A stretch of 64,000 nt of DNA, taken from positions 28,378 to 92,377 of the IMG/VR virus record IMGVR_UViG_3300023192_003818. One strand, 5' to 3'. The position numbers were made by a program, and so were the translations under genes. The notes beneath the pieces are model-generated. The model saw nothing but the letters and a program-made list of their open reading frames with translations, ran no database searches and had not been told where the DNA came from. The stretch is from a virus. Below, one piece after another: positions 1 through 64,000 of the stretch (the stretch's first letter is position 1; the number at the start of each line of letters is the position of its first letter).

Positions 1-2
1 GA

Positions 3-1382
3 AACTAAATCTTTTGATATCCCATATTCTAATCTATTGTCATTATTAAATTTATTAGTAATATCTTTTGTATAAACCCAAATATTATCAAAATGTTGCC
101 CCACCATATCCATAAACAACTCATATTGTCTATTTTCAGAATCTTCTTTTAAATATTCTGGAATGGTAAAATATAACCAATCATTATTATTTTCATCATA
201 TAAAGAGGCTGTTAAAGTAATATTATCTACCCAATTTATAACTTCACTACTTCCTGTTGGGTATAAAACATAAGGAACTTTTGAACTTGATTTAGGCCAC
301 GAATAATTTGAACCACTATCATAATATAAGAAATATTCATAACCATCAAAATTTTTTATTATATTATCAATTTGTGAAGTTAATATTGTTTTACTAGATA
401 TATATGGTAAAGTATTAGTTGTGTCTCCTGTAATATTATCTAAAGTATTACCTAATTCAATATTTATATCTTCTATTAATTTTACTTTAAAATAAAAATT
501 TTCTAATCTTGTTTTTGCAGAAGAAAAATTAATAAATTCACTAAAATTTTCATAATTAATATTAATATTTATTTCTTTTTTGTTTAGTAATGATTGGAGT
601 TGGTTAAGAGAACTAGTTAAAGAAGTATCAACTAAATCTTGGTAACAATATTCTATATCTGAACTCCCTTTTTCTTTTTTAATATTTAAATTAAAATTAG
701 GACCCGAAATATATTCAAAATCTTGTATTATAATTTCCTCTTCAATAAAAGATACTGAATATAATTGTGGTTCTGATATAATTTCTATTATCCATAATTC
801 AGATTTAATATCAAACTCTGAAGGTAATGGTTCATATAATTTAATTAATAAAGTATCATTATCATCAACTTTTAAATTATTAGATATTATAGTTTTGTTA
901 TTACCAAAATTTAAATAAAAATCTACAAAATATAAGGACTTATCTCTATATTCTATAAAATCCAAACTTGAAGAAATAAGTGATTCTTTATCCTCAATAT
1001 TAATATCTAATCTAACTTCAGTTCTATCTGAACTTATTTCTTTTATAAAAAATTTATTATTAAGATTTGAATTAGCAACATTTCTATAAAAATTATAAAA
1101 TATATTATATGTTCCTAAATCAAAATTATAACTTTTTAAGTCTTCTATTGGATTTAATAATATGTCTCCTCCTTTAATATTAAAAGAAGTTAATATTGTT
1201 GTTGTGGAGGGAAAGATTAAATTTTGATTTTCATCATATATATAAAATTCTATATAATCTGTAGATGATATAAAAGAGGTATCTAAATTAAAAGAAGATA
1301 TTAGTCTTTCATCTGATTCTATATAATTTTGGAATTCAAATGTAGTTGGATTTAATTGAGTTATTTTTGTCGTAGGGTTCAT
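3..1382 (-). CDS. Large virion structural protein, N-terminal part (runs off the window start)
   Basis: Not in the ORF track. ATG at 1382 overlaps the TGA of the upstream ORF. Segments I translated by hand are open: MNPTTKITQLN..., EISSDRTEVRLD, LIKLYEPLP, GQHFDNIWVYTKDI. Follows the baseplate genes. Confidence 0.7.
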   Translation of the reverse strand, partial: MNPTTKITQLNPTTFEFQNYIESDERLISSFNLDTSFISSTDYIEFYIYDENQNLIFPSTTTILTSFNIKGGDILLNPIEDLKSYNFDLGTYNIFYNFYRNVANSNLNNKFFIKEISSDRTEVRLDINIEDKESLISSSLDFIEYRDKSLYFVDFYLNFGNNKTIISNNLKVDDNDTLLIKLYEPLPSEFDIKSELWIIEIISEPQLYSVSFIEEEIIIQDFEYISGPNFNLNIKKEKGSSDIEYCYQDLVDTSLTSSLNQLQSLLNKKEINININYENFSEFINFSSAKTRLENFYFKVKLIEDINIELGNTLDNITGDTTNTLPYISSKTILTSQIDNIIKNFDGYEYFLYYDSGSNYSWPKSSSKVPYVLYPTGSSEVINWVDNITLTASLYDENNNDWLYFTIPEYLKEDSENRQYELFMDMVGQHFDNIWVYTKDITNKFNNDNRLEYGISKDLV

Positions 1383-1798
1383 CCAATAATTTTATCAAGC
1401 TCTTCATCAACATTAATATTAAGTTGATTTAATTGTCCAGTTTTTATTTTTTTACCTGTAGTTAATTCTAAATTTTTGATTTGTTCATTTAATAAATTTT
1501 GGCGTAAATTAGATATTTCTAACCTTAAAGCTTCTATTTCTATATTATTATCTTCAAATTTATTATATTCACTACTTGTTTTAATTAAAAATTCATGAGA
1601 ATTGGTTTCACCCAAAGCCGGTATATCATAAAAAAGAGTATTATAATCCCCAAAGAATTTATCAACACTAATTTCTTCTTCTATTTCTTCATTTATAGTT
1701 TTTACACCTAATTCTTGAAATAAAGTATCTATTGTATTAGAATATTGAGATTTATTAAAAACCTCTTTATTTAAATCTACTTGTTTTTCTGTATTCAT
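1379..1798 (-). CDS. Hypothetical protein, structural module
   Basis: 139 aa ORF translationally coupled to both neighbours. Confidence 0.7.
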   Translation of the reverse strand: MNTEKQVDLNKEVFNKSQYSNTIDTLFQELGVKTINEEIEEEISVDKFFGDYNTLFYDIPALGETNSHEFLIKTSSEYNKFEDNNIEIEALRLEISNLRQNLLNEQIKNLELTTGKKIKTGQLNQLNINVDEELDKIIG

Positions 1799-2946
1799 TA
1801 TCCATTTATGATTTTAAAATAATAACTATCATCCAAAATTAAAGTATTATCATTTATTAAGGTTTTAATTAAAATTTTATAATATCTTTCCGGTTGTAAC
1901 CCATTCATATAAATATCAAAATAGCTTCCTTCGGAATCAGAACTTATTTTTGTAAAATCATTATCAAAATTTATTAAAAATTCATTAGTATCTAAATCTT
2001 TAATGGCATAATAAGAATTTTGTGGTAATACATAATTTTGTGTATAAATAGAAGAGGTTTGGAAAACTCTTACAGGATATTTAGGTCTTACATTTAATCT
2101 AAATCTATTAACACTTTCATTAAAAAATATGCCAGGATTTTCATTTAATCCTACAAATAGTTGTGGGGTGTCTATTACAGAAAGACTACCTGTTACATAT
2201 GAAGAATCATCCCATTTTATCTCTAATACTGGAGGGTAAATTGTATGGGTATCTGTAGAATAATATTGCATTACCGGTTGGGTTGAAGGTGAAGAATTAA
2301 ATTCTAAAATATCTTCCCACTTTATTAAAAACCCTTCATTTATTATATTAGTATTTTCCCCGATATCATTTGAACTAGAATACCAAACATTAACAATATC
2401 TGTTACATTAACATTTAAATCCTTTTCACTTCTTAAACTAAAGGATTGGGTTACTTTAATATTAATATTTAAAATATCTGATGAACCTGTAAACCAATTT
2501 CCTCCTCCAATACTCTCAGAATAATAAGCATTTACATAGGATGGTAAAGAACCTGTAGGTAACCAAGCATTACCATCTTCAAATGTTCTCCAAGTCCAAC
2601 TTGCACCATTTGTAGAAGCAGGAGAATCTAAATATGTTCCTGAACCATTATCCCAAGAACCTGAAATAGGATATATTTCTAATTCAGATTCCATAATAAT
2701 TCCTTGGGCTTCTGCTATAAAAACTCTTAAAGTACTCTCAAAATTTGAACCACTTACTTTATTATTAATAACATCTTCTAATTCATCATTATCAAATTTA
2801 ATTAAAAATCTTGATGTTTGAGCAATAGGATTATAATGTACATTTATATTAAGAGTTTCAATTATAGGGTCTATCCCAGTATTCATTGAAGGATAAAATG
2901 AATATAAAGTTGTATCTTGTGATGGAAAAAGTTTGTAATTCGCCAT
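1798..2946 (-). CDS. Putative virion/baseplate-associated structural protein
   Basis: 382 aa, rich in N/S/T/G/W and beta-strand-like, within the baseplate operon. Confidence 0.6.
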   Translation of the reverse strand: MANYKLFPSQDTTLYSFYPSMNTGIDPIIETLNINVHYNPIAQTSRFLIKFDNDELEDVINNKVSGSNFESTLRVFIAEAQGIIMESELEIYPISGSWDNGSGTYLDSPASTNGASWTWRTFEDGNAWLPTGSLPSYVNAYYSESIGGGNWFTGSSDILNINIKVTQSFSLRSEKDLNVNVTDIVNVWYSSSNDIGENTNIINEGFLIKWEDILEFNSSPSTQPVMQYYSTDTHTIYPPVLEIKWDDSSYVTGSLSVIDTPQLFVGLNENPGIFFNESVNRFRLNVRPKYPVRVFQTSSIYTQNYVLPQNSYYAIKDLDTNEFLINFDNDFTKISSDSEGSYFDIYMNGLQPERYYKILIKTLINDNTLILDDSYYFKIING

Positions 2947-2949
2947 TAT

Positions 2950-3201
2950 TTATTTTATTAAGTAATCATATATTTCATCTAAATTAGGGTCTCCAGGACT
3001 TAAACTATCATCATAATCATATAATTGATTTGCAATATCTATTGAAATATCTATATCAATAATAGCCATTTCATCTCCTCTCCAAAAATCAAAGTTTGTA
3101 AAGTTTTTTAATGTATCTCTAGTTGACCACTCGTTAGGTGTATTTTTTAAGTTAGTAATTTTATCTAATATTTCTTGTTTAACTTCTTCATCAGACATCA
3201 T
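2950..3201 (-). CDS. Hypothetical acidic protein
   Basis: 83 aa ORF between structural genes. Confidence 0.5.
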   Translation of the reverse strand: MMSDEEVKQEILDKITNLKNTPNEWSTRDTLKNFTNFDFWRGDEMAIIDIDISIDIANQLYDYDDSLSPGDPNLDEIYDYLIK

Positions 3202-3260
3202 ATCCTATTCATTTTCATTTATAAATTTTTTAAATGCTTCTATATAATCTTTCATAATTT

Positions 3261-5105
3261 TTATATTGATACTACTTTACCTTTTATATCTTGGTTTAAA
3301 AATTTTATTTCAAAAATACTTGGGTCCAATGAAGGATAAACTACATCGTTTTGTGTTGCACTTTCAATATCATAAGCATATTTTGAATAATTTAAGGTTG
3401 TTCCTGTTTTATTTTTTATTTTTACTTGTTTTACTGTTTGTACCCCATTAATATTATCTAATAATACTGTTATATCTCTTATTATAATAGGTTGATTAAT
3501 TTGCCATTTATCAATAATAAAATAGTTTTGAAGAACTAAGATACAACTATTTAATACTTCTTTATTATTAAAATTAGGTAAAGTTATAATTTCAAAATTA
3601 CATGAAATGTTAATTATAAATCCATCTCTTATATTAATAGAATCCCCAACCATTTTATATTGATTGAGGTAGGTTTTTAAATTTTGTTTTAAGGTAGTAG
3701 AAGCTGTAGTTAAATTTTTATTTATATCATAAGTTAAAACATATAAATCTAAAGTATTTCCTTCATCTTTAATTAAAGGTTTTTGAATATGGGCTTTAGA
3801 TATAACACCAAATTTTGAAGGCATACTTAAACTTCTAATTAAATAATCATCCGCTGTAACATTTCTCAATTGGGTAGAGAATGAAGATAAGGAATTTTGT
3901 CTTATTTCTTCAATATTATCCCCCCCTTTTCCCCCACTTGCTGCTAATTCATTATTAACTGCTAATGAATTAAAAACATATTGAGATGTTGAATCATTTA
4001 AATTAGAATTAATAAAAAAAGTATTTGAAGTATTTAAACTTGTTAAACTATTAGATGGTACATTTGATTCAACTCCCCCCCCTGTTATATATCTTACTGT
4101 TAATGTTATATTTGAAGGAGCAATTCCATAAGTGTTTGTAAACAGAAAATTTGTTGGTGAATATGCAGTAGTTAATTTATTTTTTTCAAAGGGTAAACCT
4201 AATCCCACGTTATTAGGGTTGGGAATAATTTCTTCATCATTATTGATAGAATTTCCGGCTCCAAATTGTATTTGTAAAGTATCTTCACTTAAAAATCTTG
4301 TAACAAATCTTCTTTGAATTTTTTTAGTTTTTAAAATATAAGGAGAATCATTACTATTTATATAATTATTTGGGTCATTTATGTTAGTATTTTTTAAACT
4401 ATCATAAATTAATTCTTGGGCTAAATAATCTACTTCATACCAAATGTTCCCATCAGAATCTACAATATCTAAAATTTCAGCTATATTAGAAACATTAATT
4501 TCAACGGTTGGGAATTCTTGATAATTACCAAAAGTAAAATTTATAGTATTTATATTACCTGAATTTGATTTTCTAGTTTTTTTTAGTAAATAATATTGTG
4601 GTTGTCCATCTGCAATTTGAGCAATACTAACTTCTGTAGGGTCTAAAGAATTAGAAATACTAAAATCTATTGAATCTTCAATTATAAAATTAACACCAGA
4701 ATTACTTATTGGAGAAATAATGGTATTTGCTTGTATGAAAAGAGAATAATCAAAATCTGGTATTACTTGGCTCCCCATAACCTTAGAAGGAACTAATTGG
4801 AAAAAATCTAAATCTACATTTGATAAACCTGTTACTTTAGGTTTATAATGCATCATATAAGCTAATTCATATAAATTATTGGTTTGTTTGGCATGTTGTA
4901 AAAATACTTCTTGTATTTGATTATCAAAATAAAAAGATAATACATCTCCAACATAAGAAGCCATTTCCATAAACATCATACCTGGAGATGAAGGGCTGAA
5001 ATCTGTGTAAGTGGTTGGGAAATAGGTTTTAGAAAAATTGATTAATTGGCTTCTAAAATCATCAAAGTCCTTGTTTAAATATTTTATTGTTCTATTAATA
5101 CCCAT
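3261..5105 (-). CDS. Baseplate wedge subunit (T4 gp6 / baseplate J-like)
   Basis: N-terminal DFDDFRSQLINF...YTDFS..SPGMMFMEMASYVGDVLSFY; YxxTGG..N; GG.GGD..EEIRQN; R.VTADDY. Follows a gp25-like gene. Confidence 0.85.
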   Translation of the reverse strand: MGINRTIKYLNKDFDDFRSQLINFSKTYFPTTYTDFSPSSPGMMFMEMASYVGDVLSFYFDNQIQEVFLQHAKQTNNLYELAYMMHYKPKVTGLSNVDLDFFQLVPSKVMGSQVIPDFDYSLFIQANTIISPISNSGVNFIIEDSIDFSISNSLDPTEVSIAQIADGQPQYYLLKKTRKSNSGNINTINFTFGNYQEFPTVEINVSNIAEILDIVDSDGNIWYEVDYLAQELIYDSLKNTNINDPNNYINSNDSPYILKTKKIQRRFVTRFLSEDTLQIQFGAGNSINNDEEIIPNPNNVGLGLPFEKNKLTTAYSPTNFLFTNTYGIAPSNITLTVRYITGGGVESNVPSNSLTSLNTSNTFFINSNLNDSTSQYVFNSLAVNNELAASGGKGGDNIEEIRQNSLSSFSTQLRNVTADDYLIRSLSMPSKFGVISKAHIQKPLIKDEGNTLDLYVLTYDINKNLTTASTTLKQNLKTYLNQYKMVGDSINIRDGFIINISCNFEIITLPNFNNKEVLNSCILVLQNYFIIDKWQINQPIIIRDITVLLDNINGVQTVKQVKIKNKTGTTLNYSKYAYDIESATQNDVVYPSLDPSIFEIKFLNQDIKGKVVSI

Positions 5106-5512
5106 TATCTAAAATTTAACTTTATTTGGTCATTTATATTAGTGTTTCGTATACTATAATTTATAACTACATTAATTTCATTAAAATCAGGATTAGTTTT
5201 TATTTCTATTTTATTTAATAAAATTTGGGGAAAATTATTTACAATTTTCATTTGTAAATCTTCTTTTAAAAAATCTAGATTATTATCACTAATTTGGTTA
5301 AATATAAATTTTCTTATTCCTGATCCAAATGAAGGATTACCAACTCTTTCTCCAGGATTAGTTAGGAAATAATTAATTAAATTATTTCTAAGAGCATCTT
5401 TAGTTTGAAAATTTTGAGTAAATACTCCTTTACCATTAAAAGGAATACCTACCCCTATGGCAACACTTGCTCTTAAATCATTAGGATGTATTTGTTTTAT
5501 TCCAAAAGCCAT
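5105..5512 (-). CDS. Baseplate wedge protein, gp25/GPW-like
   Basis: LINYFLTNPGERVGNPSFGSGIRKFIF is the gp25-family signature (LT..GER...P.FG). Confidence 0.85.
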   Translation of the reverse strand: MAFGIKQIHPNDLRASVAIGVGIPFNGKGVFTQNFQTKDALRNNLINYFLTNPGERVGNPSFGSGIRKFIFNQISDNNLDFLKEDLQMKIVNNFPQILLNKIEIKTNPDFNEINVVINYSIRNTNINDQIKLNFR

Positions 5513-5514
5513 TA

Positions 5515-5895
5515 TTATACTTTACCTAAATTTAAAATTGTATCTAAAGATACTTCTCCAGGAGGTAAAGTACCATTTTCATTATCTATAGGGGTACCCT
5601 TTGGTTGAAATTCACCATGGAATTGGGAAGTATTAAAATTTGCAGTTTCATTTATAACATTTTTATATGCTTCTCTCATTTCTAATTTATTCATCTCAGG
5701 ACCATTAGGAGATGGAATTGGGTTAAAACTAGTAGAGTTTGAGTTTAAACCTTCTTGAAGTGGAACTATTTTAAAATTTTCTCTATTACTTTTAACAGAT
5801 TCTAATATAATTTCTTTAAGGTCTTCTTTAAATGCAGTTTTAACTTCTTCTCTAACTACTTTTCTTAAAAGTTCAGTTAATTCTTTTATTTTCAT
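5515..5895 (-). CDS. Hypothetical protein
   Basis: 126 aa; preceded by the ATATTTATA motif. Confidence 0.65.
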   Translation of the reverse strand: MKIKELTELLRKVVREEVKTAFKEDLKEIILESVKSNRENFKIVPLQEGLNSNSTSFNPIPSPNGPEMNKLEMREAYKNVINETANFNTSQFHGEFQPKGTPIDNENGTLPPGEVSLDTILNLGKV

Positions 5896-5923
5896 TTTAA
5901 ATAAGTTTATTATAAATATGTAA

Positions 5924-7231
5924 TTAAAAAGGTTTTAAATTATTAGACTTAATGTAAAATACTAATTCATCAATTAAAATTTGTTCACTTGAACTAAAAG
6001 ACACTTCGCCTTCTAATAAAATTACCCCTGATTTATTTTTTGCCACAGCATGTTTTCTTTTTATATTACCAATTAATTTATCATCAAACACAGTACTTAT
6101 TTCAAAACCATTTATAAAAGCAACTTTTGGGGAGTTGGGTTCATTTTGTTTTATTAATAATTCTTGTAATTCGGGATTAATTATTTCTAATTCTGGTAGT
6201 TCTATGGATTCTTCAATATTTCCATAACAACTAACTAATAATTTATCAATTTGGTTTAATAATATTAATATGAATATAATAGAAGCAATTAAAAATACTA
6301 AAGACATTAAAATTTGTTTATTTAATTTTTTATTATCTTCTTCTAGTTCCTCAAAAATATCTTCTAAATTTATTAATTTAGATACAATAGGATAAGCAAC
6401 CCCAACACCTACAGGAGCACCTAAAGGTAAAATTATATTAGAAATTATAATTTTTCCACTTTTAAATAATTTTGATAAGGCAATAAAACCACCTGCAATA
6501 ACAATATTTAATATTAAAGATTTGTAAAATTTATTTAATTGTTTTACAACATTATTTCTTTTATTTATTATTTTTTTAGAAGTACCAATACTGGGGCATA
6601 CTTTTTGAGAAATTTGACTTATTTTTGTAATCCCAAATTCTACTAATAACCCTAAGACAATTGGTAATAGTCCAGTTTGTATTTGAGTTATAATTTTAGA
6701 TATTGATTTTTTTCTTTCTATTATAACTCTTTCGGGTATGGATAAAATTATAGAATTTAATTTACTTATTTTATCATCTATTTGATTTTGAACTGAAATT
6801 AATTCAGCTTCAGCGGCTTTTTTTATATTTAATAAATTTAAAGTTGGAAGCGATTGTTTTATTTCTCTATTTAAAGTCAATAATTCTTGAATACCTGGAA
6901 GAAATCCTTCTTTACTATAATATAATAAGGGTTTACTTAAAATTATACTAGATAAAATTGGAACTTTGATTTTTATTTCAAAATTACCATTAACATCTGT
7001 TTTAGTTTTTTTTGCTTTAGCTAATATTGCTTTAATATTAACTCCTTCTAAAGGTTGTACTGTTAACTTATCATAAATTTTTCCCCTTATAGTATATTCT
7101 TCAATGGTTGGGATTTTTTCAGCAATTTCCTTAATATCTTCCTTAACATCCTCAAATTTTTCTAATAATGCTTTACCTTCATCTGTTTGTAGGAAAAAAT
7201 TTGCTATTTGTAATAATTGTTTTTCTTCCAT
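5924..7231 (-). CDS. Hypothetical protein with carboxypeptidase-regulatory-like beta-sandwich and hydrophobic segments
   Basis: IRGKIYDKLTVQPLEGVNI...TKTDVNGNFEIKI pattern; hydrophobic stretches in the C-terminal half. Confidence 0.55.
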   Translation of the reverse strand: MEEKQLLQIANFFLQTDEGKALLEKFEDVKEDIKEIAEKIPTIEEYTIRGKIYDKLTVQPLEGVNIKAILAKAKKTKTDVNGNFEIKIKVPILSSIILSKPLLYYSKEGFLPGIQELLTLNREIKQSLPTLNLLNIKKAAEAELISVQNQIDDKISKLNSIILSIPERVIIERKKSISKIITQIQTGLLPIVLGLLVEFGITKISQISQKVCPSIGTSKKIINKRNNVVKQLNKFYKSLILNIVIAGGFIALSKLFKSGKIIISNIILPLGAPVGVGVAYPIVSKLINLEDIFEELEEDNKKLNKQILMSLVFLIASIIFILILLNQIDKLLVSCYGNIEESIELPELEIINPELQELLIKQNEPNSPKVAFINGFEISTVFDDKLIGNIKRKHAVAKNKSGVILLEGEVSFSSSEQILIDELVFYIKSNNLKPF

Positions 7232-7234
7232 TTT

Positions 7235-8476
7235 TTAAGACAATTTTACTTTATTAGATAAAAAAGTATCCATATTATTATTTATTGAAGATAATAAATT
7301 TTTAAAAGAAGCAGCATATATGGAAGTAGGACCTAAATAAGGTTCATTTTCAAGAGAGGTACATAAATTTTTTAAAGCCTGAATTAATCCTTTGAAATTA
7401 TTAATAAAATTATCCCCCAATACTGCAGATTGGGTAGAATTTACTTGTCCTAAATTAATTATATTTCCTATTAAATTTATATTTTTATTGGAAGATATTC
7501 CTATATCATCCACTGATGATAAAATTATATTCTTACCTGATGTAAATATTATATTGTCTTTTTTTGAATTTAAAAATATCCTATCAGTATTAAATATTAT
7601 TTGTGGTTTACTATATGATGAGGGTGATTGAGGTGTTTGATTTTTTGAAACAATATTACCAAAAGGAGCTTGACCTTTTTTAACCCCTACAATATCTAAA
7701 GGTAATTTTTGGTTAGAAGTTAAATAAATTGAGGATAAATCTTTATTTATATTCTCTATTCTTGGAACCCATCCCCTAGAATCTAGATCAGGATTTTGAC
7801 CATTACTTATTATTGTAATAGGATTACCATTATCTCCAGTAGTTGACCAAGGATTTTTATCTTTGTTAGTTGAACCTAATCTTACAGCATTACCAAATCT
7901 TCCCTCAATAATAACATCCCCTGCAAAGTTAAATAATGGGTGAATATCAGACTTTTCTTTGAAGGTTCCCCCTATTCTTGGACTATTTAAATTAATACCC
8001 TCATTTTGATTTGAAACTTTTTCAGAAGAACCATCTTCTATGTCATTATAAGATTTAACCTTAGAATTAGAATTAATTTGGAAAGAATTAGGATAAGCAT
8101 TATGATGGGGATGATTCCATAAATTTATAGTACTTAAATAATAATAACTTGTGTTTGAAGTTCCAATTCCTATTTGATTATTAGATAATTCAATTATTAA
8201 AACTAACTCATTTACTAAAGGAAACTGTTTTATATTTGATAATAAGGGTTTAGCAATAGGTTTAGATTTTGTATTCCCAACTTGAAAATTTACTATCTCA
8301 AATTCTATATAACCAATACTTTGCCATCCTCCTAAATTACCAAATAAGGGGTGAGAATCATCTAAAACTATATCTTTAACTCTAGCTGAGATAAATGTTG
8401 ATGATAAGTTTTGAAGTTGATTTTGATTTGAATTACCTAAAGTTTTAAGATTACTAAATCCATATTTAAGTTTCAT
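7235..8476 (-). CDS. Baseplate hub/central spike protein (gp5/VgrG-like)
   Basis: OB-fold-like N-terminus (ARVKDIVL..; PLVNELVLI), GDVIIEGRFGNAVRLGST and a beta-helix-like C-terminus with SAVLGD. Upstream of gp25/gp6. Confidence 0.65.
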   Translation of the reverse strand: MKLKYGFSNLKTLGNSNQNQLQNLSSTFISARVKDIVLDDSHPLFGNLGGWQSIGYIEFEIVNFQVGNTKSKPIAKPLLSNIKQFPLVNELVLIIELSNNQIGIGTSNTSYYYLSTINLWNHPHHNAYPNSFQINSNSKVKSYNDIEDGSSEKVSNQNEGINLNSPRIGGTFKEKSDIHPLFNFAGDVIIEGRFGNAVRLGSTNKDKNPWSTTGDNGNPITIISNGQNPDLDSRGWVPRIENINKDLSSIYLTSNQKLPLDIVGVKKGQAPFGNIVSKNQTPQSPSSYSKPQIIFNTDRIFLNSKKDNIIFTSGKNIILSSVDDIGISSNKNINLIGNIINLGQVNSTQSAVLGDNFINNFKGLIQALKNLCTSLENEPYLGPTSIYAASFKNLLSSINNNMDTFLSNKVKLS

Positions 8477-8816
8477 CGTTTATAGAATTATTTAATTTAT
8501 TTAATTCTTCCATTAATTCAGTTTTTTCTTGTTCAGTTAAACCCAAACTATTTCCTTGTGTAGTATTATTATTCATTATTTTTTGGATAAGATTTGCCAT
8601 TTTTATTAAATGGTCATCATTTTTTATACCTATTTCTAAATAATCTTTTATAAGAGGAACAACAATTGTAGCATCTCCTACATCATTAATTAAAAGTTTT
8701 AACTCATTTATTAATACATTAACTTGATTTTTTACCCTATGTTGGTTGGTATATATTTCTTTAATAATATCAGAATATTTTTTATTACCAAATATTTTTT
8801 TATCTAGTTCTTTCAT
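8466..8816 (-). CDS. Hypothetical protein
   Basis: 116 aa coiled ORF with the ATATTTATA motif upstream. Confidence 0.65.
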   Translation of the reverse strand: MKELDKKIFGNKKYSDIIKEIYTNQHRVKNQVNVLINELKLLINDVGDATIVVPLIKDYLEIGIKNDDHLIKMANLIQKIMNNNTTQGNSLGLTEQEKTELMEELNKLNNSINDET

Positions 8817-8842
8817 AGTATTTTATTATAAATATAAAAAAT

Positions 8843-9757
8843 TTAGGGTTTGAAATTCACCCAATTATGTTCTAAATAAAAATCATAATTTTTTTTAAAT
8901 ATATCTCCTAATCTATCAGCTATTTTAGTAATTTTGGGGGTTTTCACTTTAAGACCACTTAATGACATTGTTTCTCTTATATTTATATATAATGCTTTTT
9001 TATTAAATATCTCTAAATATTCTTTTTTTCTAAATAATTCTAGAATAGCATCAGCAACTTGGGCGTCATTTTTTTTAGGAAATAATGATAGAAGATTTTC
9101 ATCACAATATTTAATATAATATTCTAAAAAAATCTCAAGGTCTTTTTTTTTATTCTCGTTAATAGTATAAAAATGTTTTGTGTTTTCTTTAAATAATTCT
9201 GATATATCTATTTTTTGAATTCTTTTTTTATAAATTTCCTCAGTGTATAACATTAACCAACGTTTAACTATTGTCCCAAAATAAGAATAGGCTTTTGGAG
9301 GTGTTAGTTTTTTTAATTTTTTCATACATTCCTCTGAAACTTTTATATTTTTAATAAAATCGTTTATTTGTTGTTGAGTAACAATATCAGCTTTACCTAT
9401 GTATTTTACAAAGTCTCCATCATAACTTTCTTCAAATTCTTTAGTAATTATTTTTATTAATCTTTTTTGGATATTTTGTTTATGACTATATAAATGAATT
9501 TTACTTAAAAGAAATACAATAATTTCATGTTGGAGATCTTCTAAATTATCTACCTCTGTATAATAAAATTTGTATGTATGAATTATATTTTCGGTTAACT
9601 TGAAAAAAGCATAATGTATATCTTTTTCATATATATTACTTCTTATTTTTGAATCAGAAGTTTTATTATATAAAATTATAGAATTTTCAGTATTCTTTGT
9701 GAAATAATTTTTAGATTTTTTCTTTCTCTTTGGAGGAGGTGTTTGGGGTGTTATCAT
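8843..9757 (-). CDS. Phage sigma factor, T4 gp55-like (putative late sigma)
   Basis: DLQHEIIVFLLSKIHLY ... KAYSYFGTIVKRWL resembles sigma region 2; helical C-terminus. Carries a ~60 aa insertion within region 2. Confidence 0.6.
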   Translation of the reverse strand: MITPQTPPPKRKKKSKNYFTKNTENSIILYNKTSDSKIRSNIYEKDIHYAFFKLTENIIHTYKFYYTEVDNLEDLQHEIIVFLLSKIHLYSHKQNIQKRLIKIITKEFEESYDGDFVKYIGKADIVTQQQINDFIKNIKVSEECMKKLKKLTPPKAYSYFGTIVKRWLMLYTEEIYKKRIQKIDISELFKENTKHFYTINENKKKDLEIFLEYYIKYCDENLLSLFPKKNDAQVADAILELFRKKEYLEIFNKKALYINIRETMSLSGLKVKTPKITKIADRLGDIFKKNYDFYLEHNWVNFKP

Positions 9758-10025
9758 TTATAGGTTTAAATTGTGAGAGTAACTCATCAATGTATTTTAT
9801 TTGTTTAAAAAACCAACCTATTTCGTCATCACTTTCAAATGAACCTTTTGTATCAATTTCCTTTAATTTTATTGATGAGAAGGTAATTGTTTCTTGAATT
9901 TTTTCTATAAATTCTTCTTGATATAAAATAATATCTTCTTGTTTTTCATTTTTATTTAATAAATTAAAAGTAGTATATACTAAAATTAATACTATTACTA
10001 TTAAAATTATTATAGAAGTTTCCAT
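9711..10025 (-). CDS. Membrane-anchored hypothetical protein
   Basis: N-terminal hydrophobic helix followed by a charged domain. Confidence 0.6.
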   Translation of the reverse strand: METSIIILIVIVLILVYTTFNLLNKNEKQEDIILYQEEFIEKIQETITFSSIKLKEIDTKGSFESDDEIGWFFKQIKYIDELLSQFKPINDNTPNTSSKEKEKI

Positions 10026-10804
10026 TATATTTTATTTAACATATCTTTTAATCCTTGACTTTTTATTGAACTAAGTGAAAGGTTAGATATAGTTGAGTTG
10101 GTTTTATCCTTTAATATAAAACCTTTTTTTGGAGATTCCACATTATTTTTAAATTCTCCTGAATATTCTGTTTCAAATTCAATTCTTGATGCTAACATAT
10201 CTGCTTGATGCAAAATATATGGTAAAGAAGACCTGAATTTAGTTTCAGGCATAAATGATTTTAAATATACTTCATTTCCTGGATCATATAAACCATCATG
10301 AGTTTGTATAGCAATATATTCATTTTCACTTACTAAAATCCTATTTTTTTGAAGAATATATAATCCTCTGTCGGGAACTTTCATAAATTGGATTTTGGTA
10401 TTAAAACTATAATTTTCCCCTAAATTTTTCTTTCTCCAAGCATCTTTGGAGGGCAAATGAATATATTCCCCATCATCATTTCCCATTTTTCCTAAATCAT
10501 GATTTATTGCTGAAAACATTAATTCTTCTTTTGTAAAAGTAGAAGAATCCATTCCCATTTTCTTCCAAAGAATATAAAGACTTTGAGAAACACTAATTAC
10601 TCTATTAACATGGTCTATATAACCACCTGGAATAGCATTATGGTATGCCCTTTTATGTGAAGCAGGCATTAACATTAATTCCTCTTCATGTTTTTTATAA
10701 AAATTTAGTAATTGTTTTCTTCTTGGTTCTGATATATTAGTTTTAATATTATTTAAAAATTCATTCCAATTTTCTAACATTTTTTCAGCTGATATGTTAT
10801 TCAT
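10025..10804 (-). CDS. HD-domain metal-dependent phosphohydrolase
   Basis: H..PGG..DH, HDLGK, H and HQAD residues of the HD superfamily. Confidence 0.8.
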   Translation of the reverse strand: MNNISAEKMLENWNEFLNNIKTNISEPRRKQLLNFYKKHEEELMLMPASHKRAYHNAIPGGYIDHVNRVISVSQSLYILWKKMGMDSSTFTKEELMFSAINHDLGKMGNDDGEYIHLPSKDAWRKKNLGENYSFNTKIQFMKVPDRGLYILQKNRILVSENEYIAIQTHDGLYDPGNEVYLKSFMPETKFRSSLPYILHQADMLASRIEFETEYSGEFKNNVESPKKGFILKDKTNSTISNLSLSSIKSQGLKDMLNKI

Positions 10805-10824
10805 AACTTTTATTTATTTAATTA

Positions 10825-11028
10825 TTAATTTCTTTTTCTTGAAAATTCATTTGGGGAAAAAGGTTCTGCTTCTATCATACTTTTTAATTCTGCAATTATT
10901 TCTGATGTTGCTTCAATTTCTTTTCTATAAGCTGAAAGTGGTTCATTCATTGCTGGTATTCTTTCTAATCTTACCATTTTAATTTCTAATTGCTCTAATC
11001 TTTTACTTATTAAGTTTCTATTTCTCAT
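10825..11028 (-). CDS. Hypothetical coiled-coil protein
   Basis: 67 aa ORF. Confidence 0.55.
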   Translation of the reverse strand: MRNRNLISKRLEQLEIKMVRLERIPAMNEPLSAYRKEIEATSEIIAELKSMIEAEPFSPNEFSRKRN

Positions 11029-11082
11029 AACATTGTTATTATTTATAATTTGAAGTTATATAATTTATTTGGGGTCTCCAAA

Positions 11083-11511
11083 TTATTTTAAAAATTCTTT
11101 ACCTTTTTTTATGATTTTTAATAAAAAATTGCATTTTTCATATTCTTCTTCTGTTTCAAAAAATTCAATAGCTAAATTGAAATTTTGAATTACTTCTTCA
11201 TCTTCAAAACATTGATTTAAGGCATTTAAATGAGTAATATCATACAAATCAAAATTTTTAATATAAAAATATGAACGATTAAAATTTTTAAAACCCACGG
11301 ATTTTATAGATTCATCAACGTTAGTATAATATTGGTCTTTATTATGTAATAATTTTTTTAATTTATTACAAAAGGCAAAATGGTTATTTATAATTTTTGA
11401 AAATGTATATATGTTGGTTGCCATTTCATCTTCCTTACCAAATAGAACATCAAATTCTTCTTTCTCTACTTCTTCATCAAAAACTATAAATATCTTATTT
11501 TTATCCATCAT
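11083..11511 (-). CDS. Hypothetical protein with C-terminal UVR-like helix pair
   Basis: AIEFFETEEEYEKC motif; a similar motif is in 27709..28008. Confidence 0.55.
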   Translation of the reverse strand: MMDKNKIFIVFDEEVEKEEFDVLFGKEDEMATNIYTFSKIINNHFAFCNKLKKLLHNKDQYYTNVDESIKSVGFKNFNRSYFYIKNFDLYDITHLNALNQCFEDEEVIQNFNLAIEFFETEEEYEKCNFLLKIIKKGKEFLK

Positions 11512-11528
11512 TAATAAATATGGAGAAT

Positions 11529-11551
11529 AATACCCCTAAAAAAGGGGTATT
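11529..11551 (-). terminator. Hairpin downstream of the DUF932 gene, probable terminator
   Basis: AATACCCCT-AAAAA-AGGGGTATT, perfect 9-bp stem; weak U-tract. Confidence 0.5.
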
Positions 11552-11567
11552 AAATTTGTATAAATAA

Positions 11568-12449
11568 TTAGGCAACATATTCCAAAGCTAAAGTAAATAA
11601 CTCTGAATTAACTTTCATATCTTGTTTAAAATTTTTAATTTTACGTGCTTTTCTTAATTTAACACCATTTGAATATTCAAAACCACCACCAATAATTTTT
11701 TCTTGTACTCTATTAAATACTTTCCAAAGATCATTTCCTTTATCAGCTGTTCTTATTGGGAAAACTAAATCTTCAATATCAACAACAATATTATTTAATT
11801 CATCTGGTGTAAAACGACATTCAAGAGCTTTTGAAGCAAATTCTAAAATTTGGTTTTCTGATAACTCTGTTTCTCTCATTTTATTCATTGAATCAACAGT
11901 TAAAGGTAATTGTTCTACTAAAGCTTTAATTTGTTCTTGCAATACTTCAAATTCATATCCCATATGAACTATTTTAATATCTGCAAATTCTTCAGTAGAA
12001 ATAACAATCCCATTTTCACAAATCATTCTAAAAAGACCTGCTGTGAAATGGAAAGCATTTTTTCCATCATGTGAATTTGTACATAAAATTTGTGGAAAAA
12101 TTTGGTCATAACCTTCATCTTTTATGAATTGACCTTTTGAATTTCTATAACCTGTTGGAGAAGTAGAATCTTTAACAACTCCTTTAGGTAAATCATTAAT
12201 TACAACATCAGGATTTCTAAATACTACTAAATGTTTTTGGAAACCTCTTGTTCCTTCTGTTCTTGCAACAACTTCTTTTACATCAACAACATTCCAACCT
12301 AATAATTCCATATCTTTTATAACACGATCAGTTGGAATATGTGTATATTTATCTGTAACCTCAGAAGAAGGTTCAGTTGTAAAAATACTTGGGGCTAAAT
12401 CTCTAATTTTAGCCATACTTAAAAAATCATTTTTACTTAAATCTAACAT
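11568..12449 (-). CDS. DUF932/DUF945 family protein
   Basis: APSIF..EPS..V.DKYTHIPT..VI..M...GW; NSHDG..AF.F.AGLFR.ICENG; DLWKVFNRVQE. Confidence 0.8.
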   Translation of the reverse strand: MLDLSKNDFLSMAKIRDLAPSIFTTEPSSEVTDKYTHIPTDRVIKDMELLGWNVVDVKEVVARTEGTRGFQKHLVVFRNPDVVINDLPKGVVKDSTSPTGYRNSKGQFIKDEGYDQIFPQILCTNSHDGKNAFHFTAGLFRMICENGIVISTEEFADIKIVHMGYEFEVLQEQIKALVEQLPLTVDSMNKMRETELSENQILEFASKALECRFTPDELNNIVVDIEDLVFPIRTADKGNDLWKVFNRVQEKIIGGGFEYSNGVKLRKARKIKNFKQDMKVNSELFTLALEYVA

Positions 12450-12486
12450 AACTTTTATTTATTTAATTATTAATCTATCTTACGTC

Positions 12487-12534
12487 CCGTAAGATACGAA
12501 AGCTTCCTGTGGACTCCAAGTCTTTTTGCATAAG
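12487..12534 (-). promoter_or_regulatory. Repeated Bacteroidota-type promoter motif (copy 1)
   Basis: Minus strand CTTGG-N-TTCGTATCTTACG, about 40 nt upstream of the DUF932 start. Confidence 0.7.
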
Positions 12535-12541
12535 TTTTCAA

Positions 12542-12706
12542 TTATTTTTGTACTAAACCAAAGGCGCTTGAGATTTCATTTATAAATTCATCCAATTCTT
12601 CATCATTTAAGTGTTTAAAGGTAGTGGCTCTTAATCTATCGATTACTTTACGGGCTTCTTTATAACCTTTCCCGGCATTTATATTGTTAAAAGTTGAATT
12701 TCCCAT
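12542..12706 (-). CDS. Small hypothetical protein (54 aa)
   Basis: Hand-translated MGNSTFNNINAGKGYKEARKVIDRLR...; ATATTTATA motif directly upstream. Confidence 0.5.
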   Translation of the reverse strand: MGNSTFNNINAGKGYKEARKVIDRLRATTFKHLNDEELDEFINEISSAFGLVQK

Positions 12707-12813
12707 TTTATTTATAAATATTAAATATCTTTTTTACAAATTGAACATTTACCATTTTTTACTAATGTCATGGTGCAACATTTTTTACAAAATTTAAATT
12801 TGCTCATAATTTA

Positions 12814-13602
12814 TTAAATTTGTTCGTAACTATAAAATACACTATCTTGATAAAATGAAAAACACAACTTAAAATCTTTATCACAATCTCTATTTTTACT
12901 AAATTGTAATGTTCTTTCTGTTTTATCTTTATTTACTTCCACGTGACACATTGCATCGGTCATATGTTTTAATCTATTTGAACCTGAAAATTCCCCACCT
13001 TTTGTGACTTGTTGAATGTTAATAAAAGTAGTATAATAATCTCCTTTATTTTTTCCACCTTTAACTTTATCTTGAAGGCTTAAAAACCAAGATTCTGCAA
13101 CTCCCATTGGTACTTTGTAAGTATCTTTATACATTCCTAAAACTTCGGCAATGCTATCAATTACTATTACATCATAACCATCATTAAAAATATATTCAAT
13201 TACTTCTTTTACATTTTCTCTATGATGTTTTAAAAATAAGGTTTCAACACATTTAAATTTGGGCATTCTTTTACAATATTTGTAAAAACCAATTTCATCC
13301 ATCTCTCCACTTACAAATAAACATTTGTAACCTTTTTTAGTTAATGAAGAAACAATATCTAATGCAATTGTAGTTTTCCCACTTCCCGGACCACCTACTA
13401 ATAACATATTTGTGGCAGGCATTAATCCACCTTCTGTAGACAAAATAATATCAATCTCTCTACTTGTTTTAAGAGGGATAAATATACTTTTATCAAATGA
13501 TAATTCTGATGCTCTTATTAGTTTAATTGAAGAAGGGTTAAATTTTTTAGTAATAATTACTTTTTTTGGGCGACCTCTACCTCTTTTTTTAACTATTGAC
13601 AT
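12814..13602 (-). CDS. RadA/Sms-like RecA-fold ATPase with N-terminal AT-hook
   Basis: Walker A GGPGSGKT, VSGEM, Walker B VIVIDS, GSNRLKHMTDA, SKNR; N-terminal KKRGRGRPKK. Confidence 0.75.
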   Translation of the reverse strand: MSIVKKRGRGRPKKVIITKKFNPSSIKLIRASELSFDKSIFIPLKTSREIDIILSTEGGLMPATNMLLVGGPGSGKTTIALDIVSSLTKKGYKCLFVSGEMDEIGFYKYCKRMPKFKCVETLFLKHHRENVKEVIEYIFNDGYDVIVIDSIAEVLGMYKDTYKVPMGVAESWFLSLQDKVKGGKNKGDYYTTFINIQQVTKGGEFSGSNRLKHMTDAMCHVEVNKDKTERTLQFSKNRDCDKDFKLCFSFYQDSVFYSYEQI

Positions 13603-13632
13603 AACCTTTATTGTATTTTAATTATTAATATA

Positions 13633-13681
13633 ACGTGAATATACGCAATATATTTCAGGTATCCTAGTTTTTCCGCATAAG
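13633..13681 (-). promoter_or_regulatory. Repeated promoter motif (copy 2)
   Basis: Minus strand CTAGG...TGCGTATATTCACG upstream of the RadA-like gene. Confidence 0.7.
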
Positions 13682-13731
13682 TTTTTAAAAATTATTTGGA
13701 ATATTTATATATTAATTGTATATTATGTCAT

Positions 13732-14178
13732 ATGAAATTATTTCAATGTTTCAAACGAAAAAAAATAGAATGGATTAAACCTGTCCCATTAATAATACCT
13801 TTTGAAGTAACTGAAGATACATTGTATTTAATAGATTTAATAAATGAATATAGAAATGAAAATAATTTAAATGTTTTACCTTTAAATAATTATTTAATGT
13901 CTTTATCTAAACATAGAACAAATTATTATTTAGAAAAAAACATAAAAGATGGAAACTTACATGCAGGTTTATTAGCCCATACGGAAAAATATTTGGAATC
14001 CCAGTTTAGTAAAATAGGGGAAATTACTATGTATAAATACAGTGATGCTTTTAATAAATTTATGCAAAGCAAACCTCACAATAAATCAATATTGGGAAAT
14101 TGGGATGAAATAGGGGGTTCTATCCAATTTAATAAATATAATCACCCCTATTATAATATAACATTTGGTAAAATATAA
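13732..14178 (+). CDS. CAP/SCP domain protein
   Basis: LIDLINEYRNENNL..L..N..L, H, GEI, FMQSKPHNKSILGNW..IG. ATG at 13732 is preferred over the TTG at 13696. Confidence 0.7.
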   Translation: MKLFQCFKRKKIEWIKPVPLIIPFEVTEDTLYLIDLINEYRNENNLNVLPLNNYLMSLSKHRTNYYLEKNIKDGNLHAGLLAHTEKYLESQFSKIGEITMYKYSDAFNKFMQSKPHNKSILGNWDEIGGSIQFNKYNHPYYNITFGKI

Positions 14179-14181
14179 AAA

Positions 14182-14376
14182 ATGGAAGAATTAACATTAA
14201 TTGAACAAGCTTTAGATAAAGCCACATTAAAGGGATCGTATAATTTAAAAGAAGCCACACTTGTGGGAAATAATTTTTATGGAATTATAAATTTATTTGA
14301 AACAATGAAACAGGATGATTTAGATAAAACCGAAAAAATCATCTCATTAGAAAATAAACTTAAAAAAAAATCATAG
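14182..14376 (+). CDS. Hypothetical protein
   Basis: 64 aa ORF. Confidence 0.5.
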   Translation: MEELTLIEQALDKATLKGSYNLKEATLVGNNFYGIINLFETMKQDDLDKTEKIISLENKLKKKS

Positions 14377-14523
14377 AAAATGTTAAAAAAAATAGGAAGT
14401 ATTGAGAACCTACAACACTCATATAGAGTAATTTGATAAATCAACTGATGGAATCCTCCCTAATGGAGATTTTCAAGACGAGGTGTTTAAAATAAAAGAG
14501 AATATTTGTATAAAAGAGGTTAT

Positions 14524-15159
14524 ATGAAATATGCATTTTTAGTTCCAATATACAACCATATTAGTGGTAGGTTATTCAAACGTTTTTTGAATTTACAAGA
14601 ATGGTGCCCACAATTAGATGGTAAAATTTATACCGTAGTAGGTAGAACACATGTAGATGCACGAAATTGGTTATGTACTAATGGGGGAGGTTTTTATAAT
14701 CCTCTAAGTTTAATCAATAAAGTAGATTATTTAATATGGATTGATGCAGATCAAGACTTTAATTATACTGAGTTAAATACATTATTAAAATATGATTCAC
14801 AATTTTGTGCAGGATGGTATGTAAAAGATTTAAGTGGTATTGGGATGATAGCAGATTGGGATGAACATAATTTTAAGAAAACGGGCACAATGAAATTTTG
14901 GCATAGTGATGATATAGTTAAACAAAAAAAACCATTTAAAGTAGATTATTGTGGGTTTGGTTTTACTAAAGTATCTACTAATATATTAAAAGAAATGGAA
15001 TATCCATATTTTAGACAGAGAGTAGTTGAAATAGGAAAATATAAAGAAAATGTATCAGAAGATGCTACATTTTGTTTAGACGTAAAAGATAAATTAGGTA
15101 TAAAACCAACAATATTACCAGAATTAAGAATTAGACATTTAAAGGAATTATATGTTTAA
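14524..15159 (+). CDS. GT-A fold glycosyltransferase-like protein
   Basis: DYLIWIDADQ (DxD), FCAGWY, YCGFGFTKV, SEDATFC. ATG at 14524. Confidence 0.7.
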   Translation: MKYAFLVPIYNHISGRLFKRFLNLQEWCPQLDGKIYTVVGRTHVDARNWLCTNGGGFYNPLSLINKVDYLIWIDADQDFNYTELNTLLKYDSQFCAGWYVKDLSGIGMIADWDEHNFKKTGTMKFWHSDDIVKQKKPFKVDYCGFGFTKVSTNILKEMEYPYFRQRVVEIGKYKENVSEDATFCLDVKDKLGIKPTILPELRIRHLKELYV

Positions 15160-15273
15160 TATATAGAAACTATGGAAGTGTGGTAAGAATAAATAAAATA
15201 TGGTAGTAAAAGAGATCAATTAAGTTTTGATTATATGGTTTGGAAGAGTAATTTTAAATTTAAATATATATAA
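15160..15273 (+). pseudogene. C-terminal relic of a DUF616-like glycosyltransferase with two TAA stops
   Basis: Translates YIETMEVW*E*IKYGSKRDQLSFDYMVWKSNFKFKYI*; RDQLSF is the DUF616/MUCI70 motif. Confidence 0.6.
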
Positions 15274-15291
15274 TTATTAAAAATTAATAAC

Positions 15292-15633
15292 ATGAAAAAA
15301 TTTTATAGAAGTAGTAAAAATTCAAAAATAGGTGGGGTTTGTGAAGGATTAGCTAAACTCACAAACACAGATCCTATTTTTTGGAGGGTAGTTTTTATTG
15401 CCTTCTTATTTACAATTATTCCTGCATTTTTAATTTATATATTATTATGGATTGCTATTCCTTTAAAAATAGATGAAAATGAAGAAATACCCATAATCTT
15501 AAAAGATATAAAAGAAGAAAATATAAAATTTGAAATAGAAGAACTTCAATATAAGTTAGATAATGATTATAATGCAATTGAAGTAATTAATGAATTAAAA
15601 TCTCAAATAAGGGCATTAAATAAAAAATTATGA
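15292..15633 (+). CDS. PspC domain protein
   Basis: KKFYRSSKNSKIGGVCEGLAKLTNTDPIFWRVVF...YILLWIAIP. Confidence 0.85.
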   Translation: MKKFYRSSKNSKIGGVCEGLAKLTNTDPIFWRVVFIAFLFTIIPAFLIYILLWIAIPLKIDENEEIPIILKDIKEENIKFEIEELQYKLDNDYNAIEVINELKSQIRALNKKL

Positions 15634-15894
15634 AATGCCCTCATTCAATCTTAACAAAGATAAATCATTGGTGGTTTAACCTTAAATGTGGGGGCTGCAA
15701 TAAAAGATTTAGAAAACTCCCCAAAGGAAATTGGGGAACAATGGAATTAATTAAAAAAGAAACTAAACGAAAATAAGTTAGAAACATTAATATGTATATA
15801 ATTTGTATTTCCATCACACACCCCACCAAAAATAATCCGTATATATAGGTTAGGTATGATAATATATATTTAAATAATAAGTTAAAATTCACAT

Positions 15895-16107
15895 ATGAAA
15901 ACTAAAATACTAACCGCTGAATATAAATTAATTAGAGAAGGGGAACATACAAAAATGGAGATAATAAAACCCTTATTAAATGTAGTTGAAGATTTTATAA
16001 AAGATTTACCATCTTCAGACAATGTTACCCAAATAACAGTACATAATGATCAATGTTTAATATTATATAAAAAACGATTAATACAGACCGGATTTTTGAG
16101 AAAATGA
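15895..16107 (+). CDS. Hypothetical protein
   Basis: 70 aa ORF. Confidence 0.45.
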   Translation: MKTKILTAEYKLIREGEHTKMEIIKPLLNVVEDFIKDLPSSDNVTQITVHNDQCLILYKKRLIQTGFLRK

Positions 16108-16144
16108 GATATATCTTTCTTTAATGAATTTAAATCTTAACATT

Positions 16145-16315
16145 ATGAAAAATTCAACAACAAAATTACATTTAGAAGAACTTGCAATGCTAGAAAATGC
16201 ACACAATACTATCACTAATCTATTTGATATGGGATACTCTTATGATTCATCTATTGACATCATTGCAGACCTTGAAACAGACATTGAGGATCTGTATTTC
16301 ACTATCTACTTTTAA
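16145..16315 (+). CDS. MKNSTTK-leader small protein 1
   Basis: Shares its leader DNA with two downstream ORFs; the start may alternatively be 16124. Confidence 0.55.
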   Translation: MKNSTTKLHLEELAMLENAHNTITNLFDMGYSYDSSIDIIADLETDIEDLYFTIYF

Positions 16316-16322
16316 ATTAAAT

Positions 16323-16371
16323 AATAAATGAATTTAAATTTTAATGTTATGAAAAATTCAACAACAAAATT
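16323..16371 (+). repeat. 49-nt leader repeat, identical copy at 16606..16654, diverged copy at ~16124..16167
   Basis: AATAAATGAATTTAAATTTTAATGTTATGAAAAATTCAACAACAAAATT read directly at both sites. Confidence 0.9.
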
Positions 16372-16570
16372 ATGTGTATATGAATCACCCCAAGGTTGGT
16401 ACTTTGCAGAATCATTCTGGGACTACTGGGCAGAAGAATTTGCACCTGAAGTAGAGCATGAATTAACAGACTGTATTTACTATTCTACAAAAAAGTTAGC
16501 TTTACTTGCTTTAAAATTATTTAAGCAACAAAATATAAGTCTTATCGACGAATCAGACTTACCTTTTTAA
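16349..16570 (+). CDS. MKNSTTK-leader small protein 2
   Basis: Same leader, unrelated body; alternative start 16328. Confidence 0.55.
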   Translation: MKNSTTKLCVYESPQGWYFAESFWDYWAEEFAPEVEHELTDCIYYSTKKLALLALKLFKQQNISLIDESDLPF

Positions 16571-16574
16571 TCTT

Positions 16575-16597
16575 AAAGGGGACTTTGTCCCCTTTTT
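16575..16597 (+). terminator. Rho-independent terminator
   Basis: AAAGGGGAC-TTT-GTCCCCTTTTT. Confidence 0.75.
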
Positions 16598-16631
16598 AAT
16601 TAAACAATAAATGAATTTAAATTTTAATGTT

Positions 16632-16847
16632 ATGAAAAATTCAACAACAAAATTTAGTGTATTGAAAACAATCGATGAACCCATTAAAGAAGGTGATTGG
16701 TATTTATACAACTCTAATAATGATTCTAAAAAAACTAAATGGGTATTACTTAAAGCTAAAAAAGTACTTAATGATGGGTTATATGAATATATTGATACCC
16801 ATGTACATATTTGGTGTAAAAAAATACTAACAACTAATAAATCTTAA
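16632..16847 (+). CDS. MKNSTTK-leader small protein 3
   Basis: Same leader, unrelated body; alternative start 16611. Confidence 0.55.
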   Translation: MKNSTTKFSVLKTIDEPIKEGDWYLYNSNNDSKKTKWVLLKAKKVLNDGLYEYIDTHVHIWCKKILTTNKS

Positions 16848-16851
16848 TGTT

Positions 16852-17055
16852 ATGGAAAATTTAAAAAATTTAAAAGCTCATAAATTATTACAAATGATTA
16901 AAGATTCTCTTAATTCTCTAAAATATGGTGATAATTTAATTATAATAGTTACACAATCCGGTGGTACGATAGATGTAAATGGGGATTGGGTTGTGACTCC
17001 TTCGATTGAATATAATGCCGAATTTGAAATTCAATGTATTAGACCTGAGGGTTAA
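16852..17055 (+). CDS. Hypothetical protein with partial leader
   Basis: Preceded by AAATCTTAATGTTATG, a partial copy of the leader; the frame stays open after its TAA. Confidence 0.5.
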   Translation: MENLKNLKAHKLLQMIKDSLNSLKYGDNLIIIVTQSGGTIDVNGDWVVTPSIEYNAEFEIQCIRPEG

Positions 17056-17672
17056 AAACAGTTTACTATTAATACTAAAAAACAAGCTTTACTTGCTTTA
17101 AAAATATTTACTAATCAATCTTCTCCTTATTGGTTGGGAGAACAGGAAATAATATATAAATATATAGATGTATATTACAAAAGAATCTTCCGAATTTCTT
17201 CTTTCAATATTACCTGAATGGACCACAAAAGATGTTAAAGGGGTAAGTAATACTTTTTATGGGACTGGTAGTCAAGAAGGGGATAATTAATAGAAATTAA
17301 TGAAATATTTTATGGAAAATCAAGATGAAAAGAATTTTTTAAAAGGAATGATTTTAATTTTATTAATAATATTTGGGTGGTGGATAATACATGAATTATT
17401 TTCATTGTTTGTTTAAGATTATGATATAAGTATATAGGGGGGGGGAGGGTCGTAAAGATCGTTTTTGATTCACTAATTGGTACACATCTTTTTTTTCATA
17501 TATCCACTGTATATGGATACCAACGCACATGGGATATAGTACATAATGACATAGTTATATATACGGGCGTATATCGCATGAAGTATACGGGTTGGACATA
17601 ATTACTTGGGTTTACCATCCAACCAAAATCTATATTCTTTATAACACTCTTTTATTCCACACATACCTTTAT

Positions 17673-17861
17673 TTATTTGATTTTAATTAACCAACCCCAT
17701 TTTATACCATTTGTTACTCTGTTTTTAATAGTAGAATAATCCTGGATCTCTTCACAGTATTTAAAATCACTTAATATTTGTTCTTGCCTTTGAATATTAA
17801 GATTCCACTCATCTTTTATTACAATTTGATAGGTTACACCTCCATATTCGTAAGTAGTCAT
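17673..17861 (-). CDS. Hypothetical protein
   Basis: 62 aa ORF, last gene before the strand switch. Confidence 0.5.
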   Translation of the reverse strand: MTTYEYGGVTYQIVIKDEWNLNIQRQEQILSDFKYCEEIQDYSTIKNRVTNGIKWGWLIKIK

Positions 17862-17900
17862 ATATTTATTTGTTAATTAATGTATAAATTAAATAAATCT

Positions 17901-18239
17901 CTATGTAATTTCTAAAGTAAACATTCCAGTGCCTCTTAAATATAATGTTGTGCCGGCTATAGATGTGGATGGTGTGTAGGTAAAGGAACTATCACCTTTA
18001 GGTACAACTACACTAGAGATATAAGATGAGGTAATTAAACTCATTGAAGATGGAACTATATAAGTACCTGCACAGTTAGTAGGAGAGTTACTATCATAAA
18101 AACCACTTGATGTTCTGACTGTTTCCATTGTGAAATAAGAAGAACCTGAGGGATTAGTGAAAGTAAAGGTTTTGGAGCCATTTAAATTTTCACTTATAGA
18201 ACCTGATCCGTATAGTTGGGTTGATGTATATGTTGCCAT
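17901..18239 (-). CDS. Ser/Thr/Gly-rich hypothetical protein, possibly virion-associated
   Basis: 112 aa, beta-rich composition. Confidence 0.55.
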   Translation of the reverse strand: MATYTSTQLYGSGSISENLNGSKTFTFTNPSGSSYFTMETVRTSSGFYDSNSPTNCAGTYIVPSSMSLITSSYISSVVVPKGDSSFTYTPSTSIAGTTLYLRGTGMFTLEIT

Positions 18240-18269
18240 TTATTTTTTATTGTTCCGCTTCTCCATTCA

Positions 18270-18728
18270 TTAAAAATAATAATCATCTGATACTATATCA
18301 ATATGGTCTCTTATCATAGCATCTAAATATAAATTAACATCACTAGCAGACATTGCTTTTATCATAGATGTAATAATATAATCATCATCATCAATAGCAT
18401 CTCTAAGTCTATCTAATTTATCCCATGCTTTTTCATCTAATGTTTCACCCATTATTTTCTTTTGCTTAACTGCAGGTCCTGATCCACAACTTTCTTCAAC
18501 ATCTAACGGAAAAGTGTCTGGATCGAGTAAAATATTGGGTTGATTGCGAATAACACCACCTCCCACTATTTCTTCAATAACATTAGCTAATTCATCACCA
18601 CCTATATTGCCGTTTCTGTATTGGTCTAAGTGCATTTTTATTTCATCTGCATTAACTTCTACAAATTCATCTTCTTCATTTAATAAACTGCCTTCTGTTA
18701 AATACTTTCTTAAATCGAAATTGTTCAT
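18270..18728 (-). CDS. Acidic hypothetical protein, possible head-internal protein
   Basis: Likely start MNNFDLRKYLTEG at 18728, with the ATATTTATA motif upstream; the track start at 18791 is TTG. Confidence 0.6.
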   Translation of the reverse strand: MNNFDLRKYLTEGSLLNEEDEFVEVNADEIKMHLDQYRNGNIGGDELANVIEEIVGGGVIRNQPNILLDPDTFPLDVEESCGSGPAVKQKKIMGETLDEKAWDKLDRLRDAIDDDDYIITSMIKAMSASDVNLYLDAMIRDHIDIVSDDYYF

Positions 18729-18807
18729 TTTATTATGTTTCAGTTGTTGCATATAAATATACGATCTCCTTCTAAGATTTAACAATAACAAATATAACTA
18801 TAAACTC

Positions 18808-18880
18808 GTGCGGGAGGGGGACTCGAACCCCCGACCTAGAGCTTATGAGGCTCTCGAGATACCATCTTCTCCACCCCGCA
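18808..18880 (-). tRNA. tRNA with CAT anticodon (Met, initiator-like body)
   Basis: TGCGGGG acceptor arm, D-arm GAGA/TCTC, anticodon arm AGAGC-CTCATAA-GCTCT, T-arm GGGGG-TTCGAGT-CCCCC; no encoded CCA. Confidence 0.9.
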
Positions 18881-18883
18881 TAT

Positions 18884-19078
18884 TCAATTACATATTTTTT
18901 CTTGAAATTCTTTATTATCAAGTAATAGTTTCCATACATCACTATAAGCTCGGGCTTGGGCTAACTTACAAATTCTATCATATAAATTTTCCTCAATTTT
19001 AGGCATTTCATCATGCTCCTTGAGAAATTTTACAGCCCTATTCATTATTATTTCATGAATTGTTTCTAATTCAGACAT
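18884..19078 (-). CDS. Hypothetical protein
   Basis: 64 aa ORF directly upstream of the tRNA. Confidence 0.5.
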   Translation of the reverse strand: MSELETIHEIIMNRAVKFLKEHDEMPKIEENLYDRICKLAQARAYSDVWKLLLDNKEFQEKICN

Positions 19079-19261
19079 ATTTTTATTTTATTAATTAATT
19101 TTATAATAATCCTTTACTTCTCGTAATTCTTTTTCTAAATCTTTAGTATTTTTATCCCTGTTTTTTTTATAAATTATAATCTCTCTTAATGTATTAATAT
19201 ATAAATTAATGTGGTATTTACTTGCTTTAGGTTTAAATTTTGGTTTCACAATATTTTAATT

Positions 19262-19609
19262 CTACTTGAAGGCAATCCTTAACATTGAAGGTGGAGCACT
19301 AATTATTGTTTTTCCGTTTTGGACCTTAATTTTTTTATTATTTATTTTAATGACATTAAATACTTGACCATTATTATACTTTTTATGATCAATAGTAACC
19401 ATATCCCCTACAGTAAAATCACTTATAGTTGGTAAGTTTTTTCCAAATTCTGCAGCTCCTTCACGGGCTGTGATTTTTACTCGAAATCCTTCATCATCAT
19501 ACGTAATTGCTCCCAAAGACATATTAATTCCATGTTTGTTCTCTAGTGCCTGTACAGCTTCAGTGAAATCTTTTCTAAATTCTGTAAAACCTTGTTGGTT
19601 GTAATTCAT
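19262..19609 (-). CDS. Hypothetical protein, possible C-terminal SH3/KOW-like domain
   Basis: 115 aa; follows the promoter copy at 19635. Confidence 0.65.
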   Translation of the reverse strand: MNYNQQGFTEFRKDFTEAVQALENKHGINMSLGAITYDDEGFRVKITAREGAAEFGKNLPTISDFTVGDMVTIDHKKYNNGQVFNVIKINNKKIKVQNGKTIISAPPSMLRIAFK

Positions 19610-19634
19610 AAGACCTTTATTTATTTTAATTATA

Positions 19635-19683
19635 CCGTCAATATACGAAGGCTCCCTTAGGGAGCCTAGCCTCTTCGCATAAA
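19635..19683 (-). promoter_or_regulatory. Repeated promoter motif (copy 3) with palindromic spacer
   Basis: Contains AGGCTCCCT-T-AGGGAGCCT at 19649..19667. Confidence 0.75.
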
Positions 19684-19696
19684 TCTTTAATTTATT

Positions 19697-19861
19697 TTAT
19701 AAATCCAAATTAACTTCCAGTTGACTAATCATATCTACACATTTTATGCAAATGAGTTTTGAATCATGATTACAATACTCGGAAAAAGATTTTTTATCTT
19801 CCGTATACTTCTCATTAACTGTTTTCATACAACATCCGCATACTATATATTTTGTTTTCAT
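19697..19861 (-). CDS. Small Cys-rich protein (54 aa)
   Basis: Hand-translated MKTKYIVCGCCMK...YCNHDSKLICIKC...; sits between two near-identical promoter units. Confidence 0.55.
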   Translation of the reverse strand: MKTKYIVCGCCMKTVNEKYTEDKKSFSEYCNHDSKLICIKCVDMISQLEVNLDL

Positions 19862-19876
19862 TTTATTTTAATTATA

Positions 19877-19925
19877 CCGTCAATATACGAAGGGTATCTT
19901 GGGTAGCCTAGCCTCTTCGCATAAA
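19877..19925 (-). promoter_or_regulatory. Repeated promoter motif (copy 4)
   Basis: Flanks nearly identical to copy 3, with a different spacer core. Confidence 0.75.
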
Positions 19926-19928
19926 TCT

Positions 19929-20405
19929 TTAATTTATTTTATAAGCACTATAAACACTTCGGGTTAATCTTATTGAATCCCTTGGATCTCCCATTATCTC
20001 TCCATCCACTATTGCAAAGGCATGCCCTTTAACTGTAATAAGATAATTACCCTCAGAAAATATTTTAATAAAATCTTTAACTTTATAAGAAACTTGTATT
20101 TTACGTTTACATTTACAAAACTTTTTCTTTTTCTCACTCCAAATCGTAATTTTACTATTTTGTGTGCGTGTTAATACTTTAGTACCATAATTTCCCTTTT
20201 TACCTAATTGTTTAATTTTTTTACCAAATGCTTGTTGAATGTGAGGTAAACGAAGTTGAATCCATGTCCCACAATATTTTTCCCTATTTAATTTAATTCT
20301 ACAAAAATTATGTGCCTTATTATAATTTACACCAAAAGCTGCCGATACAGCTCTAACTACACAATCATTTGTTTCTCCCTCTTTTAAATAATCATTTTCT
20401 GACAT
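19929..20405 (-). CDS. Hypothetical phage protein (NDCVVRA family)
   Basis: NDCVVRAVSAAF ... GHAFAIVDG. Confidence 0.65.
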   Translation of the reverse strand: MSENDYLKEGETNDCVVRAVSAAFGVNYNKAHNFCRIKLNREKYCGTWIQLRLPHIQQAFGKKIKQLGKKGNYGTKVLTRTQNSKITIWSEKKKKFCKCKRKIQVSYKVKDFIKIFSEGNYLITVKGHAFAIVDGEIMGDPRDSIRLTRSVYSAYKIN

Positions 20406-20425
20406 ATAACCTTTATTTAATTATG

Positions 20426-20474
20426 CCGTCAATATACGCATTTTTCCGGTGGACTCCTAGTTTTTTGTGCGGTA
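20426..20474 (-). promoter_or_regulatory. Repeated promoter motif (copy 5)
   Basis: Minus strand CTAGG...TGCGTATATTGACG. Confidence 0.7.
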
Positions 20475-20605
20475 TTATTTAATATTTATTGAATTCTCAG
20501 TAAAATGTGGTAAATTTGTGAATAATACATAAGTCAGGAGAGGTAGTTTATATAAAATTGTGAATTCCGCAATTCTTCATATATATTTTGGAGTATTAAA
20601 AAATA

Positions 20606-20651
20606 GGTTGGGTGGGTGGGGGAAGGGGTTATCACCAACTCTACCCTAACC
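20606..20651. other. G-rich element: G-quadruplex motif on plus, imperfect hairpin with U-tract on minus
   Basis: GGGTGGGTGGGGGAAGGGG at 20610..20628; GGTT-GGGT...ACCC-T-AACC arms. Confidence 0.45.
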
Positions 20652-20806
20652 TTATCTTAATTTACCATACGCCCTAACACTTTGCGCTATATTTTAAAGT
20701 TTTTGTGGGTTGGCTACACTTTATCAAGGTTGCCTCACCATATATAAATTAATACAAACATACATATACACATTGAGTTCTGATAATTCTATCATCTTAA
20801 TATTTT

Positions 20807-21310
20807 TTATTTATTTACCTTTGTTATTATTTCATACCAAGGACTAAACCAATCAAGTATTTCTCTTTGACTTCCATATACCTTTAATAAATTTCTTTTC
20901 TTAATTAATATATTAATATCTAATCTTTTTTTATGTTTATCAAATTGCCATAATATGTCTGGTCTTAAATGGTTTAATATTTCGTGAAGTGCTCGATGTC
21001 GTGGATGTCCATATTCACCTACCTTATTATGTGTAACTATTTTTACCCAATCTCGTTCTCGTAATACTCTCAATAATTCATAGATAAGTTTCTCTCTATT
21101 ATAATCTTCTCTATCTTTATAACCTGTCCAATGTTCATATTCTTTTATTCCTATAAACTTCATAGATGCTTTAAATTCTTTTCTTCTAATCTTATTATGG
21201 TACTCATCTACTACTATAACTTTATATTCATCTGAATGTGTCAACAGTTCAGCACCACCAAATAGTGCTTCATCATCCGGGTGTGATGTAATCATTAATT
21301 TGTCAATCAC
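20807..21310 (-). CDS. PIG-L/LmbE family N-acetylglucosamine de-N-acetylase
   Basis: SHPDDE motif, RRKE, IVTH...GEYGHPRH. Confidence 0.8.
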   Translation of the reverse strand: MIDKLMITSHPDDEALFGGAELLTHSDEYKVIVVDEYHNKIRRKEFKASMKFIGIKEYEHWTGYKDREDYNREKLIYELLRVLRERDWVKIVTHNKVGEYGHPRHRALHEILNHLRPDILWQFDKHKKRLDINILIKKRNLLKVYGSQREILDWFSPWYEIITKVNK

Positions 21311-21986
21311 AATAGAATATCTTTATATTATCATGTCTTTGTAATATTGATGCAGGAACATCTTCAGTTACTTCACCATGCATAGCCACATTTAATATAT
21401 TCCATTTATGGGCTCCATTAGCAATTAATACTATCTTCTTTGATTCCATTATAGTTTCTAATCCCATAGTAATTGCTTGTTTAGGTACATCATCGATTAC
21501 ATCAAAAAACCTTGAGTTATCTTTAATAGTTTGTTCAGATAAATCCACTACTCTTGTTCTTGATTTAAATGAAGAACCTGGCTCGTTAAATGCTATATGA
21601 CCATTAGTACCTATTCCTAATATACATAAATCAATTCCCTTATTTCCAGGGTATTCTTTTATCTTATCTTCAAACGCTTCAGTAGGGCGGAATGGAAAAT
21701 GGCAATGGTCAGGATAGATATTAATTTTATCAAATAAATTCTCTCTCATATAACTTTGATAACTTTGTGGGTGATCTATATTCATAAGATAAACATCAAG
21801 ATTAAATGTTATAACAGATTTCCAATCTAATTCTCTATTGACAAGTTCTTCATATATGCCAAGTGGTGTATCACCAGTTGGGAGAGCTAGTTTAGATTGG
21901 GGATATTCTTTGATTTGAGACTCAATTATATCAGCTACAGTTAAGCTTAGTTCTTTATAACCTTTATCTAATACATTGACCTTCAT
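21303..21986 (-). CDS. nagB: Glucosamine-6-phosphate deaminase
   Basis: LPTGDTPLGIY, TFNLD, LGIGTNGHIAFNEPGSSFKSRTRVV, AITMGLETI, PASILQRH. Confidence 0.9.
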   Translation of the reverse strand: MKVNVLDKGYKELSLTVADIIESQIKEYPQSKLALPTGDTPLGIYEELVNRELDWKSVITFNLDVYLMNIDHPQSYQSYMRENLFDKINIYPDHCHFPFRPTEAFEDKIKEYPGNKGIDLCILGIGTNGHIAFNEPGSSFKSRTRVVDLSEQTIKDNSRFFDVIDDVPKQAITMGLETIMESKKIVLIANGAHKWNILNVAMHGEVTEDVPASILQRHDNIKIFYCD

Positions 21987-22049
21987 TACTATAACCTTTA
22001 TTTATATATACATCAAATTAAATCATTAAAATAGAAATTCTTCTTTGTT

Positions 22050-22277
22050 TTATATATGTTCTAAGCAGGTAGGACAAAGACCTACATCTTCAACTTCTCC
22101 TGTTATTTCATCACCACAGCAAGTGTATTCTAATTCTTCTACTTCTTTAAATAAGCGACGCTTAGCCGTAGGTCCAAATTCATTTTCTTCATACTTAATA
22201 GCTTCTTCTCCTACTAAATATTCTCCATTGTCTGCAATAGTGTATTTTTCTTTTTCTTTCATAACAAAGTGCATCAT
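22050..22277 (-). CDS. Hypothetical acidic protein with C-terminal Cys motif
   Basis: Contains GPTAKRRLFKE; TCCG...CPTC. Confidence 0.55.
   Translation of the reverse strand: MMHFVMKEKEKYTIADNGEYLVGEEAIKYEENEFGPTAKRRLFKEVEELEYTCCGDEITGEVEDVGLCPTCLEHI
22142..22175. repeat. 34-nt perfect direct repeat, second copy at 22576..22609
   Basis: CTTCTTTAAATAAGCGACGCTTAGCCGTAGGTCC at both sites. Confidence 0.9.
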
Positions 22278-22660
22278 TCATCAGAATATTTCATAACTAA
22301 TTCGTCATTTAATCTTATAATTGGTTCTTGAAAACTATCTAAATATCCATCTAAATAAGCACCGAATAATACCCTTATTGTTTGAATTGATGTTTCTTTT
22401 CCAAATCTATCTTCTAATTCTTGATAACTTATATCTAAATTTTTAGGGAAAAAATCAGTTACGATAGGCATAAGTTTAGCTTTTATTGATGGATCTCCTG
22501 CTTTATCATCAAATAGACTTTTCATATTTACATATTTACCTACAATTGATTTAGGAATACCCCTACCTGACTCTTCTTCTTTAAATAAGCGACGCTTAGC
22601 CGTAGGTCCTACTTTGTTTTCATTTATATATTTATTGAATTCTTTTTCGTAATCTTCCAT
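22274..22660 (-). CDS. Hypothetical protein
   Basis: Contains GPTAKRRLFKE near the N-terminus. Confidence 0.55.
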   Translation of the reverse strand: MEDYEKEFNKYINENKVGPTAKRRLFKEEESGRGIPKSIVGKYVNMKSLFDDKAGDPSIKAKLMPIVTDFFPKNLDISYQELEDRFGKETSIQTIRVLFGAYLDGYLDSFQEPIIRLNDELVMKYSDE

Positions 22661-23327
22661 GGTGTAAATTGTTTTAGTTTATTTTTGTTATAGTTAAGTG
22701 GTTATTTGTTATTATGATTTTTTGTCTTTCTCCTCCAAAATTTGTGGTGTTGCCCAATCATCATCTCCATAGGCATTTATTTCTATTTTTGGGTGGGGAG
22801 AATGTTTTTTGATACAAATAAAACCTTGTTTCTTCCAACAAATGTTCCTTAAATATTTTTTTATGTAATAAAATGTTATCATTATAATTCTTTTACAGAC
22901 TCCCTACATACCTTAAAAGGATTTATTACGACGTTGTCCCCTCCATTTAACCCCTTTGGTATTTCCTAAACCTTTTAATTTTTTAACCCTCCGGTTATAA
23001 TCATTTCGTTCGGTATCTATTTGATTATTTTTCATCTTAATTTCTATTTTATTATTTTCTGTTTTTAAACGTATTAGTAATCTAATTATATCATCTCATG
23101 ATTAGGATTTTACCTAATAAATTATACGTTAATATACGTAAAATTTTGGGGGTATTCTAATATTTTTTAATATATCTTGTACGAGGAAGGGGTTGTTTTT
23201 TAAACGTTTTTAACCATTCCTTTAATTGTAAATACATTTGTTTACTTGAATTTTTACTCATTTTTTAATCAATAATTAATTTTAGTTTTAGTTATTTTAA
23301 TTTCAGACCATCCACTACCTATCATTT

Positions 23328-23651
23328 TTAGCTTTTATTAATATTTTTTATTTTAAATCCAAAATTTTCTATTTTAAATCCTAAATATTGTCCTAAACTG
23401 CCTCCAATAAAATAGGCTACAATAGGCTGCCACAACAAATTCATTATTGCATCTATTCCTAAAAATATAGATGCTAACCAACATACTCCAATTATATTAC
23501 CTGTTAAGATTGAAGCTAATACCTTTTTTTCAGCAGTATAAATTACATTTATAGTTCTAAATAATATAAATACCATTTGTAATATAAAAATAATTATAGC
23601 TGATGTCCAAGGGTTAATTATTAAATCATTCATTATAATACTAATTATCAT
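23328..23651 (-). CDS. Membrane protein (DUF5698/DUF2179-like)
   Basis: Three hydrophobic helices; LFRTINVIY, GGSLGQYLG. Confidence 0.55.
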   Translation of the reverse strand: MIISIIMNDLIINPWTSAIIIFILQMVFILFRTINVIYTAEKKVLASILTGNIIGVCWLASIFLGIDAIMNLLWQPIVAYFIGGSLGQYLGFKIENFGFKIKNINKS

Positions 23652-23710
23652 TATTTAAACCTAGTCTTAGAGCCGTTGTGCTATACACACCTTCTTTTAG
23701 ACTAATATGT

Positions 23711-23953
23711 TCACTTATTTTTTTTACTATATTTTCTACCTTTACGACTTTTACCTTTTAAAGCCCCTGGTATATCACCAATCTGGTTACCAACTTCTTT
23801 TATAGCTTTTGCTACATCATTTAATTCAGTGACTGTTAATTTATATCTTTTTTGTATTTCTTTTACTGTAGCAATTGCTTTTTCGTCTACAGAGGTTTTA
23901 CCCCAAACGTATTTCCATGCATCTTTGCAATATTGTTTTGTTCTTTTCCACAT
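23711..23953 (-). CDS. Hypothetical protein
   Basis: 80 aa with a basic tail; ATATTTATA motif upstream. Confidence 0.6.
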   Translation of the reverse strand: MWKRTKQYCKDAWKYVWGKTSVDEKAIATVKEIQKRYKLTVTELNDVAKAIKEVGNQIGDIPGALKGKSRKGRKYSKKNK

Positions 23954-24046
23954 AATGTTATTATTTATTGTTAAACTTATTTTTATTTATTTTTTTATAA
24001 ATATGATATTTCTTTATCTAAATATTTATCTAGTGACTTCATAATT

Positions 24047-24277
24047 TTATAATAATAAATCATTTTTTTCAAGAAAAAGCCATCCTCTTTCCAACCAAAG
24101 ACGTATTGTAACATCCTCAATCTTATCCATAACATCAGCCCCATCATGTCTTTTTGAAGCAATAAAAGCAATTATCATGTCCGCGTAGTCTCTTGCTTTA
24201 TCTTTTTCTCCTAGTTTTATATGTTCCTTTGCTTTATCAAAGCAATGATGTAATACTTGTCTTTTATATTTTACCAT
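24047..24277 (-). CDS. Hypothetical protein
   Basis: 76 aa ORF. Confidence 0.55.
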   Translation of the reverse strand: MVKYKRQVLHHCFDKAKEHIKLGEKDKARDYADMIIAFIASKRHDGADVMDKIEDVTIRLWLERGWLFLEKNDLLL

Positions 24278-24457
24278 TTATTTTTTAAAAGATTTAGGTA
24301 TTTTTTCTTCTTTAAGATTGTAATATTCATCCAAAATAGAACTCAACACCCTTATTTCAATTTGAGCTTGTTCCAATTCCACATAATTTAAAGGCATACT
24401 ATTTTTATATTTTTCTTCTAAACTTATTATTTTATTAATTATTATATCTTCCATAGC

Positions 24458-24742
24458 TTAATCTATTAATTCCTCTATATTAATATTATATTCTTCCATA
24501 AGTTTATTAAATTCATTAAATACTAAATCAACTACTTTAGGGTTTGATAAATATATTATTTCTTTATAATTTCCATTATCATCTGTAAAGTTGTTCATCT
24601 CCTGTATTAACATCAATATCTTCTTTTTTGAATTTAATTGGAATTCAAATAATACACAAGCCATATCTAAAGCTTTAATACATCTTCTATGATCTTTTAT
24701 ATCTTCAAGTTCATTTAAATCAAATTTTAATGTTGTTTTCAT
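24458..24742 (-). CDS. Hypothetical protein
   Basis: 94 aa ORF coupled to its upstream gene. Confidence 0.6.
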   Translation of the reverse strand: MKTTLKFDLNELEDIKDHRRCIKALDMACVLFEFQLNSKKKILMLIQEMNNFTDDNGNYKEIIYLSNPKVVDLVFNEFNKLMEEYNINIEELID

Positions 24743-25158
24743 TTTAATTGTTTAATATGTTTACAATTTCCTCTACTTATCCAAGCTCCAGGACAAGTAC
24801 AAGTATAAGTTATTTTGTTACCTCTTGTAAATCTTTTAGTAATATAAATTTTATTACTTGAACTTGATTTATTTTCAAATTTTTCGATACTTTTCTTAAT
24901 AATTGGTTTAATCCATTCAATATCAGATAATTCAGTTTTAGGATGAACTTTTACCCAACCGGGCATTAAATATTTTTGATTGCTTAAAATTACTAAAGTT
25001 GGGGAGATGATATTTGTAAACTTATATTTAAAACATCTAACTCCAATGTATCCTCCCAACCCTTTAGGGTTTATTCCAAAACTTGTAGTAGGATTGTATA
25101 TAATCCTGGAACGGATATTACCATGTTTATTTAGATTTGAAAATTCGTGTAAAGGCAT
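24739..25158 (-). CDS. SWIM zinc-finger protein
   Basis: C-terminal CTC...CKH. Confidence 0.7.
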   Translation of the reverse strand: MPLHEFSNLNKHGNIRSRIIYNPTTSFGINPKGLGGYIGVRCFKYKFTNIISPTLVILSNQKYLMPGWVKVHPKTELSDIEWIKPIIKKSIEKFENKSSSSNKIYITKRFTRGNKITYTCTCPGAWISRGNCKHIKQLK

Positions 25159-25227
25159 TTTAATATATTATTATTTTAAATTATCCTACTTTATAATTAC
25201 TCACAAAGTTAAAATGAGTATTTTATC

Positions 25228-25500
25228 TTAGTTTTTCACCTTATTGAATTTTTTATTTAGGAAATTATACATTATTGAAAATATTAATCCCCCAATAAAA
25301 GCATCACAAAAGCCAAAAAACAACCCAATTATACTGCCCATGGGAGTGGCGGCAAACCCATAATATACGCTCCCGAAAAGCTCAATAAAGGGTAGGCCAA
25401 AATCAAACATCCATCCAAGCATTCCAGTTATAAACATGCCTATACCCCAGGTCATGCCTAAGGATAGAGCTACTGATAAAGTATGTATTTGCTTATTCAT
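25228..25500 (-). CDS. Small membrane protein, possible holin-like family
   Basis: Two Gly-rich TM helices (GSIIGLFFGFCDAFIGGLIF); locally higher GC. Confidence 0.45.
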   Translation of the reverse strand: MNKQIHTLSVALSLGMTWGIGMFITGMLGWMFDFGLPFIELFGSVYYGFAATPMGSIIGLFFGFCDAFIGGLIFSIMYNFLNKKFNKVKN

Positions 25501-25824
25501 AATAGTTACTCATCCAAAGTGTTAATAATTCATTTGCTTCTTTATTACTTACTTCAGAAAAATTTTTAATAATAAAAGAAGCAGCTCCAAACATATTAAT
25601 TTCACCTGATTCTCTTAAAGCATTTAAATACTTAAATACTTTTTTTTCTAATTTAGTTATTTTTCTTACCATGGATTGAAATTACGGGTTTTTTATATCA
25701 TCAAACTCAACCTGATTGATTAATTTTTCTAAATTTTTATGAGCTATTGAAAATTTTTTATCTTCCATATCTAAAAGTATATCCATTAACTTCAAATAAA
25801 GCACCTCTTTAGTTTCATTATCCA

Positions 25825-26112
25825 TTATGACCATGTTTTTACCAGTTCATCTATATCTTCTCTACTTTGCCATCCAATTGGGTCCATTTCAAACTCACCC
25901 TCTTTATTAAATATAGCTACTTCGAATGATGATACACTATCTGGTTTTTTTAATTCACCAGTGAAATCTAATCCACCAGGTATACTGTATAAACCCTCAC
26001 CTGCTGTTATTGATAATTCTCTTCCATTATCCAGCATTAATAATCCTTGAATTACACTTTTGATTCTCTGTTTCTTCCAAGTGATGTCTTTAAATGTTTT
26101 TAATTTACTCAT
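25825..26112 (-). CDS. Hypothetical protein
   Basis: 95 aa; follows the promoter copy at 26141. Confidence 0.6.
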   Translation of the reverse strand: MSKLKTFKDITWKKQRIKSVIQGLLMLDNGRELSITAGEGLYSIPGGLDFTGELKKPDSVSSFEVAIFNKEGEFEMDPIGWQSREDIDELVKTWS

Positions 26113-26140
26113 GACCTTTATTTATTTAATCATTAATACA

Positions 26141-26189
26141 ACATAAATGTACGAATCTTTATTCAGGTATCCTAGTCTTTCATGCATTA
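26141..26189 (-). promoter_or_regulatory. Repeated promoter motif (copy 6)
   Basis: Minus strand CTAGGATACCTGAA...TTCGTACATTTATG. Confidence 0.65.
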
Positions 26190-26259
26190 TTTTAATTAAT
26201 TGCATTTAATTTTTTCAATTATAGCCTTACAATTACTACATTGTTTTAATTTATATAAC

Positions 26260-26637
26260 TTATAACTTATATTTTTCTTTATATTCTTTAATAAATTTTG
26301 TTCCTAATCCTATCTCCAAATAATCTGCATTTTCAGGTACTCCTGCTTGTTTATTAGTTATAATATCATCAATGTTCTTATTTTTGAATACTTTCATTTT
26401 AACTTTTGTATTCTTTCTTGGAGTTGAATAAACCAATACAATAGGATGATTACTATATTTTGATTTAGGGTCAAGTATAGGTTTATTAGGTTTACCTATT
26501 GCTTTAATAAGTACTTTGTAAGGAGCAGTATTATGTTTTTTCCTATCAAAATGCCATGTAGTCTCTTCTCCTTCAACTTTAAATCTAATTGGTACTTCTA
26601 CATTATCTTTTGGCCTACCTCTATGTTCTGTTTTCAT
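26260..26637 (-). CDS. Basic hypothetical protein
   Basis: 125 aa; N-terminal RGRPK. Confidence 0.6.
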   Translation of the reverse strand: MKTEHRGRPKDNVEVPIRFKVEGEETTWHFDRKKHNTAPYKVLIKAIGKPNKPILDPKSKYSNHPIVLVYSTPRKNTKVKMKVFKNKNIDDIITNKQAGVPENADYLEIGLGTKFIKEYKEKYKL

Positions 26638-26661
26638 AAGGGTTGTTTTAAGTTAATAATT

Positions 26662-26880
26662 TTATTTGTTAGTTTTAATTGAATATGTAGCATAATCACA
26701 TAACGGATTTCTTACCTTTCTGTTCAATTCTAATTCATCAAACTGACCCATTGAACAGTCAAAAGCTATATTCTCAATCTCACTACCTATTTTTAATGAA
26801 ATCTTTCCATATTCGGAGTTTTCAATTCCATTTTGAATTTGATTCATTATAGTTATGGTTCTTATGATATTTGTTTTCAT
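26662..26880 (-). CDS. Hypothetical protein
   Basis: 72 aa; follows the promoter copy at 26907. Confidence 0.55.
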   Translation of the reverse strand: MKTNIIRTITIMNQIQNGIENSEYGKISLKIGSEIENIAFDCSMGQFDELELNRKVRNPLCDYATYSIKTNK

Positions 26881-26906
26881 AATATTTGTTTTAACTAATT
26901 ACTTAT

Positions 26907-26955
26907 ACGTGAATATACGAAGGCTCCCTCAGGGAGCCTAGTTTCTTCGCATAAG
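26907..26955 (-). promoter_or_regulatory. Repeated promoter motif (copy 7) with palindromic spacer
   Basis: AGGCTCCCT-C-AGGGAGCCT at 26921..26939. Confidence 0.75.
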
Positions 26956-27146
26956 TCTTTAAAATATTTTAACACCATATTGTTTCTGAATCAAATAACA
27001 TTCCGGATTTGTGTTCTCTTAATTTTTGAGAATCCAATGATATCATAAAACAAAATTCTTCCATTTCCCCATCATTAGTTAAATCTATTAATACAGAATC
27101 ATCCATCATCTTCAATTGTTCTATTGGTTGCCTAGGTCCTAACATA

Positions 27147-27719
27147 TTATAAATTTAATTCATATCCCGAAAATTGTTCCATATAAGTGGTAATTTTAGT
27201 ACCATTCCCGTCCTTGAATATTTCTCGGTGTTTAAAGAATTTTCTAACATTTCCTGCTCCTCCTAAATGGGCAGCTGCTAAAATTCCTGATTCTGTTATA
27301 AATATGTTACGAAATACTTTACCTTGATATTTTTTAATGTAATAATCAAGAGATTTTTTATTATGTTGTAATAATTGTAACATTGCACTTTCTTGAAGTT
27401 CAGGAGAATATAAAAAATTATAAGTTGTTGTTTTAATTCCTAAACTTTTTAATGTTGCTTTACCAAATTGATATTTACCTAAATAACCATACTTGTTAAC
27501 TCTTAAATAGTTATTTCCTGATTCTCGAAACCCTATACTCATTAAAAAATCTAATAATGAGGGTTTGATTTCAATTTCAAAAACTTCTATCTCAGGGCAA
27601 ATTTCTACAATGCCATAAGGAGTTATACTAGGAAGGGGTTTCATTGGTAGTGTATTAAAAGAAACTATAAATATAAATATAAATAATAATAATAATTTAC
27701 TTAAATGTTTATTTTTCAT
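27147..27719 (-). CDS. Lysozyme-like/lytic transglycosylase with N-terminal signal anchor
   Basis: GFRESGNNY..VNKYGYLGKYQF (catalytic ES), LAAAHLGG; hydrophobic N-terminus. Confidence 0.7.
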   Translation of the reverse strand: MKNKHLSKLLLLFIFIFIVSFNTLPMKPLPSITPYGIVEICPEIEVFEIEIKPSLLDFLMSIGFRESGNNYLRVNKYGYLGKYQFGKATLKSLGIKTTTYNFLYSPELQESAMLQLLQHNKKSLDYYIKKYQGKVFRNIFITESGILAAAHLGGAGNVRKFFKHREIFKDGNGTKITTYMEQFSGYELNL

Positions 27720-28008
27720 TTTCTAAATATTTAATTATTTTAATAATTTTTTCACAATCTTCATAATTTTCTTCACTCTCATAAATGGGTAAATGAAAAT
27801 ACAAAGCATCAATAAAATCTACCTTCTTTAAACTAACACTAATACTATACTTTTGTTCTTCTATTTTTATATTGGCAATGTAATATTCAGAATATATATC
27901 TGTATAATTTTCGAATATAACATCTATAACTGCCTTTGAAAGCTCATAATCTTTGCTTTCAATTTTATTTAAAAATTCTTCATAATTTTGGTATGTAAAA
28001 TGAGTCAT
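27709..28008 (-). CDS. Hypothetical protein with UVR-like C-terminus
   Basis: YESEENYEDCEKI. Confidence 0.55.
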   Translation of the reverse strand: MTHFTYQNYEEFLNKIESKDYELSKAVIDVIFENYTDIYSEYYIANIKIEEQKYSISVSLKKVDFIDALYFHLPIYESEENYEDCEKIIKIIKYLENEK

Positions 28009-28167
28009 CTTAAAAATGTTTTAAGAAATTAGGATTAATAATTTTATTTTTTAATTTTTGAGTATTTTCATCTTTTTTTAAAATTCTATTAGCTAATACC
28101 TCTAATCTTTTATTTTTCATTTCTTCAAAATTAGTAATAACTTGTATATGTTTTTTACTTTTTTCCA

Positions 28168-28797
28168 TTATAATCTTGAAATATATTGGTTAACATCATC
28201 ATCATCACCAAATCCTAATTCTTTTAATCTCTTTAAATGATATTCATCTACTTCAAACTCAACGGTTTCGCTTGTACCGTGGTGTGGGGTTTGTTCTTCA
28301 ATTTGCATTATATCTTTTTTATTAAATATATTACCTATTTGTAAAAAATAATCATTATAACAAAGTAATTCTATATTTTCTGTTGTATAATTATGTCTAT
28401 TACCATCCTTAAAATGCATTAATAAAGGTATTTTATAATCAAGAACTCTTCTTTCCTTAAATTTACAAACAGCACATTCCTCTAATAAATATCCTTCTTC
28501 TATAAGTTTATATTTTATTTTTGAAGAACTCCATGAAGAAGCATTAACCTTACCCGAAAGTATGTCCTTAAGTTGAATAGAATTATTACCTTTAGTAAAT
28601 TTTGGAACACCTTTACCACCCCAATTTATATGGATTTCATATAAAGATTTACCAGTTTTATTATCAGTATACATTTTGGCATACCTTTTATAATGTTTAT
28701 ATGAAACATGAAGATACCTTGAAGCTGCTAAATTAGATAAAGTACTAGCTTGGGCAGCAACAATCATTTCTTTACTCAAAGGTTTGACTCTTGGCAT
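28168..28797 (-). CDS. HNH-like zinc-binding protein with N-terminal DNA-binding region
   Basis: CAVC...LLMHFKDGNRHNYTTENIELLCYN. Confidence 0.6.
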   Translation of the reverse strand: MPRVKPLSKEMIVAAQASTLSNLAASRYLHVSYKHYKRYAKMYTDNKTGKSLYEIHINWGGKGVPKFTKGNNSIQLKDILSGKVNASSWSSSKIKYKLIEEGYLLEECAVCKFKERRVLDYKIPLLMHFKDGNRHNYTTENIELLCYNDYFLQIGNIFNKKDIMQIEEQTPHHGTSETVEFEVDEYHLKRLKELGFGDDDDVNQYISRL

Positions 28798-28798
28798 C

Positions 28799-29464
28799 TT
28801 ATTTATATTTAAATTTAAATCCTTTAGTAGTCTTTAATCTTCCCTTACAACACATAGTTATACTCGAATCATAACATCCTGTTTGTCTTGCTGCTTCTCT
28901 TACTCCAATAAATTCCTTTATAAATTCCATATTTTTATTATATTGAATTACCGGTTTTTTGTTAGGATTACTTTTAGAACGTTTCTCCCTAGTTTCGAGT
29001 GATACTTCTATTCCTATTCTATGTTTACCAAAATTTTCTTTATTTTTTTTAGGAACTCTTAATTTTTTCCTTTGTTGTTCGTTTAATGTTCTACCTTTTA
29101 AAGAGTTTGATATTTTTTCTTTCACTTCAGGGGGAGTTATATATCCCTTTTTATTAGTGTTACCTAACGTGGATTTATTTATTTTATTTTTTATCTTTTT
29201 TGTTACAAATTCCATTTCACCCTCACCTTTATTTATATTTTGAATATCAAAACCCCAAGTTGAAAATTGTTCTATCCAATACTTTTCTAACCGTACCCAA
29301 TCTTTTAATTTATTAGAATTAGATTCATCAATATAAGTATAAGATATTTGATTTCCAAATATTTTTTTATGAATCTTTTTCCTAGAACTAAAAGTTTTAC
29401 CTATATAAATTTTATTTTTATCTCCAAAACAATTTTCAACTAAATAAATTTTAATCTTTTCCAT
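28799..29464 (-). CDS. Free-standing GIY-YIG homing endonuclease with NUMOD3/NUMOD1 repeats
   Basis: IYLV...IYIGKT, LEKYWI, N; KEKISNSLKG and ETREKRSKS repeats; KPVIQY...EFIGVREAARQ...GFKFKY. Confidence 0.8.
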   Translation of the reverse strand: MEKIKIYLVENCFGDKNKIYIGKTFSSRKKIHKKIFGNQISYTYIDESNSNKLKDWVRLEKYWIEQFSTWGFDIQNINKGEGEMEFVTKKIKNKINKSTLGNTNKKGYITPPEVKEKISNSLKGRTLNEQQRKKLRVPKKNKENFGKHRIGIEVSLETREKRSKSNPNKKPVIQYNKNMEFIKEFIGVREAARQTGCYDSSITMCCKGRLKTTKGFKFKYK

Positions 29465-29528
29465 TATTTACACGTTTTATACCAATTATAAATATGAAAA
29501 AAAATATTTTAAAAGTTGGATTTTTATA

Positions 29529-29816
29529 CTATTTATTTATGTTTTCTTTAAGGGATTTTATGTTTTCTGTTTCTTGTATCAAAAAATTATTATATTCACT
29601 TTCTTCCATAATAATTATTTCATTCCAAGTGTGATCTCCTTCACCTTTTTGAATGGGCAGAGCACGTTTTTTTCCAACTAAGTTGTGAGTATCTGAGCAT
29701 TTTACACAAAAATTATAATTGTATTGAGTTTTCCTCAACTCAGGCATAGGATTTGTGCATTTCACACAATTTATCATTTTCATATTTATTTTTAGGGGAT
29801 TTAATATTACTTGCAT
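29529..29816 (-). CDS. Zinc-ribbon hypothetical protein
   Basis: CVKC...CVKC. Confidence 0.6.
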   Translation of the reverse strand: MQVILNPLKINMKMINCVKCTNPMPELRKTQYNYNFCVKCSDTHNLVGKKRALPIQKGEGDHTWNEIIIMEESEYNNFLIQETENIKSLKENINK

Positions 29817-29898
29817 AAATATAACTCTTTTGTATTAGACGTAAATATACCGAAAATATTTAAGGTATATACGTCTTTTATGTGAAATTTTTAATTAT

Positions 29899-30234
29899 TT
29901 AAAGAAATCCTAATTCTAACTTTGCTTCTTCACTCATAAATTTTTGACTCCAAGGAGGATCGAAAGTGATTTCGACTTTAGCACTCTTAACTTCATCAAT
30001 TAAACCTACTCTTTCTTCAACTTCCATTGGAAGTGTTTCAGCAACAGGACAATTTGGTGTAGTTAATGTCATAAGGATTTTTACATCAAGGTCTTCGTTT
30101 ACAAAAACATCATAGATTAATCCTAATTCGTAAATATCTACAGGAATTTCCGGATCCAATACTGTTTTTATTACACGAATAATTTTTTTATCCAGTGCCT
30201 TTCTATCTACTATTTTTGTTCCTTTAAGTTCCAT
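29899..30234 (-). CDS. sufT: Fe-S cluster assembly protein, SufT/DUF59 (MIP18) family
   Basis: DPEIPVDIYELGLIY, MTLTTPNCPVAE, TFDPPW...MSEEAKLELG. Confidence 0.85.
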   Translation of the reverse strand: MELKGTKIVDRKALDKKIIRVIKTVLDPEIPVDIYELGLIYDVFVNEDLDVKILMTLTTPNCPVAETLPMEVEERVGLIDEVKSAKVEITFDPPWSQKFMSEEAKLELGFL

Positions 30235-30242
30235 ACCCTTTA

Positions 30243-30539
30243 TTATCTATTTTCATATTGCCATAATACAGCATTACAATAATTATGTACTGCTCCTTCT
30301 GTCATTCCTGTATCATGGTTATGTTGTAAATGAATTTGAAAATTCATAAAATTTTTGGGGAACAATTTCCAATTAATGTTTTTATTGGTTATTTTATAAG
30401 GTGGGGGGTGTTTTAAATCCTCACCACAATAATAACACATTCTATTTTGTTCTTTTATATATTGTTCTCTAACTTCTCCACGTTGATAAAATTCTAATTT
30501 ATCATAATCAACAGGTAAATTGTATTTCTTTATTTTCAT
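30243..30539 (-). CDS. Endonuclease VII/HNH-like protein
   Basis: CYYC...HLQHNHDTG..EG.VH.YCN. Confidence 0.65.
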   Translation of the reverse strand: MKIKKYNLPVDYDKLEFYQRGEVREQYIKEQNRMCYYCGEDLKHPPPYKITNKNINWKLFPKNFMNFQIHLQHNHDTGMTEGAVHNYCNAVLWQYENR

Positions 30540-30579
30540 TTTATGTTGGGTATAATATACAAACCTCCTCCATCTTTTC

Positions 30580-30778
30580 CTAATAATTTTTATACCATTT
30601 TTTTATACCACAAATTGCACCAAATTTATCAAATTCTGGAATTCCCCCCCCATTTATTTATAAATTTTATGATATTATCTTGTTCAGCTTTGATTTGTCT
30701 TTTTGATGAGGTTTTCCTATCTTCAGATTCTTCTAGTCTATGACTTCCTCTAGCCGAGAAATGATATATTAAACTTGA
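30580..30778 (-). pseudogene. 3' relic of a GT2 glycosyltransferase paralogous to 30861..32462
   Basis: SSLIYHFSARGSHRLEE...KFINKWGG, then a +1 shift at a G8 run, then IPEFDKFGAICGI; matches KSLVYHFGARGSHRLEE...KFVNKWGGMPAFDK in the adjacent gene. Confidence 0.75.
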
Positions 30779-30860
30779 CCTGACCAGAATACTTTGAACG
30801 AGCTGTCACCTAATAAATTACTTTCATATGTAGCAGTCTCTTCATTATCACCTGGCATCA

Positions 30861-32462
30861 TTAAGAAATATTGCATCGTATTGGATTCCTTTTCGTTACT
30901 CGACCATCTATTATTCCCCACTTATCAATAAGCTTGCGTTGTGAGACTCGCTCCACTATTGTGTACTCTCCGACTCTAGATGTTTTACTACCAAAGTGGT
31001 AAACAGTTGCTGGGGATACTATATGTTTATATCCACCTAGTTTATAGCGTAAATGTATATCATCATCTTCACAGAATTTAACAAATGTGTCACCATCTAT
31101 ACCTATATAATCTCGCTTATATACTGCAAAGAATAATTGTGATCCTCCTTCAATAACTTGATCATTTAATTGATAAGCATTAAATTTATCTTCATCGAAA
31201 TCATCTAATCCATACCCACAATCTAATACGACCTTACCTGGATAAGTGTCAGTATATACAGGGGGTTCAATCCTAGTGTATGACAATACCGTCCCTGGAG
31301 ATATATCTCTACGTATCTTCTCTACAAACCCATCCTGGAGTACCATATCATTATGGAGAAGTACGATTATATCACCTGTAGCTTTAGCTACTGCATTATT
31401 GTAATTAGTGCCAAGTGTTACATCAGGATTACATTCTTCTATTACTTCAACTGAATCATCGTCACCATATAGTGTTTGGATGTTACCACAAAGGTAATCT
31501 GTATATTCTTGATTAGTACCATTCGTAGGAATAATAAGAGACACTTTTTCTATAACATTTTGTATTCCACATATCTGATGATACTTATCAAAGGCTGGCA
31601 TACCTCCCCATTTATTAACAAACTTCTGAGTGTTCGCTATTTCAGCTTTCGCTTGTCTAGTTGAACTCTGATTGTTATTTTCCTCTAATCTATGACTACC
31701 TCGTGCACCAAAATGATATACTAAGCTCTTTGATGATGTTACAAACTTAAATCCTTCACGAACCATTCTCCAAAACAAGTCATGGTCATCCCAACTCGTA
31801 GGAGCAAACTGAGGATCATTACCTCCAATGAAATCCCAATCACGCTTCTTAATCAAGCAACTTACTCCAAGTCCCCTCGTATACTCTATATCATTTTCCT
31901 CTTTGAACTTTTTTGCCCACTCTTCAAATATTTCTGATTGAAATGAGTCATGGTAAGCTCCAAATGAATCTTTAGGTACAACTATATTACCAGGCGTTGT
32001 TTCAGAAGATGGGAACATCTGTGGCTCTATTCTAAATGAATTCACCCATAAACGCTCGTCAGGGTACTTATCAAATACATTTAGTAAATCTCTATCCCAA
32101 TTTTCCGTAACATAAAAGTCTGAATGTAAGAACATAATATATTCAGTCGTGACTTTATCTGCACAGAAATTCATACCACCTCCTATACCTTTAGGTGTAT
32201 CATTCTTATCTGTATATACGTCTAGATTATATTTCTCTTTAACACTTTCTAACCACTCATCAGTTCCATCAGTACAATTCTCTGCATGTATAATGAATGG
32301 GGCGTCTTTATAAAATGAGTTTTTTCTAACAGAATCAACTGCTATTTTAAGGTATTCTAAATTGTTGTATGTTGAAATACAGAAAGTAAGGGGGCATTCT
32401 TTATAGTTATTAACATACATTTTAGAAGATACTACTTTTATTTTATTTCCTTTGGATTTCAT
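30861..32462 (-). CDS. Two-domain GT2 family glycosyltransferase
   Basis: Two GT-A domains (FCISTYNN...MFLHSDF...WDDHD; SLIIPT...LLHNDM...EDDD). Visibly higher GC than the flanks. Confidence 0.85.
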   Translation of the reverse strand: MKSKGNKIKVVSSKMYVNNYKECPLTFCISTYNNLEYLKIAVDSVRKNSFYKDAPFIIHAENCTDGTDEWLESVKEKYNLDVYTDKNDTPKGIGGGMNFCADKVTTEYIMFLHSDFYVTENWDRDLLNVFDKYPDERLWVNSFRIEPQMFPSSETTPGNIVVPKDSFGAYHDSFQSEIFEEWAKKFKEENDIEYTRGLGVSCLIKKRDWDFIGGNDPQFAPTSWDDHDLFWRMVREGFKFVTSSKSLVYHFGARGSHRLEENNNQSSTRQAKAEIANTQKFVNKWGGMPAFDKYHQICGIQNVIEKVSLIIPTNGTNQEYTDYLCGNIQTLYGDDDSVEVIEECNPDVTLGTNYNNAVAKATGDIIVLLHNDMVLQDGFVEKIRRDISPGTVLSYTRIEPPVYTDTYPGKVVLDCGYGLDDFDEDKFNAYQLNDQVIEGGSQLFFAVYKRDYIGIDGDTFVKFCEDDDIHLRYKLGGYKHIVSPATVYHFGSKTSRVGEYTIVERVSQRKLIDKWGIIDGRVTKRNPIRCNIS

Positions 32463-32770
32463 ATAACTGATTTGTCAAAATATTTATCAAACATGTCTAT
32501 AAAGAAATCTACATTAAATTTTACTTTTTTTTTAATTAAAAAGTTGTAATGTTTTTTGAATAAGAAGTGCATATGTTGTTTTTTGTCTCCAAATTCTAAA
32601 TGTTCTTCTCTTGTTAATACTATTAAATTTTCTAAAATATCTTCACCTCCATGATCTCTACTAACTATATGATGTAAGTCTGCTATATGTAAACCAGATA
32701 TTTCACTTTCTATATAATCGGTGTCTGTATAACCCATCCCTTTGATATATATTTTAGTATGTTTTTTCAT
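32459..32770 (-). CDS. HNH-like endonuclease domain protein
   Basis: DLHHIVSRDHGGED.LENLIVLTREEH. Confidence 0.65.
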   Translation of the reverse strand: MKKHTKIYIKGMGYTDTDYIESEISGLHIADLHHIVSRDHGGEDILENLIVLTREEHLEFGDKKQHMHFLFKKHYNFLIKKKVKFNVDFFIDMFDKYFDKSVI

Positions 32771-32849
32771 CTTTAAAATTAGGTTTGTCTAACAAATTTA
32801 ACTGCCCATTTTAAATAATTTAATGTATTATATGTAGAACAACAAAATG

Positions 32850-33590
32850 TTAACATTGATATCCAATCTCCATTATTTTATTATTTTCCCAATTAGCCCA
32901 TTTTTCATTATAAATTTCATAAGATTTTTGAACCTTATCCTTAAAATTATCTACGTCACCACCCACCTTATGATCAAAAGGTATAGATCTATGATCTCTA
33001 TTGACATATATCATATAATTTTTATACCCCACATCAAATACCTTATAACTAAAATCCTGACATTCCCTATCCCCAAAATATGATTCATCAAATATTCCAA
33101 CCTCATTAAAAATATCAGTTGACATAAACATAACCCCGTCCGTCCACAATAGTTCATCCATCTGATAATGAACATTATTTTTAACCGGTACACAATATTT
33201 TTCTCTATGTGAATGGGGCCTAACTCCTAAAACACCACATTTCAAATCTTCTGTATTATATATATCAATAAATTTTTGTATCCAGTCGTCATCTAAAATA
33301 AACATATCATCATGTATAAATACAAAATAATCCTCATCTGATATTGTATCTATAACTAGATTCAATGCTTTCGATATTCCATATTGAGAATTCGATACCA
33401 TTTTTATTACATTCTCATCACCAGTTTCCCAACTATTAAAATTCTCATCATCTGTGTTGGATATTAATACTATTTTATAATCCAAATTACTTTTCTCACA
33501 TTGATTATATAAATGTTGGACACATTCAAATACCAATTCAGGTCTAGTAAATAACGTCGGTATTGCAAATATAATCTTATTATTTTTCAT
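32850..33590 (-). CDS. GT2 family glycosyltransferase
   Basis: FAIPT, FVFIHDDM, GIFDESYF..RECQDFS. Confidence 0.8.
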   Translation of the reverse strand: MKNNKIIFAIPTLFTRPELVFECVQHLYNQCEKSNLDYKIVLISNTDDENFNSWETGDENVIKMVSNSQYGISKALNLVIDTISDEDYFVFIHDDMFILDDDWIQKFIDIYNTEDLKCGVLGVRPHSHREKYCVPVKNNVHYQMDELLWTDGVMFMSTDIFNEVGIFDESYFGDRECQDFSYKVFDVGYKNYMIYVNRDHRSIPFDHKVGGDVDNFKDKVQKSYEIYNEKWANWENNKIMEIGYQC

Positions 33591-33616
33591 ATTAATCTAC
33601 TAAGAACATATTTCTA

Positions 33617-34372
33617 TTATTTATAATTTTCATGTATAATCTCCCACGATTGTTTCATTATATCCAATCTTTCTTCTTTATTAAATCCATTGAAATGCCA
33701 TATATTTCCTATTTCTATAAATAAACCACCATCCAATATACCTTTACGATGTAAACCGGTCATATTATATATCTTAGGTAAATAATTTATCTCATATCCT
33801 AATTTTCTCACCATATAATTTAAAGGTGTCTGATCTGATCCTTTTCTCAAAATATTATATTGAAGATCTAATAAATGATCTCTATTATTATGATATAATT
33901 CTATCATACTACTAAATAATTTTTTATGTGATTTATTAATTACCAAAAATCCAGCATTTATATAATCCCACCAATCAAATTTTACATCAGGAAACATGTG
34001 TTGATAACCATTTTTACTGTTATATGTCCATTCAACAACTTCATTATCTTTAACCGCAGATAATTTATTATCCGTTAATTCAAAAAAATTAGGGGTGTCC
34101 CATTTAATCATTGTATCCAAATCAACCATAGCCACTTGATTATATTCTATATTTGAATTTTCCAATATATCAAATAAATAATATCTCTGCCAAGTAGCCG
34201 ACATTTCACTCGGATCTTCAATAGCATCTTCCAATAAAATTAAATCTATATTATTTTTATCACACCACCATTTCCATGTATTTAAGCAAAATTCTTTATA
34301 ATCCATATTATCCAAACCATCAGCAGTTTTTGCACCCGGAATTGATGTTATAAATACAATATCACTCATCAC
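33617..34372 (-). CDS. GT-A nucleotide-diphospho-sugar transferase (GT8/GT34-like)
   Basis: WQRY, MVDLDTMI (DxD), YINAGFLVIN, DQTPLNY, WHFNG. Confidence 0.75.
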   Translation of the reverse strand: MMSDIVFITSIPGAKTADGLDNMDYKEFCLNTWKWWCDKNNIDLILLEDAIEDPSEMSATWQRYYLFDILENSNIEYNQVAMVDLDTMIKWDTPNFFELTDNKLSAVKDNEVVEWTYNSKNGYQHMFPDVKFDWWDYINAGFLVINKSHKKLFSSMIELYHNNRDHLLDLQYNILRKGSDQTPLNYMVRKLGYEINYLPKIYNMTGLHRKGILDGGLFIEIGNIWHFNGFNKEERLDIMKQSWEIIHENYK

Positions 34373-35225
34373 TTATATCAAAATTATCTTCTATGTATTT
34401 CAATATTTTAGGCATTTGGTTATGCCATTGATTAACATCCCTACTTAAAAATCCACGCTCGCCCTCAAAACAATAATTACTGATTCTATATTGATTTGAA
34501 AATCTTTTAACCTTATCAGATAAATTATTACTTTTTATAAAATTTCCAAAATTTCCAGCTATATGATTCCAATCAGATATGGAATTATCCATACTCCAAC
34601 TTTTAAATGGTGTGTCGATTTCACCCTCTCTAGTCAGAGTAACATTTTTAATATCAAAACTACCACCCATTCTCGAAATTAATGATGTTTTAAATATAGC
34701 AAATGAACCTCTCAAATTTGAAATATTTTCCGGTACTATATCACCACCATTAGCTATGGTTAACCAATCATCCCAATCATATTGTAAAACACCAGATGTA
34801 AATAAATCATCTCTAAATATGAAATTATCATCATGGGTTGATAATATAGCATCATATTCTTCATAATTATTATCTTCCATCCATTGATTTATAAAATTAA
34901 AGTCTCCCATAATATTAGGCTTTTCTGTATATTTCCAACCTAATTCTTCTATTTCTTTAATTGTAATTGGCTTTTCATAAAGGTGATGATCCATAGTATT
35001 TAAAATATTATTTTCATCAGTGCAATATTCTAATAACAATTTTTTTTTCTCATCATAAACAACTTCTAAATTCGGATTTCTATGTGATACACAAAAATAA
35101 TCTATTTCCCAATTATTTGGTATTTGTTGTTTTATCATTTCTCGATAAAAATGATTTGGAAAATGCCAACCACCAGCTATTACAGCTATTTTTCTTTTTT
35201 CTTCATTTATTCTCACTCCTGACAT
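34362..35225 (-). CDS. Putative glycosyltransferase (GT-A-like)
   Basis: ILSTHDDNFI, LRGSF; within the GT cluster. Confidence 0.55.
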   Translation of the reverse strand: MSGVRINEEKRKIAVIAGGWHFPNHFYREMIKQQIPNNWEIDYFCVSHRNPNLEVVYDEKKKLLLEYCTDENNILNTMDHHLYEKPITIKEIEELGWKYTEKPNIMGDFNFINQWMEDNNYEEYDAILSTHDDNFIFRDDLFTSGVLQYDWDDWLTIANGGDIVPENISNLRGSFAIFKTSLISRMGGSFDIKNVTLTREGEIDTPFKSWSMDNSISDWNHIAGNFGNFIKSNNLSDKVKRFSNQYRISNYCFEGERGFLSRDVNQWHNQMPKILKYIEDNFDISDE

Positions 35226-35326
35226 TATCTATATTTTTAAAAATTTCATACCAGTGTAAACATAAATTTTCAGGTTTGTATCCTTCTGTAAATTTCTGCC
35301 TAAAATTATTATTAATTTTATATTTC

Positions 35327-35941
35327 TCATAATGTATCGTAATATTTATTTTGAAACTCTTGTTTCTCTATAGTCTTATGATGATATAAAGACCATTCTT
35401 CTATTTTAGGTAAATTAGAAAATGTTTTATAACCTTTTATTGTTTCATGTACATGGCCTTCCCAACGTAATTCAGGTATATTTCTTACAATTCTAGATTG
35501 TCTATCAGGATAATTAATCCATTTATTTTCATCTACTTTCCATCCCCACTTTTTTATATGTTCTTTTGTAATTCCCTTTACTGTATTAATTCTACTTATA
35601 TACAACAAATCAATATCAGAATTTTCTAAAACATAAGGAAGATTTTTAATTAAGAATTCATGAGGCATTTCATCTGCATCAAGGAATATCAAGAAATCCC
35701 CTACACAGTGTTCAAATAAATTATTTTTAAAATTAGCAAAATTATTCTTTAAACTCCCACAAAAGTGTTTAATTTTACCTTGATTATGAAGATTTTCAAG
35801 ATAAAAAAATACCTTCTCCTCTTCTCCATCTTGTTGAACTACAATTTCATCTTGTTCTCTTTTATGTTTTAGGAGGAAAGGGATTAATTTTTTTAATTCT
35901 TCTAATTCTGTGCAACAGGTTAGAGCATAAGAAATCTTCAT
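35327..35941 (-). CDS. GT2 family glycosyltransferase (beta-1,4-glucosyltransferase-like)
   Basis: ISYALTCC.E, LIFLDADE, YPDRQ.RI, W.G.VHETI.G. Confidence 0.8.
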   Translation of the reverse strand: MKISYALTCCTELEELKKLIPFLLKHKREQDEIVVQQDGEEEKVFFYLENLHNQGKIKHFCGSLKNNFANFKNNLFEHCVGDFLIFLDADEMPHEFLIKNLPYVLENSDIDLLYISRINTVKGITKEHIKKWGWKVDENKWINYPDRQSRIVRNIPELRWEGHVHETIKGYKTFSNLPKIEEWSLYHHKTIEKQEFQNKYYDTL

Positions 35942-36101
35942 AACTTATTTATTTATGTATGTGTGGATGTTGAAATTGAAGCCTTATAATTTTCATTATT
36001 TTCATATACATAAATGTACAAAAAAATATTGGGTATTCCAAGTTATGGTAATAAATTCACAAAACTTACTAAGATTTTATTCATAATTTTATTATTTATT
36101 A

Positions 36102-36560
36102 TTAAGGTAAAAGATCTATATAACTTAATGCATCCATAAAATCGTGTTCTTTAAAGTGCTTAAGAGTACTCATATCCATTCTTTTTGTATAATATTCACC
36201 TTTTTTACCAGGTATAGGATATTTTTCTTTTTCTTCATCTAAAACATCTATAACTTTTGTTGCCCCCCACCTCCAATTATCTCTTGAAGTCCCATCAGCA
36301 AATACCATACCTTTTTCAAAATTATTTATTGTTGTGGGTATCCAAATTTTACCATCTTCATCTTCATCCATTAAAGATTTATATAGTTCAGGCAGAATTT
36401 CAAATTGTTTTTCAAAAAATTCAGAATCTTTTACCATTAAAGTGTTTGTAAAAAACCCACAACCATAACAAAGGTAAGTTTTTAAATCTAAGGTAACTTC
36501 ATTTATATAACAACAATCTCCACCACATCTCCCACATTTTTCTAATTTATCTGTTTTCAT
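36102..36560 (-). CDS. Zinc-ribbon hypothetical protein
   Basis: CGRC...CYGC. Confidence 0.65.
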   Translation of the reverse strand: MKTDKLEKCGRCGGDCCYINEVTLDLKTYLCYGCGFFTNTLMVKDSEFFEKQFEILPELYKSLMDEDEDGKIWIPTTINNFEKGMVFADGTSRDNWRWGATKVIDVLDEEKEKYPIPGKKGEYYTKRMDMSTLKHFKEHDFMDALSYIDLLP

Positions 36561-37354
36561 ATTTTTTTAAGTTTAGGTAAAATTGGCAATTTTAATTTTG
36601 GTAAAGTTAATACAATTTTCTCTGGGAATTCAGGTATAATCTCTTCTAAAACTTGACCTAATAATTCCTTCATTTTCTCCCAACTAAAATTCTTTCTTGA
36701 ATGATATCCTTGCCTTTTACTTTTAATTTTATAATCTTTATAATTTTCAAAAACATCTTTTAAATAATGTCCCACATATTCTGGGTTAGGTTTGAACCAT
36801 TTTGCTTCTTTTATTAACCAATCATTAGTAGCACTCGCATGTATATTCTCCAATTCACCAGTAATCATTGAAGTAAATTTAGGGTTTAAGAAATCCTTAT
36901 GCCCTGACCAATCTGTAGCAATTATAGGTTTATTGGTTAAACTAAATTCTAATAAAGGTCTACAGTAACCCTCACCTTTAGTTAACATAACCATGGCTTT
37001 AATTTTAGAGTGATTATATAATTCATTCATTTCTATGTCTGTAAATTCACCCTCTAAAATATAAATATTGGGTAAATTTTTGGAATTAATTGTTTTTTTA
37101 ATTTTTTGAATTCTACTTAATATTTCATCTCTACTCGCATAAGAAGATGCCCCAACAGAACATTTTAATATAAGTGCGGGTTTAATTTTTTTATTTTTAA
37201 AAATTTCGTAAAAAGCTTTAACTAGTAACCCAACATTTTTTCTATCATGTCCTAACTTAGCATTTCCTATCCAGTGTCCTACAAAGAGATAAAGGAAATC
37301 TTCGGGGAGAGATTGTATATCAAAATACATTTTATTTTTTTTTACTTCACGCAT
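36557..37354 (-). CDS. GT-B (GT4-like) glycosyltransferase, C-terminal domain ORF
   Basis: YLFVGHW...RKNVG; KGEGYCRPLLEFS...PIIATDWSG. Confidence 0.8.
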   Translation of the reverse strand: MREVKKNKMYFDIQSLPEDFLYLFVGHWIGNAKLGHDRKNVGLLVKAFYEIFKNKKIKPALILKCSVGASSYASRDEILSRIQKIKKTINSKNLPNIYILEGEFTDIEMNELYNHSKIKAMVMLTKGEGYCRPLLEFSLTNKPIIATDWSGHKDFLNPKFTSMITGELENIHASATNDWLIKEAKWFKPNPEYVGHYLKDVFENYKDYKIKSKRQGYHSRKNFSWEKMKELLGQVLEEIIPEFPEKIVLTLPKLKLPILPKLKKI

Positions 37355-37400
37355 ATTTTAAATATTTAACTTAATTCTTATTTAACAATTTCAGAAAAAA

Positions 37401-37928
37401 TTAATCAACCCATTTAATTAGTTGATAAGTATCAAGATTTGCTCCTTCAAATATAACTTTAATAGGTTTTTCTAATTTTAGTTCACCCCTAATTTGATTT
37501 GAAATTTTATTATGTTGTCGATATTTGGAATTTTCAAATGTTTGTTTACTAAAATTAGAAGATACAAAATTATAATCCATTCTATTCATTCCTTGTAACC
37601 ATTCATGTTTACAAATAGTTGATTCAATACCAGCAGTACATCCTATATTAAATTTTCCCATGGGTTTAAATTCTGAGGGAATTGTAATTTGCATCCAAAT
37701 ATCAGGTTTTATTTTTTGGTGTTTGTGGAATAATAAATGATTTAAAAGAAATTTCCATTCATCATTTTCCTTACAAAATCCCCATGAAGTTGAACCCCAA
37801 GGTTGTGCTATTAACTTTACTTCATACTTATCTAATTCTATAATTGCTTTAATAATATCTCTACTACGAGCACCATACCCACTCATAGTATCGAAAGGAG
37901 AGGATATTACAAATAAAGGTTTTTTCAT
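37401..37928 (-). CDS. GT-B glycosyltransferase, N-terminal domain ORF
   Basis: VISSPFDTMSGYGARSRD, TAGIES, ends near the linker FEGANLDTY. Confidence 0.75.
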   Translation of the reverse strand: MKKPLFVISSPFDTMSGYGARSRDIIKAIIELDKYEVKLIAQPWGSTSWGFCKENDEWKFLLNHLLFHKHQKIKPDIWMQITIPSEFKPMGKFNIGCTAGIESTICKHEWLQGMNRMDYNFVSSNFSKQTFENSKYRQHNKISNQIRGELKLEKPIKVIFEGANLDTYQLIKWVD

Positions 37929-37946
37929 TTTTATTATTTATATTTA

Positions 37947-38249
37947 TTACTTTTTATCTATTTTTTTTATTAAATTATTCTCTGTGTGATTTATTTTGTT
38001 GTATTTATCTTGTTTTAAAGGACCAGCACCTCTGTTCATAATACCACCTCTATGAGACATACTATTAAATTTAAAATCAGTATATACTCCTGTTGCTTTG
38101 TAACTTAATGTATATATTTTATCATCTACTTTAAAATCAATGTCACCTCCAGTCTGTTCACATTGTTTTATATGTCTACCTTTTCTTTGTTTTTCTGTTA
38201 GGTAATTCTTTTTAATAAATGTTGCGTTTTCTTTAGTTATTTTGCTCAT
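37947..38249 (-). CDS. Hypothetical protein
   Basis: 100 aa ORF. Confidence 0.5.
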   Translation of the reverse strand: MSKITKENATFIKKNYLTEKQRKGRHIKQCEQTGGDIDFKVDDKIYTLSYKATGVYTDFKFNSMSHRGGIMNRGAGPLKQDKYNKINHTENNLIKKIDKK

Positions 38250-38264
38250 TTCTAAGTATTAATT

Positions 38265-38438
38265 TTAAAGTCCAAATAATGTCTTTACCCTGTTTTTAGT
38301 TGACATTTTCTCACTTTCATCTTTAACATGTTTAATAATTAAATTTTCCACCATTTTATTAATCTTTAACCCCTTATCATTACAATACTCTTTTAACATT
38401 GAATGAACTTCTTCTTTAATAATTAATGATTTTTTCAT
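38265..38438 (-). CDS. Small ribbon-helix-helix-like protein (57 aa)
   Basis: Hand-translated MKKSLIIKEEVHSMLKEYCNDKGLKINKMVENLI; ATATTTATA motif upstream. Confidence 0.55.
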   Translation of the reverse strand: MKKSLIIKEEVHSMLKEYCNDKGLKINKMVENLIIKHVKDESEKMSTKNRVKTLFGL

Positions 38439-38486
38439 TTTATTATAAATATAGGAAAGTATACAAAGATATACCTTCCTTTTATT

Positions 38487-39419
38487 TTAATAAATAAGAG
38501 AATGATTTAAAAATTTTCCCCTATATTCATTAGCATTTATTAATTCATACTTTTCTCGGGGTTTCCAAGTGCTAAATAATTCATCAAAAGATTCAATAAT
38601 TCTTTCTCCTTGAATTTTTGATGTAAATCCTGCTTCTTTTGACATAGCCCATTCTCTTCCTTTTAATCCTATTCTTTTACGTTCCTTATTACTTAATTTA
38701 TAAATTTCTTTTAAAATTTCAGTAACATCTTCCCATTTACACCTATCATCAAAAATATAAGGGGTGGGGGGTGACCCTTGAATTGATCTACTAGTAGGAT
38801 ATACAGGGAAAGCCCATTCTCCATGTTGTTTATAAGTTCCTCTATGGTTTGATGGTATTTCTTTTGAAGGAGTATACCATTTACCTTTTTTATCTATAAA
38901 TCTCATTTGGTCTTGCATTCCCCCTGTAACATTTGCTATAAAAGGAGTTCCACTTAACATAGCTTCAGTAAGAGTTAATCCCCAACCTTCATTTGAAGTT
39001 ATTAGTATTTGAACATCTGTTAAATTATAGAGATAATTTAATTGTTTTTGAGGTATTTTGGTTAATGAAAATATTACATTTTCACTATATTCTTCTCCAA
39101 ATAAATATTCTCTTACTTTCTCTAAATCCGTCCCAGCATTCGTTATTAATTCAGTATGAAGAATTAAATAACAATGTTTTGATTTTTCTTTAGGCAATGA
39201 ATCTAAAAATACCCTAAAAGCCAACATTGTATCTGGAATCTGTTTTCTTCTAATATTACGGGAATTAAAAAATACAATAAATTCAGGGGTTTTATCTTTA
39301 AATATAGTTTTTTTAAATTCCATTAATCCTTTATCATTTTTATCTAAAGGTTTATATACCTCCTCTGAAAGCCCATGAGGTATATATTTAAGGAGTATTG
39401 GAGTTGTTCTGTTTTTCAT
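38487..39419 (-). CDS. GT-B (GT4-like) glycosyltransferase, C-terminal part
   Basis: IPHGL, FNSRNIRRKQ, SNEGWGLTLTEAMLSGTPFIANVTGG. Confidence 0.8.
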   Translation of the reverse strand: MKNRTTPILLKYIPHGLSEEVYKPLDKNDKGLMEFKKTIFKDKTPEFIVFFNSRNIRRKQIPDTMLAFRVFLDSLPKEKSKHCYLILHTELITNAGTDLEKVREYLFGEEYSENVIFSLTKIPQKQLNYLYNLTDVQILITSNEGWGLTLTEAMLSGTPFIANVTGGMQDQMRFIDKKGKWYTPSKEIPSNHRGTYKQHGEWAFPVYPTSRSIQGSPPTPYIFDDRCKWEDVTEILKEIYKLSNKERKRIGLKGREWAMSKEAGFTSKIQGERIIESFDELFSTWKPREKYELINANEYRGKFLNHSLIY

Positions 39420-39984
39420 TTTTTATCTAAATCAATAAAATCTACCCCTTGCATTTCCAAACATAGTTTGTGTATGTTATGGGTTTGTTTACTTATACCC
39501 ATTAATAAATCACAAGATTCATAGTAGGCCCCGTTAAAGGCAGGGGAAGGTCCATTATCCCAAACTGAGAGGTAAGTAATAGGTATTTTCTTTCTAATCT
39601 CATGTTCCATATTAAATATCCAACCAAAATATCTAGGATCTGTTACTAGCATAATCGCATTAGGTTTCTCTATATTAATTAATTGTCTTAATATTTGGGG
39701 GTTTCCATAACCCTCTACAGGATATTGGATAACTGAAGAATCAGTAAGACCTGTTTCTTTATTTACATCTTGACTTAAATCTAATCTTTTATTTTTTTGA
39801 GGATGATTTATGGCTCCAGCCAAATTTACCCAGTTAAAATGTTGAGCCGTATGTAAAATTATTTCTTTTGCAACTGTTGCTACTCCTGACTTTACTCTAA
39901 TTAAATATCGTCACAAATGAGCAATATCTTTTTTCGATATTTTTGCTCAATGTGACGAAACTTTGATTTTTGAATATTAGGCAT
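39416..39984 (-). pseudogene. GT-B glycosyltransferase N-terminal part, interrupted by a 5-nt insertion (39899..39903)
   Basis: ATG at 39984 reads MPNIQ...KKILLICDDI* ; removing TAATT gives ...CDDIRVKSGVATVAKE...WVNLAGAINHP, joining track ORF 39416..39823. Confidence 0.75.
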
Positions 39985-40024
39985 ATTTACTTATTATCTA
40001 TTTAATTTTAATTTTTTTATTATT

Positions 40025-40216
40025 CTACTCATCTTTATAATCAATGTTTGTTTGATTCATTATCCTTTTTCGAAATTCTTCATCGGTTAAAAACAAATAA
40101 ATTGCCCTATCAGATAGCTTCTGAAAAGAGAATTTCATTCTTACACATTCAATTTTAAAAGGGTCCCATAGATTTATATCTATTTTTACACTTGTTAATT
40201 TTTTTTCATTTACCAT
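40025..40216 (-). CDS. Small RHH-like DNA-binding protein
   Basis: KLTSVKID..LW..FK..C......FQKL; ATATTTATA motif upstream. Confidence 0.55.
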   Translation of the reverse strand: MVNEKKLTSVKIDINLWDPFKIECVRMKFSFQKLSDRAIYLFLTDEEFRKRIMNQTNIDYKDE

Positions 40217-40269
40217 AATTTATATTTTATATCTTTATATACTTATAAATATTATTAAAACATAAAAAT

Positions 40270-41244
40270 CTATGCGATTTTTAATAACTTTAATAACTTA
40301 GGATTTTTAGGACAATTAACTTCATCAAATTTCCAAGGACAAAATCTACAACTCCATTCTGATATATTCTTTTTATAATGTTGTTCAATAATTTTACCAT
40401 TTGGTTCAAAACATCTTTTAATAAAATCATTTACTATTTTTAATGAAAAATTAATACTTGTTTTTCCAGAAGGAGGAACAAATATTTGTATCCTCTTTTG
40501 AACAAAGTCACAATTTTCATATAATTTTCTTTTAACTATAAAAAATTCTATTTCTATATTTTCAATTGGAAAATCATATAATTTAGAAAAAAAATACTTA
40601 TATAAAATTAATTGGCTTCTTACCCCTTTATCATTTTTTTTCTTTTTATTCCAAGTAGTTTTTGATGTCTTTATGTCGATTATCTTAATGGTATTTGTAG
40701 GTTCATGGTACATAACAATATCAAGATACCCCACAAATACCACGTTAGAATACGTTTTAATCGGCGTAATTTGTATTGGCATTTCACAACCTATTAAATA
40801 CCAACCTTTTTTATTAAAATAAACACCTTTCTTTTTTTTAAAATATTTTAATATTTCAACTCCATCATCATATGCTTCTCTTAATTCTTCTGGGGTTGAA
40901 AAATGACCTTTATTTTTTTTATATCCTGTTTGGTATTCTCTTAAAAGTATTTCTTTAAAATAATAATCTAATTCAATTTTATCAGCTTCTACACCAGTTG
41001 TTTCATACATTGTATTTAAATAATGTTGAACAGTTTTATGTATAGCTGTTCCGAATATTGAATGAATATTGGAAATAAAAGGTTTATTTCTATCTTTGTA
41101 TCTTAATGCCCACTGTTTATTACAGTTTTGGAACATATTAATTTGAGATATAGAAATTACTTTTTGGTAAGTAAAATCTATAGGAGGTGGTGGGTTATTC
41201 CTTATAAATTTAACTATATTTGGTATTTTTTTCTTTTTAGGCAA
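40270..41244 (-). CDS. PD-(D/E)XK nuclease (RecB/Cas4-like)
   Basis: S.SQ...FQNC, FGTAIH, GCEM, GYLDIV, IIDIKTS, SQL..Y, C-terminal CRFCPW..C. Confidence 0.85.
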   Translation of the reverse strand: MPKKKKIPNIVKFIRNNPPPPIDFTYQKVISISQINMFQNCNKQWALRYKDRNKPFISNIHSIFGTAIHKTVQHYLNTMYETTGVEADKIELDYYFKEILLREYQTGYKKNKGHFSTPEELREAYDDGVEILKYFKKKKGVYFNKKGWYLIGCEMPIQITPIKTYSNVVFVGYLDIVMYHEPTNTIKIIDIKTSKTTWNKKKKNDKGVRSQLILYKYFFSKLYDFPIENIEIEFFIVKRKLYENCDFVQKRIQIFVPPSGKTSINFSLKIVNDFIKRCFEPNGKIIEQHYKKNISEWSCRFCPWKFDEVNCPKNPKLLKLLKIA

Positions 41245-41339
41245 ATTTATAACATTTTACTTAGCTTATTTCTATTCCCAATTTCATCTTTATAGTTAAA
41301 ACTTTCCGCTACGATAAATATAATAAAGATTTAATGATT

Positions 41340-41846
41340 TTATACCTTCCACTTTTCTCTTTTAACAAGTAAAGATATTATTCCATAAATAGAAATATCA
41401 AGAAAATTATCCTCAATACTTTCATTAATCTCTTCTTTTTTATTACTTATTAAATTTAATAACCTTTGAACTTTATCATTTAACCTTATTACTAACCCAA
41501 ATAATGAATTATATTTTTCTTTTTCTGTTGATAAATTAGTCCCTAATGTTATGTTATTAGGACCATAATTTAATTGTTTTTCTGCAAATAATTCATATTG
41601 TTCTTTTTGAATTTTTAGAAATTGTTTAGATAATTCAGGGTATTTAGCTTCAAAGGTTTGAGTTTTCAACCTTTCCTCTATAGAAGAGGGTTTTTCTTTA
41701 TCGTGTATAAACTTAGGATTATTACCTTTTTCTATTAAATCCTCATATTTGTCTTGTGAATTCATATATTTTATTGTTTTGTAAAAATTATCTACCAAAA
41801 ATCTATTATTAATGGAACTTGGATGTTCAAATTCATCAAATTTCAT
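41340..41846 (-). CDS. DUF1599 / nucleotide-modification-associated domain 1 protein
   Basis: LFAEKQLNYG, IRLNDKVQRL, ESIEDNFLDISIYGII. Confidence 0.75.
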   Translation of the reverse strand: MKFDEFEHPSSINNRFLVDNFYKTIKYMNSQDKYEDLIEKGNNPKFIHDKEKPSSIEERLKTQTFEAKYPELSKQFLKIQKEQYELFAEKQLNYGPNNITLGTNLSTEKEKYNSLFGLVIRLNDKVQRLLNLISNKKEEINESIEDNFLDISIYGIISLLVKREKWKV

Positions 41847-42289
41847 TTCATTAATTGTGTTATTTCTTTTTTTTCTAATCCAAACCCCATTAAATATCCT
41901 TTTATTTCATCTTTATGTATAAGCTCTAAATACTCATCAGCTTCTTTTGATGATATTTCCCATAAATCTGTAAAATATTTTATTAAATCTTTATTGCGTT
42001 TTTTAGTATTGGATTTAATGTATTTATTCCATTTATTATTTATTGGTATAAATTCTCTATATATTGTATATATTTCCTTTTTGTTTTGAGGTAATATTTT
42101 TTGAACATGATTAACAATTTCTATATAGTCAAGATTCATACTTAAAATACGGTGGATTGAATATGAATTAAAATTTTTATCCCAATCTTCCTGTGTAAAA
42201 GAATTAGGTTCTGATTTAATGTAATTAATTTGTTTCAACCAATCCCATAAAGAATTGGTTTTATTTTTCAAAATTCCCTTTTCCTTCAT
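41843..42289 (-). CDS. Clamp loader small subunit (T4 gp62-like)
   Basis: LWDWLKQI, FNSYSIHRILS...IV; downstream of the clamp loader large subunit. Confidence 0.65.
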   Translation of the reverse strand: MKEKGILKNKTNSLWDWLKQINYIKSEPNSFTQEDWDKNFNSYSIHRILSMNLDYIEIVNHVQKILPQNKKEIYTIYREFIPINNKWNKYIKSNTKKRNKDLIKYFTDLWEISSKEADEYLELIHKDEIKGYLMGFGLEKKEITQLMK

Positions 42290-42298
42290 ATGTAAACA

Positions 42299-42541
42299 TT
42301 ATATTAATTCATCTTTAAGTTCCCCCCTTAATTCAGGAATTAAAGTATCTTTCAATATTTTAAATGTTTTGGGGTCATAAAATACTGGTACTGGTACATA
42401 AGCATCCTCTGAAGTTCCAGCAACAAATTTTGATATTTTTCTTAATACAAACCCTTGTGTAAATAAATTCTTACCGGATGAATTTAATACTTTAATTGTG
42501 TTTTTTAAATCTATTTGTTGTTGTGTTTTGGGGTTATCCAT
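42299..42541 (-). CDS. Hypothetical protein
   Basis: 80 aa ORF within the replication operon. Confidence 0.65.
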   Translation of the reverse strand: MDNPKTQQQIDLKNTIKVLNSSGKNLFTQGFVLRKISKFVAGTSEDAYVPVPVFYDPKTFKILKDTLIPELRGELKDELI

Positions 42542-42547
42542 TTTTTA

Positions 42548-43483
42548 TTATTTATTATTTATTATATTTTGTAAACAACTTATAAGGTTTATTTCTTTAT
42601 CAATTCTAAATTGAGATTGATATAAATGTTCGTTTATTAAAATTGCCACTGTTCCTTCTTGACCTGGTAAATATTCTGTTGCTTTATCAAATAAAAATCT
42701 ATAAAACATTTCAAAATCTATTACATTAGAATCTGCAATAATTTGCCTAATTTTCATTAAGTGAGGTTTTTTTAATTGTAATTCTTTTAAAACCTCAAAC
42801 ATATAATTTTGTGAAATAAATATTGAAGGATCTAATTCCATTTTTCCATCAATAATACTTGATTGAATAGTATTAATCATTTTCCTCATATCAGGATAAT
42901 ATTGATTAACTATTTTATTAAAGTCTGATATTTTATATTTTATTCCTTCATCTTGACATATATTAAACAAACGTCTTCCTACTTCCACTTTACTTGGAGG
43001 GATTAACTTTAATGTTTGACATCTCGATTGAATGGGGTCTATAATTTTTTCAATATAATTACAAGTTAATATAAACCTTGTACTACGTGAAAATTCCTCA
43101 ATTAAATTTCTTAATGACGCTTGTGCCATTATTGTTAAAAAATCTGCTTCATCCAAAATAACTACTTTTAAAGGATGAAAGGATGCCATACTTGCAAAAC
43201 TCTTTACCTTATCTCTAATAGTTTCAATACCTCTTTCATCTGAAGCATTTATATAAATAGAATCACAATTCAAAGTATTAACTATAATTTTTGCTAAAGT
43301 AGTTTTACCGGTACCTGAGGGACCATAAAATAAATAATTTTGAATATCATTTTGGTTTAACTGTTTTTGGATAGATGATTTAAGAGTCTCATTGCCTACA
43401 AAATTTTCTAAATCTAAAGGCCTATATAATTCATTTAATATAGTTTGTTCTGTTTGAGAACTATTTTTCTCCAATATTTTCAT
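42548..43483 (-). CDS. Clamp loader large subunit (T4 gp44/RFC-like AAA+)
   Basis: [34 protein letters not shown]. Confidence 0.92.
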
Positions 43484-43491
43484 AAACTTTA

Positions 43492-43803
43492 TTACTTTTC
43501 CCCTATATCTCCATAGATTGAATATTTTTTAGGGATTTTCATTTCAATAATTTCACTTTCAAGTTTTGATGTATAACCTTCCATATCAATATCTTCAACC
43601 ATAACAAAAATTTTACCTTTTGAAGGGCTTACTTTAAAGTCTCCTTTATATTTGTATATTTTATAAAATGCTTCTAAAACATCAGTTAATGAAGAGTATA
43701 CCTCTTTATGTTCTGATACTTTGGTTCCTTCGATAACTTCAATCTTCCATTTATCACCAGGAGGTATTCTTACTGCTATTTGTTTTTCTTTATAAGTTGC
43801 CAT
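43492..43803 (-). CDS. Hypothetical protein
   Basis: 103 aa ORF. Confidence 0.6.
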
Positions 43804-45401
43804 TATATCATTCCCATCATAGAGTTTATACCTTCTGATGATTCTTTATTTACAATTGAACATTCAGTTAATAATATTATTCCTGCAACAGATGAAGCAT
43901 TTTCAATAGCTGTTCTACAAACTTTTGTAGGGTCTATAATTCCTTCATCTAACATATTTACATATTTTTTAGTTTTAAGGTTATAACCTTCCCATACATC
44001 ATTTTTTTCAAATACTGTTGAACATATAATTTGTGCTTCTGTTTTACTATATCCAGCATTTTTTAATATTTGAATAAAAGGTTGAGCACAAGCTTTAAAT
44101 ACAATTTCCCCACCTATTGTTGAAATATCTATATTTTTACGAGCTTGTAATAATGCTACACCACCTCCAGGAATTATTCCTTCTTGTATTGCTGATCTTG
44201 TTGCATTAACAGCATCATCAATTCTATCTTTTTTCTCTCCTATTTCAGTTTCAGTTCTTCCACCTACATGAATTATTACCACACCTCCAGCAAAATGTGC
44301 TAATCTTTCTTGTAATTTTTCAGTTTCAAAAGGAGTTTTTGAACTATCAACTTGAACTTTTAAATCTGATATTCTCTTTTCTATATCTTTAACATTCCCC
44401 TTACCATCAACAATTGTAGTTTGATCTTTACTTACATTAATACTCCTAGCTTCTCCAAACCAATCCCTATCAAATTCTTCAAAAGTCATTCCTTTTTCTT
44501 TACTAAAAACTTTACCACCAGTTAATATTGCTATATCCTCAAGTATTAATTTTCTTCTTTCTCCAAAATCTGGGGATTTTACAGCACATACTTTTAATGT
44601 TCCCCTTATTTTATTCACAATACAAGTAGCTAATGCTTCTCCTGTAATATCCTCTGCTATTATTAATAATGAAGTCTCTTGTTGTGATACTTCTTCAAAT
44701 AAAGGTACTAAATCTTTAACATTATTAAGTTTACCATCTACTATTAAAATTTTAGGGTTTTTCAAAATAGAAATCATTTTTTCTTCATTGGTTACAAAAT
44801 GGTGAGATTGATATCCTCTATCAAACTGTATTCCTTCTACTGTTTCTAAACTATCTTCGTTACCTGATGTTTCTTCAACATGAATAATTCCTTCACTTCC
44901 TACTTTATCAATAGCAGTAAATATTAATTTACCCGCTTTTGTGTCATTATTTGAAGCGATTATAGCAATTTGTTCTACTTGAGATTCTTCTGAAATATCT
45001 TGGGAAATTATTGACAATTGTTCAACTACATTTTCCACTGCTTTATTAATATCTCTCTTAATTTGAACAGCATTTTCATTTTTATCTAAACTTGCTAACC
45101 CCCTTTTAACCATTTCACTTGCTAATAAAGTTGCAGTAGTTGTACCATCTCCAGCAATGTCTGAAGTTTTGATTGCTGCTTGTTTTATAAGTTGTGCTCC
45201 TAAGTTTACTGTCGGATTTTTAAATTCTATTTCTTTTGCTACTGTTACACCATCTTTAGTACTTTTAATAATTCCCCCTGTTGAAATGATAACATTTCTA
45301 CCATTAGGTCCCAAAGTTGCAACTACGGATTTTGAAAGTTTTCTAACACCTTTCATAATAAGTTTTCTAGAATTACTTCCAAATTTTATTTCTTTACTCA
45401 T
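43803..45401 (-). CDS. groEL: Chaperonin GroEL
   Basis: TLGPNGRNV, TKDGVTVA, AGDGTTTAT, EGIQFDRGY, GIIPGGG, IIDPTKV. Confidence 0.97.
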   Translation of the reverse strand: MSKEIKFGSNSRKLIMKGVRKLSKSVVATLGPNGRNVIISTGGIIKSTKDGVTVAKEIEFKNPTVNLGAQLIKQAAIKTSDIAGDGTTTATLLASEMVKRGLASLDKNENAVQIKRDINKAVENVVEQLSIISQDISEESQVEQIAIIASNNDTKAGKLIFTAIDKVGSEGIIHVEETSGNEDSLETVEGIQFDRGYQSHHFVTNEEKMISILKNPKILIVDGKLNNVKDLVPLFEEVSQQETSLLIIAEDITGEALATCIVNKIRGTLKVCAVKSPDFGERRKLILEDIAILTGGKVFSKEKGMTFEEFDRDWFGEARSINVSKDQTTIVDGKGNVKDIEKRISDLKVQVDSSKTPFETEKLQERLAHFAGGVVIIHVGGRTETEIGEKKDRIDDAVNATRSAIQEGIIPGGGVALLQARKNIDISTIGGEIVFKACAQPFIQILKNAGYSKTEAQIICSTVFEKNDVWEGYNLKTKKYVNMLDEGIIDPTKVCRTAIENASSVAGIILLTECSIVNKESSEGINSMMGMI

Positions 45402-45407
45402 AATTTT

Positions 45408-45701
45408 TTATAATTTTGCTAATATTTCGTTTTCTTTTCCTATATAATATTCTACATCATCATGTTTAAATCTTGTAAAACCCATTGTAGGTAATATCAC
45501 TTTCATCCCAACTTTAAGAGTAGTTTTAATAAAAGTTCCCATTATAGTATAATGGCCAGGACCTACAGATACTATTATCCCAGTTTCATTAAGTTTTTTA
45601 TCAATATCAGGAACAATAATATTTCCTTGTGGTTCAGTAAATTTTGTAGGCTTTACTATAACTGCATTAAATAATGCTTTAACTTTATATTTTACTCCCA
45701 T
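45408..45701 (-). CDS. groES: Co-chaperonin GroES
   Basis: KALFNAVIVKP, GIIVSVGPG, LKVGMKVI, ENEILAK; adjacent to groEL. Confidence 0.92.
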   Translation of the reverse strand: MGVKYKVKALFNAVIVKPTKFTEPQGNIIVPDIDKKLNETGIIVSVGPGHYTIMGTFIKTTLKVGMKVILPTMGFTRFKHDDVEYYIGKENEILAKL

Positions 45702-46050
45702 TTATATATTCTTTTATTTCTGTTTCTATTCTTAATAATCTATTAATTAATTCTTCTAATGATTTTGTATCTCCTTCAGTGAAAATTTTTTCATTTATAA
45801 TTTTAAGTAAGGCTTGTTTTAAATTAGGATAATAGCCCTGTGCTTTACAATATTCAGTTCCTCCTCTTTTGGAACGAAAATGGTCACCGTTAGGTATTAT
45901 TCTTTCATTTACTGTAAAACAATAATCATCTTTAATTATAAAATAAGGTTCTAATAAAGGATCAGTAATGGTTTTAATTGAATTATTTCTTGGCATATAA
46001 CTTGTTTGTGTGTGTGACATTAATATACGAATAATATTGGGATAAGACAA
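45685..46050 (-). CDS. Hypothetical protein
   Basis: 121 aa ORF upstream of groES. Confidence 0.6.
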   Translation of the reverse strand: MSYPNIIRILMSHTQTSYMPRNNSIKTITDPLLEPYFIIKDDYCFTVNERIIPNGDHFRSKRGGTEYCKAQGYYPNLKQALLKIINEKIFTEGDTKSLEELINRLLRIETEIKEYINGSKI

Positions 46051-46116
46051 ATCATTTTATACAATTTTATTATATTTTGTACATTTTTTTCCAAAATAAA
46101 AAAACTACTGCCTTTC

Positions 46117-46181
46117 AGGGTCAAGGGTTCTTACTAAGCAATAGTTTTATAATATGTTTTTTATTAGTAGCCCTTGACCCT
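46117..46181. other. Long intergenic inverted repeat
   Basis: AGGGTCAAGGG (46117..46127) pairs with CCCTTGACCCT (46171..46181), extended by TACTAA/TTAGTA. Confidence 0.75.
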
Positions 46182-46214
46182 ACTATCTTATTATGCATAT
46201 TAAAAAATTTTAAG

Positions 46215-46925
46215 TTATTCACATCTCACCAAATAATATTCTGATTCCATATTCTCATTACTAAAATTTAATTTCATAATACCTAAACTAGATATTTGAA
46301 TTAAGGCCTTATCTGCATCTTTATTTGCTGATAGAATTTCTTTAAATAAATCAGAATTGAATGGTAACTCTAAATTTTTATCTAATATTTCTCCTTCTAT
46401 TTGGTAAGTAACTTTATTAGAATAATTGTCATTAGCTCCAAAAGTAAATATACATAAATTATCTTGTGCCTTAACAATAAAATTATCTTGGTCTAATAAT
46501 GCATTTTTACCCTTAATTAGGTTATTAATATCACTTTCTTCTAAATTTAGGATTATATCATAACCTTCTTTAGGGTCTTTATAATAAGAAGTTGTACCCA
46601 AAACCAATACATCTGCTAATGAATATATTAAATCAAAATTGGCATCAGATATCTTTAATTTACTATAAATATTATGTTTTTTTATAGGGTCAAATAATAA
46701 GTCCCCCATAGTAATATTAATTAATTTTGATAATTTTTCAGTATCATAAATGCCAAGATCTGCATCTTCAAATGGAAAGTTATATAAATGAATTTTGCAT
46801 ACTTTCCCTTTACCCCCTGCATAGACTGTTAAAGTATTATCTTTAATTCTCCATTTTGTCTTTTCATTTAATCCCCCTAAATAATATTTAGATATAAAAG
46901 ATAATATTACATTTTTATTTACCAT
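46215..46925 (-). CDS. Sliding clamp (T4 gp45-like)
   Basis: 236 aa with clamp-like repeats (LGIYD..KL..L; F...FKEIL; G...L.F...Y...); directly after PolB. Confidence 0.75.
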   Translation of the reverse strand: MVNKNVILSFISKYYLGGLNEKTKWRIKDNTLTVYAGGKGKVCKIHLYNFPFEDADLGIYDTEKLSKLINITMGDLLFDPIKKHNIYSKLKISDANFDLIYSLADVLVLGTTSYYKDPKEGYDIILNLEESDINNLIKGKNALLDQDNFIVKAQDNLCIFTFGANDNYSNKVTYQIEGEILDKNLELPFNSDLFKEILSANKDADKALIQISSLGIMKLNFSNENMESEYYLVRCE

Positions 46926-46933
46926 AACTTATT

Positions 46934-47876
46934 TTATATTTCATAGATTTCAAAAACATCTATATGAGGGTTTAAGTTAAATTCCCACCCTATATCTTCC
47001 ATGAATCCTTCTAATTTATTTAATAATATACTCTCAAATACTTTTTTTCTATTAGCATATTTTTCAATAAAATCATTAATTTTATCAGGAATTTTATTAG
47101 ATATATAGGCTATTGATTCTACTTTGTAAGGATTATCATTTAAATAAATCCATTTAATCTTATCTGATGATGTAATATACGAATTTTGTTTATCTAATCC
47201 CCAAAATTTTAATAAATCATTGTATCTTATTGCTGCTTTAACGGAAGCTGATGCTTTTTTCTCAATATTAGTAAATATTTCTCCTGCTCTAGGTTTTCTG
47301 CCAGTATATTTTTTGAGTGTTTTAACTGATGTTGGGTTACCTAATTGTGTTAAAGGAATTTCACCCTTTATTATAGATTTTTTAAATACTTTAATTTGAC
47401 TTATAATCACTTCTTTTTCAACTCCTTTTAATACTTGTTTTAATATTTTTTCAAAAAATTTACCAAATACTGGGGGAAAATTAGATTTTTTAAATTCTAA
47501 TCCTTTAATGTCAACAAAATCTTTTTTAATAATACCATCTTGTTTAGTAATCCATTGAGCATATCTTCTAGTTTTTCTAAAATAAGCCGAACGGATAACA
47601 CATTCAGTTTTCATTTCTAATTTATGTGAATCAAGATTAAAACATTCTTTTGCTAATCTATCATAATCTTTAGTTATAATATCTTGGTATTGTAAAGCAA
47701 CATTTTCTAATACTTCATCTTTTTTTTTCTCACTAAAATTATCAAAATCTTTATATAAAAACTTTAATAAGGGTTCAGCATGAATATAGACTGAGTCGGT
47801 ATCACTAACAATAGGCAACGAAATTTTCGTCGCCTACTTTACATATAAATTCAGGAGTATCTTCCAGGTGTTTCAT
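46934..47876 (-). CDS. polB: Family B DNA polymerase, C-terminal subunit; motif C interrupted by a 4-nt insertion
   Basis: ATG at 47876 reads MKHLEDTPEFICKVGDENFVAYC*; DTDS, KxE, RRYA and KGLE follow in the +1 frame (track ORF 46934..47818, TTG start). Confidence 0.85.
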
Positions 47877-48261
47877 AAATTATTTTATTACTTTTATTTC
47901 TATTTCCAATATATCCAACTTCGTCTGTATTCTTTTTATCTTCTAATTTAGATTTATCCCAACCTCTTAATTCATAGTATTTTTCTTTAGGTTCACCAGT
48001 CCACCCATTTATTCCTTTCTTTGGCAAATAAAACAGGTGAATATAAATAGCAGGAAATCCGGATATTACCATTAATATCATGGCTATAGTTCGGTTAAAC
48101 AAAGCTGAAGCTCCAACTATAATAACTAAAATCAATATAAATTTACCAATTTTTCTAATTTTAGGTGTGTGCTCTTCAAAGTGTCCAAATAGTATGTTTC
48201 CTATTGAATAAATGATACTTACAATAGCAATTTCAAACCAAAACGATTCAATTGACCACAT
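47851..48261 (-). CDS. Membrane protein, bacterial-like
   Basis: Three TM helices; GHFEE.TP...; GINGWTGEPKEKYY. Confidence 0.65.
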   Translation of the reverse strand: MWSIESFWFEIAIVSIIYSIGNILFGHFEEHTPKIRKIGKFILILVIIVGASALFNRTIAMILMVISGFPAIYIHLFYLPKKGINGWTGEPKEKYYELRGWDKSKLEDKKNTDEVGYIGNRNKSNKIIYETPGRYS

Positions 48262-48266
48262 TTTTT

Positions 48267-48575
48267 TTATAATTTTTTCTTACTTAATTCTTCATTATCA
48301 TAATATTTTATGAATAATTCATATCCATCTTCCTCACATTTATTACAAGAATAACCTTTACTTACTGTATTTAATGCTTGGTCATAAACGTATAAATTTT
48401 CTAATTCTTCATTTTCTTCAGGAGTAAATTCAGTAGGATCTTTTTCTAAATTTTTAAACCAATCTTTTCTTCCCCATTTATCGATTAATATTTCCATTTT
48501 TTCTTGGGGGAAAATCATTGGTAAAAAGAGCCATTCATTATCTGTATTTTGTTCACAAAATTGACATTTATTCAT
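48267..48575 (-). CDS. CxxC...CxxC zinc-binding hypothetical protein
   Basis: CQFC and YDQALNTV...CNKC. Confidence 0.6.
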   Translation of the reverse strand: MNKCQFCEQNTDNEWLFLPMIFPQEKMEILIDKWGRKDWFKNLEKDPTEFTPEENEELENLYVYDQALNTVSKGYSCNKCEEDGYELFIKYYDNEELSKKKL

Positions 48576-48657
48576 TTTTTATATATTTTTAATTTCACAA
48601 TTCATATTATTCATCTTATTTCTCTCTTTTTTCTTATATTGAGGTACATATTTTTCT

Positions 48658-49050
48658 TTATTTAATTATACAATCTCTACACTCCCAACTTGGACCAACT
48701 GTATTTAAAAGTTGGTCATAAAAGTAAGCATTATCAACTTTTTTAGCTCCAAATTTTTCTTCTAATTTAGTTTGGATTTCTTCACTCCAATTATTATTAT
48801 TATTTTTCATTAAAACATCTTGATAATCTAAAATTTTATTTAATTCTTTATCTTTCATTCCAATATATTCACAGGCATCTATTCTTTCTTCAATCATTGC
48901 TCTAAAAATTTTAACTAATTTTTGCCCTTCAAAATTACCAACTAAAGGGTCTCCTTCTTTGCCAAAAGGTTTTAAATCATTAATATGAACTTGACATCTT
49001 TCACATTTTCTATCTGTTGGGGGTGGGTTAATATAAATTTTTTTAGTCAT
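48658..49050 (-). CDS. CxxC...CxxC zinc-binding hypothetical protein
   Basis: CERC and YDQLLNTV...CRDC. Confidence 0.6.
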   Translation of the reverse strand: MTKKIYINPPPTDRKCERCQVHINDLKPFGKEGDPLVGNFEGQKLVKIFRAMIEERIDACEYIGMKDKELNKILDYQDVLMKNNNNNWSEEIQTKLEEKFGAKKVDNAYFYDQLLNTVGPSWECRDCIIK

Positions 49051-49148
49051 AACTTATTTATTTTAAGGTTTTATAAAATTTTGTAAATTTCCAAATTTGA
49101 GTCCATACCCCACATTTTTCATTAAATCTTTTTTATTTAAATCCCCCA

Positions 49149-50906
49149 TTATATATTTAATTTTACTTTACCTTCACAGGGTAGAGATTTCATAAATTCT
49201 TCCTTAAATTTGGGGTCTTTCATAATTTTATTTATGTGATTATTTGCACATAATGCACTTTGTTGAATTATAGACCACCCTGTCAATGTAATGGCTTCAC
49301 TTAATATAGCTTTATTTTTTCCATATCTAAATGAAGGCAAAGAACTTGCCCCATACAAACTATTTAGTAAAATTTTAAATGAGTTTTGAATCATAAAATA
49401 ATGATCTCCTTTTTCCTCATCTCCTGCTTTATAAGCTTCTTTCATTAGTCTTTTATATTCAACTCTTTCGTTAAACCATTCTTCTAAAACTATAGCCATT
49501 ACTGATTTCTTATCGGTTCTAAACATAACTCCATTTGCAGATATTGATAATTTTTTACCTATAATAAATTTTATTAGACTAGAAACTTTCATTTTTACTC
49601 TTTTGTTTTGGTCGCTATTTTCAATAACTAATTCCTCATCAGGGTCTCTCTCTTTTAAATCATTAAGCCCCAATCTATTATTACGGTCATTATCATCAAT
49701 AATCCTAGCTACTAATGTTTCTCTTCCTATATTAAGAGAAATAATAATAAAAGGATATTGAGATGTTAAATCTTCATCAAACATATATTTATAAAGACCT
49801 GCTTTTGGGCAAAACAAATAACCTCCTGCATATCCTTTTTTTGATATTTGATTTCTTTCTCTTGCAGGAGGAATTATTCCTTGAGATAATAAATAAGCTG
49901 AAATAGCTCCATCATGTGTTTTACTACTTGCATAAACTTCACTATAATTATGTTTTCCTTTATGAGATATATTAATTGTTAAGTCTATATATTGTAATTT
50001 TTCATCCAATTTTTTTAATATTTCAACATCAATAAAATTATAATTAATAAATTTATGTATATCTTCTTTAAATAAATCATCAAGATTTCCATCATATTCA
50101 ATTTTACCTAATCCTGCATATTTTTTACCAATAGCATCTAAGGTATAGCTTGGTTCATCTCTCCAATAATATTTTTTATGTAATCTATAATAATCTAAAG
50201 ATTCAACCCCTGCGATTTGAACATAAGTGTCCTTATTGAACCACCAATCATTATTTTTTTTACATTTAACTATCCCAATTGGGGATAACATATTTGCCCA
50301 ATCTTCTCCTAATACATTACAAATTCTATAATATAGGTAAGGTATATCAAAAAAACAACCATTATAAGTAACTAAAATGTCAGGATCAATCTCTCTAAAT
50401 CTTTCAATAAATTTTGATAATAATTCTTCTTCATCTTTACAAGGTATAATCTCTTTATTTTTAAATTTGGTATATTTTAAATTTAATTGCGTATCCAAAA
50501 CCAAAATCCCCCATTTATCAAGTTGTTTATCCCACCATGCAATTGAAGTAATTTTTTTAGGGGCATTAGATATTTCAACTTCTGTAATCTCCTCTAGCAT
50601 TTCACACTCAATATCAAAAAATAATATTCTATGTGTAGTAGAAGGGGTACTATCTATCCCATATCTTTCAATTAGAAATTTCTGATATGGAGCCATATCA
50701 TGAAAATGTAATAAAGGATTTTGTTTATCCCATTTCCATATCTTTTTTAAATTTTCATCTTTAAACCCTTTAAATTCAGATTCTGAAGGAGAACATTCAA
50801 TATAAGCTTGATTATACCAAGTTATTTTTTTATAACTTTTATCAGTCCAAAGATGAATATTGAATTTATTCTTACCTATTTGTTCGGCAAAACATTTAAT
50901 ATACAA
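49149..50906 (-). CDS. polB: Family B DNA polymerase, N-terminal subunit (3'-5' exonuclease, motifs A and B)
   Basis: FDIEC (ExoI), YNG..FDIPY (ExoII), YN..D (ExoIII), DEDLTSQYP (motif A), QNSFKILLNSLYG (motif B); ends before motif C. TTG start. Confidence 0.92.
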   Translation of the reverse strand: MYIKCFAEQIGKNKFNIHLWTDKSYKKITWYNQAYIECSPSESEFKGFKDENLKKIWKWDKQNPLLHFHDMAPYQKFLIERYGIDSTPSTTHRILFFDIECEMLEEITEVEISNAPKKITSIAWWDKQLDKWGILVLDTQLNLKYTKFKNKEIIPCKDEEELLSKFIERFREIDPDILVTYNGCFFDIPYLYYRICNVLGEDWANMLSPIGIVKCKKNNDWWFNKDTYVQIAGVESLDYYRLHKKYYWRDEPSYTLDAIGKKYAGLGKIEYDGNLDDLFKEDIHKFINYNFIDVEILKKLDEKLQYIDLTINISHKGKHNYSEVYASSKTHDGAISAYLLSQGIIPPARERNQISKKGYAGGYLFCPKAGLYKYMFDEDLTSQYPFIIISLNIGRETLVARIIDDNDRNNRLGLNDLKERDPDEELVIENSDQNKRVKMKVSSLIKFIIGKKLSISANGVMFRTDKKSVMAIVLEEWFNERVEYKRLMKEAYKAGDEEKGDHYFMIQNSFKILLNSLYGASSLPSFRYGKNKAILSEAITLTGWSIIQQSALCANNHINKIMKDPKFKEEFMKSLPCEGKVKLNI

Positions 50907-51009
50907 AACCTTTTATTTTATTCATATTATTGTATCTTTTTTACTTCTATTTTTATTTAATGTTAAAGGTTGAGAATTTATATAATGAAAAAAAACTATG
51001 TTGCATAGG

Positions 51010-51645
51010 TTAAATAAAAGATAGAGGTTTATGGCAGTTTTGCAGTTCATTATTAGAAAAAAATTGAATTAAATCAGGTTTTACATATTCAATACTTTTC
51101 ATACTTTTCCTATCAGAACTTCTATATACTATCCATTTATCATTTACTTTTTCATAATGACATTTATGTCCTTTTTCTCTACTTCTAACTTCTACTGTTT
51201 TTTTAGCTATTTCTTCAGTATTACAAGATTTTGATAAATTTGAAAATTGAATTTCTTTATATATATTATTAAATTTATCTTTTAACCCATAAGCTAATAT
51301 TCCTGCACATAAAACATACATAATGTCCCCAAAAGCATCACTTATTTTAATTATATCATTATTTTCATATGCTTCTTTATATTCATCTATTTCCTCTAAA
51401 AGAAAATCATAAATAAATTTTTTCTCAAATTCAGGGATATCAAGGGTTGGAGTAGTGTTGTTTAACTTTCCAAAGACATCATTAAATTCTTCAACTTCTT
51501 CAACAAAAGGAACAATTTTTAAACATTTATCATGCGTTTTCTCAAAAGCTCGTTTTAAATCTCTTTTCAATTGAATTGTCGGTGTAATATAATGAGAAAT
51601 AATTTCTCCTACCTCATCATATAATTCTCTTAATTTTCTTAACAT
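51010..51645 (-). CDS. MazG-like / PRA-PH-like nucleoside triphosphate pyrophosphohydrolase
   Basis: VEEFNDVF, LLEEIDEY..A, ISDAFGDIMYV, EI..SNLSK, GK.MKS..Y.KP. Confidence 0.8.
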   Translation of the reverse strand: MLRKLRELYDEVGEIISHYITPTIQLKRDLKRAFEKTHDKCLKIVPFVEEVEEFNDVFGKLNNTTPTLDIPEFEKKFIYDFLLEEIDEYKEAYENNDIIKISDAFGDIMYVLCAGILAYGLKDKFNNIYKEIQFSNLSKSCNTEEIAKKTVEVRSREKGHKCHYEKVNDKWIVYRSSDRKSMKSIEYVKPDLIQFFSNNELQNCHKPLSFI

Positions 51646-51690
51646 TATCCTTCAAATTTATGTAAATATATTTTATTTATCTTTTAAATA

Positions 51691-52095
51691 TTACTTCTCA
51701 CTCAAATAATCAGCTACAGGTTCAGCATCTTGTCTCTCCCAAGGAAAGTAAATAAATTCATCTCCTTTATGTTCTTTTGCCCAAATTGAAGGAGTATAAT
51801 TTGAGGTATGTGGTTTAAAATACAAAGTAGCAGTATAGACACCTACTCCTTCCCTTAAGGTTTTCCCACTATCACAAATATCATCAATAACTAAAGTATT
51901 AGATGAAATAATATCAACATAAGGTAATCCTAGTTTATGGGAAACCATTACTGCTGGAATTAATCCTCCTCTTTTTATTCCCGTTACAGAAGTAATATAA
52001 GGAATATCTATTTTAATTTTTTCACATAAATTATTGACTAAGTCATTAATATCATCCCAACTAACTATTATTTTATTTTTAACTTTTAAAGACAT
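51691..52095 (-). CDS. Type I purine phosphoribosyltransferase (Gpt/Hpt-like)
   Basis: VTGIKRGGLIPAV, PRPP loop LVIDDICDSGKT, FPWE. Confidence 0.85.
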   Translation of the reverse strand: MSLKVKNKIIVSWDDINDLVNNLCEKIKIDIPYITSVTGIKRGGLIPAVMVSHKLGLPYVDIISSNTLVIDDICDSGKTLREGVGVYTATLYFKPHTSNYTPSIWAKEHKGDEFIYFPWERQDAEPVADYLSEK

Positions 52096-52238
52096 TATAC
52101 TTTATGTATTCCATTATTAATTTTTATATTTCTAAAATAAACCCCCCAGGGGTTTTTTAGGTATTTCTACAACAATTAATTCCATTTTGATATTATATGC
52201 ATTGAGCTCTATGGAAGAGACACAATTTATATAAAATT

Positions 52239-52874
52239 CTAACTTTTTTTAGCAATAGCATGCATAAATTCTTCTCTTACTAAATTACTAGGTTCCATAA
52301 ACTTCCCTGAAAAACTATTAGTTGTCATAACAGATTCAGGGTGTTTTACTCCTCTTAATCCACAACAAGTATGTTTAGCAGATATAGAAACAGCTATTGA
52401 ATTACATTTTAAATTTTTCTTTAAATAATTATGTATTTGTTGAGTTAAGGATTCTTGCATTTGGGGTCTTTTTGAAAACCATTCTACAACTCTATTAAGT
52501 TTTGATAAACCTATTACATATTCTCCTGGAATATAAGCAATTGAAGCTTGACCTATGAAAGGCATGCTATGATGTGCACAAAGGCTTGAGAGTCTTATTC
52601 CGGTTTGAATAACAACCCCAGCATAATTTTCATCATTAGGAAAAATAGTCATTTTAGGACTTTCAGAAACTGACCCAATAATTAAATCTTTTAACCATGC
52701 TTTAGCAACTCTATTGGGGGTTTCTATGGTTTGTCTATCAGCCATATAATCGAAACCAAGAGCATTTAAAAATTTTCCATAATGTTTTGAAGCCTTTTTA
52801 ATCATTTTATCTATTTCTTTTTCAGAACGAGGGATATTTCCATTTGCTTTTTTTATTAAATTTTTATTATTCAT
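52239..52874 (-). CDS. folE: GTP cyclohydrolase I
   Basis: TPNRVAK, SLCAHH, GLSKLNRVV, RPQMQE, HTC...RGV. Confidence 0.95.
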   Translation of the reverse strand: MNNKNLIKKANGNIPRSEKEIDKMIKKASKHYGKFLNALGFDYMADRQTIETPNRVAKAWLKDLIIGSVSESPKMTIFPNDENYAGVVIQTGIRLSSLCAHHSMPFIGQASIAYIPGEYVIGLSKLNRVVEWFSKRPQMQESLTQQIHNYLKKNLKCNSIAVSISAKHTCCGLRGVKHPESVMTTNSFSGKFMEPSNLVREEFMHAIAKKS

Positions 52875-52944
52875 ATATTTATTTATATTTTATTTTATTA
52901 AATTGTTTTTAAGTTTAATATACATAGGTGGGACAAATTCAAAA

Positions 52945-53784
52945 TCATACCCCACAAGTCTTATCCCACGCAGAAACGTGTAATCTTGTTAATCCTATGT
53001 AACCATATTTTTTGCCCATTTCTAAGCTAAATCTTGTTCTTTCATGAAAATCTTTTTGTGAATCTAATGCAGGCATTAATATAACACGGCGATAGGGAAT
53101 GTTAAAAGGTTTTATAAAATCTTCTTCAATTTCTTTCATATCCTCTTCAGTACTAATAACAAATTTAAACCAATAATTATCATGTTCCATAATTCGTTTC
53201 AAAGCTTTAGGTACAATTCTACGTTCTTTAGACATACCTGAGTTTGTTAACTTAACAGAACAATTGATTTGGTTTATATTATTAAAAAGTTCATCCTCTA
53301 TATAACCTGTCCCATTAGTTTCTATTTCATTATATAAATTTAGGTGATAAGGTTCCCCTATATTTTCTTGTTTAGCTATATTTAAATACCATTTTAGGAA
53401 ACTATTAATACCTTTTTGACTTATTGGTAATGTAGGTTCTCCTCCAGTCCAAATAATATTAATTCTTCCTTTATTAATCCATTCTTTAATTCCTTGTTCT
53501 TCCCAAGATTTAATTATGTCTTCAAAACTTAATTTAACACTTTTAATCCAAACTGGAATAGTATCACAAGTCCATGTGGCTTTACCTTCTTTATGTAAAT
53601 CTCCTACAAAATTTCCAGGTTCATGAACTTCTATACCTTTTTTCATGTTTCGTATCATTTTATCTGATACTCCACAAGATAAATTACAATTCATTAATCT
53701 AATAAAATATGCAGGGTAACCTGTTGTATGTCCTTCACACTGAACTGAGTAAAAATGTTCACTAACATTTAATGTTTCATTCAT
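52945..53784 (-). CDS. queE: 7-carboxy-7-deazaguanine synthase (radical SAM)
   Basis: SEHFYSVQCEG, FIRL..CNLSC...CDT, TGGEPT, IETNGT, SVKL.NSG, FKFV, RLHV..W. Confidence 0.9.
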   Translation of the reverse strand: MNETLNVSEHFYSVQCEGHTTGYPAYFIRLMNCNLSCGVSDKMIRNMKKGIEVHEPGNFVGDLHKEGKATWTCDTIPVWIKSVKLSFEDIIKSWEEQGIKEWINKGRINIIWTGGEPTLPISQKGINSFLKWYLNIAKQENIGEPYHLNLYNEIETNGTGYIEDELFNNINQINCSVKLTNSGMSKERRIVPKALKRIMEHDNYWFKFVISTEEDMKEIEEDFIKPFNIPYRRVILMPALDSQKDFHERTRFSLEMGKKYGYIGLTRLHVSAWDKTCGV

Positions 53785-53915
53785 AATTTCTTAATATTTC
53801 TCTAATTTTAAGAGTTTGTTCTTCAATATAATCAGGTTCCATAGTAGTACTACAACATATTTCAATTTCCGCATCTATTTCATCAAGTAATTTTAATATA
53901 TTCTCTCTATCTTTT

Positions 53916-54164
53916 TTATACATTAAATCTCCTTAATTGATAAATGTAAAAATATTTTATAAATAATGAAAATAATAACCCAAATACAAAACAACTTAAA
54001 GTTAGTTTCCACCACCAAGTAACAAACCATATTAAAATTGCAGAAGTAATAGCCCCTAAAACCCATAACATTTCTAAAATTAATACCATTATATAAAAAT
54101 ATGGATATTTTTTATCTATATGATTTTCAAATAATATAACTTCCTGTTTTTTAGTTAGTTTCAT
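53916..54164 (-). CDS. Small membrane protein
   Basis: Two hydrophobic helices. Confidence 0.55.
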   Translation of the reverse strand: MKLTKKQEVILFENHIDKKYPYFYIMVLILEMLWVLGAITSAILIWFVTWWWKLTLSCFVFGLLFSLFIKYFYIYQLRRFNV

Positions 54165-54168
54165 AACT

Positions 54169-54633
54169 TTATTCTATATAAATTCCTGAATTTCTTTTAT
54201 TTTCATTGCATTCTACTTTCACTACTTTTATTCTTCCTCCTTCAGTTTTACTAAAAACATCATTAAATTTATCAAATACTAATTTAGCAGTTGCTTCTGC
54301 TCCTACTTTATCTAAAACTATTAATTTTAATAAACCTAATTCTTCCATCATCTCAAAAGATTCTAATTGAGGATCATCTTTTTCAATTATAGTGGTATGG
54401 TCAAACATAGTATTTAACCATTCTTTTAAACCATTTCTACTAAATAGGCCAAAATCAACAATCCAGTTCATTTCATCTAATTGATTTTTTTCAATTTCTT
54501 CAATAGATTCGAACCATACTTTAAATTCAAAGGCATAACCATGAAGTAATTGACAATGAGAATGCTTTGCTTTCCATTGTCTTATGGCAACAGAATAGTT
54601 ATCAAATATTTTTGTGGATTGGTATTTACCCAT
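54169..54633 (-). CDS. queD: 6-carboxy-5,6,7,8-tetrahydropterin synthase
   Basis: C.LLHGY, IVDFG, FDH, AE..A, E. Confidence 0.9.
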   Translation of the reverse strand: MGKYQSTKIFDNYSVAIRQWKAKHSHCQLLHGYAFEFKVWFESIEEIEKNQLDEMNWIVDFGLFSRNGLKEWLNTMFDHTTIIEKDDPQLESFEMMEELGLLKLIVLDKVGAEATAKLVFDKFNDVFSKTEGGRIKVVKVECNENKRNSGIYIE

Positions 54634-54694
54634 TAATTATTTTTTTTTACTAAATCTCCATCCCAAGAAGGAGCAAATTGGTTTAATACTTTTA

Positions 54695-54940
54695 TTATCC
54701 ATTATAAAAACTTAAAATGGTTGGTTTTGATTGTATTCCTGATAATCTACCTATTACCTTATTGTCCTCTAATAAAATGAGAGTAGGTATGCTTCTAATT
54801 TGATATGCATTTAATAAAGGACCATTTGTATCAGCATCTATTTTTTGGTAATTAATATGACCTTTTAAGGACTCCATTATTGGGGAAAGAGTTTTACAGG
54901 GAACACACCATGAAGAACTGAAATATAATATTTTTTTCAT
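54695..54940 (-). CDS. Thioredoxin-like protein
   Basis: WCVPC; IRSIPT. Confidence 0.9.
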   Translation of the reverse strand: MKKILYFSSSWCVPCKTLSPIMESLKGHINYQKIDADTNGPLLNAYQIRSIPTLILLEDNKVIGRLSGIQSKPTILSFYNG

Positions 54941-54983
54941 TTTTAAGTTTATGTATTATGGTTGATATAATATAATAAAATTT

Positions 54984-55223
54984 TTATAATATTCCAACCA
55001 ATTGTTGAAATCTTTTAAATAAGTTTGGGGGTTTTAACTTCATTAATTCATATAACATTTTTACACGTTTTGGGGTAATAGATACTCTTTTACATTTAAC
55101 CCACCTTTCATTTCCTACATTTCTAAAATATAATTGATTTTTATAATACCCCCATTCATTAAGCCCACCATGATGGGGGTCTATTATAGTTTTTTTATTT
55201 GATATTGTAGAATTTAAAGGCAT
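54984..55223 (-). CDS. Hypothetical protein
   Basis: 79 aa ORF. Confidence 0.5.
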   Translation of the reverse strand: MPLNSTISNKKTIIDPHHGGLNEWGYYKNQLYFRNVGNERWVKCKRVSITPKRVKMLYELMKLKPPNLFKRFQQLVGIL

Positions 55224-55957
55224 TTATTTTTTTTTTCACTTGGGTAATAATTTTTAACAAAATTACTTTGCCAATATTCTTCAGTATCTACATCCATTAT
55301 AGTTAGTTTTCCAAACCATCCTGCTCCTGAATCTATATTCCATAAATTACCATATTTTTCAGGTAAAGCACTTGTAGTAGCAGTATGTCCTATAAATACT
55401 TTGTTAAACATTTTAGTTCCTTTAAAAGGGTTTTGAGATTTAGCCCCAGATTTAGCGCCTTCTAATAGACTTCTGTCCCATTGACATTCTTTAGATATTG
55501 TACCTTCATTTATCTTGTATAAAGCACTTACAGGAAATTCATCTTCTCTATAAGCCCACCCCCCATGAATAAAGATATTATTATCTTCATCAATGTAAAA
55601 ATTAACAAGATCTTTAAAGAAATCTCTATGTTCTTGATTTAAAGTATACCCGGTTTTAATATAAGAATTAATAGTAGCTTGACCTCCTTGTTGAGTCCAA
55701 TTAAAAGGGGTTATTCCTGTATGTAAATAGTCATAACACCAAACATCATGATTACCTAAAATTGTAACCAATCTATCTCCCATTGTTTTTTTAAGTTCAA
55801 TAAGACATTGGATTAGTTCAGCACTTTCAGACCAACCATCTACATAATCTCCTATTAAAACTAATTTATCTTTATGAATATCAATTGGAGAAAGAGTCAT
55901 TAATTCTTCAAAGGCTTTTAATCCTCCATGAATATCCCCCATTACATATTTTTTCAT
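55214..55957 (-). CDS. Calcineurin-like metallophosphoesterase
   Basis: GDIHG, GDYVD, GNHD, FIHGG, GHT, DSG. Confidence 0.9.
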   Translation of the reverse strand: MKKYVMGDIHGGLKAFEELMTLSPIDIHKDKLVLIGDYVDGWSESAELIQCLIELKKTMGDRLVTILGNHDVWCYDYLHTGITPFNWTQQGGQATINSYIKTGYTLNQEHRDFFKDLVNFYIDEDNNIFIHGGWAYREDEFPVSALYKINEGTISKECQWDRSLLEGAKSGAKSQNPFKGTKMFNKVFIGHTATTSALPEKYGNLWNIDSGAGWFGKLTIMDVDTEEYWQSNFVKNYYPSEKKNKCL

Positions 55958-56646
55958 TATTCTACAATTATTTTAAATGATTTCTCTACAATTTCTCTAG
56001 GACCTATATCGGTATTAAAGGTGGTTTTTATAAATATCTGCAAAGTATCACCAACCATCTCATTATCTAAATATATTTGTTGTCTAGGTTCATAATTATA
56101 TTTACTATATGTGCCTAATAGTATTTCTGCGTATGGACATTCCCAACAAAAGTGTTTTTGAATTTGATATCCAGCAATATTTAAAGGAGACATGATCTGT
56201 ACTATATCTGATAGAGTATATTCAATCTCTCCTATTGGAATTGGGGTATTATATTCACCATCCGTAAACCAACTTAATACTGAGTATGTAGGTACAATAA
56301 ATCTTAAATTTTCCAATGCTATCCAATAATCAGAATCATACTGTGTCTCAATTAATGGTACTCCATTAATTACAGCATTAACTTCGTCTAATTCACCTCT
56401 AATAGTAAAATATCTAAGACCATAATAAAAAATATGCCAATACCCATTAATATCTTTATAAGCATCGGGTTGTACTAGTTCATCTATATAAAATTGAGTA
56501 TTGCAACTACCATCTACACAAGCGGGCCCCATTTTCTCTTCTTGACTACAAGCCCAGAAGAGGCTTATTAAAATTATGCAACTTATCTTTCTCATTATGA
56601 TGAGAATTCTAAAGTTAAAAATAGTTTTTTCATATTTCATTTTCAT
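55957..56646 (-). CDS. Putative lipoprotein
   Basis: Likely start MRKISCIILISLFWAC (lipobox-like). Confidence 0.55.
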   Translation of the reverse strand: MKMKYEKTIFNFRILIIMRKISCIILISLFWACSQEEKMGPACVDGSCNTQFYIDELVQPDAYKDINGYWHIFYYGLRYFTIRGELDEVNAVINGVPLIETQYDSDYWIALENLRFIVPTYSVLSWFTDGEYNTPIPIGEIEYTLSDIVQIMSPLNIAGYQIQKHFCWECPYAEILLGTYSKYNYEPRQQIYLDNEMVGDTLQIFIKTTFNTDIGPREIVEKSFKIIVE

Positions 56647-56888
56647 TAATTTATATATATAACTTCTCCTTGTTTATTTTCTAGTAATTGAACTTCATAT
56701 TCAATATCTAACCTTTTTAATATTTCATTCATATTTTCTTGTAAGTAAATTTGAAATAATTGAGTAAAGATTTCAAAGGGTAAAAATGTATTTTGTTTTG
56801 TAGTATTGAATTTTTCTTGGTAATATTTATAAAACCAATTTAAATCAAAGTGGTTTAATTTTCTCATTTGCAAATATTTTTCTCTCAT
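56646..56888 (-). CDS. Hypothetical protein
   Basis: 80 aa; follows the promoter copy at 56914. Confidence 0.6.
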   Translation of the reverse strand: MREKYLQMRKLNHFDLNWFYKYYQEKFNTTKQNTFLPFEIFTQLFQIYLQENMNEILKRLDIEYEVQLLENKQGEVIYIN

Positions 56889-56913
56889 GGCCTTTATTGA
56901 CTTTAATTATTAT

Positions 56914-56963
56914 AATTAAATATAACGAAGGCTCCCTCAGAGATCCTAGCATTTTTGTGGTTG
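56914..56963 (-). promoter_or_regulatory. Repeated promoter motif (copy 8)
   Basis: Plus strand AATATAACGAAGGCTCCCTCAGAGATCCTAG. Confidence 0.65.
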
Positions 56964-57305
56964 TTTTAAAACTTCTCTCCAAGTATTTTTAAATAATTCC
57001 ATATTAAATTTATTTTATCTTTTCTTTGAGAATTTTTATTTCTTTTTCTATTCTAATTTTATCTTTTTTAGATAACTCTACCTTTTCATCAAGGGTTTTC
57101 TTTTTTGTTTTCACTCCACTTTTAAGTTGGGATTTTAATTGATTTAAAGCTCTTCCTTTTCTGCTTCTTTGTGGTACAGTCATAAAATTAATTTTAATTA
57201 TTAGAGGGAGAATAATCTGTGAATTTGGGAATCTCTACTTCCCAAGTTTTTTTATCAAAATTTATATTATTATTTTTAATGATTTTATATTTCATATAAT
57301 TTATT

Positions 57306-57848
57306 TTAAGGTTTCCACCATCCTTGTGCTTTATTTTTCATTGTATCAAATAATTCATTCCATTCATTTTGTTCTAATTCTTCAGATCTTTTAAAAACTT
57401 TATCAGAGTGTTTTTTTTCTTTTTTAGTTCTACCATCTACCCATTCATAAAGTTTTTCACCCTTATCATCTTTCTCCTTTAATTCTTTAAAATCCATACC
57501 CCCAAATACAATTTCACCTAATTCTTTTTCGGCAAAGGATAAATAAGGAGATTTATACAGATTTTCTATTATTTGAATTACACGTTTTATATCATTTTCC
57601 TTTGGCATTCTACCTTTATCAACTTCATAATTTGGAAAGGTTAAATAAACTTCTAACCCACGTTTTAATAATAATAAATTATAAGTATAATCCCATCCTC
57701 TATATTTCCATATTACCCAAAAAAACCTTCTTAAATTTTTTATTCCGTATTTAAAATTATACCAAATATCAGATAAGGTAAACCCTGCTCCCATTTCAGA
57801 TAATCCGAAGGTTAATTTATTTATTATTTTTTGTGTATCGTAATTCAT
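57306..57848 (-). CDS. Hypothetical protein
   Basis: 180 aa ORF ending in QGWW. Confidence 0.65.
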   Translation of the reverse strand: MNYDTQKIINKLTFGLSEMGAGFTLSDIWYNFKYGIKNLRRFFWVIWKYRGWDYTYNLLLLKRGLEVYLTFPNYEVDKGRMPKENDIKRVIQIIENLYKSPYLSFAEKELGEIVFGGMDFKELKEKDDKGEKLYEWVDGRTKKEKKHSDKVFKRSEELEQNEWNELFDTMKNKAQGWWKP

Positions 57849-58066
57849 TACATTAATTCTTTAAATATTATTAATACTTCTGCTAATGCAAATAAAGCAA
57901 AACATACTTGTAATTCTCCAAATAGCCCAAACCCACATGCTAAGATCCTAATTCCTGGTTTAACTAAACTAACATATAGATGTTTATTTTGGTTAGGTAA
58001 AAAATCTTTTCCTTCACTTAATTGAACTCTATATTTTTTGGGTAATTTTGGTATTTTATTTTTCAT
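57848..58066 (-). CDS. Small hypothetical membrane protein
   Basis: C-terminal hydrophobic segment. Confidence 0.5.
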   Translation of the reverse strand: MKNKIPKLPKKYRVQLSEGKDFLPNQNKHLYVSLVKPGIRILACGFGLFGELQVCFALFALAEVLIIFKELM

Positions 58067-58086
58067 ATTCTTGTATTGTTATATTA

Positions 58087-58932
58087 TTATTTACCGTGTT
58101 GTGCAAGCATTTGTTTTACGTGTGCTTCTGCTACTTCGTAAGCAACCACTCCAGTTTCATCCTCATAAACCACAGGATCTTTTCTCCCCAAAGCAATAAA
58201 TGCCTCGATGCGTTCAACCGAAGAAGCTGATTTGTAATCACTATTACCTGAAGGGTAAGGTTTATATGAGGTATTTGTTCTTTTATAAATCTCATCGAAA
58301 TTAAGACCCAATTCTTCACATAATACTTCTCCATCTTGTAAAATTGTAAATTTATTACCCTCAATATAAGGGGTAAAATAACCAACTCGTTCAGCATTCC
58401 AATTTCCTGCTCTAAAAGCGGCTTCATCTGCATCTCTAAATTCTTGTCTGCAATCAGGATAAACTTCGAAATCCCCAGCGTGCACTCCTAAAGCAATATT
58501 ACAAGTTTCTTCTGTTCTATTTGCTATTGATAATGCTACTGCCTGTGCAATTGAACTGAAGATTTTATTTCTATTAGGTACAACAGTCTCTCGCATGTTT
58601 TTATCTTCATAATGTCCTTCAGGAACTTCATCTCCACCTTCTATTAAATTTGAATTTAATAAAGAAGATAAACCCTTTAATTGGATGATTTGATGTCTAA
58701 TAGGAAAATATCCTGGTTTCTTACCATCTTCTTGATGTTTGTTTATATATAACAATAAATTTAAATAATCAACTAATTCAGTTGCTCTTTCTAACTCTAC
58801 CTTATGTTTTTGACCATAATCAAAACTTAATGCTGTTACTTTATAGCCTTTTTCTAATAAATGTAATAGTAAAGTACTTGAGTCTAGCCCTCCCGAGAGT
58901 GAAAGTACGCAATATTTGTTATTATTTTTCAT
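58087..58932 (-). CDS. queC: 7-cyano-7-deazaguanine (preQ0) synthase
   Basis: SLSGGLDS, FDYGQKH..E, VPNRN, YPDCR.EF. Confidence 0.92.
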   Translation of the reverse strand: MKNNNKYCVLSLSGGLDSSTLLLHLLEKGYKVTALSFDYGQKHKVELERATELVDYLNLLLYINKHQEDGKKPGYFPIRHQIIQLKGLSSLLNSNLIEGGDEVPEGHYEDKNMRETVVPNRNKIFSSIAQAVALSIANRTEETCNIALGVHAGDFEVYPDCRQEFRDADEAAFRAGNWNAERVGYFTPYIEGNKFTILQDGEVLCEELGLNFDEIYKRTNTSYKPYPSGNSDYKSASSVERIEAFIALGRKDPVVYEDETGVVAYEVAEAHVKQMLAQHGK

Positions 58933-59059
58933 ATTTATTTGCTTTTTTTAATTTATGTCAAAACTTATACATTGAACTTCATACTCTTTTGATAGTAATT
59001 TTAATAGTAAATTACTCGAATCTAACTCCCCTAAATGGGAAAGAATCGCATATTTTTGT

Positions 59060-59290
59060 TTAACCATTTCCTAATATTATTATTTTTTTATTTTTGGTTT
59101 TCTCTATGCTTCTATATAAATTTTCAGTTCTCATTTGTGCTTCAAATCTAGTATTCATCATATCAGTAATAAATTCTTCTACTTTATTCATGTCATCTCT
59201 TGTGATATTATCTTTAAATAGTTTTCCATCATAGAATCCATCTACTATTGCTTTTGCTTCTTGTTTAAATGCTTTAAATTTTTTACTCAT
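59060..59290 (-). CDS. Hypothetical protein
   Basis: 76 aa ORF. Confidence 0.55.
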   Translation of the reverse strand: MSKKFKAFKQEAKAIVDGFYDGKLFKDNITRDDMNKVEEFITDMMNTRFEAQMRTENLYRSIEKTKNKKIIILGNG

Positions 59291-59301
59291 TTCTTTTTTT
59301 T

Positions 59302-59631
59302 TTAATTTATATCAAACCATGTACTCTCTTGTGTTTCAAAATCAATCCACACCCATTCTTTTTTTGCTTTATTTTCATCTCCCCCATTATATTTATTAAT
59401 CCATAACCACCTTTCCCATAACTCATCTGTACCTTTTTCCCCTCTCCATTCAAAACTTAACCATTCAATTGTAAACCATGGAACTCTTTCACATATAGGG
59501 GCACCAAATTTATCTTTCCACATAGGGATAGATAAAGAGTAAGATTTATCAAAATGTGGTAAACAAAAAAACCTATAATTGTCTTTTCTAAAATAATACT
59601 CCCATTTGGGGTTTGATTTAAAACTTTTCAT
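59302..59631 (-). CDS. Trp-rich hypothetical protein
   Basis: 109 aa ORF. Confidence 0.55.
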   Translation of the reverse strand: MKSFKSNPKWEYYFRKDNYRFFCLPHFDKSYSLSIPMWKDKFGAPICERVPWFTIEWLSFEWRGEKGTDELWERWLWINKYNGGDENKAKKEWVWIDFETQESTWFDIN

Positions 59632-59819
59632 TTTTCTTTTAATGCAATATTTTCTTTATGTAAATAATAAATGTTAAACTCCTTTATATCTGCATAAGGC
59701 TGTTTGGAACCTTTAATAGTTGGATGATTTAATAAAATTTCAAATCCTTCCAAATGCCCCATCTCATCTTCTAAAAAATCTATAAAGTCTTTAGTTTTCT
59801 CTAATATTTTCTTATCCAT
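59628..59819 (-). CDS. Hypothetical protein
   Basis: 63 aa ORF. Confidence 0.45.
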   Translation of the reverse strand: MDKKILEKTKDFIDFLEDEMGHLEGFEILLNHPTIKGSKQPYADIKEFNIYYLHKENIALKEK

Positions 59820-60091
59820 TTTTAATTAATTTAAATTTTGCTTCAGGGTAATCACCTTTTTTTGCCATCCATTCAAGAATTATTAAATCATCTTTAGTAA
59901 TAAAACCCCTATTACTTATCAACTTTTGGGCCCATTTTATTACTTCTTTTTCGTGGCTTGTCCCACATAAACTTTCGTGTGCCATAATTTATATTTATTT
60001 TTTTAAATTGTTTTCCTTTTTTTATATTATCCCCCATTTTTAAGGGTTATAGATTGGATAAAGCATTTATTATGTGGGTATGATTTTTTTT

Positions 60092-60883
60092 TCAAGATAA
60101 TAATTTTTTAAAAAACTTAACATTATAATATAATAATTCTTTACCCTTTAATTCTTTATCTATAAAATCTTCAATTTTATTTGTAGGTTTTATGTATATA
60201 TTATTTAAATTTAATTTAATTCCTTTATATGAATTAATAATAGGTAAACTAGTATCTAATGAATTTATAAAACCAAAAAATTTGTTATTATAAAATTTAA
60301 ATTCATCTAAACTAGATGCCCCTAATAAATGTATATAATCTCCCTCTTGAATAATTCCTTCCTTTTTTAATTTTGAAATCAAATTAACTCTTCCTATAGC
60401 CCTATTTATTAAAATATCAGGATGATGAAATTCGGTTTGATATACAATGGAAGAATGGTTAAAAGAAAAATGTTTATAACCTAAATCTTTACATAAAATA
60501 TATAAATTTTTAATTTCATTATAAGTTTTACCTTGTAAAACTACCATTAATTTAACATCCTTAGGTAAAGAAGATTTAATAACTTTAATCCAATATTTAG
60601 CATTTTTATATCCTTCTATTGGGTCATCCCATTTATCAGGAACTATAAAAATGTCAGGTTTTATTAAATTTATTTTTTCTATTAATTCTTTTTGTGTATA
60701 TTTTTCCTCCTCAAATAAACCATTATCCAAAATAATAAAAGAATTTTCTTTTTTTCTATAATTTAGAAAAAATTCCTCATATTTTGGGTAATTATCCATT
60801 AAAGTAGGTAAACAAAATTGATAATCATTAAATTCTCTACTTTTTTCTAATAAACATAAAGGCACTTCATGGCTTAATTCCAT
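60092..60883 (-). CDS. dpdA: TGT/DpdA-like TIM-barrel, putative 7-deazaguanine transglycosylase
   Basis: IILDNG, VPD, VVLQG, IHLLG, SLDTS follow the TGT-fold motif order; no CxCxxC Zn site; upstream of queC. Confidence 0.6.
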   Translation of the reverse strand: MELSHEVPLCLLEKSREFNDYQFCLPTLMDNYPKYEEFFLNYRKKENSFIILDNGLFEEEKYTQKELIEKINLIKPDIFIVPDKWDDPIEGYKNAKYWIKVIKSSLPKDVKLMVVLQGKTYNEIKNLYILCKDLGYKHFSFNHSSIVYQTEFHHPDILINRAIGRVNLISKLKKEGIIQEGDYIHLLGASSLDEFKFYNNKFFGFINSLDTSLPIINSYKGIKLNLNNIYIKPTNKIEDFIDKELKGKELLYYNVKFFKKLLS

Positions 60884-60885
60884 TA

Positions 60886-61374
60886 TTAAAATTCTTTAAA
60901 ATTTTTTAATGTTTTTGAATAATAATTATTACACATAATATAATAAAATTTTTCTATATTTCCACTAAATTCTAACATTTCTTTTTCTACTTGTTCAATA
61001 TTTATATTAAAATTTTTACTAAACCCTTGAATTAATTTACTTAATTTATCTTTTTCATCTTTTTCAAAATCAATCATTAATTTATTTCTCCTAGTTCTTA
61101 AAATTCCTATCTTTTCATTGATTTTAAAAATATTAGGGTAATATTCTTCATAAATTTTATTTATTTCATGTTCTATTAATTGAGCTTGGTAAATATAATG
61201 GGAATAATCAAAATCTCCATTCTTAATTTTGTCTATTAAAGGTTGTTTTTTACCTAAAGGTTTATTTGGGTCTTTCCACCCTCTCCACCACCAAAATCTA
61301 TTATAACTTAAAGGTTTTAATTTTGAAAGTTTTCTTTTAAGTTGTTTTATTGACAAGGGTGGATTATAAATCAT
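60886..61374 (-). CDS. Hypothetical protein
   Basis: 162 aa ORF. Confidence 0.6.
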   Translation of the reverse strand: MIYNPPLSIKQLKRKLSKLKPLSYNRFWWWRGWKDPNKPLGKKQPLIDKIKNGDFDYSHYIYQAQLIEHEINKIYEEYYPNIFKINEKIGILRTRRNKLMIDFEKDEKDKLSKLIQGFSKNFNINIEQVEKEMLEFSGNIEKFYYIMCNNYYSKTLKNFKEF

Positions 61375-61383
61375 TATAAATTT

Positions 61384-61584
61384 TTATATTTTTATTTCTT
61401 TAATTTCATAACCCATTTTTCTAATAATTTCAGATTTTTTAGGACTACACATCAATACTCCTCTATCACCCTCTATTTTTCCGAATATTTCTCCATAGAA
61501 AGGAAGAGAATGGCGAATTTTATATAATTCTTCTTTTTTTACTTCATACAATTTATAATCTAAATTTTTAAGATCATTTTTCAT
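61384..61584 (-). CDS. Hypothetical protein
   Basis: 66 aa ORF. Confidence 0.5.
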   Translation of the reverse strand: MKNDLKNLDYKLYEVKKEELYKIRHSLPFYGEIFGKIEGDRGVLMCSPKKSEIIRKMGYEIKEIKI

Positions 61585-61835
61585 AAAGTTTCTAAAAATT
61601 TATTAATTAATTCTTCAATTCTTTTACCATTTTTTAGTTCTTCTTGTTTAATCCCAATTTTATTTTGGGTAAACCCCCATATTTTAGTCCATTCAACAAG
61701 ATATCCTTCTCCTTGTTCATCTTTTCCAATATTAACATATCTTTTATCTATTATATCAACAAAAGAACCTAAAGTAGCATCCCAACCAAAATTAATTTTT
61801 ATATTTTTATTTAATATTTCTGTATATCTACTCAT
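61581..61835 (-). CDS. Hypothetical protein
   Basis: 84 aa ORF. Confidence 0.55.
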   Translation of the reverse strand: MSRYTEILNKNIKINFGWDATLGSFVDIIDKRYVNIGKDEQGEGYLVEWTKIWGFTQNKIGIKQEELKNGKRIEELINKFLETL

Positions 61836-61965
61836 AGACTTTTATTTTTTGTTATTGGTACTTTAGGGTATTTATAAAAATTCCAAAGAGTTTATTCTTT
61901 TAATTAATATTTTAAATTTTGTATTTCTTTTTAATCCCCCCCATAACCTTTATTTAATTATTATA

Positions 61966-62014
61966 CCGTGAATATACGAAGGCTTCCTGTGGAAACCTAG
62001 TTTTTTAGCATAAA
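61966..62014 (-). promoter_or_regulatory. Repeated promoter motif (copy 9)
   Basis: Minus strand CTAGGTTTCCACAGGAAGCCTTCGTATATTCACGG. Confidence 0.7.
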
Positions 62015-62017
62015 TTT

Positions 62018-62527
62018 TTAATTTACTTTTCTTAATTCCACCACTTGTTTTTCATCCTCAAAAATAGTAGTAGGTTTTAATTTTAGATTTACTGAATCAT
62101 AAAAAACTTCAATATTAGGTGACCATTTACCATATTTAGCTACTACTGAATTGAATTCTTCTAAATCATGTCTTCTTAAAACCCAACTACCAAAATTAGG
62201 GTCTTTAATATTTTCTTTCCATTCTATATGTTCTAATTCATGAAAAACTAAGGCCTCACGTTTAAAATTATTAATTTCTTCCCAAAAATCAAGATTTATA
62301 AACATAATATAATCTAAATCTGTAATTAATTTTACTTCTTTTGAGACTTTTTGTATTTTACCTGCATATCTTGTTTTTTTATCTGCAAATATATAAGATA
62401 TATTAGCCTGTTTAGTTAATGTGTTTAATAAAGGTTTAGCAATTTTTTCAACTTCAGGTGCTATTAAATAAGGGTTTTCCTTAACTCTAATAATAAAAGG
62501 ATTTTTTAATTCTTCGGAGGGATTCAT
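62018..62527 (-). CDS. Putative phage metallopeptidase
   Basis: ALVFHELEHI (HExxH) ... HDLEEF..V...YG.W. Confidence 0.75.
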   Translation of the reverse strand: MNPSEELKNPFIIRVKENPYLIAPEVEKIAKPLLNTLTKQANISYIFADKKTRYAGKIQKVSKEVKLITDLDYIMFINLDFWEEINNFKREALVFHELEHIEWKENIKDPNFGSWVLRRHDLEEFNSVVAKYGKWSPNIEVFYDSVNLKLKPTTIFEDEKQVVELRKVN

Positions 62528-62554
62528 AACTTTTTAGTTTTAAAGATTAATATT

Positions 62555-62603
62555 GGGATAATATACGAAGGCTCCTTTAGGGAGCCTAGTTTTTTGCATC
62601 AAT
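62555..62603 (-). promoter_or_regulatory. Repeated promoter motif (copy 10) with near-palindromic spacer
   Basis: AGGCTCC-TTTAG-GGAGCCT. Confidence 0.7.
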
Positions 62604-62605
62604 TT

Positions 62606-63697
62606 TTAATATCTTTTGGTAAGTTCGTCTTCTAATTTTTTTAACCTTTGTAGTTCTTTAAGCTTACGAGCTGACCAAGTACCTTGTTTCATTTTATTTT
62701 CTAAATTAATTATTTCTTGGTGGGGGTCTGCATCTTTTATTAAAATTTTATTTGGTGATGGGAGACTTTCATCTAAATCTTCTTCATTTATATTCTTTAA
62801 ATATGTAGATTTTATTTCTATCGGTGATTTTACAGGTAAATAAACCTCATCAATTTTACCCGACTTCTTTTTTATTTTATTTATGTTTAATTCTTTTTTT
62901 TTGAAATTTTGATTAAAAGCAAAATTAGTTGCAACTACTAATGCTATTGCTAAAGGGTCAAATACAAATATAATAACAATTAATAACCAATTTATTATCT
63001 CATTCATGGGTTTATCTAATAATTCAGATAAATATTTTAAAGGCCCCAATTCTCCTGCTATTTCTGTATTATTTTGTTTTTCTAATATCTTTAATTGGTA
63101 TTTTTGAAGACTATCAGAAGCTATACTTCTTTTGGATTGTGCTTTATTTCTGTTTTCTTCTTCAACATTTATTCTATCTCTTGCTAATCTTAATTCAATT
63201 GTTGATATTGTATTTCTTAAACCTGTAGATGATGTAGTATCTTTAACTTGTATTGATGATGCTTTTGCATTAGATAATGTAGAGATGTTGTTAGATATCC
63301 TTTCTAATTCATTTTCATATCTTATAACATCATCAGCATAAAATTTTTCTTTTTGTTCTAAGAATTTTATTTCATTTTCATTAATGGAGAGTTTAATATA
63401 TGTGTCTTGATATCCCTTACTAAGCATTCCATAGATTCCTACTGATGTGATGAGAGATAATACAATTACTGAAATTGTTAAATATAATCTAAAACCTTTA
63501 TTTATTTTATTCCAATATTGATATAATAAACTTGTGGTTACAAGTTTTGAAAGTTCTAAAAAACTAGACATTATTATTATAGCAGTAGCTACTCCAGCAA
63601 ATAATTTACTTAATCCTATTATACTGTAATATGCAGCACAACCTGCTAAACCTAAAGCACAAAAAGCTATTAAATAAGGTAAAAATTTATTTATCAT
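62606..63697 (-). CDS. Membrane protein with coiled coil (DUF4407-like)
   Basis: Three N-terminal TM helices, long coiled coil, ELGPLKY, IIFVFDPLAIALV. Confidence 0.65.
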   Translation of the reverse strand: MINKFLPYLIAFCALGLAGCAAYYSIIGLSKLFAGVATAIIIMSSFLELSKLVTTSLLYQYWNKINKGFRLYLTISVIVLSLITSVGIYGMLSKGYQDTYIKLSINENEIKFLEQKEKFYADDVIRYENELERISNNISTLSNAKASSIQVKDTTSSTGLRNTISTIELRLARDRINVEEENRNKAQSKRSIASDSLQKYQLKILEKQNNTEIAGELGPLKYLSELLDKPMNEIINWLLIVIIFVFDPLAIALVVATNFAFNQNFKKKELNINKIKKKSGKIDEVYLPVKSPIEIKSTYLKNINEEDLDESLPSPNKILIKDADPHQEIINLENKMKQGTWSARKLKELQRLKKLEDELTKRY

Positions 63698-63735
63698 AAT
63701 TAACTAACATTTTCTCACCTACTTTAAAATCTAAA

Positions 63736-63999
63736 TTATTCTTGTATTTCTCGTTTAAATTTTACCCAATCAAAAGCTGATCCTGGGTCTATTTTACCCC
63801 TACCTTTACCTCTTATATCATCTCCTGATACATCAGAATGTCTTACTATATTTTTAGATTTTATGTTATATTTTACCTTCCACCATTTACATACTCTTAT
63901 AAGAGAATCAAATTGTTCTTGACTATAAGTTCCTCCTTTATTAATAACTTTTTTAAAAGAAGAATAAGTATGTATTCCTTCAACTAAAAGCTCAACACC
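63736..63999 (-). CDS. N-acetylmuramoyl-L-alanine amidase (Amidase_2/AmpD-like), C-terminal part
   Basis: Not in the track. Hand-translated GVELLV...Q..SL...IVRHSDVS...KIDPG..FDW; starts beyond the window end. Confidence 0.75.
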   Translation of the reverse strand, partial: GVELLVEGIHTYSSFKKVINKGGTYSQEQFDSLIRVCKWWKVKYNIKSKNIVRHSDVSGDDIRGKGRGKIDPGSAFDWVKFKREIQE

Positions 64000-64000
64000 T

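Follow-up and report, generated by a model that had tools for sequence, protein, structure and literature searches.

The window analysed here, a 64,000-nt stretch of viral DNA, carries two genes on its minus strand, one for a glycosyltransferase (GT) and one for the C-terminal part of a DNA polymerase (PolB-C), whose reading frames are broken a short distance after their starts (Table 1). The phage is marine and uncultured, and its nearest cultured relatives infect Flavobacterium and Microcystis. The GT gene begins with a short ORF whose product is the first beta-strand region (...KKILLICDDI). This ORF shows homology to the N-termini of GTs without a break and 85% protein identity to ORF1 of the related locus L003, and its nucleotide conservation is far above that of the rest of the gene. 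Its last codons, GAC GAT ATT, are followed after codon 27 by a coding gap (ATT[TAATT]AGA), and the homologous frame picks up at AGA GTA. The landing triplet, formed by the final three bases of ...TA ATT, is the same as the take-off codon. The following GT C-terminal ORF begins at an ATGA stop/start overlap (AAA TGA AAA) with no hairpin ahead of this junction (z -0.6), which probably marks a genuine split between domains instead of a hop. The neighbouring GT is likewise split at its linker, with its own ATG, which makes domain linkers the point of division in the two GT-B genes of the window.

In PolB-C, the first ORF encodes the strand leading to motif C (...ENFVAYC), ends in TAT TGT, and has homologues in the MKHLE(D/E)TP... 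starts of 79 PolB-C genes that lack a break. The gap lies within motif C after codon 23 (TGT[TAGT]GAT), and ORF2 resumes at GAT ACC GAC TCA, the DTDS of the motif (DTDSVYIH), continuing through the thumb to a stop codon. The landing triplet AGT matches the take-off TGT at two of three bases. The division of the polymerase into PolB-N and PolB-C is common to 572 IMG/VR relatives. The slot between the two parts differs in content among relatives; in the window it holds three small ORFs that gave zero Pfam or PHROG family matches. No replicative polymerase other than PolB was found in the 106.6-kb contig.

Both breaks were located in the preliminary description, and their positions, sequences and take-off and landing triplets are confirmed. 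Since gapless GT and PolB-C homologues read through, the 5 nt and 4 nt are the exact excess: the single-frame ...CDDI RVHSG... is present in 79 of 80 related IMG/VR GT loci, and an uninterrupted ...AY(V/M/S/C) DTDS... in all 79 readable loci among the 80 related PolB-C loci fetched.

Table 1 Features at the two interrupted genes (window coordinates)
Feature	Coordinates	Strand	Details
GT C-terminal domain ORF	38487..39419	-	310 aa; PF00534 1.5e-09; phrog_2170
GT ORF2, N-terminal Rossmann domain	39419..39898	-	resumes at AGA (39898-39896); TGA stop 39418-39416
GT coding gap TAATT	39899..39903	-	in-frame stop TAA plus TT
GT ORF1	39904..39984	-	27 codons, ATG (39984) to take-off ATT (39906-39904)
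GT 5' hairpin	39908..39958	-	three-tier stem-loop of 19 bp; -23.2 kcal/mol, z -7.1
Relic of homing-endonuclease gene 3' end	39985..40023	-	abuts/overlaps GT start; 85% nt identity to end of 312-aa ORF
PolB-C ORF2	46934..47803	-	phrog_262 positions 577-842 of 856, 1.2e-39; PF20286
PolB coding gap TAGT	47804..47807	-	in-frame stop TAG plus T
PolB-C ORF1	47808..47876	-	23 codons, ATG (47876) to take-off TGT (47810-47808)
PolB 5' hairpin	47810..47838	-	13 bp + 3-nt loop; -17.8 kcal/mol, z -5.56
Three small ORFs between PolB-N and PolB-C	47851..49050	-	two paralogous CxxC proteins (130, 102 aa) and a 136-aa membrane protein
PolB-N, exonuclease domain and palm motifs A and B, separate ORF	49149..50906	-	PF03104 3e-23; PF00136 1e-16; phrog_262 positions 11-568 of 856

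Stop-first gaps in related phages

The GT gap is conserved. The same TAATT occurs at the same site in eight further, diverged IMG/VR contigs from different metagenomes, and all seven contigs retrieved with a gap-independent N-terminal pattern carry it. The systematic assembly artefact considered in the preliminary description is refuted by the presence of this gap, with co-varying flanks, in contigs of at least seven IMG datasets. In the relatives, the GT frame downstream of the gap is open for 455-460 codons and is under purifying selection, with a dN/dS of about 0.1-0.25 (dS saturated). Further stops are absent from 285-460 codons downstream.

Relatives carry five more stop-first alleles, four in PolB motif C (TGACA, TAGCT, TGATCT and TAAGCA) and one in QueD (TGATAGT, at codon 27), for a total of seven distinct gap alleles in the phage group. 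All seven open with an in-frame stop (TAA, TAG or TGA) directly after the last homologous sense codon, and at each site the sequence left after removal of the gap agrees with that of the homologues in every residue (with a hyphen at the restored junction, CDDI-RVHSG in GT, AYC-DTDS and AYSDT-DS in PolB, and THC-RF(L/V)HGYG in QueD). The PolB gaps of the relatives sit two codons beyond the TAGT site of the window in the same motif, where they break the gene between the two catalytic Asp codons. They measure 5, 5, 6 and 6 nt after one Thr codon and all resume at the same Asp codon, so that no fixed frameshift explains them. TAGT was found once, in the window, among the contigs compared.

The take-off and landing triplets share their middle base in all seven alleles (ATT>ATT, ACG>ACA, ACG>GCA, ACG>GCT, ACA>TCT, TGT>AGT and TGC>AGT). 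The PolB allele of the window and four other alleles land on triplets that match the take-off codon at only two of three positions, an observation that counts against bypass. The X-TA-X pattern previously proposed as a common signature is incidental, fitting the two alleles of the window and not the other five. The footprint of a TA-targeting element, also proposed, is not supported, as the five alleles from relatives lack a TA-flanked duplication and the mobile element that goes with the GT gap is no TA transposon but a homing-endonuclease cassette.

This linkage is seen in contigs G002, G003, G005, G013 and G014, where the GT start and the ORF of a 312-aa homing endonuclease (phrog_559, 4e-70) share 8 nt. 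Relics of the gene persist in the remaining contigs, including the window, whose relic frame contains a TAG. In the neighbourhoods of the PolB and QueD gaps, a search found no adjoining homing endonuclease. The GT cassette, consisting of a rewritten gene start with its hairpin plus the gap, probably arrived with the endonuclease gene, as in T4 mobA/gene 60, with later deletion of the endonuclease from the lineage of the window; the gap itself may protect against the endonuclease.

Hairpins abutting the take-off codons

A stable hairpin precedes each break. The GT hairpin ends 1 nt ahead of the take-off codon, and the final base of the PolB hairpin is the first base of its take-off codon. None of 200 shuffled sequences was as stable as the PolB hairpin. 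Each gap allele follows a hairpin whose stability is among the highest of the 50-nt windows in its own genome: the PolB hairpin of the window belongs to the top 10 out of 21,311, and the hairpins of relatives place 1st in G010, 1st and 2nd in G003, and 2nd in G004. In every gap allele the hairpin ends 0-1 nt from the take-off codon or overlaps it, with stabilities of -17 to -30 kcal/mol (-17.4 to -29.6) and z-scores of -4.5 to -7.4.

The hairpins are associated with the gaps and are under selection. The consensus structure of the GT hairpin over six alleles reaches -24 kcal/mol, with compensatory double changes at three pairs, and a second consensus structure of gap alleles reaches -25.6 kcal/mol, also with compensatory pairs. 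Gapless alleles give a consensus of -3.7 kcal/mol, and 70 further gapless PolB alleles average -5.1 kcal/mol, with a minimum of -9.4. The GT hairpin is missing in the gapless GT allele of G010 (-11.9 kcal/mol, z -1.6). This same contig forms a natural near-isogenic pair with G011 (99.65% identity over 6 kb), from which its motif C differs by a 5-nt gap and five consecutive synonymous third-position changes. All five of these changes make stem pairs (-26 kcal/mol in G010 vs -8 in G011). The breaks have three features in common, namely a gap that opens with a stop codon, a 5' hairpin that ends at the take-off codon, and a location 23-27 codons into the gene. The sequences show the anatomy of the breaks, their conservation, the selection on them, the pairing of hairpin with gap and the link to the endonuclease.

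Candidate bypass mechanism and its alternatives

Given a hairpin before each break and the same kind of break in relatives, ribosomes most likely slide over the extra bases. We consider it probable (roughly 70%) that translation bypasses 4-7 nt at each break in a programmed way, with the 5' hairpin as the driving element and a stop codon occupying the A site. Among the readings in the preliminary description, short ribosomal bypass (stop-hopping) is favoured on the strength of conservation in diverged contigs, purifying selection after the gap, gaps of 4-7 nt at one codon whose omission always restores the same frame, the shared middle base and the abutting hairpin. The ribosome would translate the short first ORF and pause with the take-off codon, the last sense codon, in the P site and the stop codon in the A site. 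The 3' arm of the hairpin, still within the ribosome at this point, would re-form the hairpin behind the ribosome and pull the mRNA forward, and the peptidyl-tRNA would quit its codon and, after a 4-7 nt slide of the mRNA, re-pair with an identical or two-out-of-three matching triplet. Decoding would restart at the next codon, yielding one continuous protein identical to the product of gapless relatives. The hairpin may act as the driver of the hop, and the gap would be removed by the ribosome rather than by an RNA-level process.

Conventional recoding that adds residues, either frameshifting (-1 or +2 in GT, giving DDI-LI-R or DDI-I-R; +1 at TGT TAG T in PolB, giving YC-S-DTDS) or stop readthrough at the 6-nt alleles, is an improbable alternative. 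Having a stop codon in the A site classically promotes +1 shifts, the hairpins might in principle promote either frameshifting or hopping, and from sequence alone a +5 hop looks the same as a +2 shift followed by decoding of ATT. However, there is no slippery heptamer and re-pairing is not possible in the +1 or -1 frame, and gaps of 4, 5, 6 and 7 nt sharing one architecture would need three different mechanisms. The one or two residues gained by the products would also fall within the DTD hairpin of motif C, which is invariant, within the CDDIRVHSG loop or within the QueD Cys-His motif, and an insertion of this kind is absent from all of the roughly 160 homologue loci fetched.

Somewhat less probable is that the gap is cut from the RNA or never transcribed, through hairpin-guided cleavage-ligation, editing or forward slipping of RNA polymerase. 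The geometry of a hairpin followed by the gap end after 7-10 nt resembles that of an intrinsic terminator, and the bases past the hairpin are U-rich in the GT allele and in the PolB allele of the window, but not in the Thr-type PolB and QueD alleles. Such removal needs neither an in-frame stop as first triplet, which all seven alleles have, nor a shared middle base in the landing triplets, and a search of 38000-51500 gave no match to an intron or ribozyme family. We know of no RNA excision of 4-7 nt of this kind in bacteria or phages.

A similarly small chance, slightly lower again, attaches to separate polypeptides, with termination followed by re-initiation or an independent start and non-covalent assembly of the 23-27-residue peptide. 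The phage group does tolerate split enzymes, as in the two-ORF PolB and the GT-B genes, re-initiation after short ORFs is known in bacteria, and the downstream PolB frame contains a TTG 12 nt ahead of the resume codon. However, the triplets preceding the resume codon (AGT, ACA, GCT, TCT, GCA, AGT) are not start codons, the break of the Thr-type alleles separates the two catalytic Asp codons, and this explanation accounts neither for a hairpin end at the last sense codon nor for the continuous chain in gap-free relatives. Least likely are pseudogenes in defective genomes or errors of sequencing or assembly, for although metagenome contigs do carry errors (G014 has a genuine 1-nt homopolymer frameshift, unlike the gaps) and no independent second contig has the TAGT allele, the recurrence of the GT gap across datasets, the selected and otherwise open downstream frames, hairpins built through synonymous and compensatory changes, and the status of PolB as sole replicative polymerase all argue against them.

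Comparison with known bypass systems

The bypass proposed here would be a very short version of the hop in T4 gene 60 with its mobA homing-endonuclease cassette, which is among the closest known systems (PMC5009743; bioRxiv 10.1101/2022.08.31.505936; bioRxiv 10.1101/2024.12.09.627546). As in gene 60, a stop codon directly follows the take-off codon and resumed decoding would yield one protein, the host gene is split with a rewritten 5' end, the new gene start is overlapped out of frame by an endonuclease (8 nt here, 8-32 nt for MobA), and gap-bearing and gapless alleles have a mosaic distribution. The gene 60 gap, however, spans 50 nt (20 nt in one Aeromonas clade), whereas those here span 4-7 nt and leave no room for an in-gap A-site stem-loop or GAG element of the gene 60 type. 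The gene 60 5' stem loop is a proposed forward driver (bioRxiv 10.1101/2024.12.09.627546) and lies 9 nt upstream of the take-off codon, whereas the hairpins here abut it, so that a driver role for them is an extrapolation. Matched codons matter in gene 60 and in synthetic stop-hops, whereas landing here is often only two-of-three. No shared nascent-peptide motif is evident, the cassettes of the window lack sequence homology to that of gene 60, the endonuclease is a DUF723/treble-clef protein (phrog_559), and the affected genes are GT, PolB and QueD rather than a topoisomerase.

Very short non-coding inserts (10 nt and 7 nt) in an essential phage gene are also found in the large terminase of Streptomyces phage Hau3 and related prophages. 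With UAA in place of UUA, mass spectrometry in E. coli confirmed that 10 nt are bypassed in the Hau3 gene, as opposed to +1 frameshifting (PMC10732093). Both systems have a slow-to-decode A-site codon and nearby mRNA structure. In Hau3 the A-site codon is the rare Leu codon UUA, with a proposed regulatory role, and an internal Shine-Dalgarno is invoked; here a natural stop fills the A site, gaps of 4-7 nt sit 23-27 codons into the gene, and the principal signal is a hairpin that closes at the take-off codon. Bypass elements ('byps') in Magnusiomyces capitatus mitochondria, as summarised in PMC5009743, are likewise numerous short inserts corrected at translation, with an unusable A-site codon and tolerance of two-of-three landing, but they are longer blocks, reported as largely context-independent, in a mitochondrial system with relaxed decoding. 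Here the translation system is bacterial and the hairpin context is strongly selected.

In synthetic E. coli stop-hops, as cited in PMC5009743 and bioRxiv 10.1101/2024.12.09.627546, matched codons flank a stop; the peptidyl-tRNA leaves its codon at an A-site stop and pairs anew a few nt further on, where it meets a matching codon, a geometry that the GT site ATT-TAA-TT shares. Those hops are described as low-level and in frame (+6), in reporters without stimulators, whereas hops of +4, +5 and +7 here would change frame, only +6 keeping it, and a selected hairpin is present. In its treatment of stop-hops, the review knows of no natural occurrences (PMC5009743). If the hops proposed here are real, their efficiency would have to suffice for an essential polymerase.

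Two gene breaks and the genome that carries them

The preliminary description had placed two breaks in the window, one of five extra nucleotides with an in-frame TAA in a glycosyltransferase gene (GT) and one of four with an in-frame TAG in the C-terminal ORF of the DNA polymerase (PolB-C), and both were found as described when read on the minus strand. In each, a short ORF1 runs to a last sense codon (the take-off codon) that is directly followed by a stop, ATT TAA in GT and TGT TAG in PolB, and the same holds for all seven distinct alleles compared, in which the stop is the first triplet of the extra bases (the gap). The sequence ...CDDIRVHSG... is read in a single frame at 79 of 80 related GT loci, and ...AY(V/M/S/C)DTDS... 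at all 79 readable related PolB-C loci. Since the homologous loci are uninterrupted, the excess is exactly 5 nt in GT and 4 nt in PolB-C.

An identical TAATT after the same codon was present in eight further contigs of different metagenomes, whose flanks vary at many positions, and a search with an upstream pattern independent of the gap matched seven contigs, all with the gap (7/7). The shifted frame after the GT gap is open for 455-460 codons, and comparison of this frame between gap-bearing lineages gave saturated dS values (0.9-2.4) with dN values of 0.2-0.38. The breaks are neither sequencing errors nor gene decay. For the TAGT allele of the window PolB gene, an exact-pattern search of IMG/VR returned only three unrelated high-GC chance matches, a scan of one metagenome did not find a window-like PolB allele, and among the contigs compared this allele has no independent second contig. 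A 1-nt frameshift in a MazG-like gene of the related contig G014, absent in the near-identical G005 and G013, counts as an ordinary error or mutation in a homopolymer, in contrast to the stop-first gaps.

The window belongs to one 106.6-kb virus contig (G000) with a G+C content of 25-27%, and the minus strand holds nearly all window genes. Several glycosyltransferases, queuosine-precursor genes, GroEL/GroES and a family B DNA polymerase of the T4 type are encoded. Cultured phages are only distantly related: the closest are Flavobacterium phage vB_FspM_immuto, whose GT is 49% identical, and Microcystis phage Mel-JY01, with 33-35% identity in PolB. IMG/VR holds 231 related contigs for GT and 572 for PolB-C. 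The GroES-like and GroEL pair is kept in relatives. Outside the window, an unrelated ORF close to the contig end contains a second copy, 98% identical, of a 63-nt stretch of PolB-C. At many intergenic sites a conserved TTCGTATATTnACG motif comes after a GC-rich, terminator-like hairpin; the motif, seen also in G003 and G004, two related contigs, is probably a phage promoter family.

The polymerase gene is also split just before motif C, and this split is common to the whole group (572 IMG/VR contigs), with intervening ORFs that vary and are absent in some. In this genome only, the split is filled by paralogous 130-aa and 102-aa ORFs, which have paired CxxC motifs and a common YDQ(L/A)LNTV motif; a 136-aa membrane ORF lies there as well, and none of the three matched a Pfam or PHROG family.

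Coordinates of the breaks, the gaps in relatives and the other features described
Feature	Record	Position	Strand	Remarks
GT ORF1	window	39984 (ATG)	-	27 codons up to ATT (39906-39904)
GT gap TAATT	window	39903-39899	-	begins with in-frame TAA; homologous frame continues from AGA GTA...
PolB-C ORF1	window	47876 (ATG)	-	23 codons up to TGT (47810-47808)
PolB-C gap TAGT	window	47807-47804	-	TAG in frame; then GAT ACC GAC TCA = DTDS, motif C
PolB gap ACA[TGATCT]GAT	G003			also in two more metagenome contigs
PolB gap ACG[TAAGCA]GAT	G004			
PolB gap ACG[TGACA]GAC	G010			
PolB gap ACG[TAGCT]GAT	L235			
QueD gap TGC[TGATAGT]CGA	G003			after codon 27, within Cys-x3-His motif
Endonuclease relic	window	39985-40023	-	TAG inside relic
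Split PolB	window	46934-50906	-	PolB-C starts MKHLE(D/E)TP
PolB-N	window	49149-50906	-	ends ...KLNI
130-aa ORF	window	48658-49050	-	in PolB split
102-aa ORF	window	48267-48575	-	in PolB split
136-aa membrane ORF	window	47851-48261		in PolB split
Third GT junction	window	39416-39424	-	AAA TGA AAA
Second GT-B	window	36557-37928	-	175-aa and 265-aa ORFs
GroES-like and GroEL	window	43492-45401	-	103 aa; 532 aa (PF00118, 2.6e-59)
PolB-C piece	window	47474-47536		63 nt
Repeat of PolB-C piece	G000	105108-105170		
TTCGTATATTnACG motif sites (examples)	G000	55336, 48061, 2001		
68-aa ORF	L228 (G012)	11306-11509	+	in-frame TGA (ACA TGA GGT)
MazG-like gene	L230 (G014)	about 1900-1930	+	1-nt frameshift in A4T3 run

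Stop-first gaps and adjoining hairpins in related phages

Relatives that share the GT gap have other stop-first gaps in PolB motif C, two codons further on, between its Thr codon and second Asp codon, and motif C is gapless in G001, G011 and others. A further gap lies in QueD of G003, a gene that is unbroken in G010 and G011. In all seven alleles the gap site lies 23-27 codons from the start and removal of the gap exactly restores the homologue sequence. The last three gap bases (the presumed landing triplet) have the middle base of the take-off codon in 7/7 alleles (take-off>landing: ATT>ATT, ACG>ACA, ACG>GCA, ACG>GCT, ACA>TCT, TGT>AGT, TGC>AGT); the two triplets are the same in GT and synonymous in G010 (ACG/ACA), and they match at two of three positions in the window PolB (TGT/AGT) and the remaining alleles, with the middle base alone matching in one.

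In all gap alleles a strong stem-loop runs up to the take-off codon, which its 3' end touches. In the window, the PolB hairpin has 13 bp (-17.8 kcal/mol, z -5.56, with 0/200 shuffles equally stable) and the three-tier GT hairpin has 19 bp (-23.2 kcal/mol, z -7.1); the Thr-type PolB alleles gave -22.8 to -27.1 kcal/mol and QueD gave -29.6 kcal/mol (z -4.6). The GT consensus fold (-24 kcal/mol) has compensatory double changes at three pairs, two of which entail amino-acid changes in G004. The consensus fold of the PolB gap alleles is -25.6 kcal/mol, compared to -3.7 kcal/mol for gapless PolB; 70 main-clade gapless PolB alleles had a mean of -5.1 and a minimum of -9.4 kcal/mol, and the gapless GT allele of G010 gave -11.9 kcal/mol (z -1.6). 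The hairpins are significant, co-varying and confined to gap alleles. When 50-nt windows were ranked by stability genome-wide, the gap hairpins took rank 1 in G010, ranks 1 and 2 in G003 and rank 2 in G004, and in the window genome they were in the top 10 of 21,311 windows, where the other top windows are mostly intergenic terminators or tRNA.

The preliminary description had proposed a shared X-TA-X signature, to be sought across the genome and in relatives. A homology scan against two large gapless relatives, combined with an ab initio scan for mini-ORF/long-ORF pairs, found no further gap in the 106.6-kb contig. Nearly all other scan candidates were ordinary overlapping gene starts with ATG, and several N-terminal break candidates from weak alignments were variable N-termini.

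A third GT junction, between the N- and C-domains, has hop-like geometry but no hairpin; stop and start overlap there as ATGA within an A6 run, and its lineage-specific linker is about 11 residues longer than that of relatives. It was not accepted as the same hop device on these three grounds, and because of the ATGA overlap and the lineage-specific linker it is read as a domain split (or A-run slip). A second GT-B gene, a 423-aa unsplit product in relatives, is here broken at the interdomain linker into two ORFs about 46 nt apart, the 265-aa one with its own ATG, and this too is read as a domain split rather than a hop device. In G012, a conserved 68-aa ORF has an in-frame TGA that replaces a variable sense codon of relatives with the length unchanged; a point mutation, readthrough and an error are all conceivable, and no strong hairpin was evident there when judged by eye.

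Cassette behaviour of the gaps and an endonuclease ORF at the GT start

Near-isogenic pairs with and without a gap were available for both genes. G010 and G011 share 99.65% identity over 6 kb, and G010 differs at motif C by the 5-nt gap and, just before it, by five synonymous third-position changes in a row, all from A/T to G/C and all forming stem pairs (-26 kcal/mol vs -8 kcal/mol in G011). G001, with the GT gap, and G010, gapless in GT, are 98.8% identical, and their GT starts diverge over some 95 nt, a patch comprising the hairpin arms and the gap. Among gap lineages, the approximately 120 nt up to the GT gap are conserved far above either flank. From these pairs and this conserved stretch, the gap device behaves as a cassette under nucleotide-level selection, exchanged via short-patch recombination.

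A 312-aa ORF overlaps the start of GT ORF1 by 8 nt in G002, G003, G005, G013 and G014. Its product combines three treble-clef/DUF723 modules with a nuclease-like C-terminus, and matches phrog_559 ('HNH endonuclease', 4e-70), phrog_9084 ('homing endonuclease'), PF14311 and PF05265. Relics of its last 15-32 codons were found in G012, G004, G001, the gapless G010 and G011, and the window. This arrangement is that of T4 mobA/gene 60, where an endonuclease ORF lies over a rewritten gene start (bioRxiv 10.1101/2022.08.31.505936). At the PolB gaps, no endonuclease was identified among the ORFs between PolB-N and PolB-C, none of which matched a Pfam or PHROG family. One 87-aa ORF lies between the PolB halves in gap-bearing and gapless relatives alike, and there is none in G004. 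No endonuclease was identified next to the QueD gap either, where the one upstream ORF is thioredoxin-like, and a homing-endonuclease cassette rewriting the gene start was seen for GT only.

Short bypassing as a reading of the gaps

In the mechanism we propose, the ribosome would pause when the take-off codon occupies the P site and the stop the A site, at which point the 3' arm of the hairpin would still lie within the mRNA channel. Re-pairing of this arm with the already emerged 5' arm would pull the mRNA forward, and the peptidyl-tRNA would re-pair 4-7 nt further along, at the first triplet that is acceptable, after which decoding would restart. Such a pulling hairpin is an extrapolation from gene 60, in which mRNA pairing behind the ribosome has been proposed as a 'driver' and bypassing is higher on monosomes than on polysomes (bioRxiv 10.1101/2024.12.09.627546). 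A site near the start may keep trailing ribosomes away from the 5' arm, and would make failed attempts cheap.

Experiments have established bypassing in T4 gene 60 and in yeast mitochondria, and recently also in the terminase of a Streptomyces phage. In the phage Hau3 terminase, with 10-nt inserts, short bypass was seen by mass spectrometry after UUA to UAA replacement (PMC10732093), and this is one published experimental precedent for short bypass. Two-of-three landing was reported for the yeast mitochondrial byps, and a leading review knew of no natural stop-hops and noted that shorter natural counterparts have long been presumed (PMC5009743). The gene 60 hairpin lies 9 nt upstream of the take-off codon, whereas here the hairpin abuts it; gene 60 also has an in-gap stem-loop and a 50-nt cassette, and here there is neither, nor any sequence similarity. 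In-gap structure is impossible here because the gaps are only 4-7 nt. The ORF1 peptides of GT, PolB-C and QueD have no obvious common motif; that of GT has a basic stretch, KYRKK, of which RKK is also present in gapless relatives.

Among the alternatives, removal of the gap by an RNA-level process seems to us quite improbable. Frameshifting by -1 or +1 is at odds with a single architecture across gap lengths of 4-7 nt; gaps of 5 and 6 nt that follow one codon both lead back to one Asp codon, so no fixed frameshift fits, and neither GAT ATT TAA nor TAT TGT TAG T permits -1 or +1 re-pairing. The footprint of a TA-targeting element, raised in the preliminary description, or of transposon excision at such a target is not supported, as the TA-flanked duplication is absent in TGACA, TAGCT, TGATCT, TAAGCA and TGATAGT. 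A group I/II intron at the breaks or the PolB split (no Rfam intron match at E up to 1 in 38000-51500), a ribozyme or intein (inserts of just 4-5 nt, with stops) and an alternative genetic code (other codes still leave several stops past each break, and the table 11 gene map is coherent) were rejected.

A more far-reaching reading, to which we give slightly less than even odds (about 0.45) from the sequence comparisons, is that a strong hairpin with a sense codon at its end and a stop after that, some 25 codons from the start, is a portable minimal recoding module on which bacterial ribosomes would slide 4-7 nt with two-of-three landing, efficiently enough for an essential DNA polymerase. Homing-endonuclease cassettes of marine phages, whose hosts are probably Bacteroidota, would use it to disrupt the sites that they themselves target in catalytic motifs while the gene survives, and the module would persist and spread by short-patch recombination once the endonuclease is lost.

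This phage group would offer a natural allelic series, with one catalytic motif that has gaps of 4, 5, 5, 6 and 6 nt, sites in two further genes, and near-isogenic pairs of genomes that differ in having a gap. The series suggests a simple rule that can be tested, in which a 5' hairpin lies against the take-off codon, a stop is in the A site and landing is tolerant, and it would be direct material on whether forward sliding can be driven by mRNA that re-folds behind the ribosome. It would also tie short bypass sites to homing-endonuclease biology, and essential virome genes that appear 'frameshifted' like these should not be called pseudogenes.

Follow-up and report, generated by a model that had tools for sequence, protein, structure and literature searches.

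Complete replacement of guanine by 7-deazaguanine derivatives has been described for phages that encode DpdA3, a divergent subfamily of the DpdA transglycosylases. [quoted passage not shown] 2023, PMC10516641). A cytoplasmic ADG nucleoside was also reported for DpdA3 phages, while activity of DpdA3 in vitro or on DNA has not been demonstrated for any member, attempts in E. coli having failed; a phosphoribosyltransferase (PRTase) goes unmentioned in that paper (PMC10516641). Canonical DpdA1 and DpdA2 and the bacterial DpdA share the preQ0 supply and the base exchange by an enzyme of the tRNA-guanine transglycosylase (TGT) superfamily, but they are post-replicative and modify at most 30% of G. 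That a PRTase can work on a 7-deazaguanine base is known from nature: TubE takes CDG in tubercidin biosynthesis (PMC6112128).

We analysed a 64,000-nt window (positions 28,378 to 92,377 of IMG/VR record IMGVR_UViG_3300023192_003818) from a low-GC phage that has not been cultured and has Flavobacterium phage immuto as a relative; the record comprises 106.6 kb and is about 65% complete. All features discussed here lie on the minus strand and are numbered by window position. A preliminary description had named the genes of this region in transcription order, and ORF calls recovered every one of them at the same positions. The order DpdA3, QueC, QueD, QueE, PRTase/FolE, MazG, PolB and sliding clamp is embedded in the phage's replication gene block and recurs in the 80 viral contigs that we retrieved from 162 matches, so it is not due to chance.

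The DpdA/TGT-like ORF (60092..60883) has no Pfam match, and tblastn linked it to the immuto "DpdA" (3e-26) and to CP220 gp056 (5e-19). Its AlphaFold2 (AF2) model (pLDDT 93) is a TGT-fold barrel of 263 aa without the zinc subdomain, with a bacterial TGT as top PDB match (E 7e-8, TM 0.6-0.67). DN, PD, Q, HLLG and DTS motifs are invariant across 35 relatives, in TGT order, in a family that counts 510 clusters at E<=1e-30. On sequence and model, we place the enzyme in the published DpdA3 subfamily (PMC10516641); the members from immuto, phiST and CP220 share 30-34% identity with it, and their phages have the FolE/QueD/QueE core in common with this one. It is shorter than canonical DpdA and lacks profile-to-sequence similarity to the DpdA of Stenotrophomonas phage Bhz54. 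The preliminary description mentioned some Bacteroidota phages that have a divergent DpdA and replace nearly all of their G; these correspond to this subfamily.

The four genes expected for preQ0 synthesis are present. QueC (58087..58932; Pfam PF06508, 3e-38) matches TIGR00364 at 1.4e-36, under the model's cutoff; it keeps the PP-loop SGGLDS, lacks the C-terminal Cys cluster and is 64.5% identical to the QueC of immuto. QueD, a 6-carboxytetrahydropterin synthase (54169..54633; PTPS 2e-12, PHROG QueD 1e-32), is followed by the radical-SAM 7-carboxy-7-deazaguanine synthase QueE (52945..53784; PHROG 2076, 1.5e-41), which matches NCBIfam QueE models, each under its cutoff, and by the GTP cyclohydrolase I FolE (52239..52874; Pfam 1.4e-50, NCBIfam FolE 5e-51). 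The lack of a visible QueF in the window, remarked in the preliminary description, now extends to the entire record: across its 106.6 kb (about 65% complete) we found no QueF, DpdN, Tmk, RNR, HD protein or dNMP kinase. The record differs from immuto, with which it shares GroES/EL as well as QueC, PRTase and MazG, by lacking QueF and DpdN, from phiST by lacking DpdL, and from CP220 by lacking the HD and Tmk neighbours. Because FolE, QueD, QueE and QueC are present and neither QueF nor DpdN was found, dPreQ0 is the predicted final base. The likeness of the QueC to that of immuto, which must supply preQ0 to QueF, also counts toward preQ0.

Several further genes accompany the module. The conserved block begins upstream with a 363-aa protein that is itself conserved (62606..63697; no Pfam match), its homologues lying between RNR and DpdA3 in 50 of the 80 loci. 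Directly upstream of DpdA3 there is a conserved helical protein, u162 (60886..61374), present in 57/80 loci; its AF2 model (pLDDT 92) is all-helical, its family consensus ends C-terminally in an AT-hook-like KRGRPKK, and it matched no PDB entry by structure and nothing in Pfam, PHROG or NCBIfam. A small conserved ORF after QueC (57848..58066) has phmmer matches in 20 loci, and the thioredoxin-family protein directly upstream of queD (54695..54940) belongs to a family matched in 59 ORFs, with a representative hitting Pfam Thioredoxin at 3.7e-18. The NinI-like metallophosphoesterase (55214..55957; Pfam Metallophos 5e-12, PHROG 246 2.5e-47) has no homologue among the 80 loci and is an insertion peculiar to the present genome, outside the conserved module.

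At the downstream end, the MazG-like all-alpha NTP pyrophosphohydrolase (51010..51645; 211 aa, extended at both the N and the C terminus; PRA-PH 3.5e-9, PHROG 671 1.2e-19) shares 53% identity with gp62 of immuto. Whereas immuto encodes a PolA, the polymerase here is a PolB split over two genes. PolB-N (49149..50906; Pfam DNA_pol_B_exo1 and DNA_pol_B) carries the exonuclease domain and polymerase motifs A and B, and PolB-C (46934..47876, with the called ORF at 46934..47818; PHROG 262, 2.8e-40) carries motif C and the thumb, with a 4-nt frame break directly before DTDS where relatives run unbroken through AY(S/V)DTDS. Between the two lie three small ORFs (130, 102 and 136 aa; 47851..49050) with no Pfam or PHROG match, no homologue in the relatives' loci and no Rfam intron. 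The gp45/PCNA-type sliding clamp (46215..46925; no Pfam match; its Atlas structure matches PCNA at TM 0.84 and gp45-family clamps at 0.78) comes after PolB in 16 loci.

The gene between FolE and MazG encodes a compact Gpt/XGPRT-like 6-oxopurine PRTase of 134 aa (51691..52095), barely over the Pfam cutoff and 56% identical to immuto gp59. Its nearest solved structures are Gpt-type purine PRTases (4trb 5e-9, 1vdm 1e-7, E. coli XGPRT 1e-4), and it resembles cellular Gpt and Hpt in its conserved PRPP-binding motif; it is shorter than these, lacks a long segment of the Hpt-like, phiST and MaInes members (alignment A4), and scores far under the NCBIfam xanthine PRTase equivalog cutoff (1.9e-15; 56.8 vs 138 bits). 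The motifs DDxxDSGxT and FPWE are present, with the Lys, the FPWE Trp and the third Asp of DDxxD retained; this Asp we take to be a contact of purine N7. Among 34 PRTase-bearing loci, the slot adjoining folE holds a Gpt-like enzyme in 15 and a true, full-length Hpt in 19 (E 4.5e-33 to Hpt structures), two families with guanine/hypoxanthine phosphoribosylation in common. PRTase and FolE lie within 150 nt of each other in 22/27 loci. In Bhz54 they are fused in one polypeptide beside a canonical TGT-like DpdA, and in related phages of Stenotrophomonas and Pseudomonas, tblastn places the same PRTase segment within the gene annotated as folE. Of the 30 loci that reach from QueE to the polymerase, 23 have the PRTase, and a search for a hidden PRTase in the other seven found none; the enzyme is therefore accessory and not an obligatory step. 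These two ordinary families, the fusion beside a canonical DpdA and the seven empty slots suggest that the enzyme most likely serves guanine salvage (guanine to GMP to GTP to FolE); they agree less well with an enzyme required to synthesise a 7-deazaguanine nucleotide.

We consider it somewhat better than even (about 0.55) that the locus is a DpdA3-type 7-deazaguanine DNA-hypermodification module in which the adjacent PRTase most likely recycles freed guanine. By homology, FolE, QueD, QueE and QueC would convert GTP to preQ0, which DpdA3 would swap for guanine in DNA, at essentially every G if the three characterised DpdA3 phages are a guide. The substrate would most simply be newly made phage DNA. 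Each exchange would free one guanine, and the Gpt-like PRTase would most likely join it with PRPP to give GMP, so that it no longer competes in the exchange and the GTP pool used by FolE is refilled. The MazG-like enzyme would be a pyrophosphohydrolase that acts on the nucleotide pool and belongs to the replication block. Against this stand the failed E. coli attempts with DpdA3 (PMC10516641) and the existence of TubE (PMC6112128). Three further features also speak against it: the 100% replacement, which greatly exceeds the <=30% of any DpdA proven to be post-replicative; the nucleotide hydrolase genes in or near the DpdA3/Que cluster of four lineages (a MazG-like gene in this phage and in immuto, dUTPase/MazG-like in phiST, HD in CP220); and the Tmk-like kinase genes that adjoin DpdA3 in CP220, in immuto and in loci L085-L087.

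These last three features would be accounted for if MazG converted dGTP to dGMP, DpdA3 swapped the base on the free nucleotide, the PRTase recycled guanine, and a kinase rebuilt the triphosphate for incorporation by PolB. This route also agrees with the fact that DpdA3 has lost the zinc subdomain which tRNA-guanine transglycosylases possess, and with the failed E. coli assays (PMC10516641); the existing DpdA3-DpdN fusions are neutral toward it. No Tmk-like kinase is found, however, in the 106.6-kb record or in loci of the window's type, MazG is absent from 3/30 loci, and its core family occurs in Que-less phages. To our knowledge, moreover, every characterised TGT or DpdA acts on a polynucleotide, and we regard the route as improbable. 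A little less improbable is that PRTase and MazG are general nucleotide-metabolism auxiliaries, near Que genes by inherited synteny and with no specific role in modification. Since immuto is a relative of the window clade (QueC 64%, PRTase 56%, MazG 53% identity), many of the co-occurrences do not count as independent, and MazG core homologues of Maribacter and Tenacibaculum phages sit among unrelated early genes. For the PRTase, this reading is opposed by the 18 matching records in the phage collection, where all four groups checked (immuto, phiST, MaInes, Bhz54) carry 7-deazaguanine genes, by the fusion in one lineage, and by the independent recruitment of two PRTase families beside folE.

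Least likely of all, in our view, is the route of the preliminary description, in which the PRTase would use PRPP to turn preQ0 (or CDG/ADG) into a 7-deaza-GMP analogue, the dNTP would then be made by host kinases and RNR, MazG would remove dGTP and PolB would incorporate the analogue. TubE offers a precedent (PMC6112128), and tubercidin/toyocamycin clusters (TubE/ToyH) likewise place FolE, QueD and QueE beside a purine-type PRTase and a nucleotide hydrolase, although they belong to bacterial secondary metabolism, lack DpdA, and have a TubE of 194 aa. The complete replacement and the cytoplasmic ADG nucleoside of DpdA3 phages also favour it (PMC10516641). So does the tight linkage of PRTase, MazG and PolB to Que genes, on which that description made its model depend and which is strong in relatives (PRTase 23/30, MazG 27/30), with an 8-nt PRTase/MazG overlap in several loci under longest-ORF calls. 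But the invariant, catalytically intact DpdA3 is left without a role, CP220 and the seven loci lack the PRTase, neither kinase nor RNR was found in the record, the slot holds either of two ordinary salvage families, a PRTase-FolE fusion lies beside a canonical DpdA, and the presumed N7-contacting Asp is retained. The gene identities, the G replacement mentioned there and the linkage thus stand, whereas nucleotide building by the PRTase and pre-replicative incorporation through MazG and PolB gained no support. The pre-replicative idea keeps a place only because DpdA3 activity is undemonstrated.

Were DpdA3 to act on free nucleotides before replication, the module would be a functional analogue of the Z-genome system (PurZ/MazZ/DatZ/DpoZ). 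As in that system, a MazG-family enzyme and a phage polymerase adjoin base-synthesis genes, and one base is completely replaced, here in related phages. Unlike it, the candidate module has no enzyme demonstrated to make a modified dNMP, a search of the 106.6-kb record found neither a dedicated kinase nor a triphosphohydrolase, and the module contains a base-exchange enzyme that the Z system does not need. If the predicted chemistry holds, the end product would be dPreQ0, of which there is no earlier report at full replacement.

The genes named in the preliminary description were all confirmed by family searches against Pfam, PHROG and NCBIfam, with the sliding clamp and the DpdA3-type transglycosylase recognised through structure and tblastn. 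The window has a GC content of about 26%, and every gene of the module lies on the minus strand. In transcription order, the module comprises DpdA3 (60092–60883, 263 aa; tblastn and AF2 fold), QueC (58087–58932, 281 aa; Pfam, 3e-38), a small conserved ORF with matches in relatives' loci (57848–58066), a thioredoxin of a family conserved in the Que block (54695–54940), QueD (54169–54633; Pfam, PHROG and NCBIfam), QueE (52945–53784; PHROG, 1.5e-41), FolE (52239–52874; Pfam, 1.4e-50), a short phosphoribosyltransferase (PRTase; 51691–52095) matching Gpt-type purine PRTase structures, a MazG-like pyrophosphohydrolase (51010–51645; PRA-PH, 3.5e-9), PolB-N (49149–50906) and PolB-C (46934–47818), both from family searches, and a 236-aa sliding clamp (46215–46925) that has no Pfam match and whose Atlas model superposes on PCNA/gp45 clamps with TM 0.78–0.84. 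Two further families conserved in DpdA3 loci, labelled u162 (60886–61374, minus strand) and f6 (62606–63697, minus strand), precede DpdA3.

We assign the window protein to the DpdA3 subfamily on its homology to the founding members, its modelled TGT-type TIM-barrel fold and its Que-gene neighbourhood. Searches of Pfam, NCBIfam and PDB sequences gave no match; tblastn aligned the protein over more than 90% of its length with two founding members of the subfamily (PMC10516641), CP220 gp056 (5e-19, 34% identity) and a protein of Flavobacterium phage immuto annotated as DpdA (3e-26, 30%). An AlphaFold (AF2) model built from an alignment of 35 relatives reached a pLDDT of 93, and its top Foldseek matches in the PDB were all tRNA-guanine transglycosylases (probability 1.0, E 7e-8, TM 0.6–0.67). 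D53-N54, D83, Q117, HLLG185-188 and D210-T-S were invariant across the 35 sequences, their correspondence to TGT catalytic residues being mapped by motif order only. Because hhalign found no similarity between the DpdA3 profile and the canonical DpdA of Stenotrophomonas phage Bhz54, the link to TGT enzymes rests on the fold. The family comprises 4,522 clusters at E ≤ 1e-3 in a full HMMER search. Among metagenomic fusions of DpdA3, the only partners were DpdN formyltransferase, homing-endonuclease domains and DUF3310; none joined it to a kinase, MazG or PRTase. In two metagenomic relatives of 447 aa (P0037 and P0091), a DpdN-type formyltransferase is fused C-terminally to DpdA3, so the transglycosylase and the formylase probably share one substrate.

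A DpdA3 alignment, scanned against IMG/VR, matched 162 contigs; we retrieved 80 of them and annotated these with custom-built HMMs. Their common order was (DnaB, FEN)-RNR-f6-u162-DpdA3-QueC-thioredoxin-QueD-QueE-PRTase/FolE-MazG-PolB-clamp-GroES/EL, which places the module of this clade between replication genes and the DNA polymerase; QueC, QueD, QueE and FolE lay downstream of DpdA3 both in the window and in the majority of the 80 loci. Gene presence was counted in the 30 loci that span QueE to the polymerase. The association of PRTase and MazG with Que genes, on which the preliminary description depended, holds in these relatives (PRTase in 23/30, MazG in 27/30), and FolE was likewise present in 27. 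When the entire region was compared with GenBank phages by megablast, no match appeared. Present upstream of DpdA3 in 57 of the 80 loci, u162 is a 162-aa, all-helical protein with invariant F/W/W/R residues and an AT-hook-like consensus tail, KRGRPKK; searches of Pfam, PHROG, NCBIfam and PDB, the last also by fold, gave no match. The small thioredoxin was kept in the Que block of 55 loci, mostly directly before queD, and sometimes appeared a second time before the PRTase (e.g., L010:12321–12569, in a related locus). Reduction of RNR and reduction of a pathway enzyme are both possible roles.

FolE, QueD, QueE and QueC are all present with family-level matches, QueE and QueD scoring below the NCBIfam equivalog cutoffs. 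Canonical QueC carries a C-terminal cysteine (zinc) cluster. The window QueC has the SGGLDS PP-loop and no CxxC-type cluster in its C-terminal part, and this long protein may belong to a QueC lineage without zinc. With immuto QueC, which must deliver preQ0 to QueF, it shares 64.5% identity, and preQ0 is therefore the likeliest base. Custom HMMs for QueF, DpdN, Tmk-like kinases, RNR and HD-domain proteins had no match in the 106.6-kb parent record, which is an estimated 65% complete. All three DpdA3 phages analysed so far (CP220, phiST and immuto) showed complete replacement of dG (PMC10516641), with dADG in CP220, dDG at 302,000 per 10^6 nt in phiST and fdPreQ1 at 345,000 per 10^6 nt in immuto. 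By analogy, the DNA of this phage probably carries dPreQ0 at nearly all G positions.

The compact PRTase beside folE was closest among solved structures to S. solfataricus GpT-1 (4trb, 5e-9), followed by P. horikoshii 1vdm (1e-7) and E. coli XGPRT (1e-4), and it retains the PRPP motif of type I PRTases, DDxxDSGxT (DDICDSGKT in the window) and a C-terminal FPWE. We infer a 6-oxopurine substrate for this Gpt/XGPRT-type enzyme, whose best NCBIfam model, xanthine PRTase NF006613, gave 56.8 bits, far short of the 138-bit equivalog cutoff that would indicate the function of cellular Gpt. In GenBank phages the family was found in 18 records only, and all four PRTase-bearing groups examined carry 7-deazaguanine genes (immuto, the phiST group, MaInes, and Stenotrophomonas/Pseudomonas siphophages). 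Brevundimonas phage MaInes, considered as a phage with FolE and PRTase and no Que genes, was dropped as such: its folE adjoins the PRTase, and QueC, QueD and QueE are encoded elsewhere in the genome, beyond the polymerase and RNR genes. In Bhz54 (L009:6926–7819), a single polypeptide annotated only as GTP cyclohydrolase joins a Gpt-like PRTase domain (residues 3–120) to FolE (137–295), with queE, queC, queD and a TGT-like DpdA of the canonical kind as neighbours. The fusion was verified in Bhz54; in the other Stenotrophomonas/Pseudomonas siphophages, tblastn places a PRTase segment under the annotated folE.

Within the DpdA3 clade, the slot adjoining folE holds either a Gpt-like enzyme (about 135 aa; 15 loci, mainly downstream of folE) or a full-length Hpt (about 167 aa; 19 loci, always upstream), the latter matching Hpt structures at E 4.5e-33. 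No PRTase was found in CP220 or in 7 of the 30 spanning loci, where the unlabelled ORFs are not PRTases. The PRTase-less loci and the lineages L084–L088 were also searched for a concealed PRTase or hydrolase; none was found, and the only leads were an ORF of L020 with a P-loop match and one of L088 that resembles DCD/dUTPase. The former (L020:16956–17453) encodes 165 aa between FolE and MazG in a relative without a PRTase and has a weak P-loop kinase-like match (AAA_18, E 0.0065). Taken together, the independent recruitment of two salvage families, the fusion to FolE, with which the pathway begins, and the dispensability of the gene point to the activity that both families share, conversion of guanine or hypoxanthine with PRPP to the NMP. 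The literature we searched does not discuss a recurrent 6-oxopurine PRTase beside folE.

In the MazG-like protein, extensions at both termini flank a core of the all-alpha NTP pyrophosphohydrolase type (PF01503, 37.4 bits against a cutoff of 21.3), and acidic stretches of the metal-binding kind, EExxE and DxxxD, are seen in the sequence. Its longest similarity (61–70% of the query) was to immuto and two uncultured giant phages only; in the giant phage examined, no Que genes lay within 12 kb of MazG. Homologues limited to the core occurred in Maribacter, Tenacibaculum and Microbacterium phages. Maribacter and Tenacibaculum phages were absent from the DpdA3 match list and from the QueC host counts listed, and in Maribacter phage Molly and Tenacibaculum phage JQ the neighbours of MazG are unrelated early genes. 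MazG is thus a regular member of the replication block of the DpdA3 clade and not pathway-specific. A nucleotide hydrolase is nevertheless encoded in or beside the DpdA3/Que cluster of four lineages, being MazG-like in the window and immuto, dUTPase/MazG-like in phiST and of HD type in CP220. A Tmk-like kinase gene directly adjoins DpdA3 in immuto and CP220 (L001:15478–16002, L002:14819–15361) and in metagenomic lineages (L085–L087); it was absent from the window's record and from window-type loci. On the other side of DpdA3 from the Tmk-like gene, CP220 encodes an HD-domain/P-loop protein. The Tmk-like and HD/P-loop neighbours are possible nucleotide-level partners.

Judging from its motifs, PolB is a split replicative polymerase of family B: the first gene encodes the exonuclease domain together with motifs A and B, while the second has motif C (SDTDS) at its beginning and also encodes the thumb. 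T4-like phages with a split gp43 likewise have a divided family-B polymerase. Relatives encode PolB in one piece (832–909 aa) or split just upstream of motif C. In the window, PolB-C contains a 4-nt insertion relative to them directly before motif C (47798–47876, minus strand): the frame from the ATG at 47876 ends FVAYC TAG TGA, with DTDS in another frame, whereas relatives read AY(S/V)DTDS unbroken. An assembly error, a real lesion and recoding are alternative explanations. Between the two PolB genes lie three small ORFs, for which neither a homologue in the loci nor an Rfam intron was found; across the window, Rfam detected tRNA-Met only, with no preQ1 riboswitch and no group I intron in PolB. 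Scans for sigma-70 promoters and terminators gave no more sites than shuffled sequence.

The similarity to immuto throughout (PRTase 56%, MazG 53%, GroES/EL likewise similar), a Bacteroidota-like lipoprotein-type ORF identified by Atlas look-up and the low GC content all suggest that the host belongs to the Bacteroidota. Atlas look-ups of two ORFs of 229 and 180 aa returned hypothetical Bacteroidota or viral clusters only. Elsewhere in the window (30861–39419), at least five GT2 and GT4 glycosyltransferase genes form a run, with GC locally raised near 30–32 kb; their target could be host surface sugars or DNA. Outside the window, the replication block of the same record encodes a 769-aa ORF (L004:1189–3498; C1:93188–95497) with no Pfam match, situated roughly at the RNR position of relatives and yet not matching the RNR profile.

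Given these results, we class the system as a new, uncultured example of the published DpdA3 kind and favour, with a probability of roughly 55%, post-replicative exchange coupled to PRTase-driven recycling of guanine. DpdA3 would swap guanine in DNA after replication, and each exchange would free one guanine. In TGT enzymes, guanine is a competitor of the 7-deazaguanine that enters. The PRTase would remove the freed guanine and return it through GMP to GTP and FolE, and this removal and recycling may let the exchange run to completion. Insertion by DpdA3 has been concluded to be post-replicative, and its activity in E. coli could not be demonstrated (PMC10516641); the enzyme is not known to have been reconstituted. 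That the PRTase is a bystander kept by synteny, with no role in modification, seems to us distinctly improbable.

The preliminary description had instead proposed a pre-replicative system, with a 7-deazaguanine nucleotide made by the PRTase or the DpdA-like enzyme, dGTP depleted by MazG and the analogue incorporated by PolB. The gene linkage lends this proposal partial support, while the enzyme roles found none, given the two salvage PRTase families, the FolE fusion and a MazG that is not pathway-specific. Compared with a Z-genome-like system, the window's record, about 65% complete, gave no match to a dedicated kinase or other pool enzyme (Tmk, HD or RNR), and where that system has a hydrolase specific for the canonical dNTP, there is here a MazG-like candidate with core homologues in phages that carry no Que genes. 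We consider it unlikely, both variants together, that DpdA3 phages replace all G by way of the nucleotide pool, with a 7-deaza-dGTP analogue arising by base exchange on MazG-supplied dGMP or through the PRTase and then being incorporated by the phage polymerase. The hydrolase genes in four lineages and the Tmk-like kinases are the best circumstantial support for such a route; the kinase was absent from the window's record and from loci of its type. The tubercidin pathway includes a PRTase, TubE, with specificity for 7-carboxy-7-deazaguanine (PMC6112128), which makes 7-deazaguanine nucleotide formation by the phage enzyme chemically possible. The phage PRTase is the only candidate maker of a modified (d)NMP, and its distribution argues for ordinary guanine salvage.

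Among known phages, complete replacement of guanine by a 7-deazaguanine is confined to DpdA3 phages. The uncultured clade to which the window's locus belongs is large, with no fewer than 162 viral contigs and with 510 DpdA3 clusters at E ≤ 1e-30. The predicted, fully substituted dPreQ0 DNA would be the first such phage DNA reported, with relevance to restriction and CRISPR evasion, sequencing and enzymatic handling. The recurrent PRTase, in two families and one fusion, suggests a helper step that removes and recycles the released guanine, of which we found no description in print. Of particular interest are this helper step itself and the route by which DpdA3 attains 100% replacement.

Follow-up and report, generated by a model that had tools for sequence, protein, structure and literature searches.

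The window, a 64,000-nucleotide stretch of a marine phage record (IMG/VR IMGVR_UViG_3300023192_003818, positions 28,378 to 92,377), belongs to a linear IMG/VR contig of 106.6 kb with approximately 26% G+C and an estimated completeness of approximately 65%, and carries on its minus strand a family B DNA polymerase (PolB) encoded by two genes (Table 1). The exonuclease domain and motif B lie in the first cistron, for which Pfam matches to DNA_pol_B_exo1 (3e-23) and DNA_pol_B (1e-16) were obtained, while motif C, the KxY region, and the thumb lie in the second, an arrangement that places the enzyme among the split family-B polymerases. The C-subunit family profile aligns with residues 603-889 of RB69 gp43, whereas a PDB search with the single C-subunit sequence returned no match. 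Relatives L005 and L006 share the position of the split, the ...KLNI end of the N-subunit is kept in L005, and the C-subunit family comprises more than 3000 protein clusters, nearly all of approximately 311 aa and mostly from marine samples; these comparisons indicate that the two-gene split of PolB is family-wide. The nearest cultured phage is Microcystis phage Mel-JY01, with approximately 35% identity and an unsplit gene. Between the two polymerase halves lie three small ORFs, for which no Pfam family, PHROG family, or homing-endonuclease match was found. A search of the contig, itself approximately 65% complete, for further polymerases recovered no other PolB and no PolA, and a second PolB match in the genome was set aside as a 22-residue polB segment within an unrelated large protein that is not a polymerase.

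Table 1. Features of the polymerase locus and of the glycosyltransferase cassette in the window, followed by the interrupted alleles of the PolB C-subunit gene
Feature	Location	Strand	Description
PolB N-subunit gene	49149..50906	-	585 aa; exonuclease domain and polymerase part up to motif B (KILLNSLYG); end ...GKVKLNI-stop
Three small ORFs between the polymerase halves	47851..49050	-	from the ORF list
Small ORF, CxxC	48658-49050	-	130 aa
Small ORF, CxxC paralogue	48267-48575	-	102 aa
Small ORF, hydrophobic	47851-48261	-	136 aa
PolB C-subunit, first coding segment	47808..47876	-	23 codons, from ATG (47876-47874) to proposed take-off TGT (47810-47808)
Predicted RNA hairpin	47810..47838	-	13 bp, 3-nt loop; last pair uses first base of UGU; TTG 47818 in 3' arm
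Tandem in-frame stops; putative gap and landing	47802..47807	-	TAG 47807-47805, TGA 47804-47802; for a hop, the gap base would be T 47807 and the landing codon AGT 47806-47804
PolB C-subunit, second coding segment	46934..47803	-	proposed resume GAT 47803-47801 (first D of DTDS), rest of motif C, KxY region (RRYAQW), thumb, stop
GT-B glycosyltransferase cassette	39899..39984	-	ATG 39984; proposed take-off ATT 39906-39904 (codon 27); stop TAA 39903-39901; proposed landing ATT 39901-39899; resume AGA 39898
4-nt allele	window		TGT-T-AGT; frame +1
8-nt allele	L009, L010 (two runs)		TGT-TGACA-AGT; frame +2
9-nt allele	loose contig ends, runs X2 and X5		AGC-TGACTA-AGT; frame 0
5-nt allele	L183, L331 (two samples)		ACT-TA-ACT inside DT|DS; frame +2

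The C-subunit gene is interrupted within its active-site motif. On the minus strand the letters GCC TAT TGT TAGT GAT ACC GAC TCA, as first described in the sequence-only reading, were read again and found unchanged, with the extra bases TAGT lying between a Cys codon and the first Asp codon of DTDS. The mini-ORF that ends there, MKHLEDTPEFICKVGDENFVAYC, corresponds to residues 1-23 of the uninterrupted homologues and to RB69 gp43 from approximately residue 600 through the Tyr that precedes D621. The +1 frame, open from 47833 onward, has TTG 47818 as its earliest start codon and is translated as PIVSDTDSVYIH... up to the stop at 46934; the annotated ORF (46934..47818) reads MPIVSDTDS..., so that the catalytic subunit, as now called from the TTG, lacks the motif C tyrosine. 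Taking out four nucleotides yields AYCDTDS or AYSDTDS. The idea that the mini-ORF arose from a duplicated A-subunit C-terminus was dropped, given the conserved ...KLNI end in L005.

The window is a contig assembled from a metagenome, which would leave room for a sequencing or assembly artefact; this explanation retains hardly any probability, since identical letters occur in independent assemblies of four studies and in an ENA scaffold, and since other samples carry related but different interruptions at the same codon. Logan contigs from four runs of four studies (2018-2023) show no difference and no gap across 47480-48400, two of these runs possibly being the source of the window itself and the other two not, and the ENA scaffold L011 is identical at the junction. 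No contig without the four nucleotides was found over the break, and the same phage genotype is dominant at a word depth of 5-35x in the four studies. The four extra bases and the stop inside the active-site motif are a real break, and the assembly error entertained by the sequence-only reading is refuted by the independent contigs and L011.

Purifying selection acts on the downstream ORF. In a comparison of the 4-nt allele of the window with an 8-nt sister allele described below, the ORF has a dN of 0.081, a dS of 0.53, and a dN/dS of 0.15, with a dN/dS of 0.049 over the first 100 codons from DTDS, and the changes right after the junction are synonymous; the same comparison for the neighbouring clamp-like gene gives 0.148. 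Taken together with the lack of a second polymerase in the contig, these ratios indicate that the downstream ORF is expressed and constrained, that the interrupted state is old, and that the gene is not a decaying pseudogene.

Interrupted alleles and uninterrupted relatives

DNA was read for over 200 distinct relatives in IMG/VR and JGI; in each of them the gene runs in one frame through the motif, and none is interrupted. In this single frame the C-subunit begins M(K/R)H(L/I)E(D/E)TPW(F/W)ICD...N(Y/F)CAYVDTDS, and exactly one residue (V, S, or C) separates Y from D in all of them, with S or C in close kin. For instance, L142 reads GCC TAT TGT GAT ACA GAC without interruption, and the protein P0287 reads ...FAAYCDTDSVYIHAEP. 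The homologues therefore have an MKHLE... N-terminus and not one at PIV-SDTDS, the start that the sequence-only reading had named as evidence against itself, and they mark the one-frame gene as the ancestral state. Searches for further interrupted alleles were negative within their scope: an exact 21-mer search of IMG/VR found none, the pattern TGAC-N1-2-AGTGATAC... gave seven IMG/VR matches with none in polB, two alignment-based scans and one DS(V/I)YIHAEP pattern scan of IMG/VR recovered uninterrupted genes only, and a scan of JGI metagenomes yielded nine relatives, none of them interrupted. Four truncated C-subunit fragments (P0244, P0249, P0277, and P0282) were discarded, because their long-read source contigs, labelled 1-5x, contain many broken genes.

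Interrupted alleles are accordingly rare, numbering four against the more than 200 uninterrupted relatives. A protein search with the truncated ORF led to P0126, an 85% identical relative that is likewise called short, whose DNA reads GCC TAT TGT TGA CA AGT GAT ACT GAC and thus has eight extra bases. The 9-nt allele, known from two 30-nt loose contig ends only, reads GCC TAC AGC TGA CTA AGT GAT ACA GAT TCA and has a mini-ORF with its own ATG. The 5-nt allele was found through P0284 and P0328 of the same cluster in a search with the first 110 residues; it reads TAC TCG GAC ACT TA ACT GAT TCT, with the insert between T and D of DTDS, and its two source contigs, probably of a single study, have low coverage (1.3x and 1.6x). 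In all four alleles the mini-ORF and its ATG are intact, a stop follows straight after the last sense codon, and a like codon stands just 5' of the next codon needed, AGT directly before GAT being kept in the 4-, 8-, and 9-nt alleles. Skipping from the first to the second like codon restores YxDTDS in every allele. The frame offsets (+1, +2, 0, and +2) fit no single frameshift rule, and precise skipping fits them all. The recombinant protein P0329, in which a body of the 8-nt lineage is joined to an uninterrupted 5' end, indicates that interrupted and uninterrupted alleles are exchanged. Inteins and group I introns, which would be candidates at PolB motif C, were rejected because inserts of 4, 5, 8, and 9 nt are too short for either.

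Hairpins ahead of the break and a second cassette

Directly 5' of the break, the RNA of the window is predicted to fold into a hairpin of -19.2 kcal/mol over 71 nt (z -3.6). Within a frame of 45 nt whose end is the take-off codon, its energy is -17.4 kcal/mol, lower than all 3552 sampled 45-nt windows of the genome (minimum -17.3), whereas the same segment in 113 distinct uninterrupted homologues has a mean of -4.97 (sd 2.08) and a minimum of -13.2. The hairpin of the 8-nt allele (L010) also reaches -17.4, and the DT|DS allele (L183) has a different and stronger one, -25.2 against a background of -5.33 (sd 2.30; 113-119 uninterrupted segments), whose last pair again takes the first base of the take-off codon. 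In the three alleles for which the locus sequence was read (4-, 8-, and 5-nt), an exceptionally stable hairpin therefore ends on the last sense codon, a feature confined to interrupted alleles in this comparison. The hairpin segment departs from the family consensus, reading KVGDENFVAY in place of DKEDxNYCAY, and the fact that amino-acid changes were needed to build the hairpins argues that the structure itself has been selected. In a simple scan for intrinsic terminators the hairpins were not flagged.

A sister cassette lies in a GT-B glycosyltransferase (GT) gene of the same window. The DNA at its break is GAT ATT TA ATT AGA GTA, where 27 codons ending in ...LLICDDI are followed by TAA and the frame after the break reads RVKSGVATVAKE...; the break is identical in five contigs from five runs. 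All 80 GT homologues in IMG/VR are uninterrupted and read ...LICDD(I/L)RVHSGVATV... in one frame, so that a five-base skip from ATT to ATT would restore the protein exactly. No canonical start codon was found ahead of the conserved motif in the new frame. The predicted GT hairpin (39963-39903, main stem 39958-39908) ends on the take-off codon, with a minimum free energy of -24.8 and a z of -7.5, and in a 63-nt frame it has -23.2 compared with -7.42 (sd 2.24) in the homologues. Across the cassettes, the hairpins exceed the corresponding segments of uninterrupted homologues (113-119 for PolB and 45 for GT) in stability by 5-9 sd. The architecture of hairpin, stop, and repeated codon arose at least three times independently, at PolB Y-x, at PolB DT|DS, and in the GT gene. 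When the entire contig was scanned for codons followed by a stop, a like codon at most 12 nt away, and then a long ORF, 283 matches were obtained; of the 25 whose upstream fold was most stable, only the PolB and GT sites look like junctions of two shortly overlapping ORFs. Ten other scan matches were opened, and each proved to fall either within a long ORF read in another frame or at the ordinary start of a gene.

Candidate mechanisms for passing the break

The reading considered probable, with some reserve, is that the C-subunit is made from two frames by a programmed 4-nt ribosomal stop-hop from UGU to AGU, which would give AYC-DTDS. Under this proposal, translation would start at ATG 47876, and at codon 23 the peptidyl-tRNA(Cys) would sit on UGU in the P site with the stop UAG in the A site. 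The established footprint of the ribosome would place the 13-nt 3' arm of the hairpin inside the mRNA path and the 5' arm outside, and the stem, zipping behind the ribosome, would draw the mRNA onward and detach the first base of UGU. The tRNA would then let go and re-pair four nucleotides on at AGU, matching two of three positions, and decoding would restart at GAU, producing ...FVAYC-DTDSVYIH... with canonical YxDTDS spacing. On this reading the ribosome would be the machine that skips the bases, and the product would be a single polypeptide. One feature of bypassing is present throughout: the proposed take-off codon is immediately followed by a stop in UGU-UAG, UGU-UGA, AGC-UGA, ACU-UAA, and, in the GT gene, AUU-UAA. 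Resumption at the codon after the landing codon would restore the homologue sequence in all cases. The take-off and landing codons are identical in ACU/ACU and AUU/AUU and are synonymous Ser codons in AGC/AGU, while the UGU/AGU pair of the window and the 8-nt allele matches at two of three positions. Counting against the hop, the take-off and landing codons of the window itself are imperfectly matched, synthetic stop-hops in E. coli are inefficient (approximately 1%), and a replicative polymerase should need a fair yield.

Among the options that the sequence-only reading had listed, recoding at the stop codon by four nucleotides fits best, whereas a subunit truly starting at the TTG is disfavoured; an excision footprint is a possible origin of the four nucleotides, though one that would leave the continued function of the gene unexplained. 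Initiation at the TTG bears on a related but unlikely alternative, in which a 23-residue peptide is released at the UAG and ribosomes restart nearby, for instance at TTG 47818, to give a three-piece polymerase that assembles non-covalently. Such reinitiation would suit an enzyme that is already split into two genes in thousands of relatives, and it could draw on the position of the window TTG 13 nt before the stop and on the TTGA start-stop overlap of the 8-nt allele, while variable frame offsets would be harmless for separate chains. A Pfu polymerase engineered to be split by termination-reinitiation is reported to be active (PMC3061061). Nevertheless, the TTG of the window is buried in the 3' arm of the hairpin stem, and in the 8-nt allele it falls in the wrong frame. 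Two sister alleles offer no start codon ahead of the motif: the 9-nt allele lacks ATG, GTG, or TTG between stop and DTDS, and the DT|DS allele lacks a start codon in a setting where the two catalytic Asp would fall on different chains. In the GT cassette, too, no canonical start precedes the conserved motif, all four PolB alleles retain the 23-codon ORF, and the repeated codon and its place just before the resume codon would be left unexplained. For the window allele alone, coupled reinitiation at the in-frame TTG is possible. A plain +1 frameshift at UGU-UAG, with AGU read in the A site to give AYC-S-DTDS with one extra residue and with the other alleles relying on other shifts or on readthrough, appears rather improbable. 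The window offset is indeed +1, and an A-site stop and a 5' stem-loop are known or proposed as stimulators (PMC5009743), yet tRNA(Cys) is unable to re-pair on GUU, and neither P-site re-pairing nor a Shine-Dalgarno-like element 3 nt upstream, the features of prfB-type +1 frameshifting, is present at the site. Moreover, shifts of +2 or -1, or else readthrough, would be required in the sister alleles and would add two to three residues inside YxDTDS or even DTD, although the more than 200 uninterrupted relatives all keep a single residue between Y and D. A suppressor tRNA or alternative code was also rejected, since reading TAG or TGA as sense leaves DTDS unrestored and a tRNA scan of the window found tRNA-Met only.

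Correction at the RNA level, in which the nascent hairpin melts the RNA:DNA hybrid and RNA polymerase realigns the transcript 3' end from the first to the second copy of the repeat, can be assigned only a small probability. Such a jump would call for just this arrangement, a short direct repeat (X-TA-X) with a hairpin immediately behind it, and hairpin-stimulated transcriptional slippage is known for homopolymer runs (PMC5009743). On the other hand, the repeat is always the last sense codon, in phase with the frame; every allele has an immediate stop, which RNA polymerase does not require; the AGC/AGT repeat of the 9-nt allele forms a wobble pair for a codon, yet a 3' mismatch for RNA; and the terminator scan did not flag the hairpins. 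We know of no multi-base RNA polymerase jump of this kind in bacteria or phages. More doubtful still is a defective or selfish allele, whose carrier would not make the C-subunit in full and would rely on co-infecting relatives or on a truncated protein. The rarity of the interrupted alleles, four among more than 200 relatives, and the exchange of alleles seen in the recombinant P0329 would agree with it, whereas the dN/dS of 0.15 over a dS of 0.53 accrued after the alleles diverged, mini-ORF and ATG are intact in four of four alleles, the genotype is dominant at 5-35x word depth in four studies, and the contig contains no second polymerase.

Relation to known bypassing systems

To our knowledge, very few systems of utilised translational bypassing are known: T4 gene 60 with its homologues, a single lineage of yeast mitochondria, and some candidates. 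A short stop-hop at the present site would be one of the rare instances in nature of bypassing over a short range. In T4 gene 60, a stop follows the take-off codon and the peptidyl-tRNA re-pairs on a matched codon, and a 5' stem-loop is thought to act as a motor pulling the mRNA (PMC5009743; bioRxiv 10.1101/2024.12.09.627546). The insert, part of a MobA cassette that splits topoisomerase genes 39 and 60, shields DNA from MobA nicking and leaves the conserved protein region unchanged, and a 2022 survey found only gene 60 homologues in topoisomerase genes. The PolB site resembles this system, whose gap measures 50 nt, in its immediate stop, in its like landing codon just before the resume codon, in mRNA structure at and 5' of the take-off that could pull the mRNA forward, and in its position, within highly conserved coding DNA, a few dozen codons past the start of the second half of a replication gene that is split. 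It differs in that the gap would be 1 nt (1-6 nt in the sister alleles) as opposed to 47-50 nt, with no sequence homology, no take-off stem-loop inside the gap, and no room for an internal Shine-Dalgarno element. The nascent chain would be 23-27 residues long, so that a KKYK-type signal approximately 30 residues back is impossible; in addition, no homing-endonuclease gene was recognised nearby and the codons of the window are imperfectly matched. The site would thus work like gene 60 and yet lies outside the homologous gene 60/MobA family, given the 1-nt gap, the polB gene, and the lack of an endonuclease match in the flanking ORFs.

Stop-hops over matched codons work in synthetic constructs (PMC5009743; bioRxiv 10.1101/2024.12.09.627546), and the review of Atkins et al. 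(2016) knows of no natural in-frame stop-hop (PMC5009743). The synthetic E. coli stop-hops of Weiss et al. (1987; reviewed in PMC5009743) likewise involve a short peptidyl-tRNA hop over a stop to a like codon, and the 9-nt allele (AGC UGA CUA AGU) comes near their design of matched codons around a stop; unlike the natural cases here, each of which has a strong 5' hairpin wherever it was sequenced, those hops were artificial, inefficient, and without a dedicated stimulator. The byps of Magnusiomyces capitatus mitochondria are comparable as short inserts in essential genes that are skipped in translation, with codons sometimes matched at two of three positions (PMC5009743), but they measure 27-55 nt, occupy 81 sites, involve mitochondrial ribosomes and an unused A-site codon, and are reportedly independent of mRNA context. 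The split itself has parallels in the Methanothermobacter PolB and in the gp43A/gp43B polymerase of Aeromonas phages 44RR and 25. The latter is said to have been described by Petrov, Ratnayaka and Karam in 2010. These enzymes share two cistrons with motif C and thumb in the second; however, they account for the A/B split only, which is family-wide here, and not for the frame break in motif C.

The wider proposal is held to be evenly balanced: that marine uncultured phages carry miniature recoding cassettes, each made up of a strong 5' hairpin, the final sense codon, a stop, and, 4-9 nt downstream, a like codon, which are exchanged by recombination, make ribosomes hop inside the most conserved motifs of essential genes, and perhaps shield DNA from homing endonucleases without changing the protein. 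If so, the cassettes would provide the first short stop-hop from nature and, beside T4 gene 60, a second solution that is independent and much simpler. A minimal cassette of approximately 35 nt that moves the ribosome by 4-9 nt would then offer a simple system for sliding driven by mRNA refolding, and annotation practice would change, as such genes are now called truncated, 'frameshifted', or pseudogenes. It would also mean that phages can place non-coding bases inside active-site codons, which bears on the arms race with homing endonucleases. By analogy, it may be speculated that the inserts are kept because they alter conserved DNA targeted by homing endonucleases while leaving the protein unchanged. 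Two observations would fit such shielding, namely that the inserts sit in the motifs of highest conservation and that the recombinant P0329 exists.

A second cassette and the position of its proposed take-off codon

The GT-B glycosyltransferase gene of the window carries a break after codon 27, and this cassette has the same architecture as the PolB site, namely a 5' hairpin, a take-off codon, an immediate stop and a like landing codon. The hairpin that precedes the ATT-TA-ATT break is very stable (z -7.5). The break itself is unchanged across 5 runs, and homologues of the gene lack a break at the codon-27 position in 80 of 80 cases.

In all three of the three sequenced cassette types, the take-off codon lies 23-27 codons from the start, being codon 23 in PolB (start at 47876), codon 25 in the 5-nt DT|DS allele of PolB (contig L183) and codon 27 in the glycosyltransferase gene (start at 39984). 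At so short a distance past the start, the nascent chain would still be within the exit tunnel at take-off, and the hairpin would sit after the start codon and before the take-off codon.

A second break in the glycosyltransferase gene, located in the inter-domain linker, could be either an ATGA start-stop overlap, and hence a true split, or a 5-nt hop from AAA to AAA. No strong hairpin was seen at this second break (39411-39427). Each homologue of the gene is one ORF, about 456 aa long when measured from the match start.

Features of the window and of the second segment copy
Feature	Position	Strand	Sequence or note
GT-B glycosyltransferase cassette	window 39899-39984	minus	ATT-TA-ATT after codon 27, in-frame TAA
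Second glycosyltransferase break	window 39411-39427	minus	GAT AAA AAA TG AAA AAC, inter-domain linker
Recurring polB-C segment	window 47474-47536; G000:C1:105072-105203 (L002)		~63 nt encoding GIIKKDFVDIKGLEFKKSNFP
Three ORFs between polymerase halves	window 47851-49050	minus	

Exchange of the 5' region of polB-C

P0329, a C-subunit (Logan run ERR10503241), is a mosaic in which the initial ~34 residues (MKHLEDTPWWICDEGDYNFCAYVDTDSNYFHAEPLL) belong to the mainstream uninterrupted type, whereas the remainder has at least 90% identity to the lineage of the 8-nt allele; the 5' cassette region of polB-C is thus exchanged by recombination. In line with such an exchange, the roughly 104 nt that precede the break differ at only 1 position between the window and L010, a contig with the 8-nt allele, and homology of the two ends abruptly near 47915.

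The recurring polB-C segment and the inter-half ORFs

The second copy of the ~63-nt segment lies within an unrelated protein of at least 937 aa in the same genome, and the segment also occurs in other viral contigs (L007 and L008) at 83% identity. At this segment, the contigs of all four of the four Logan runs matching the PolB site break, and word depth rises about fourfold. L331, another contig with the DT|DS allele, has a polB-C frame that ends exactly at the ...EKLD/IKGLEF motif, with unrelated sequence after it (L331:141-461 and beyond). Either the contig is mis-joined at the repeat, or another insertion lies at a second conserved motif.

Two of the ORFs between the polymerase halves encode paralogous CxxC...CxxC proteins of 130 and 102 aa; none of the three (0/3) matched a known family. 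The third encodes a hydrophobic protein of 136 aa, and its end overlaps the start of the 23-codon mini-ORF. Relatives carry other small ORFs at the same spot.
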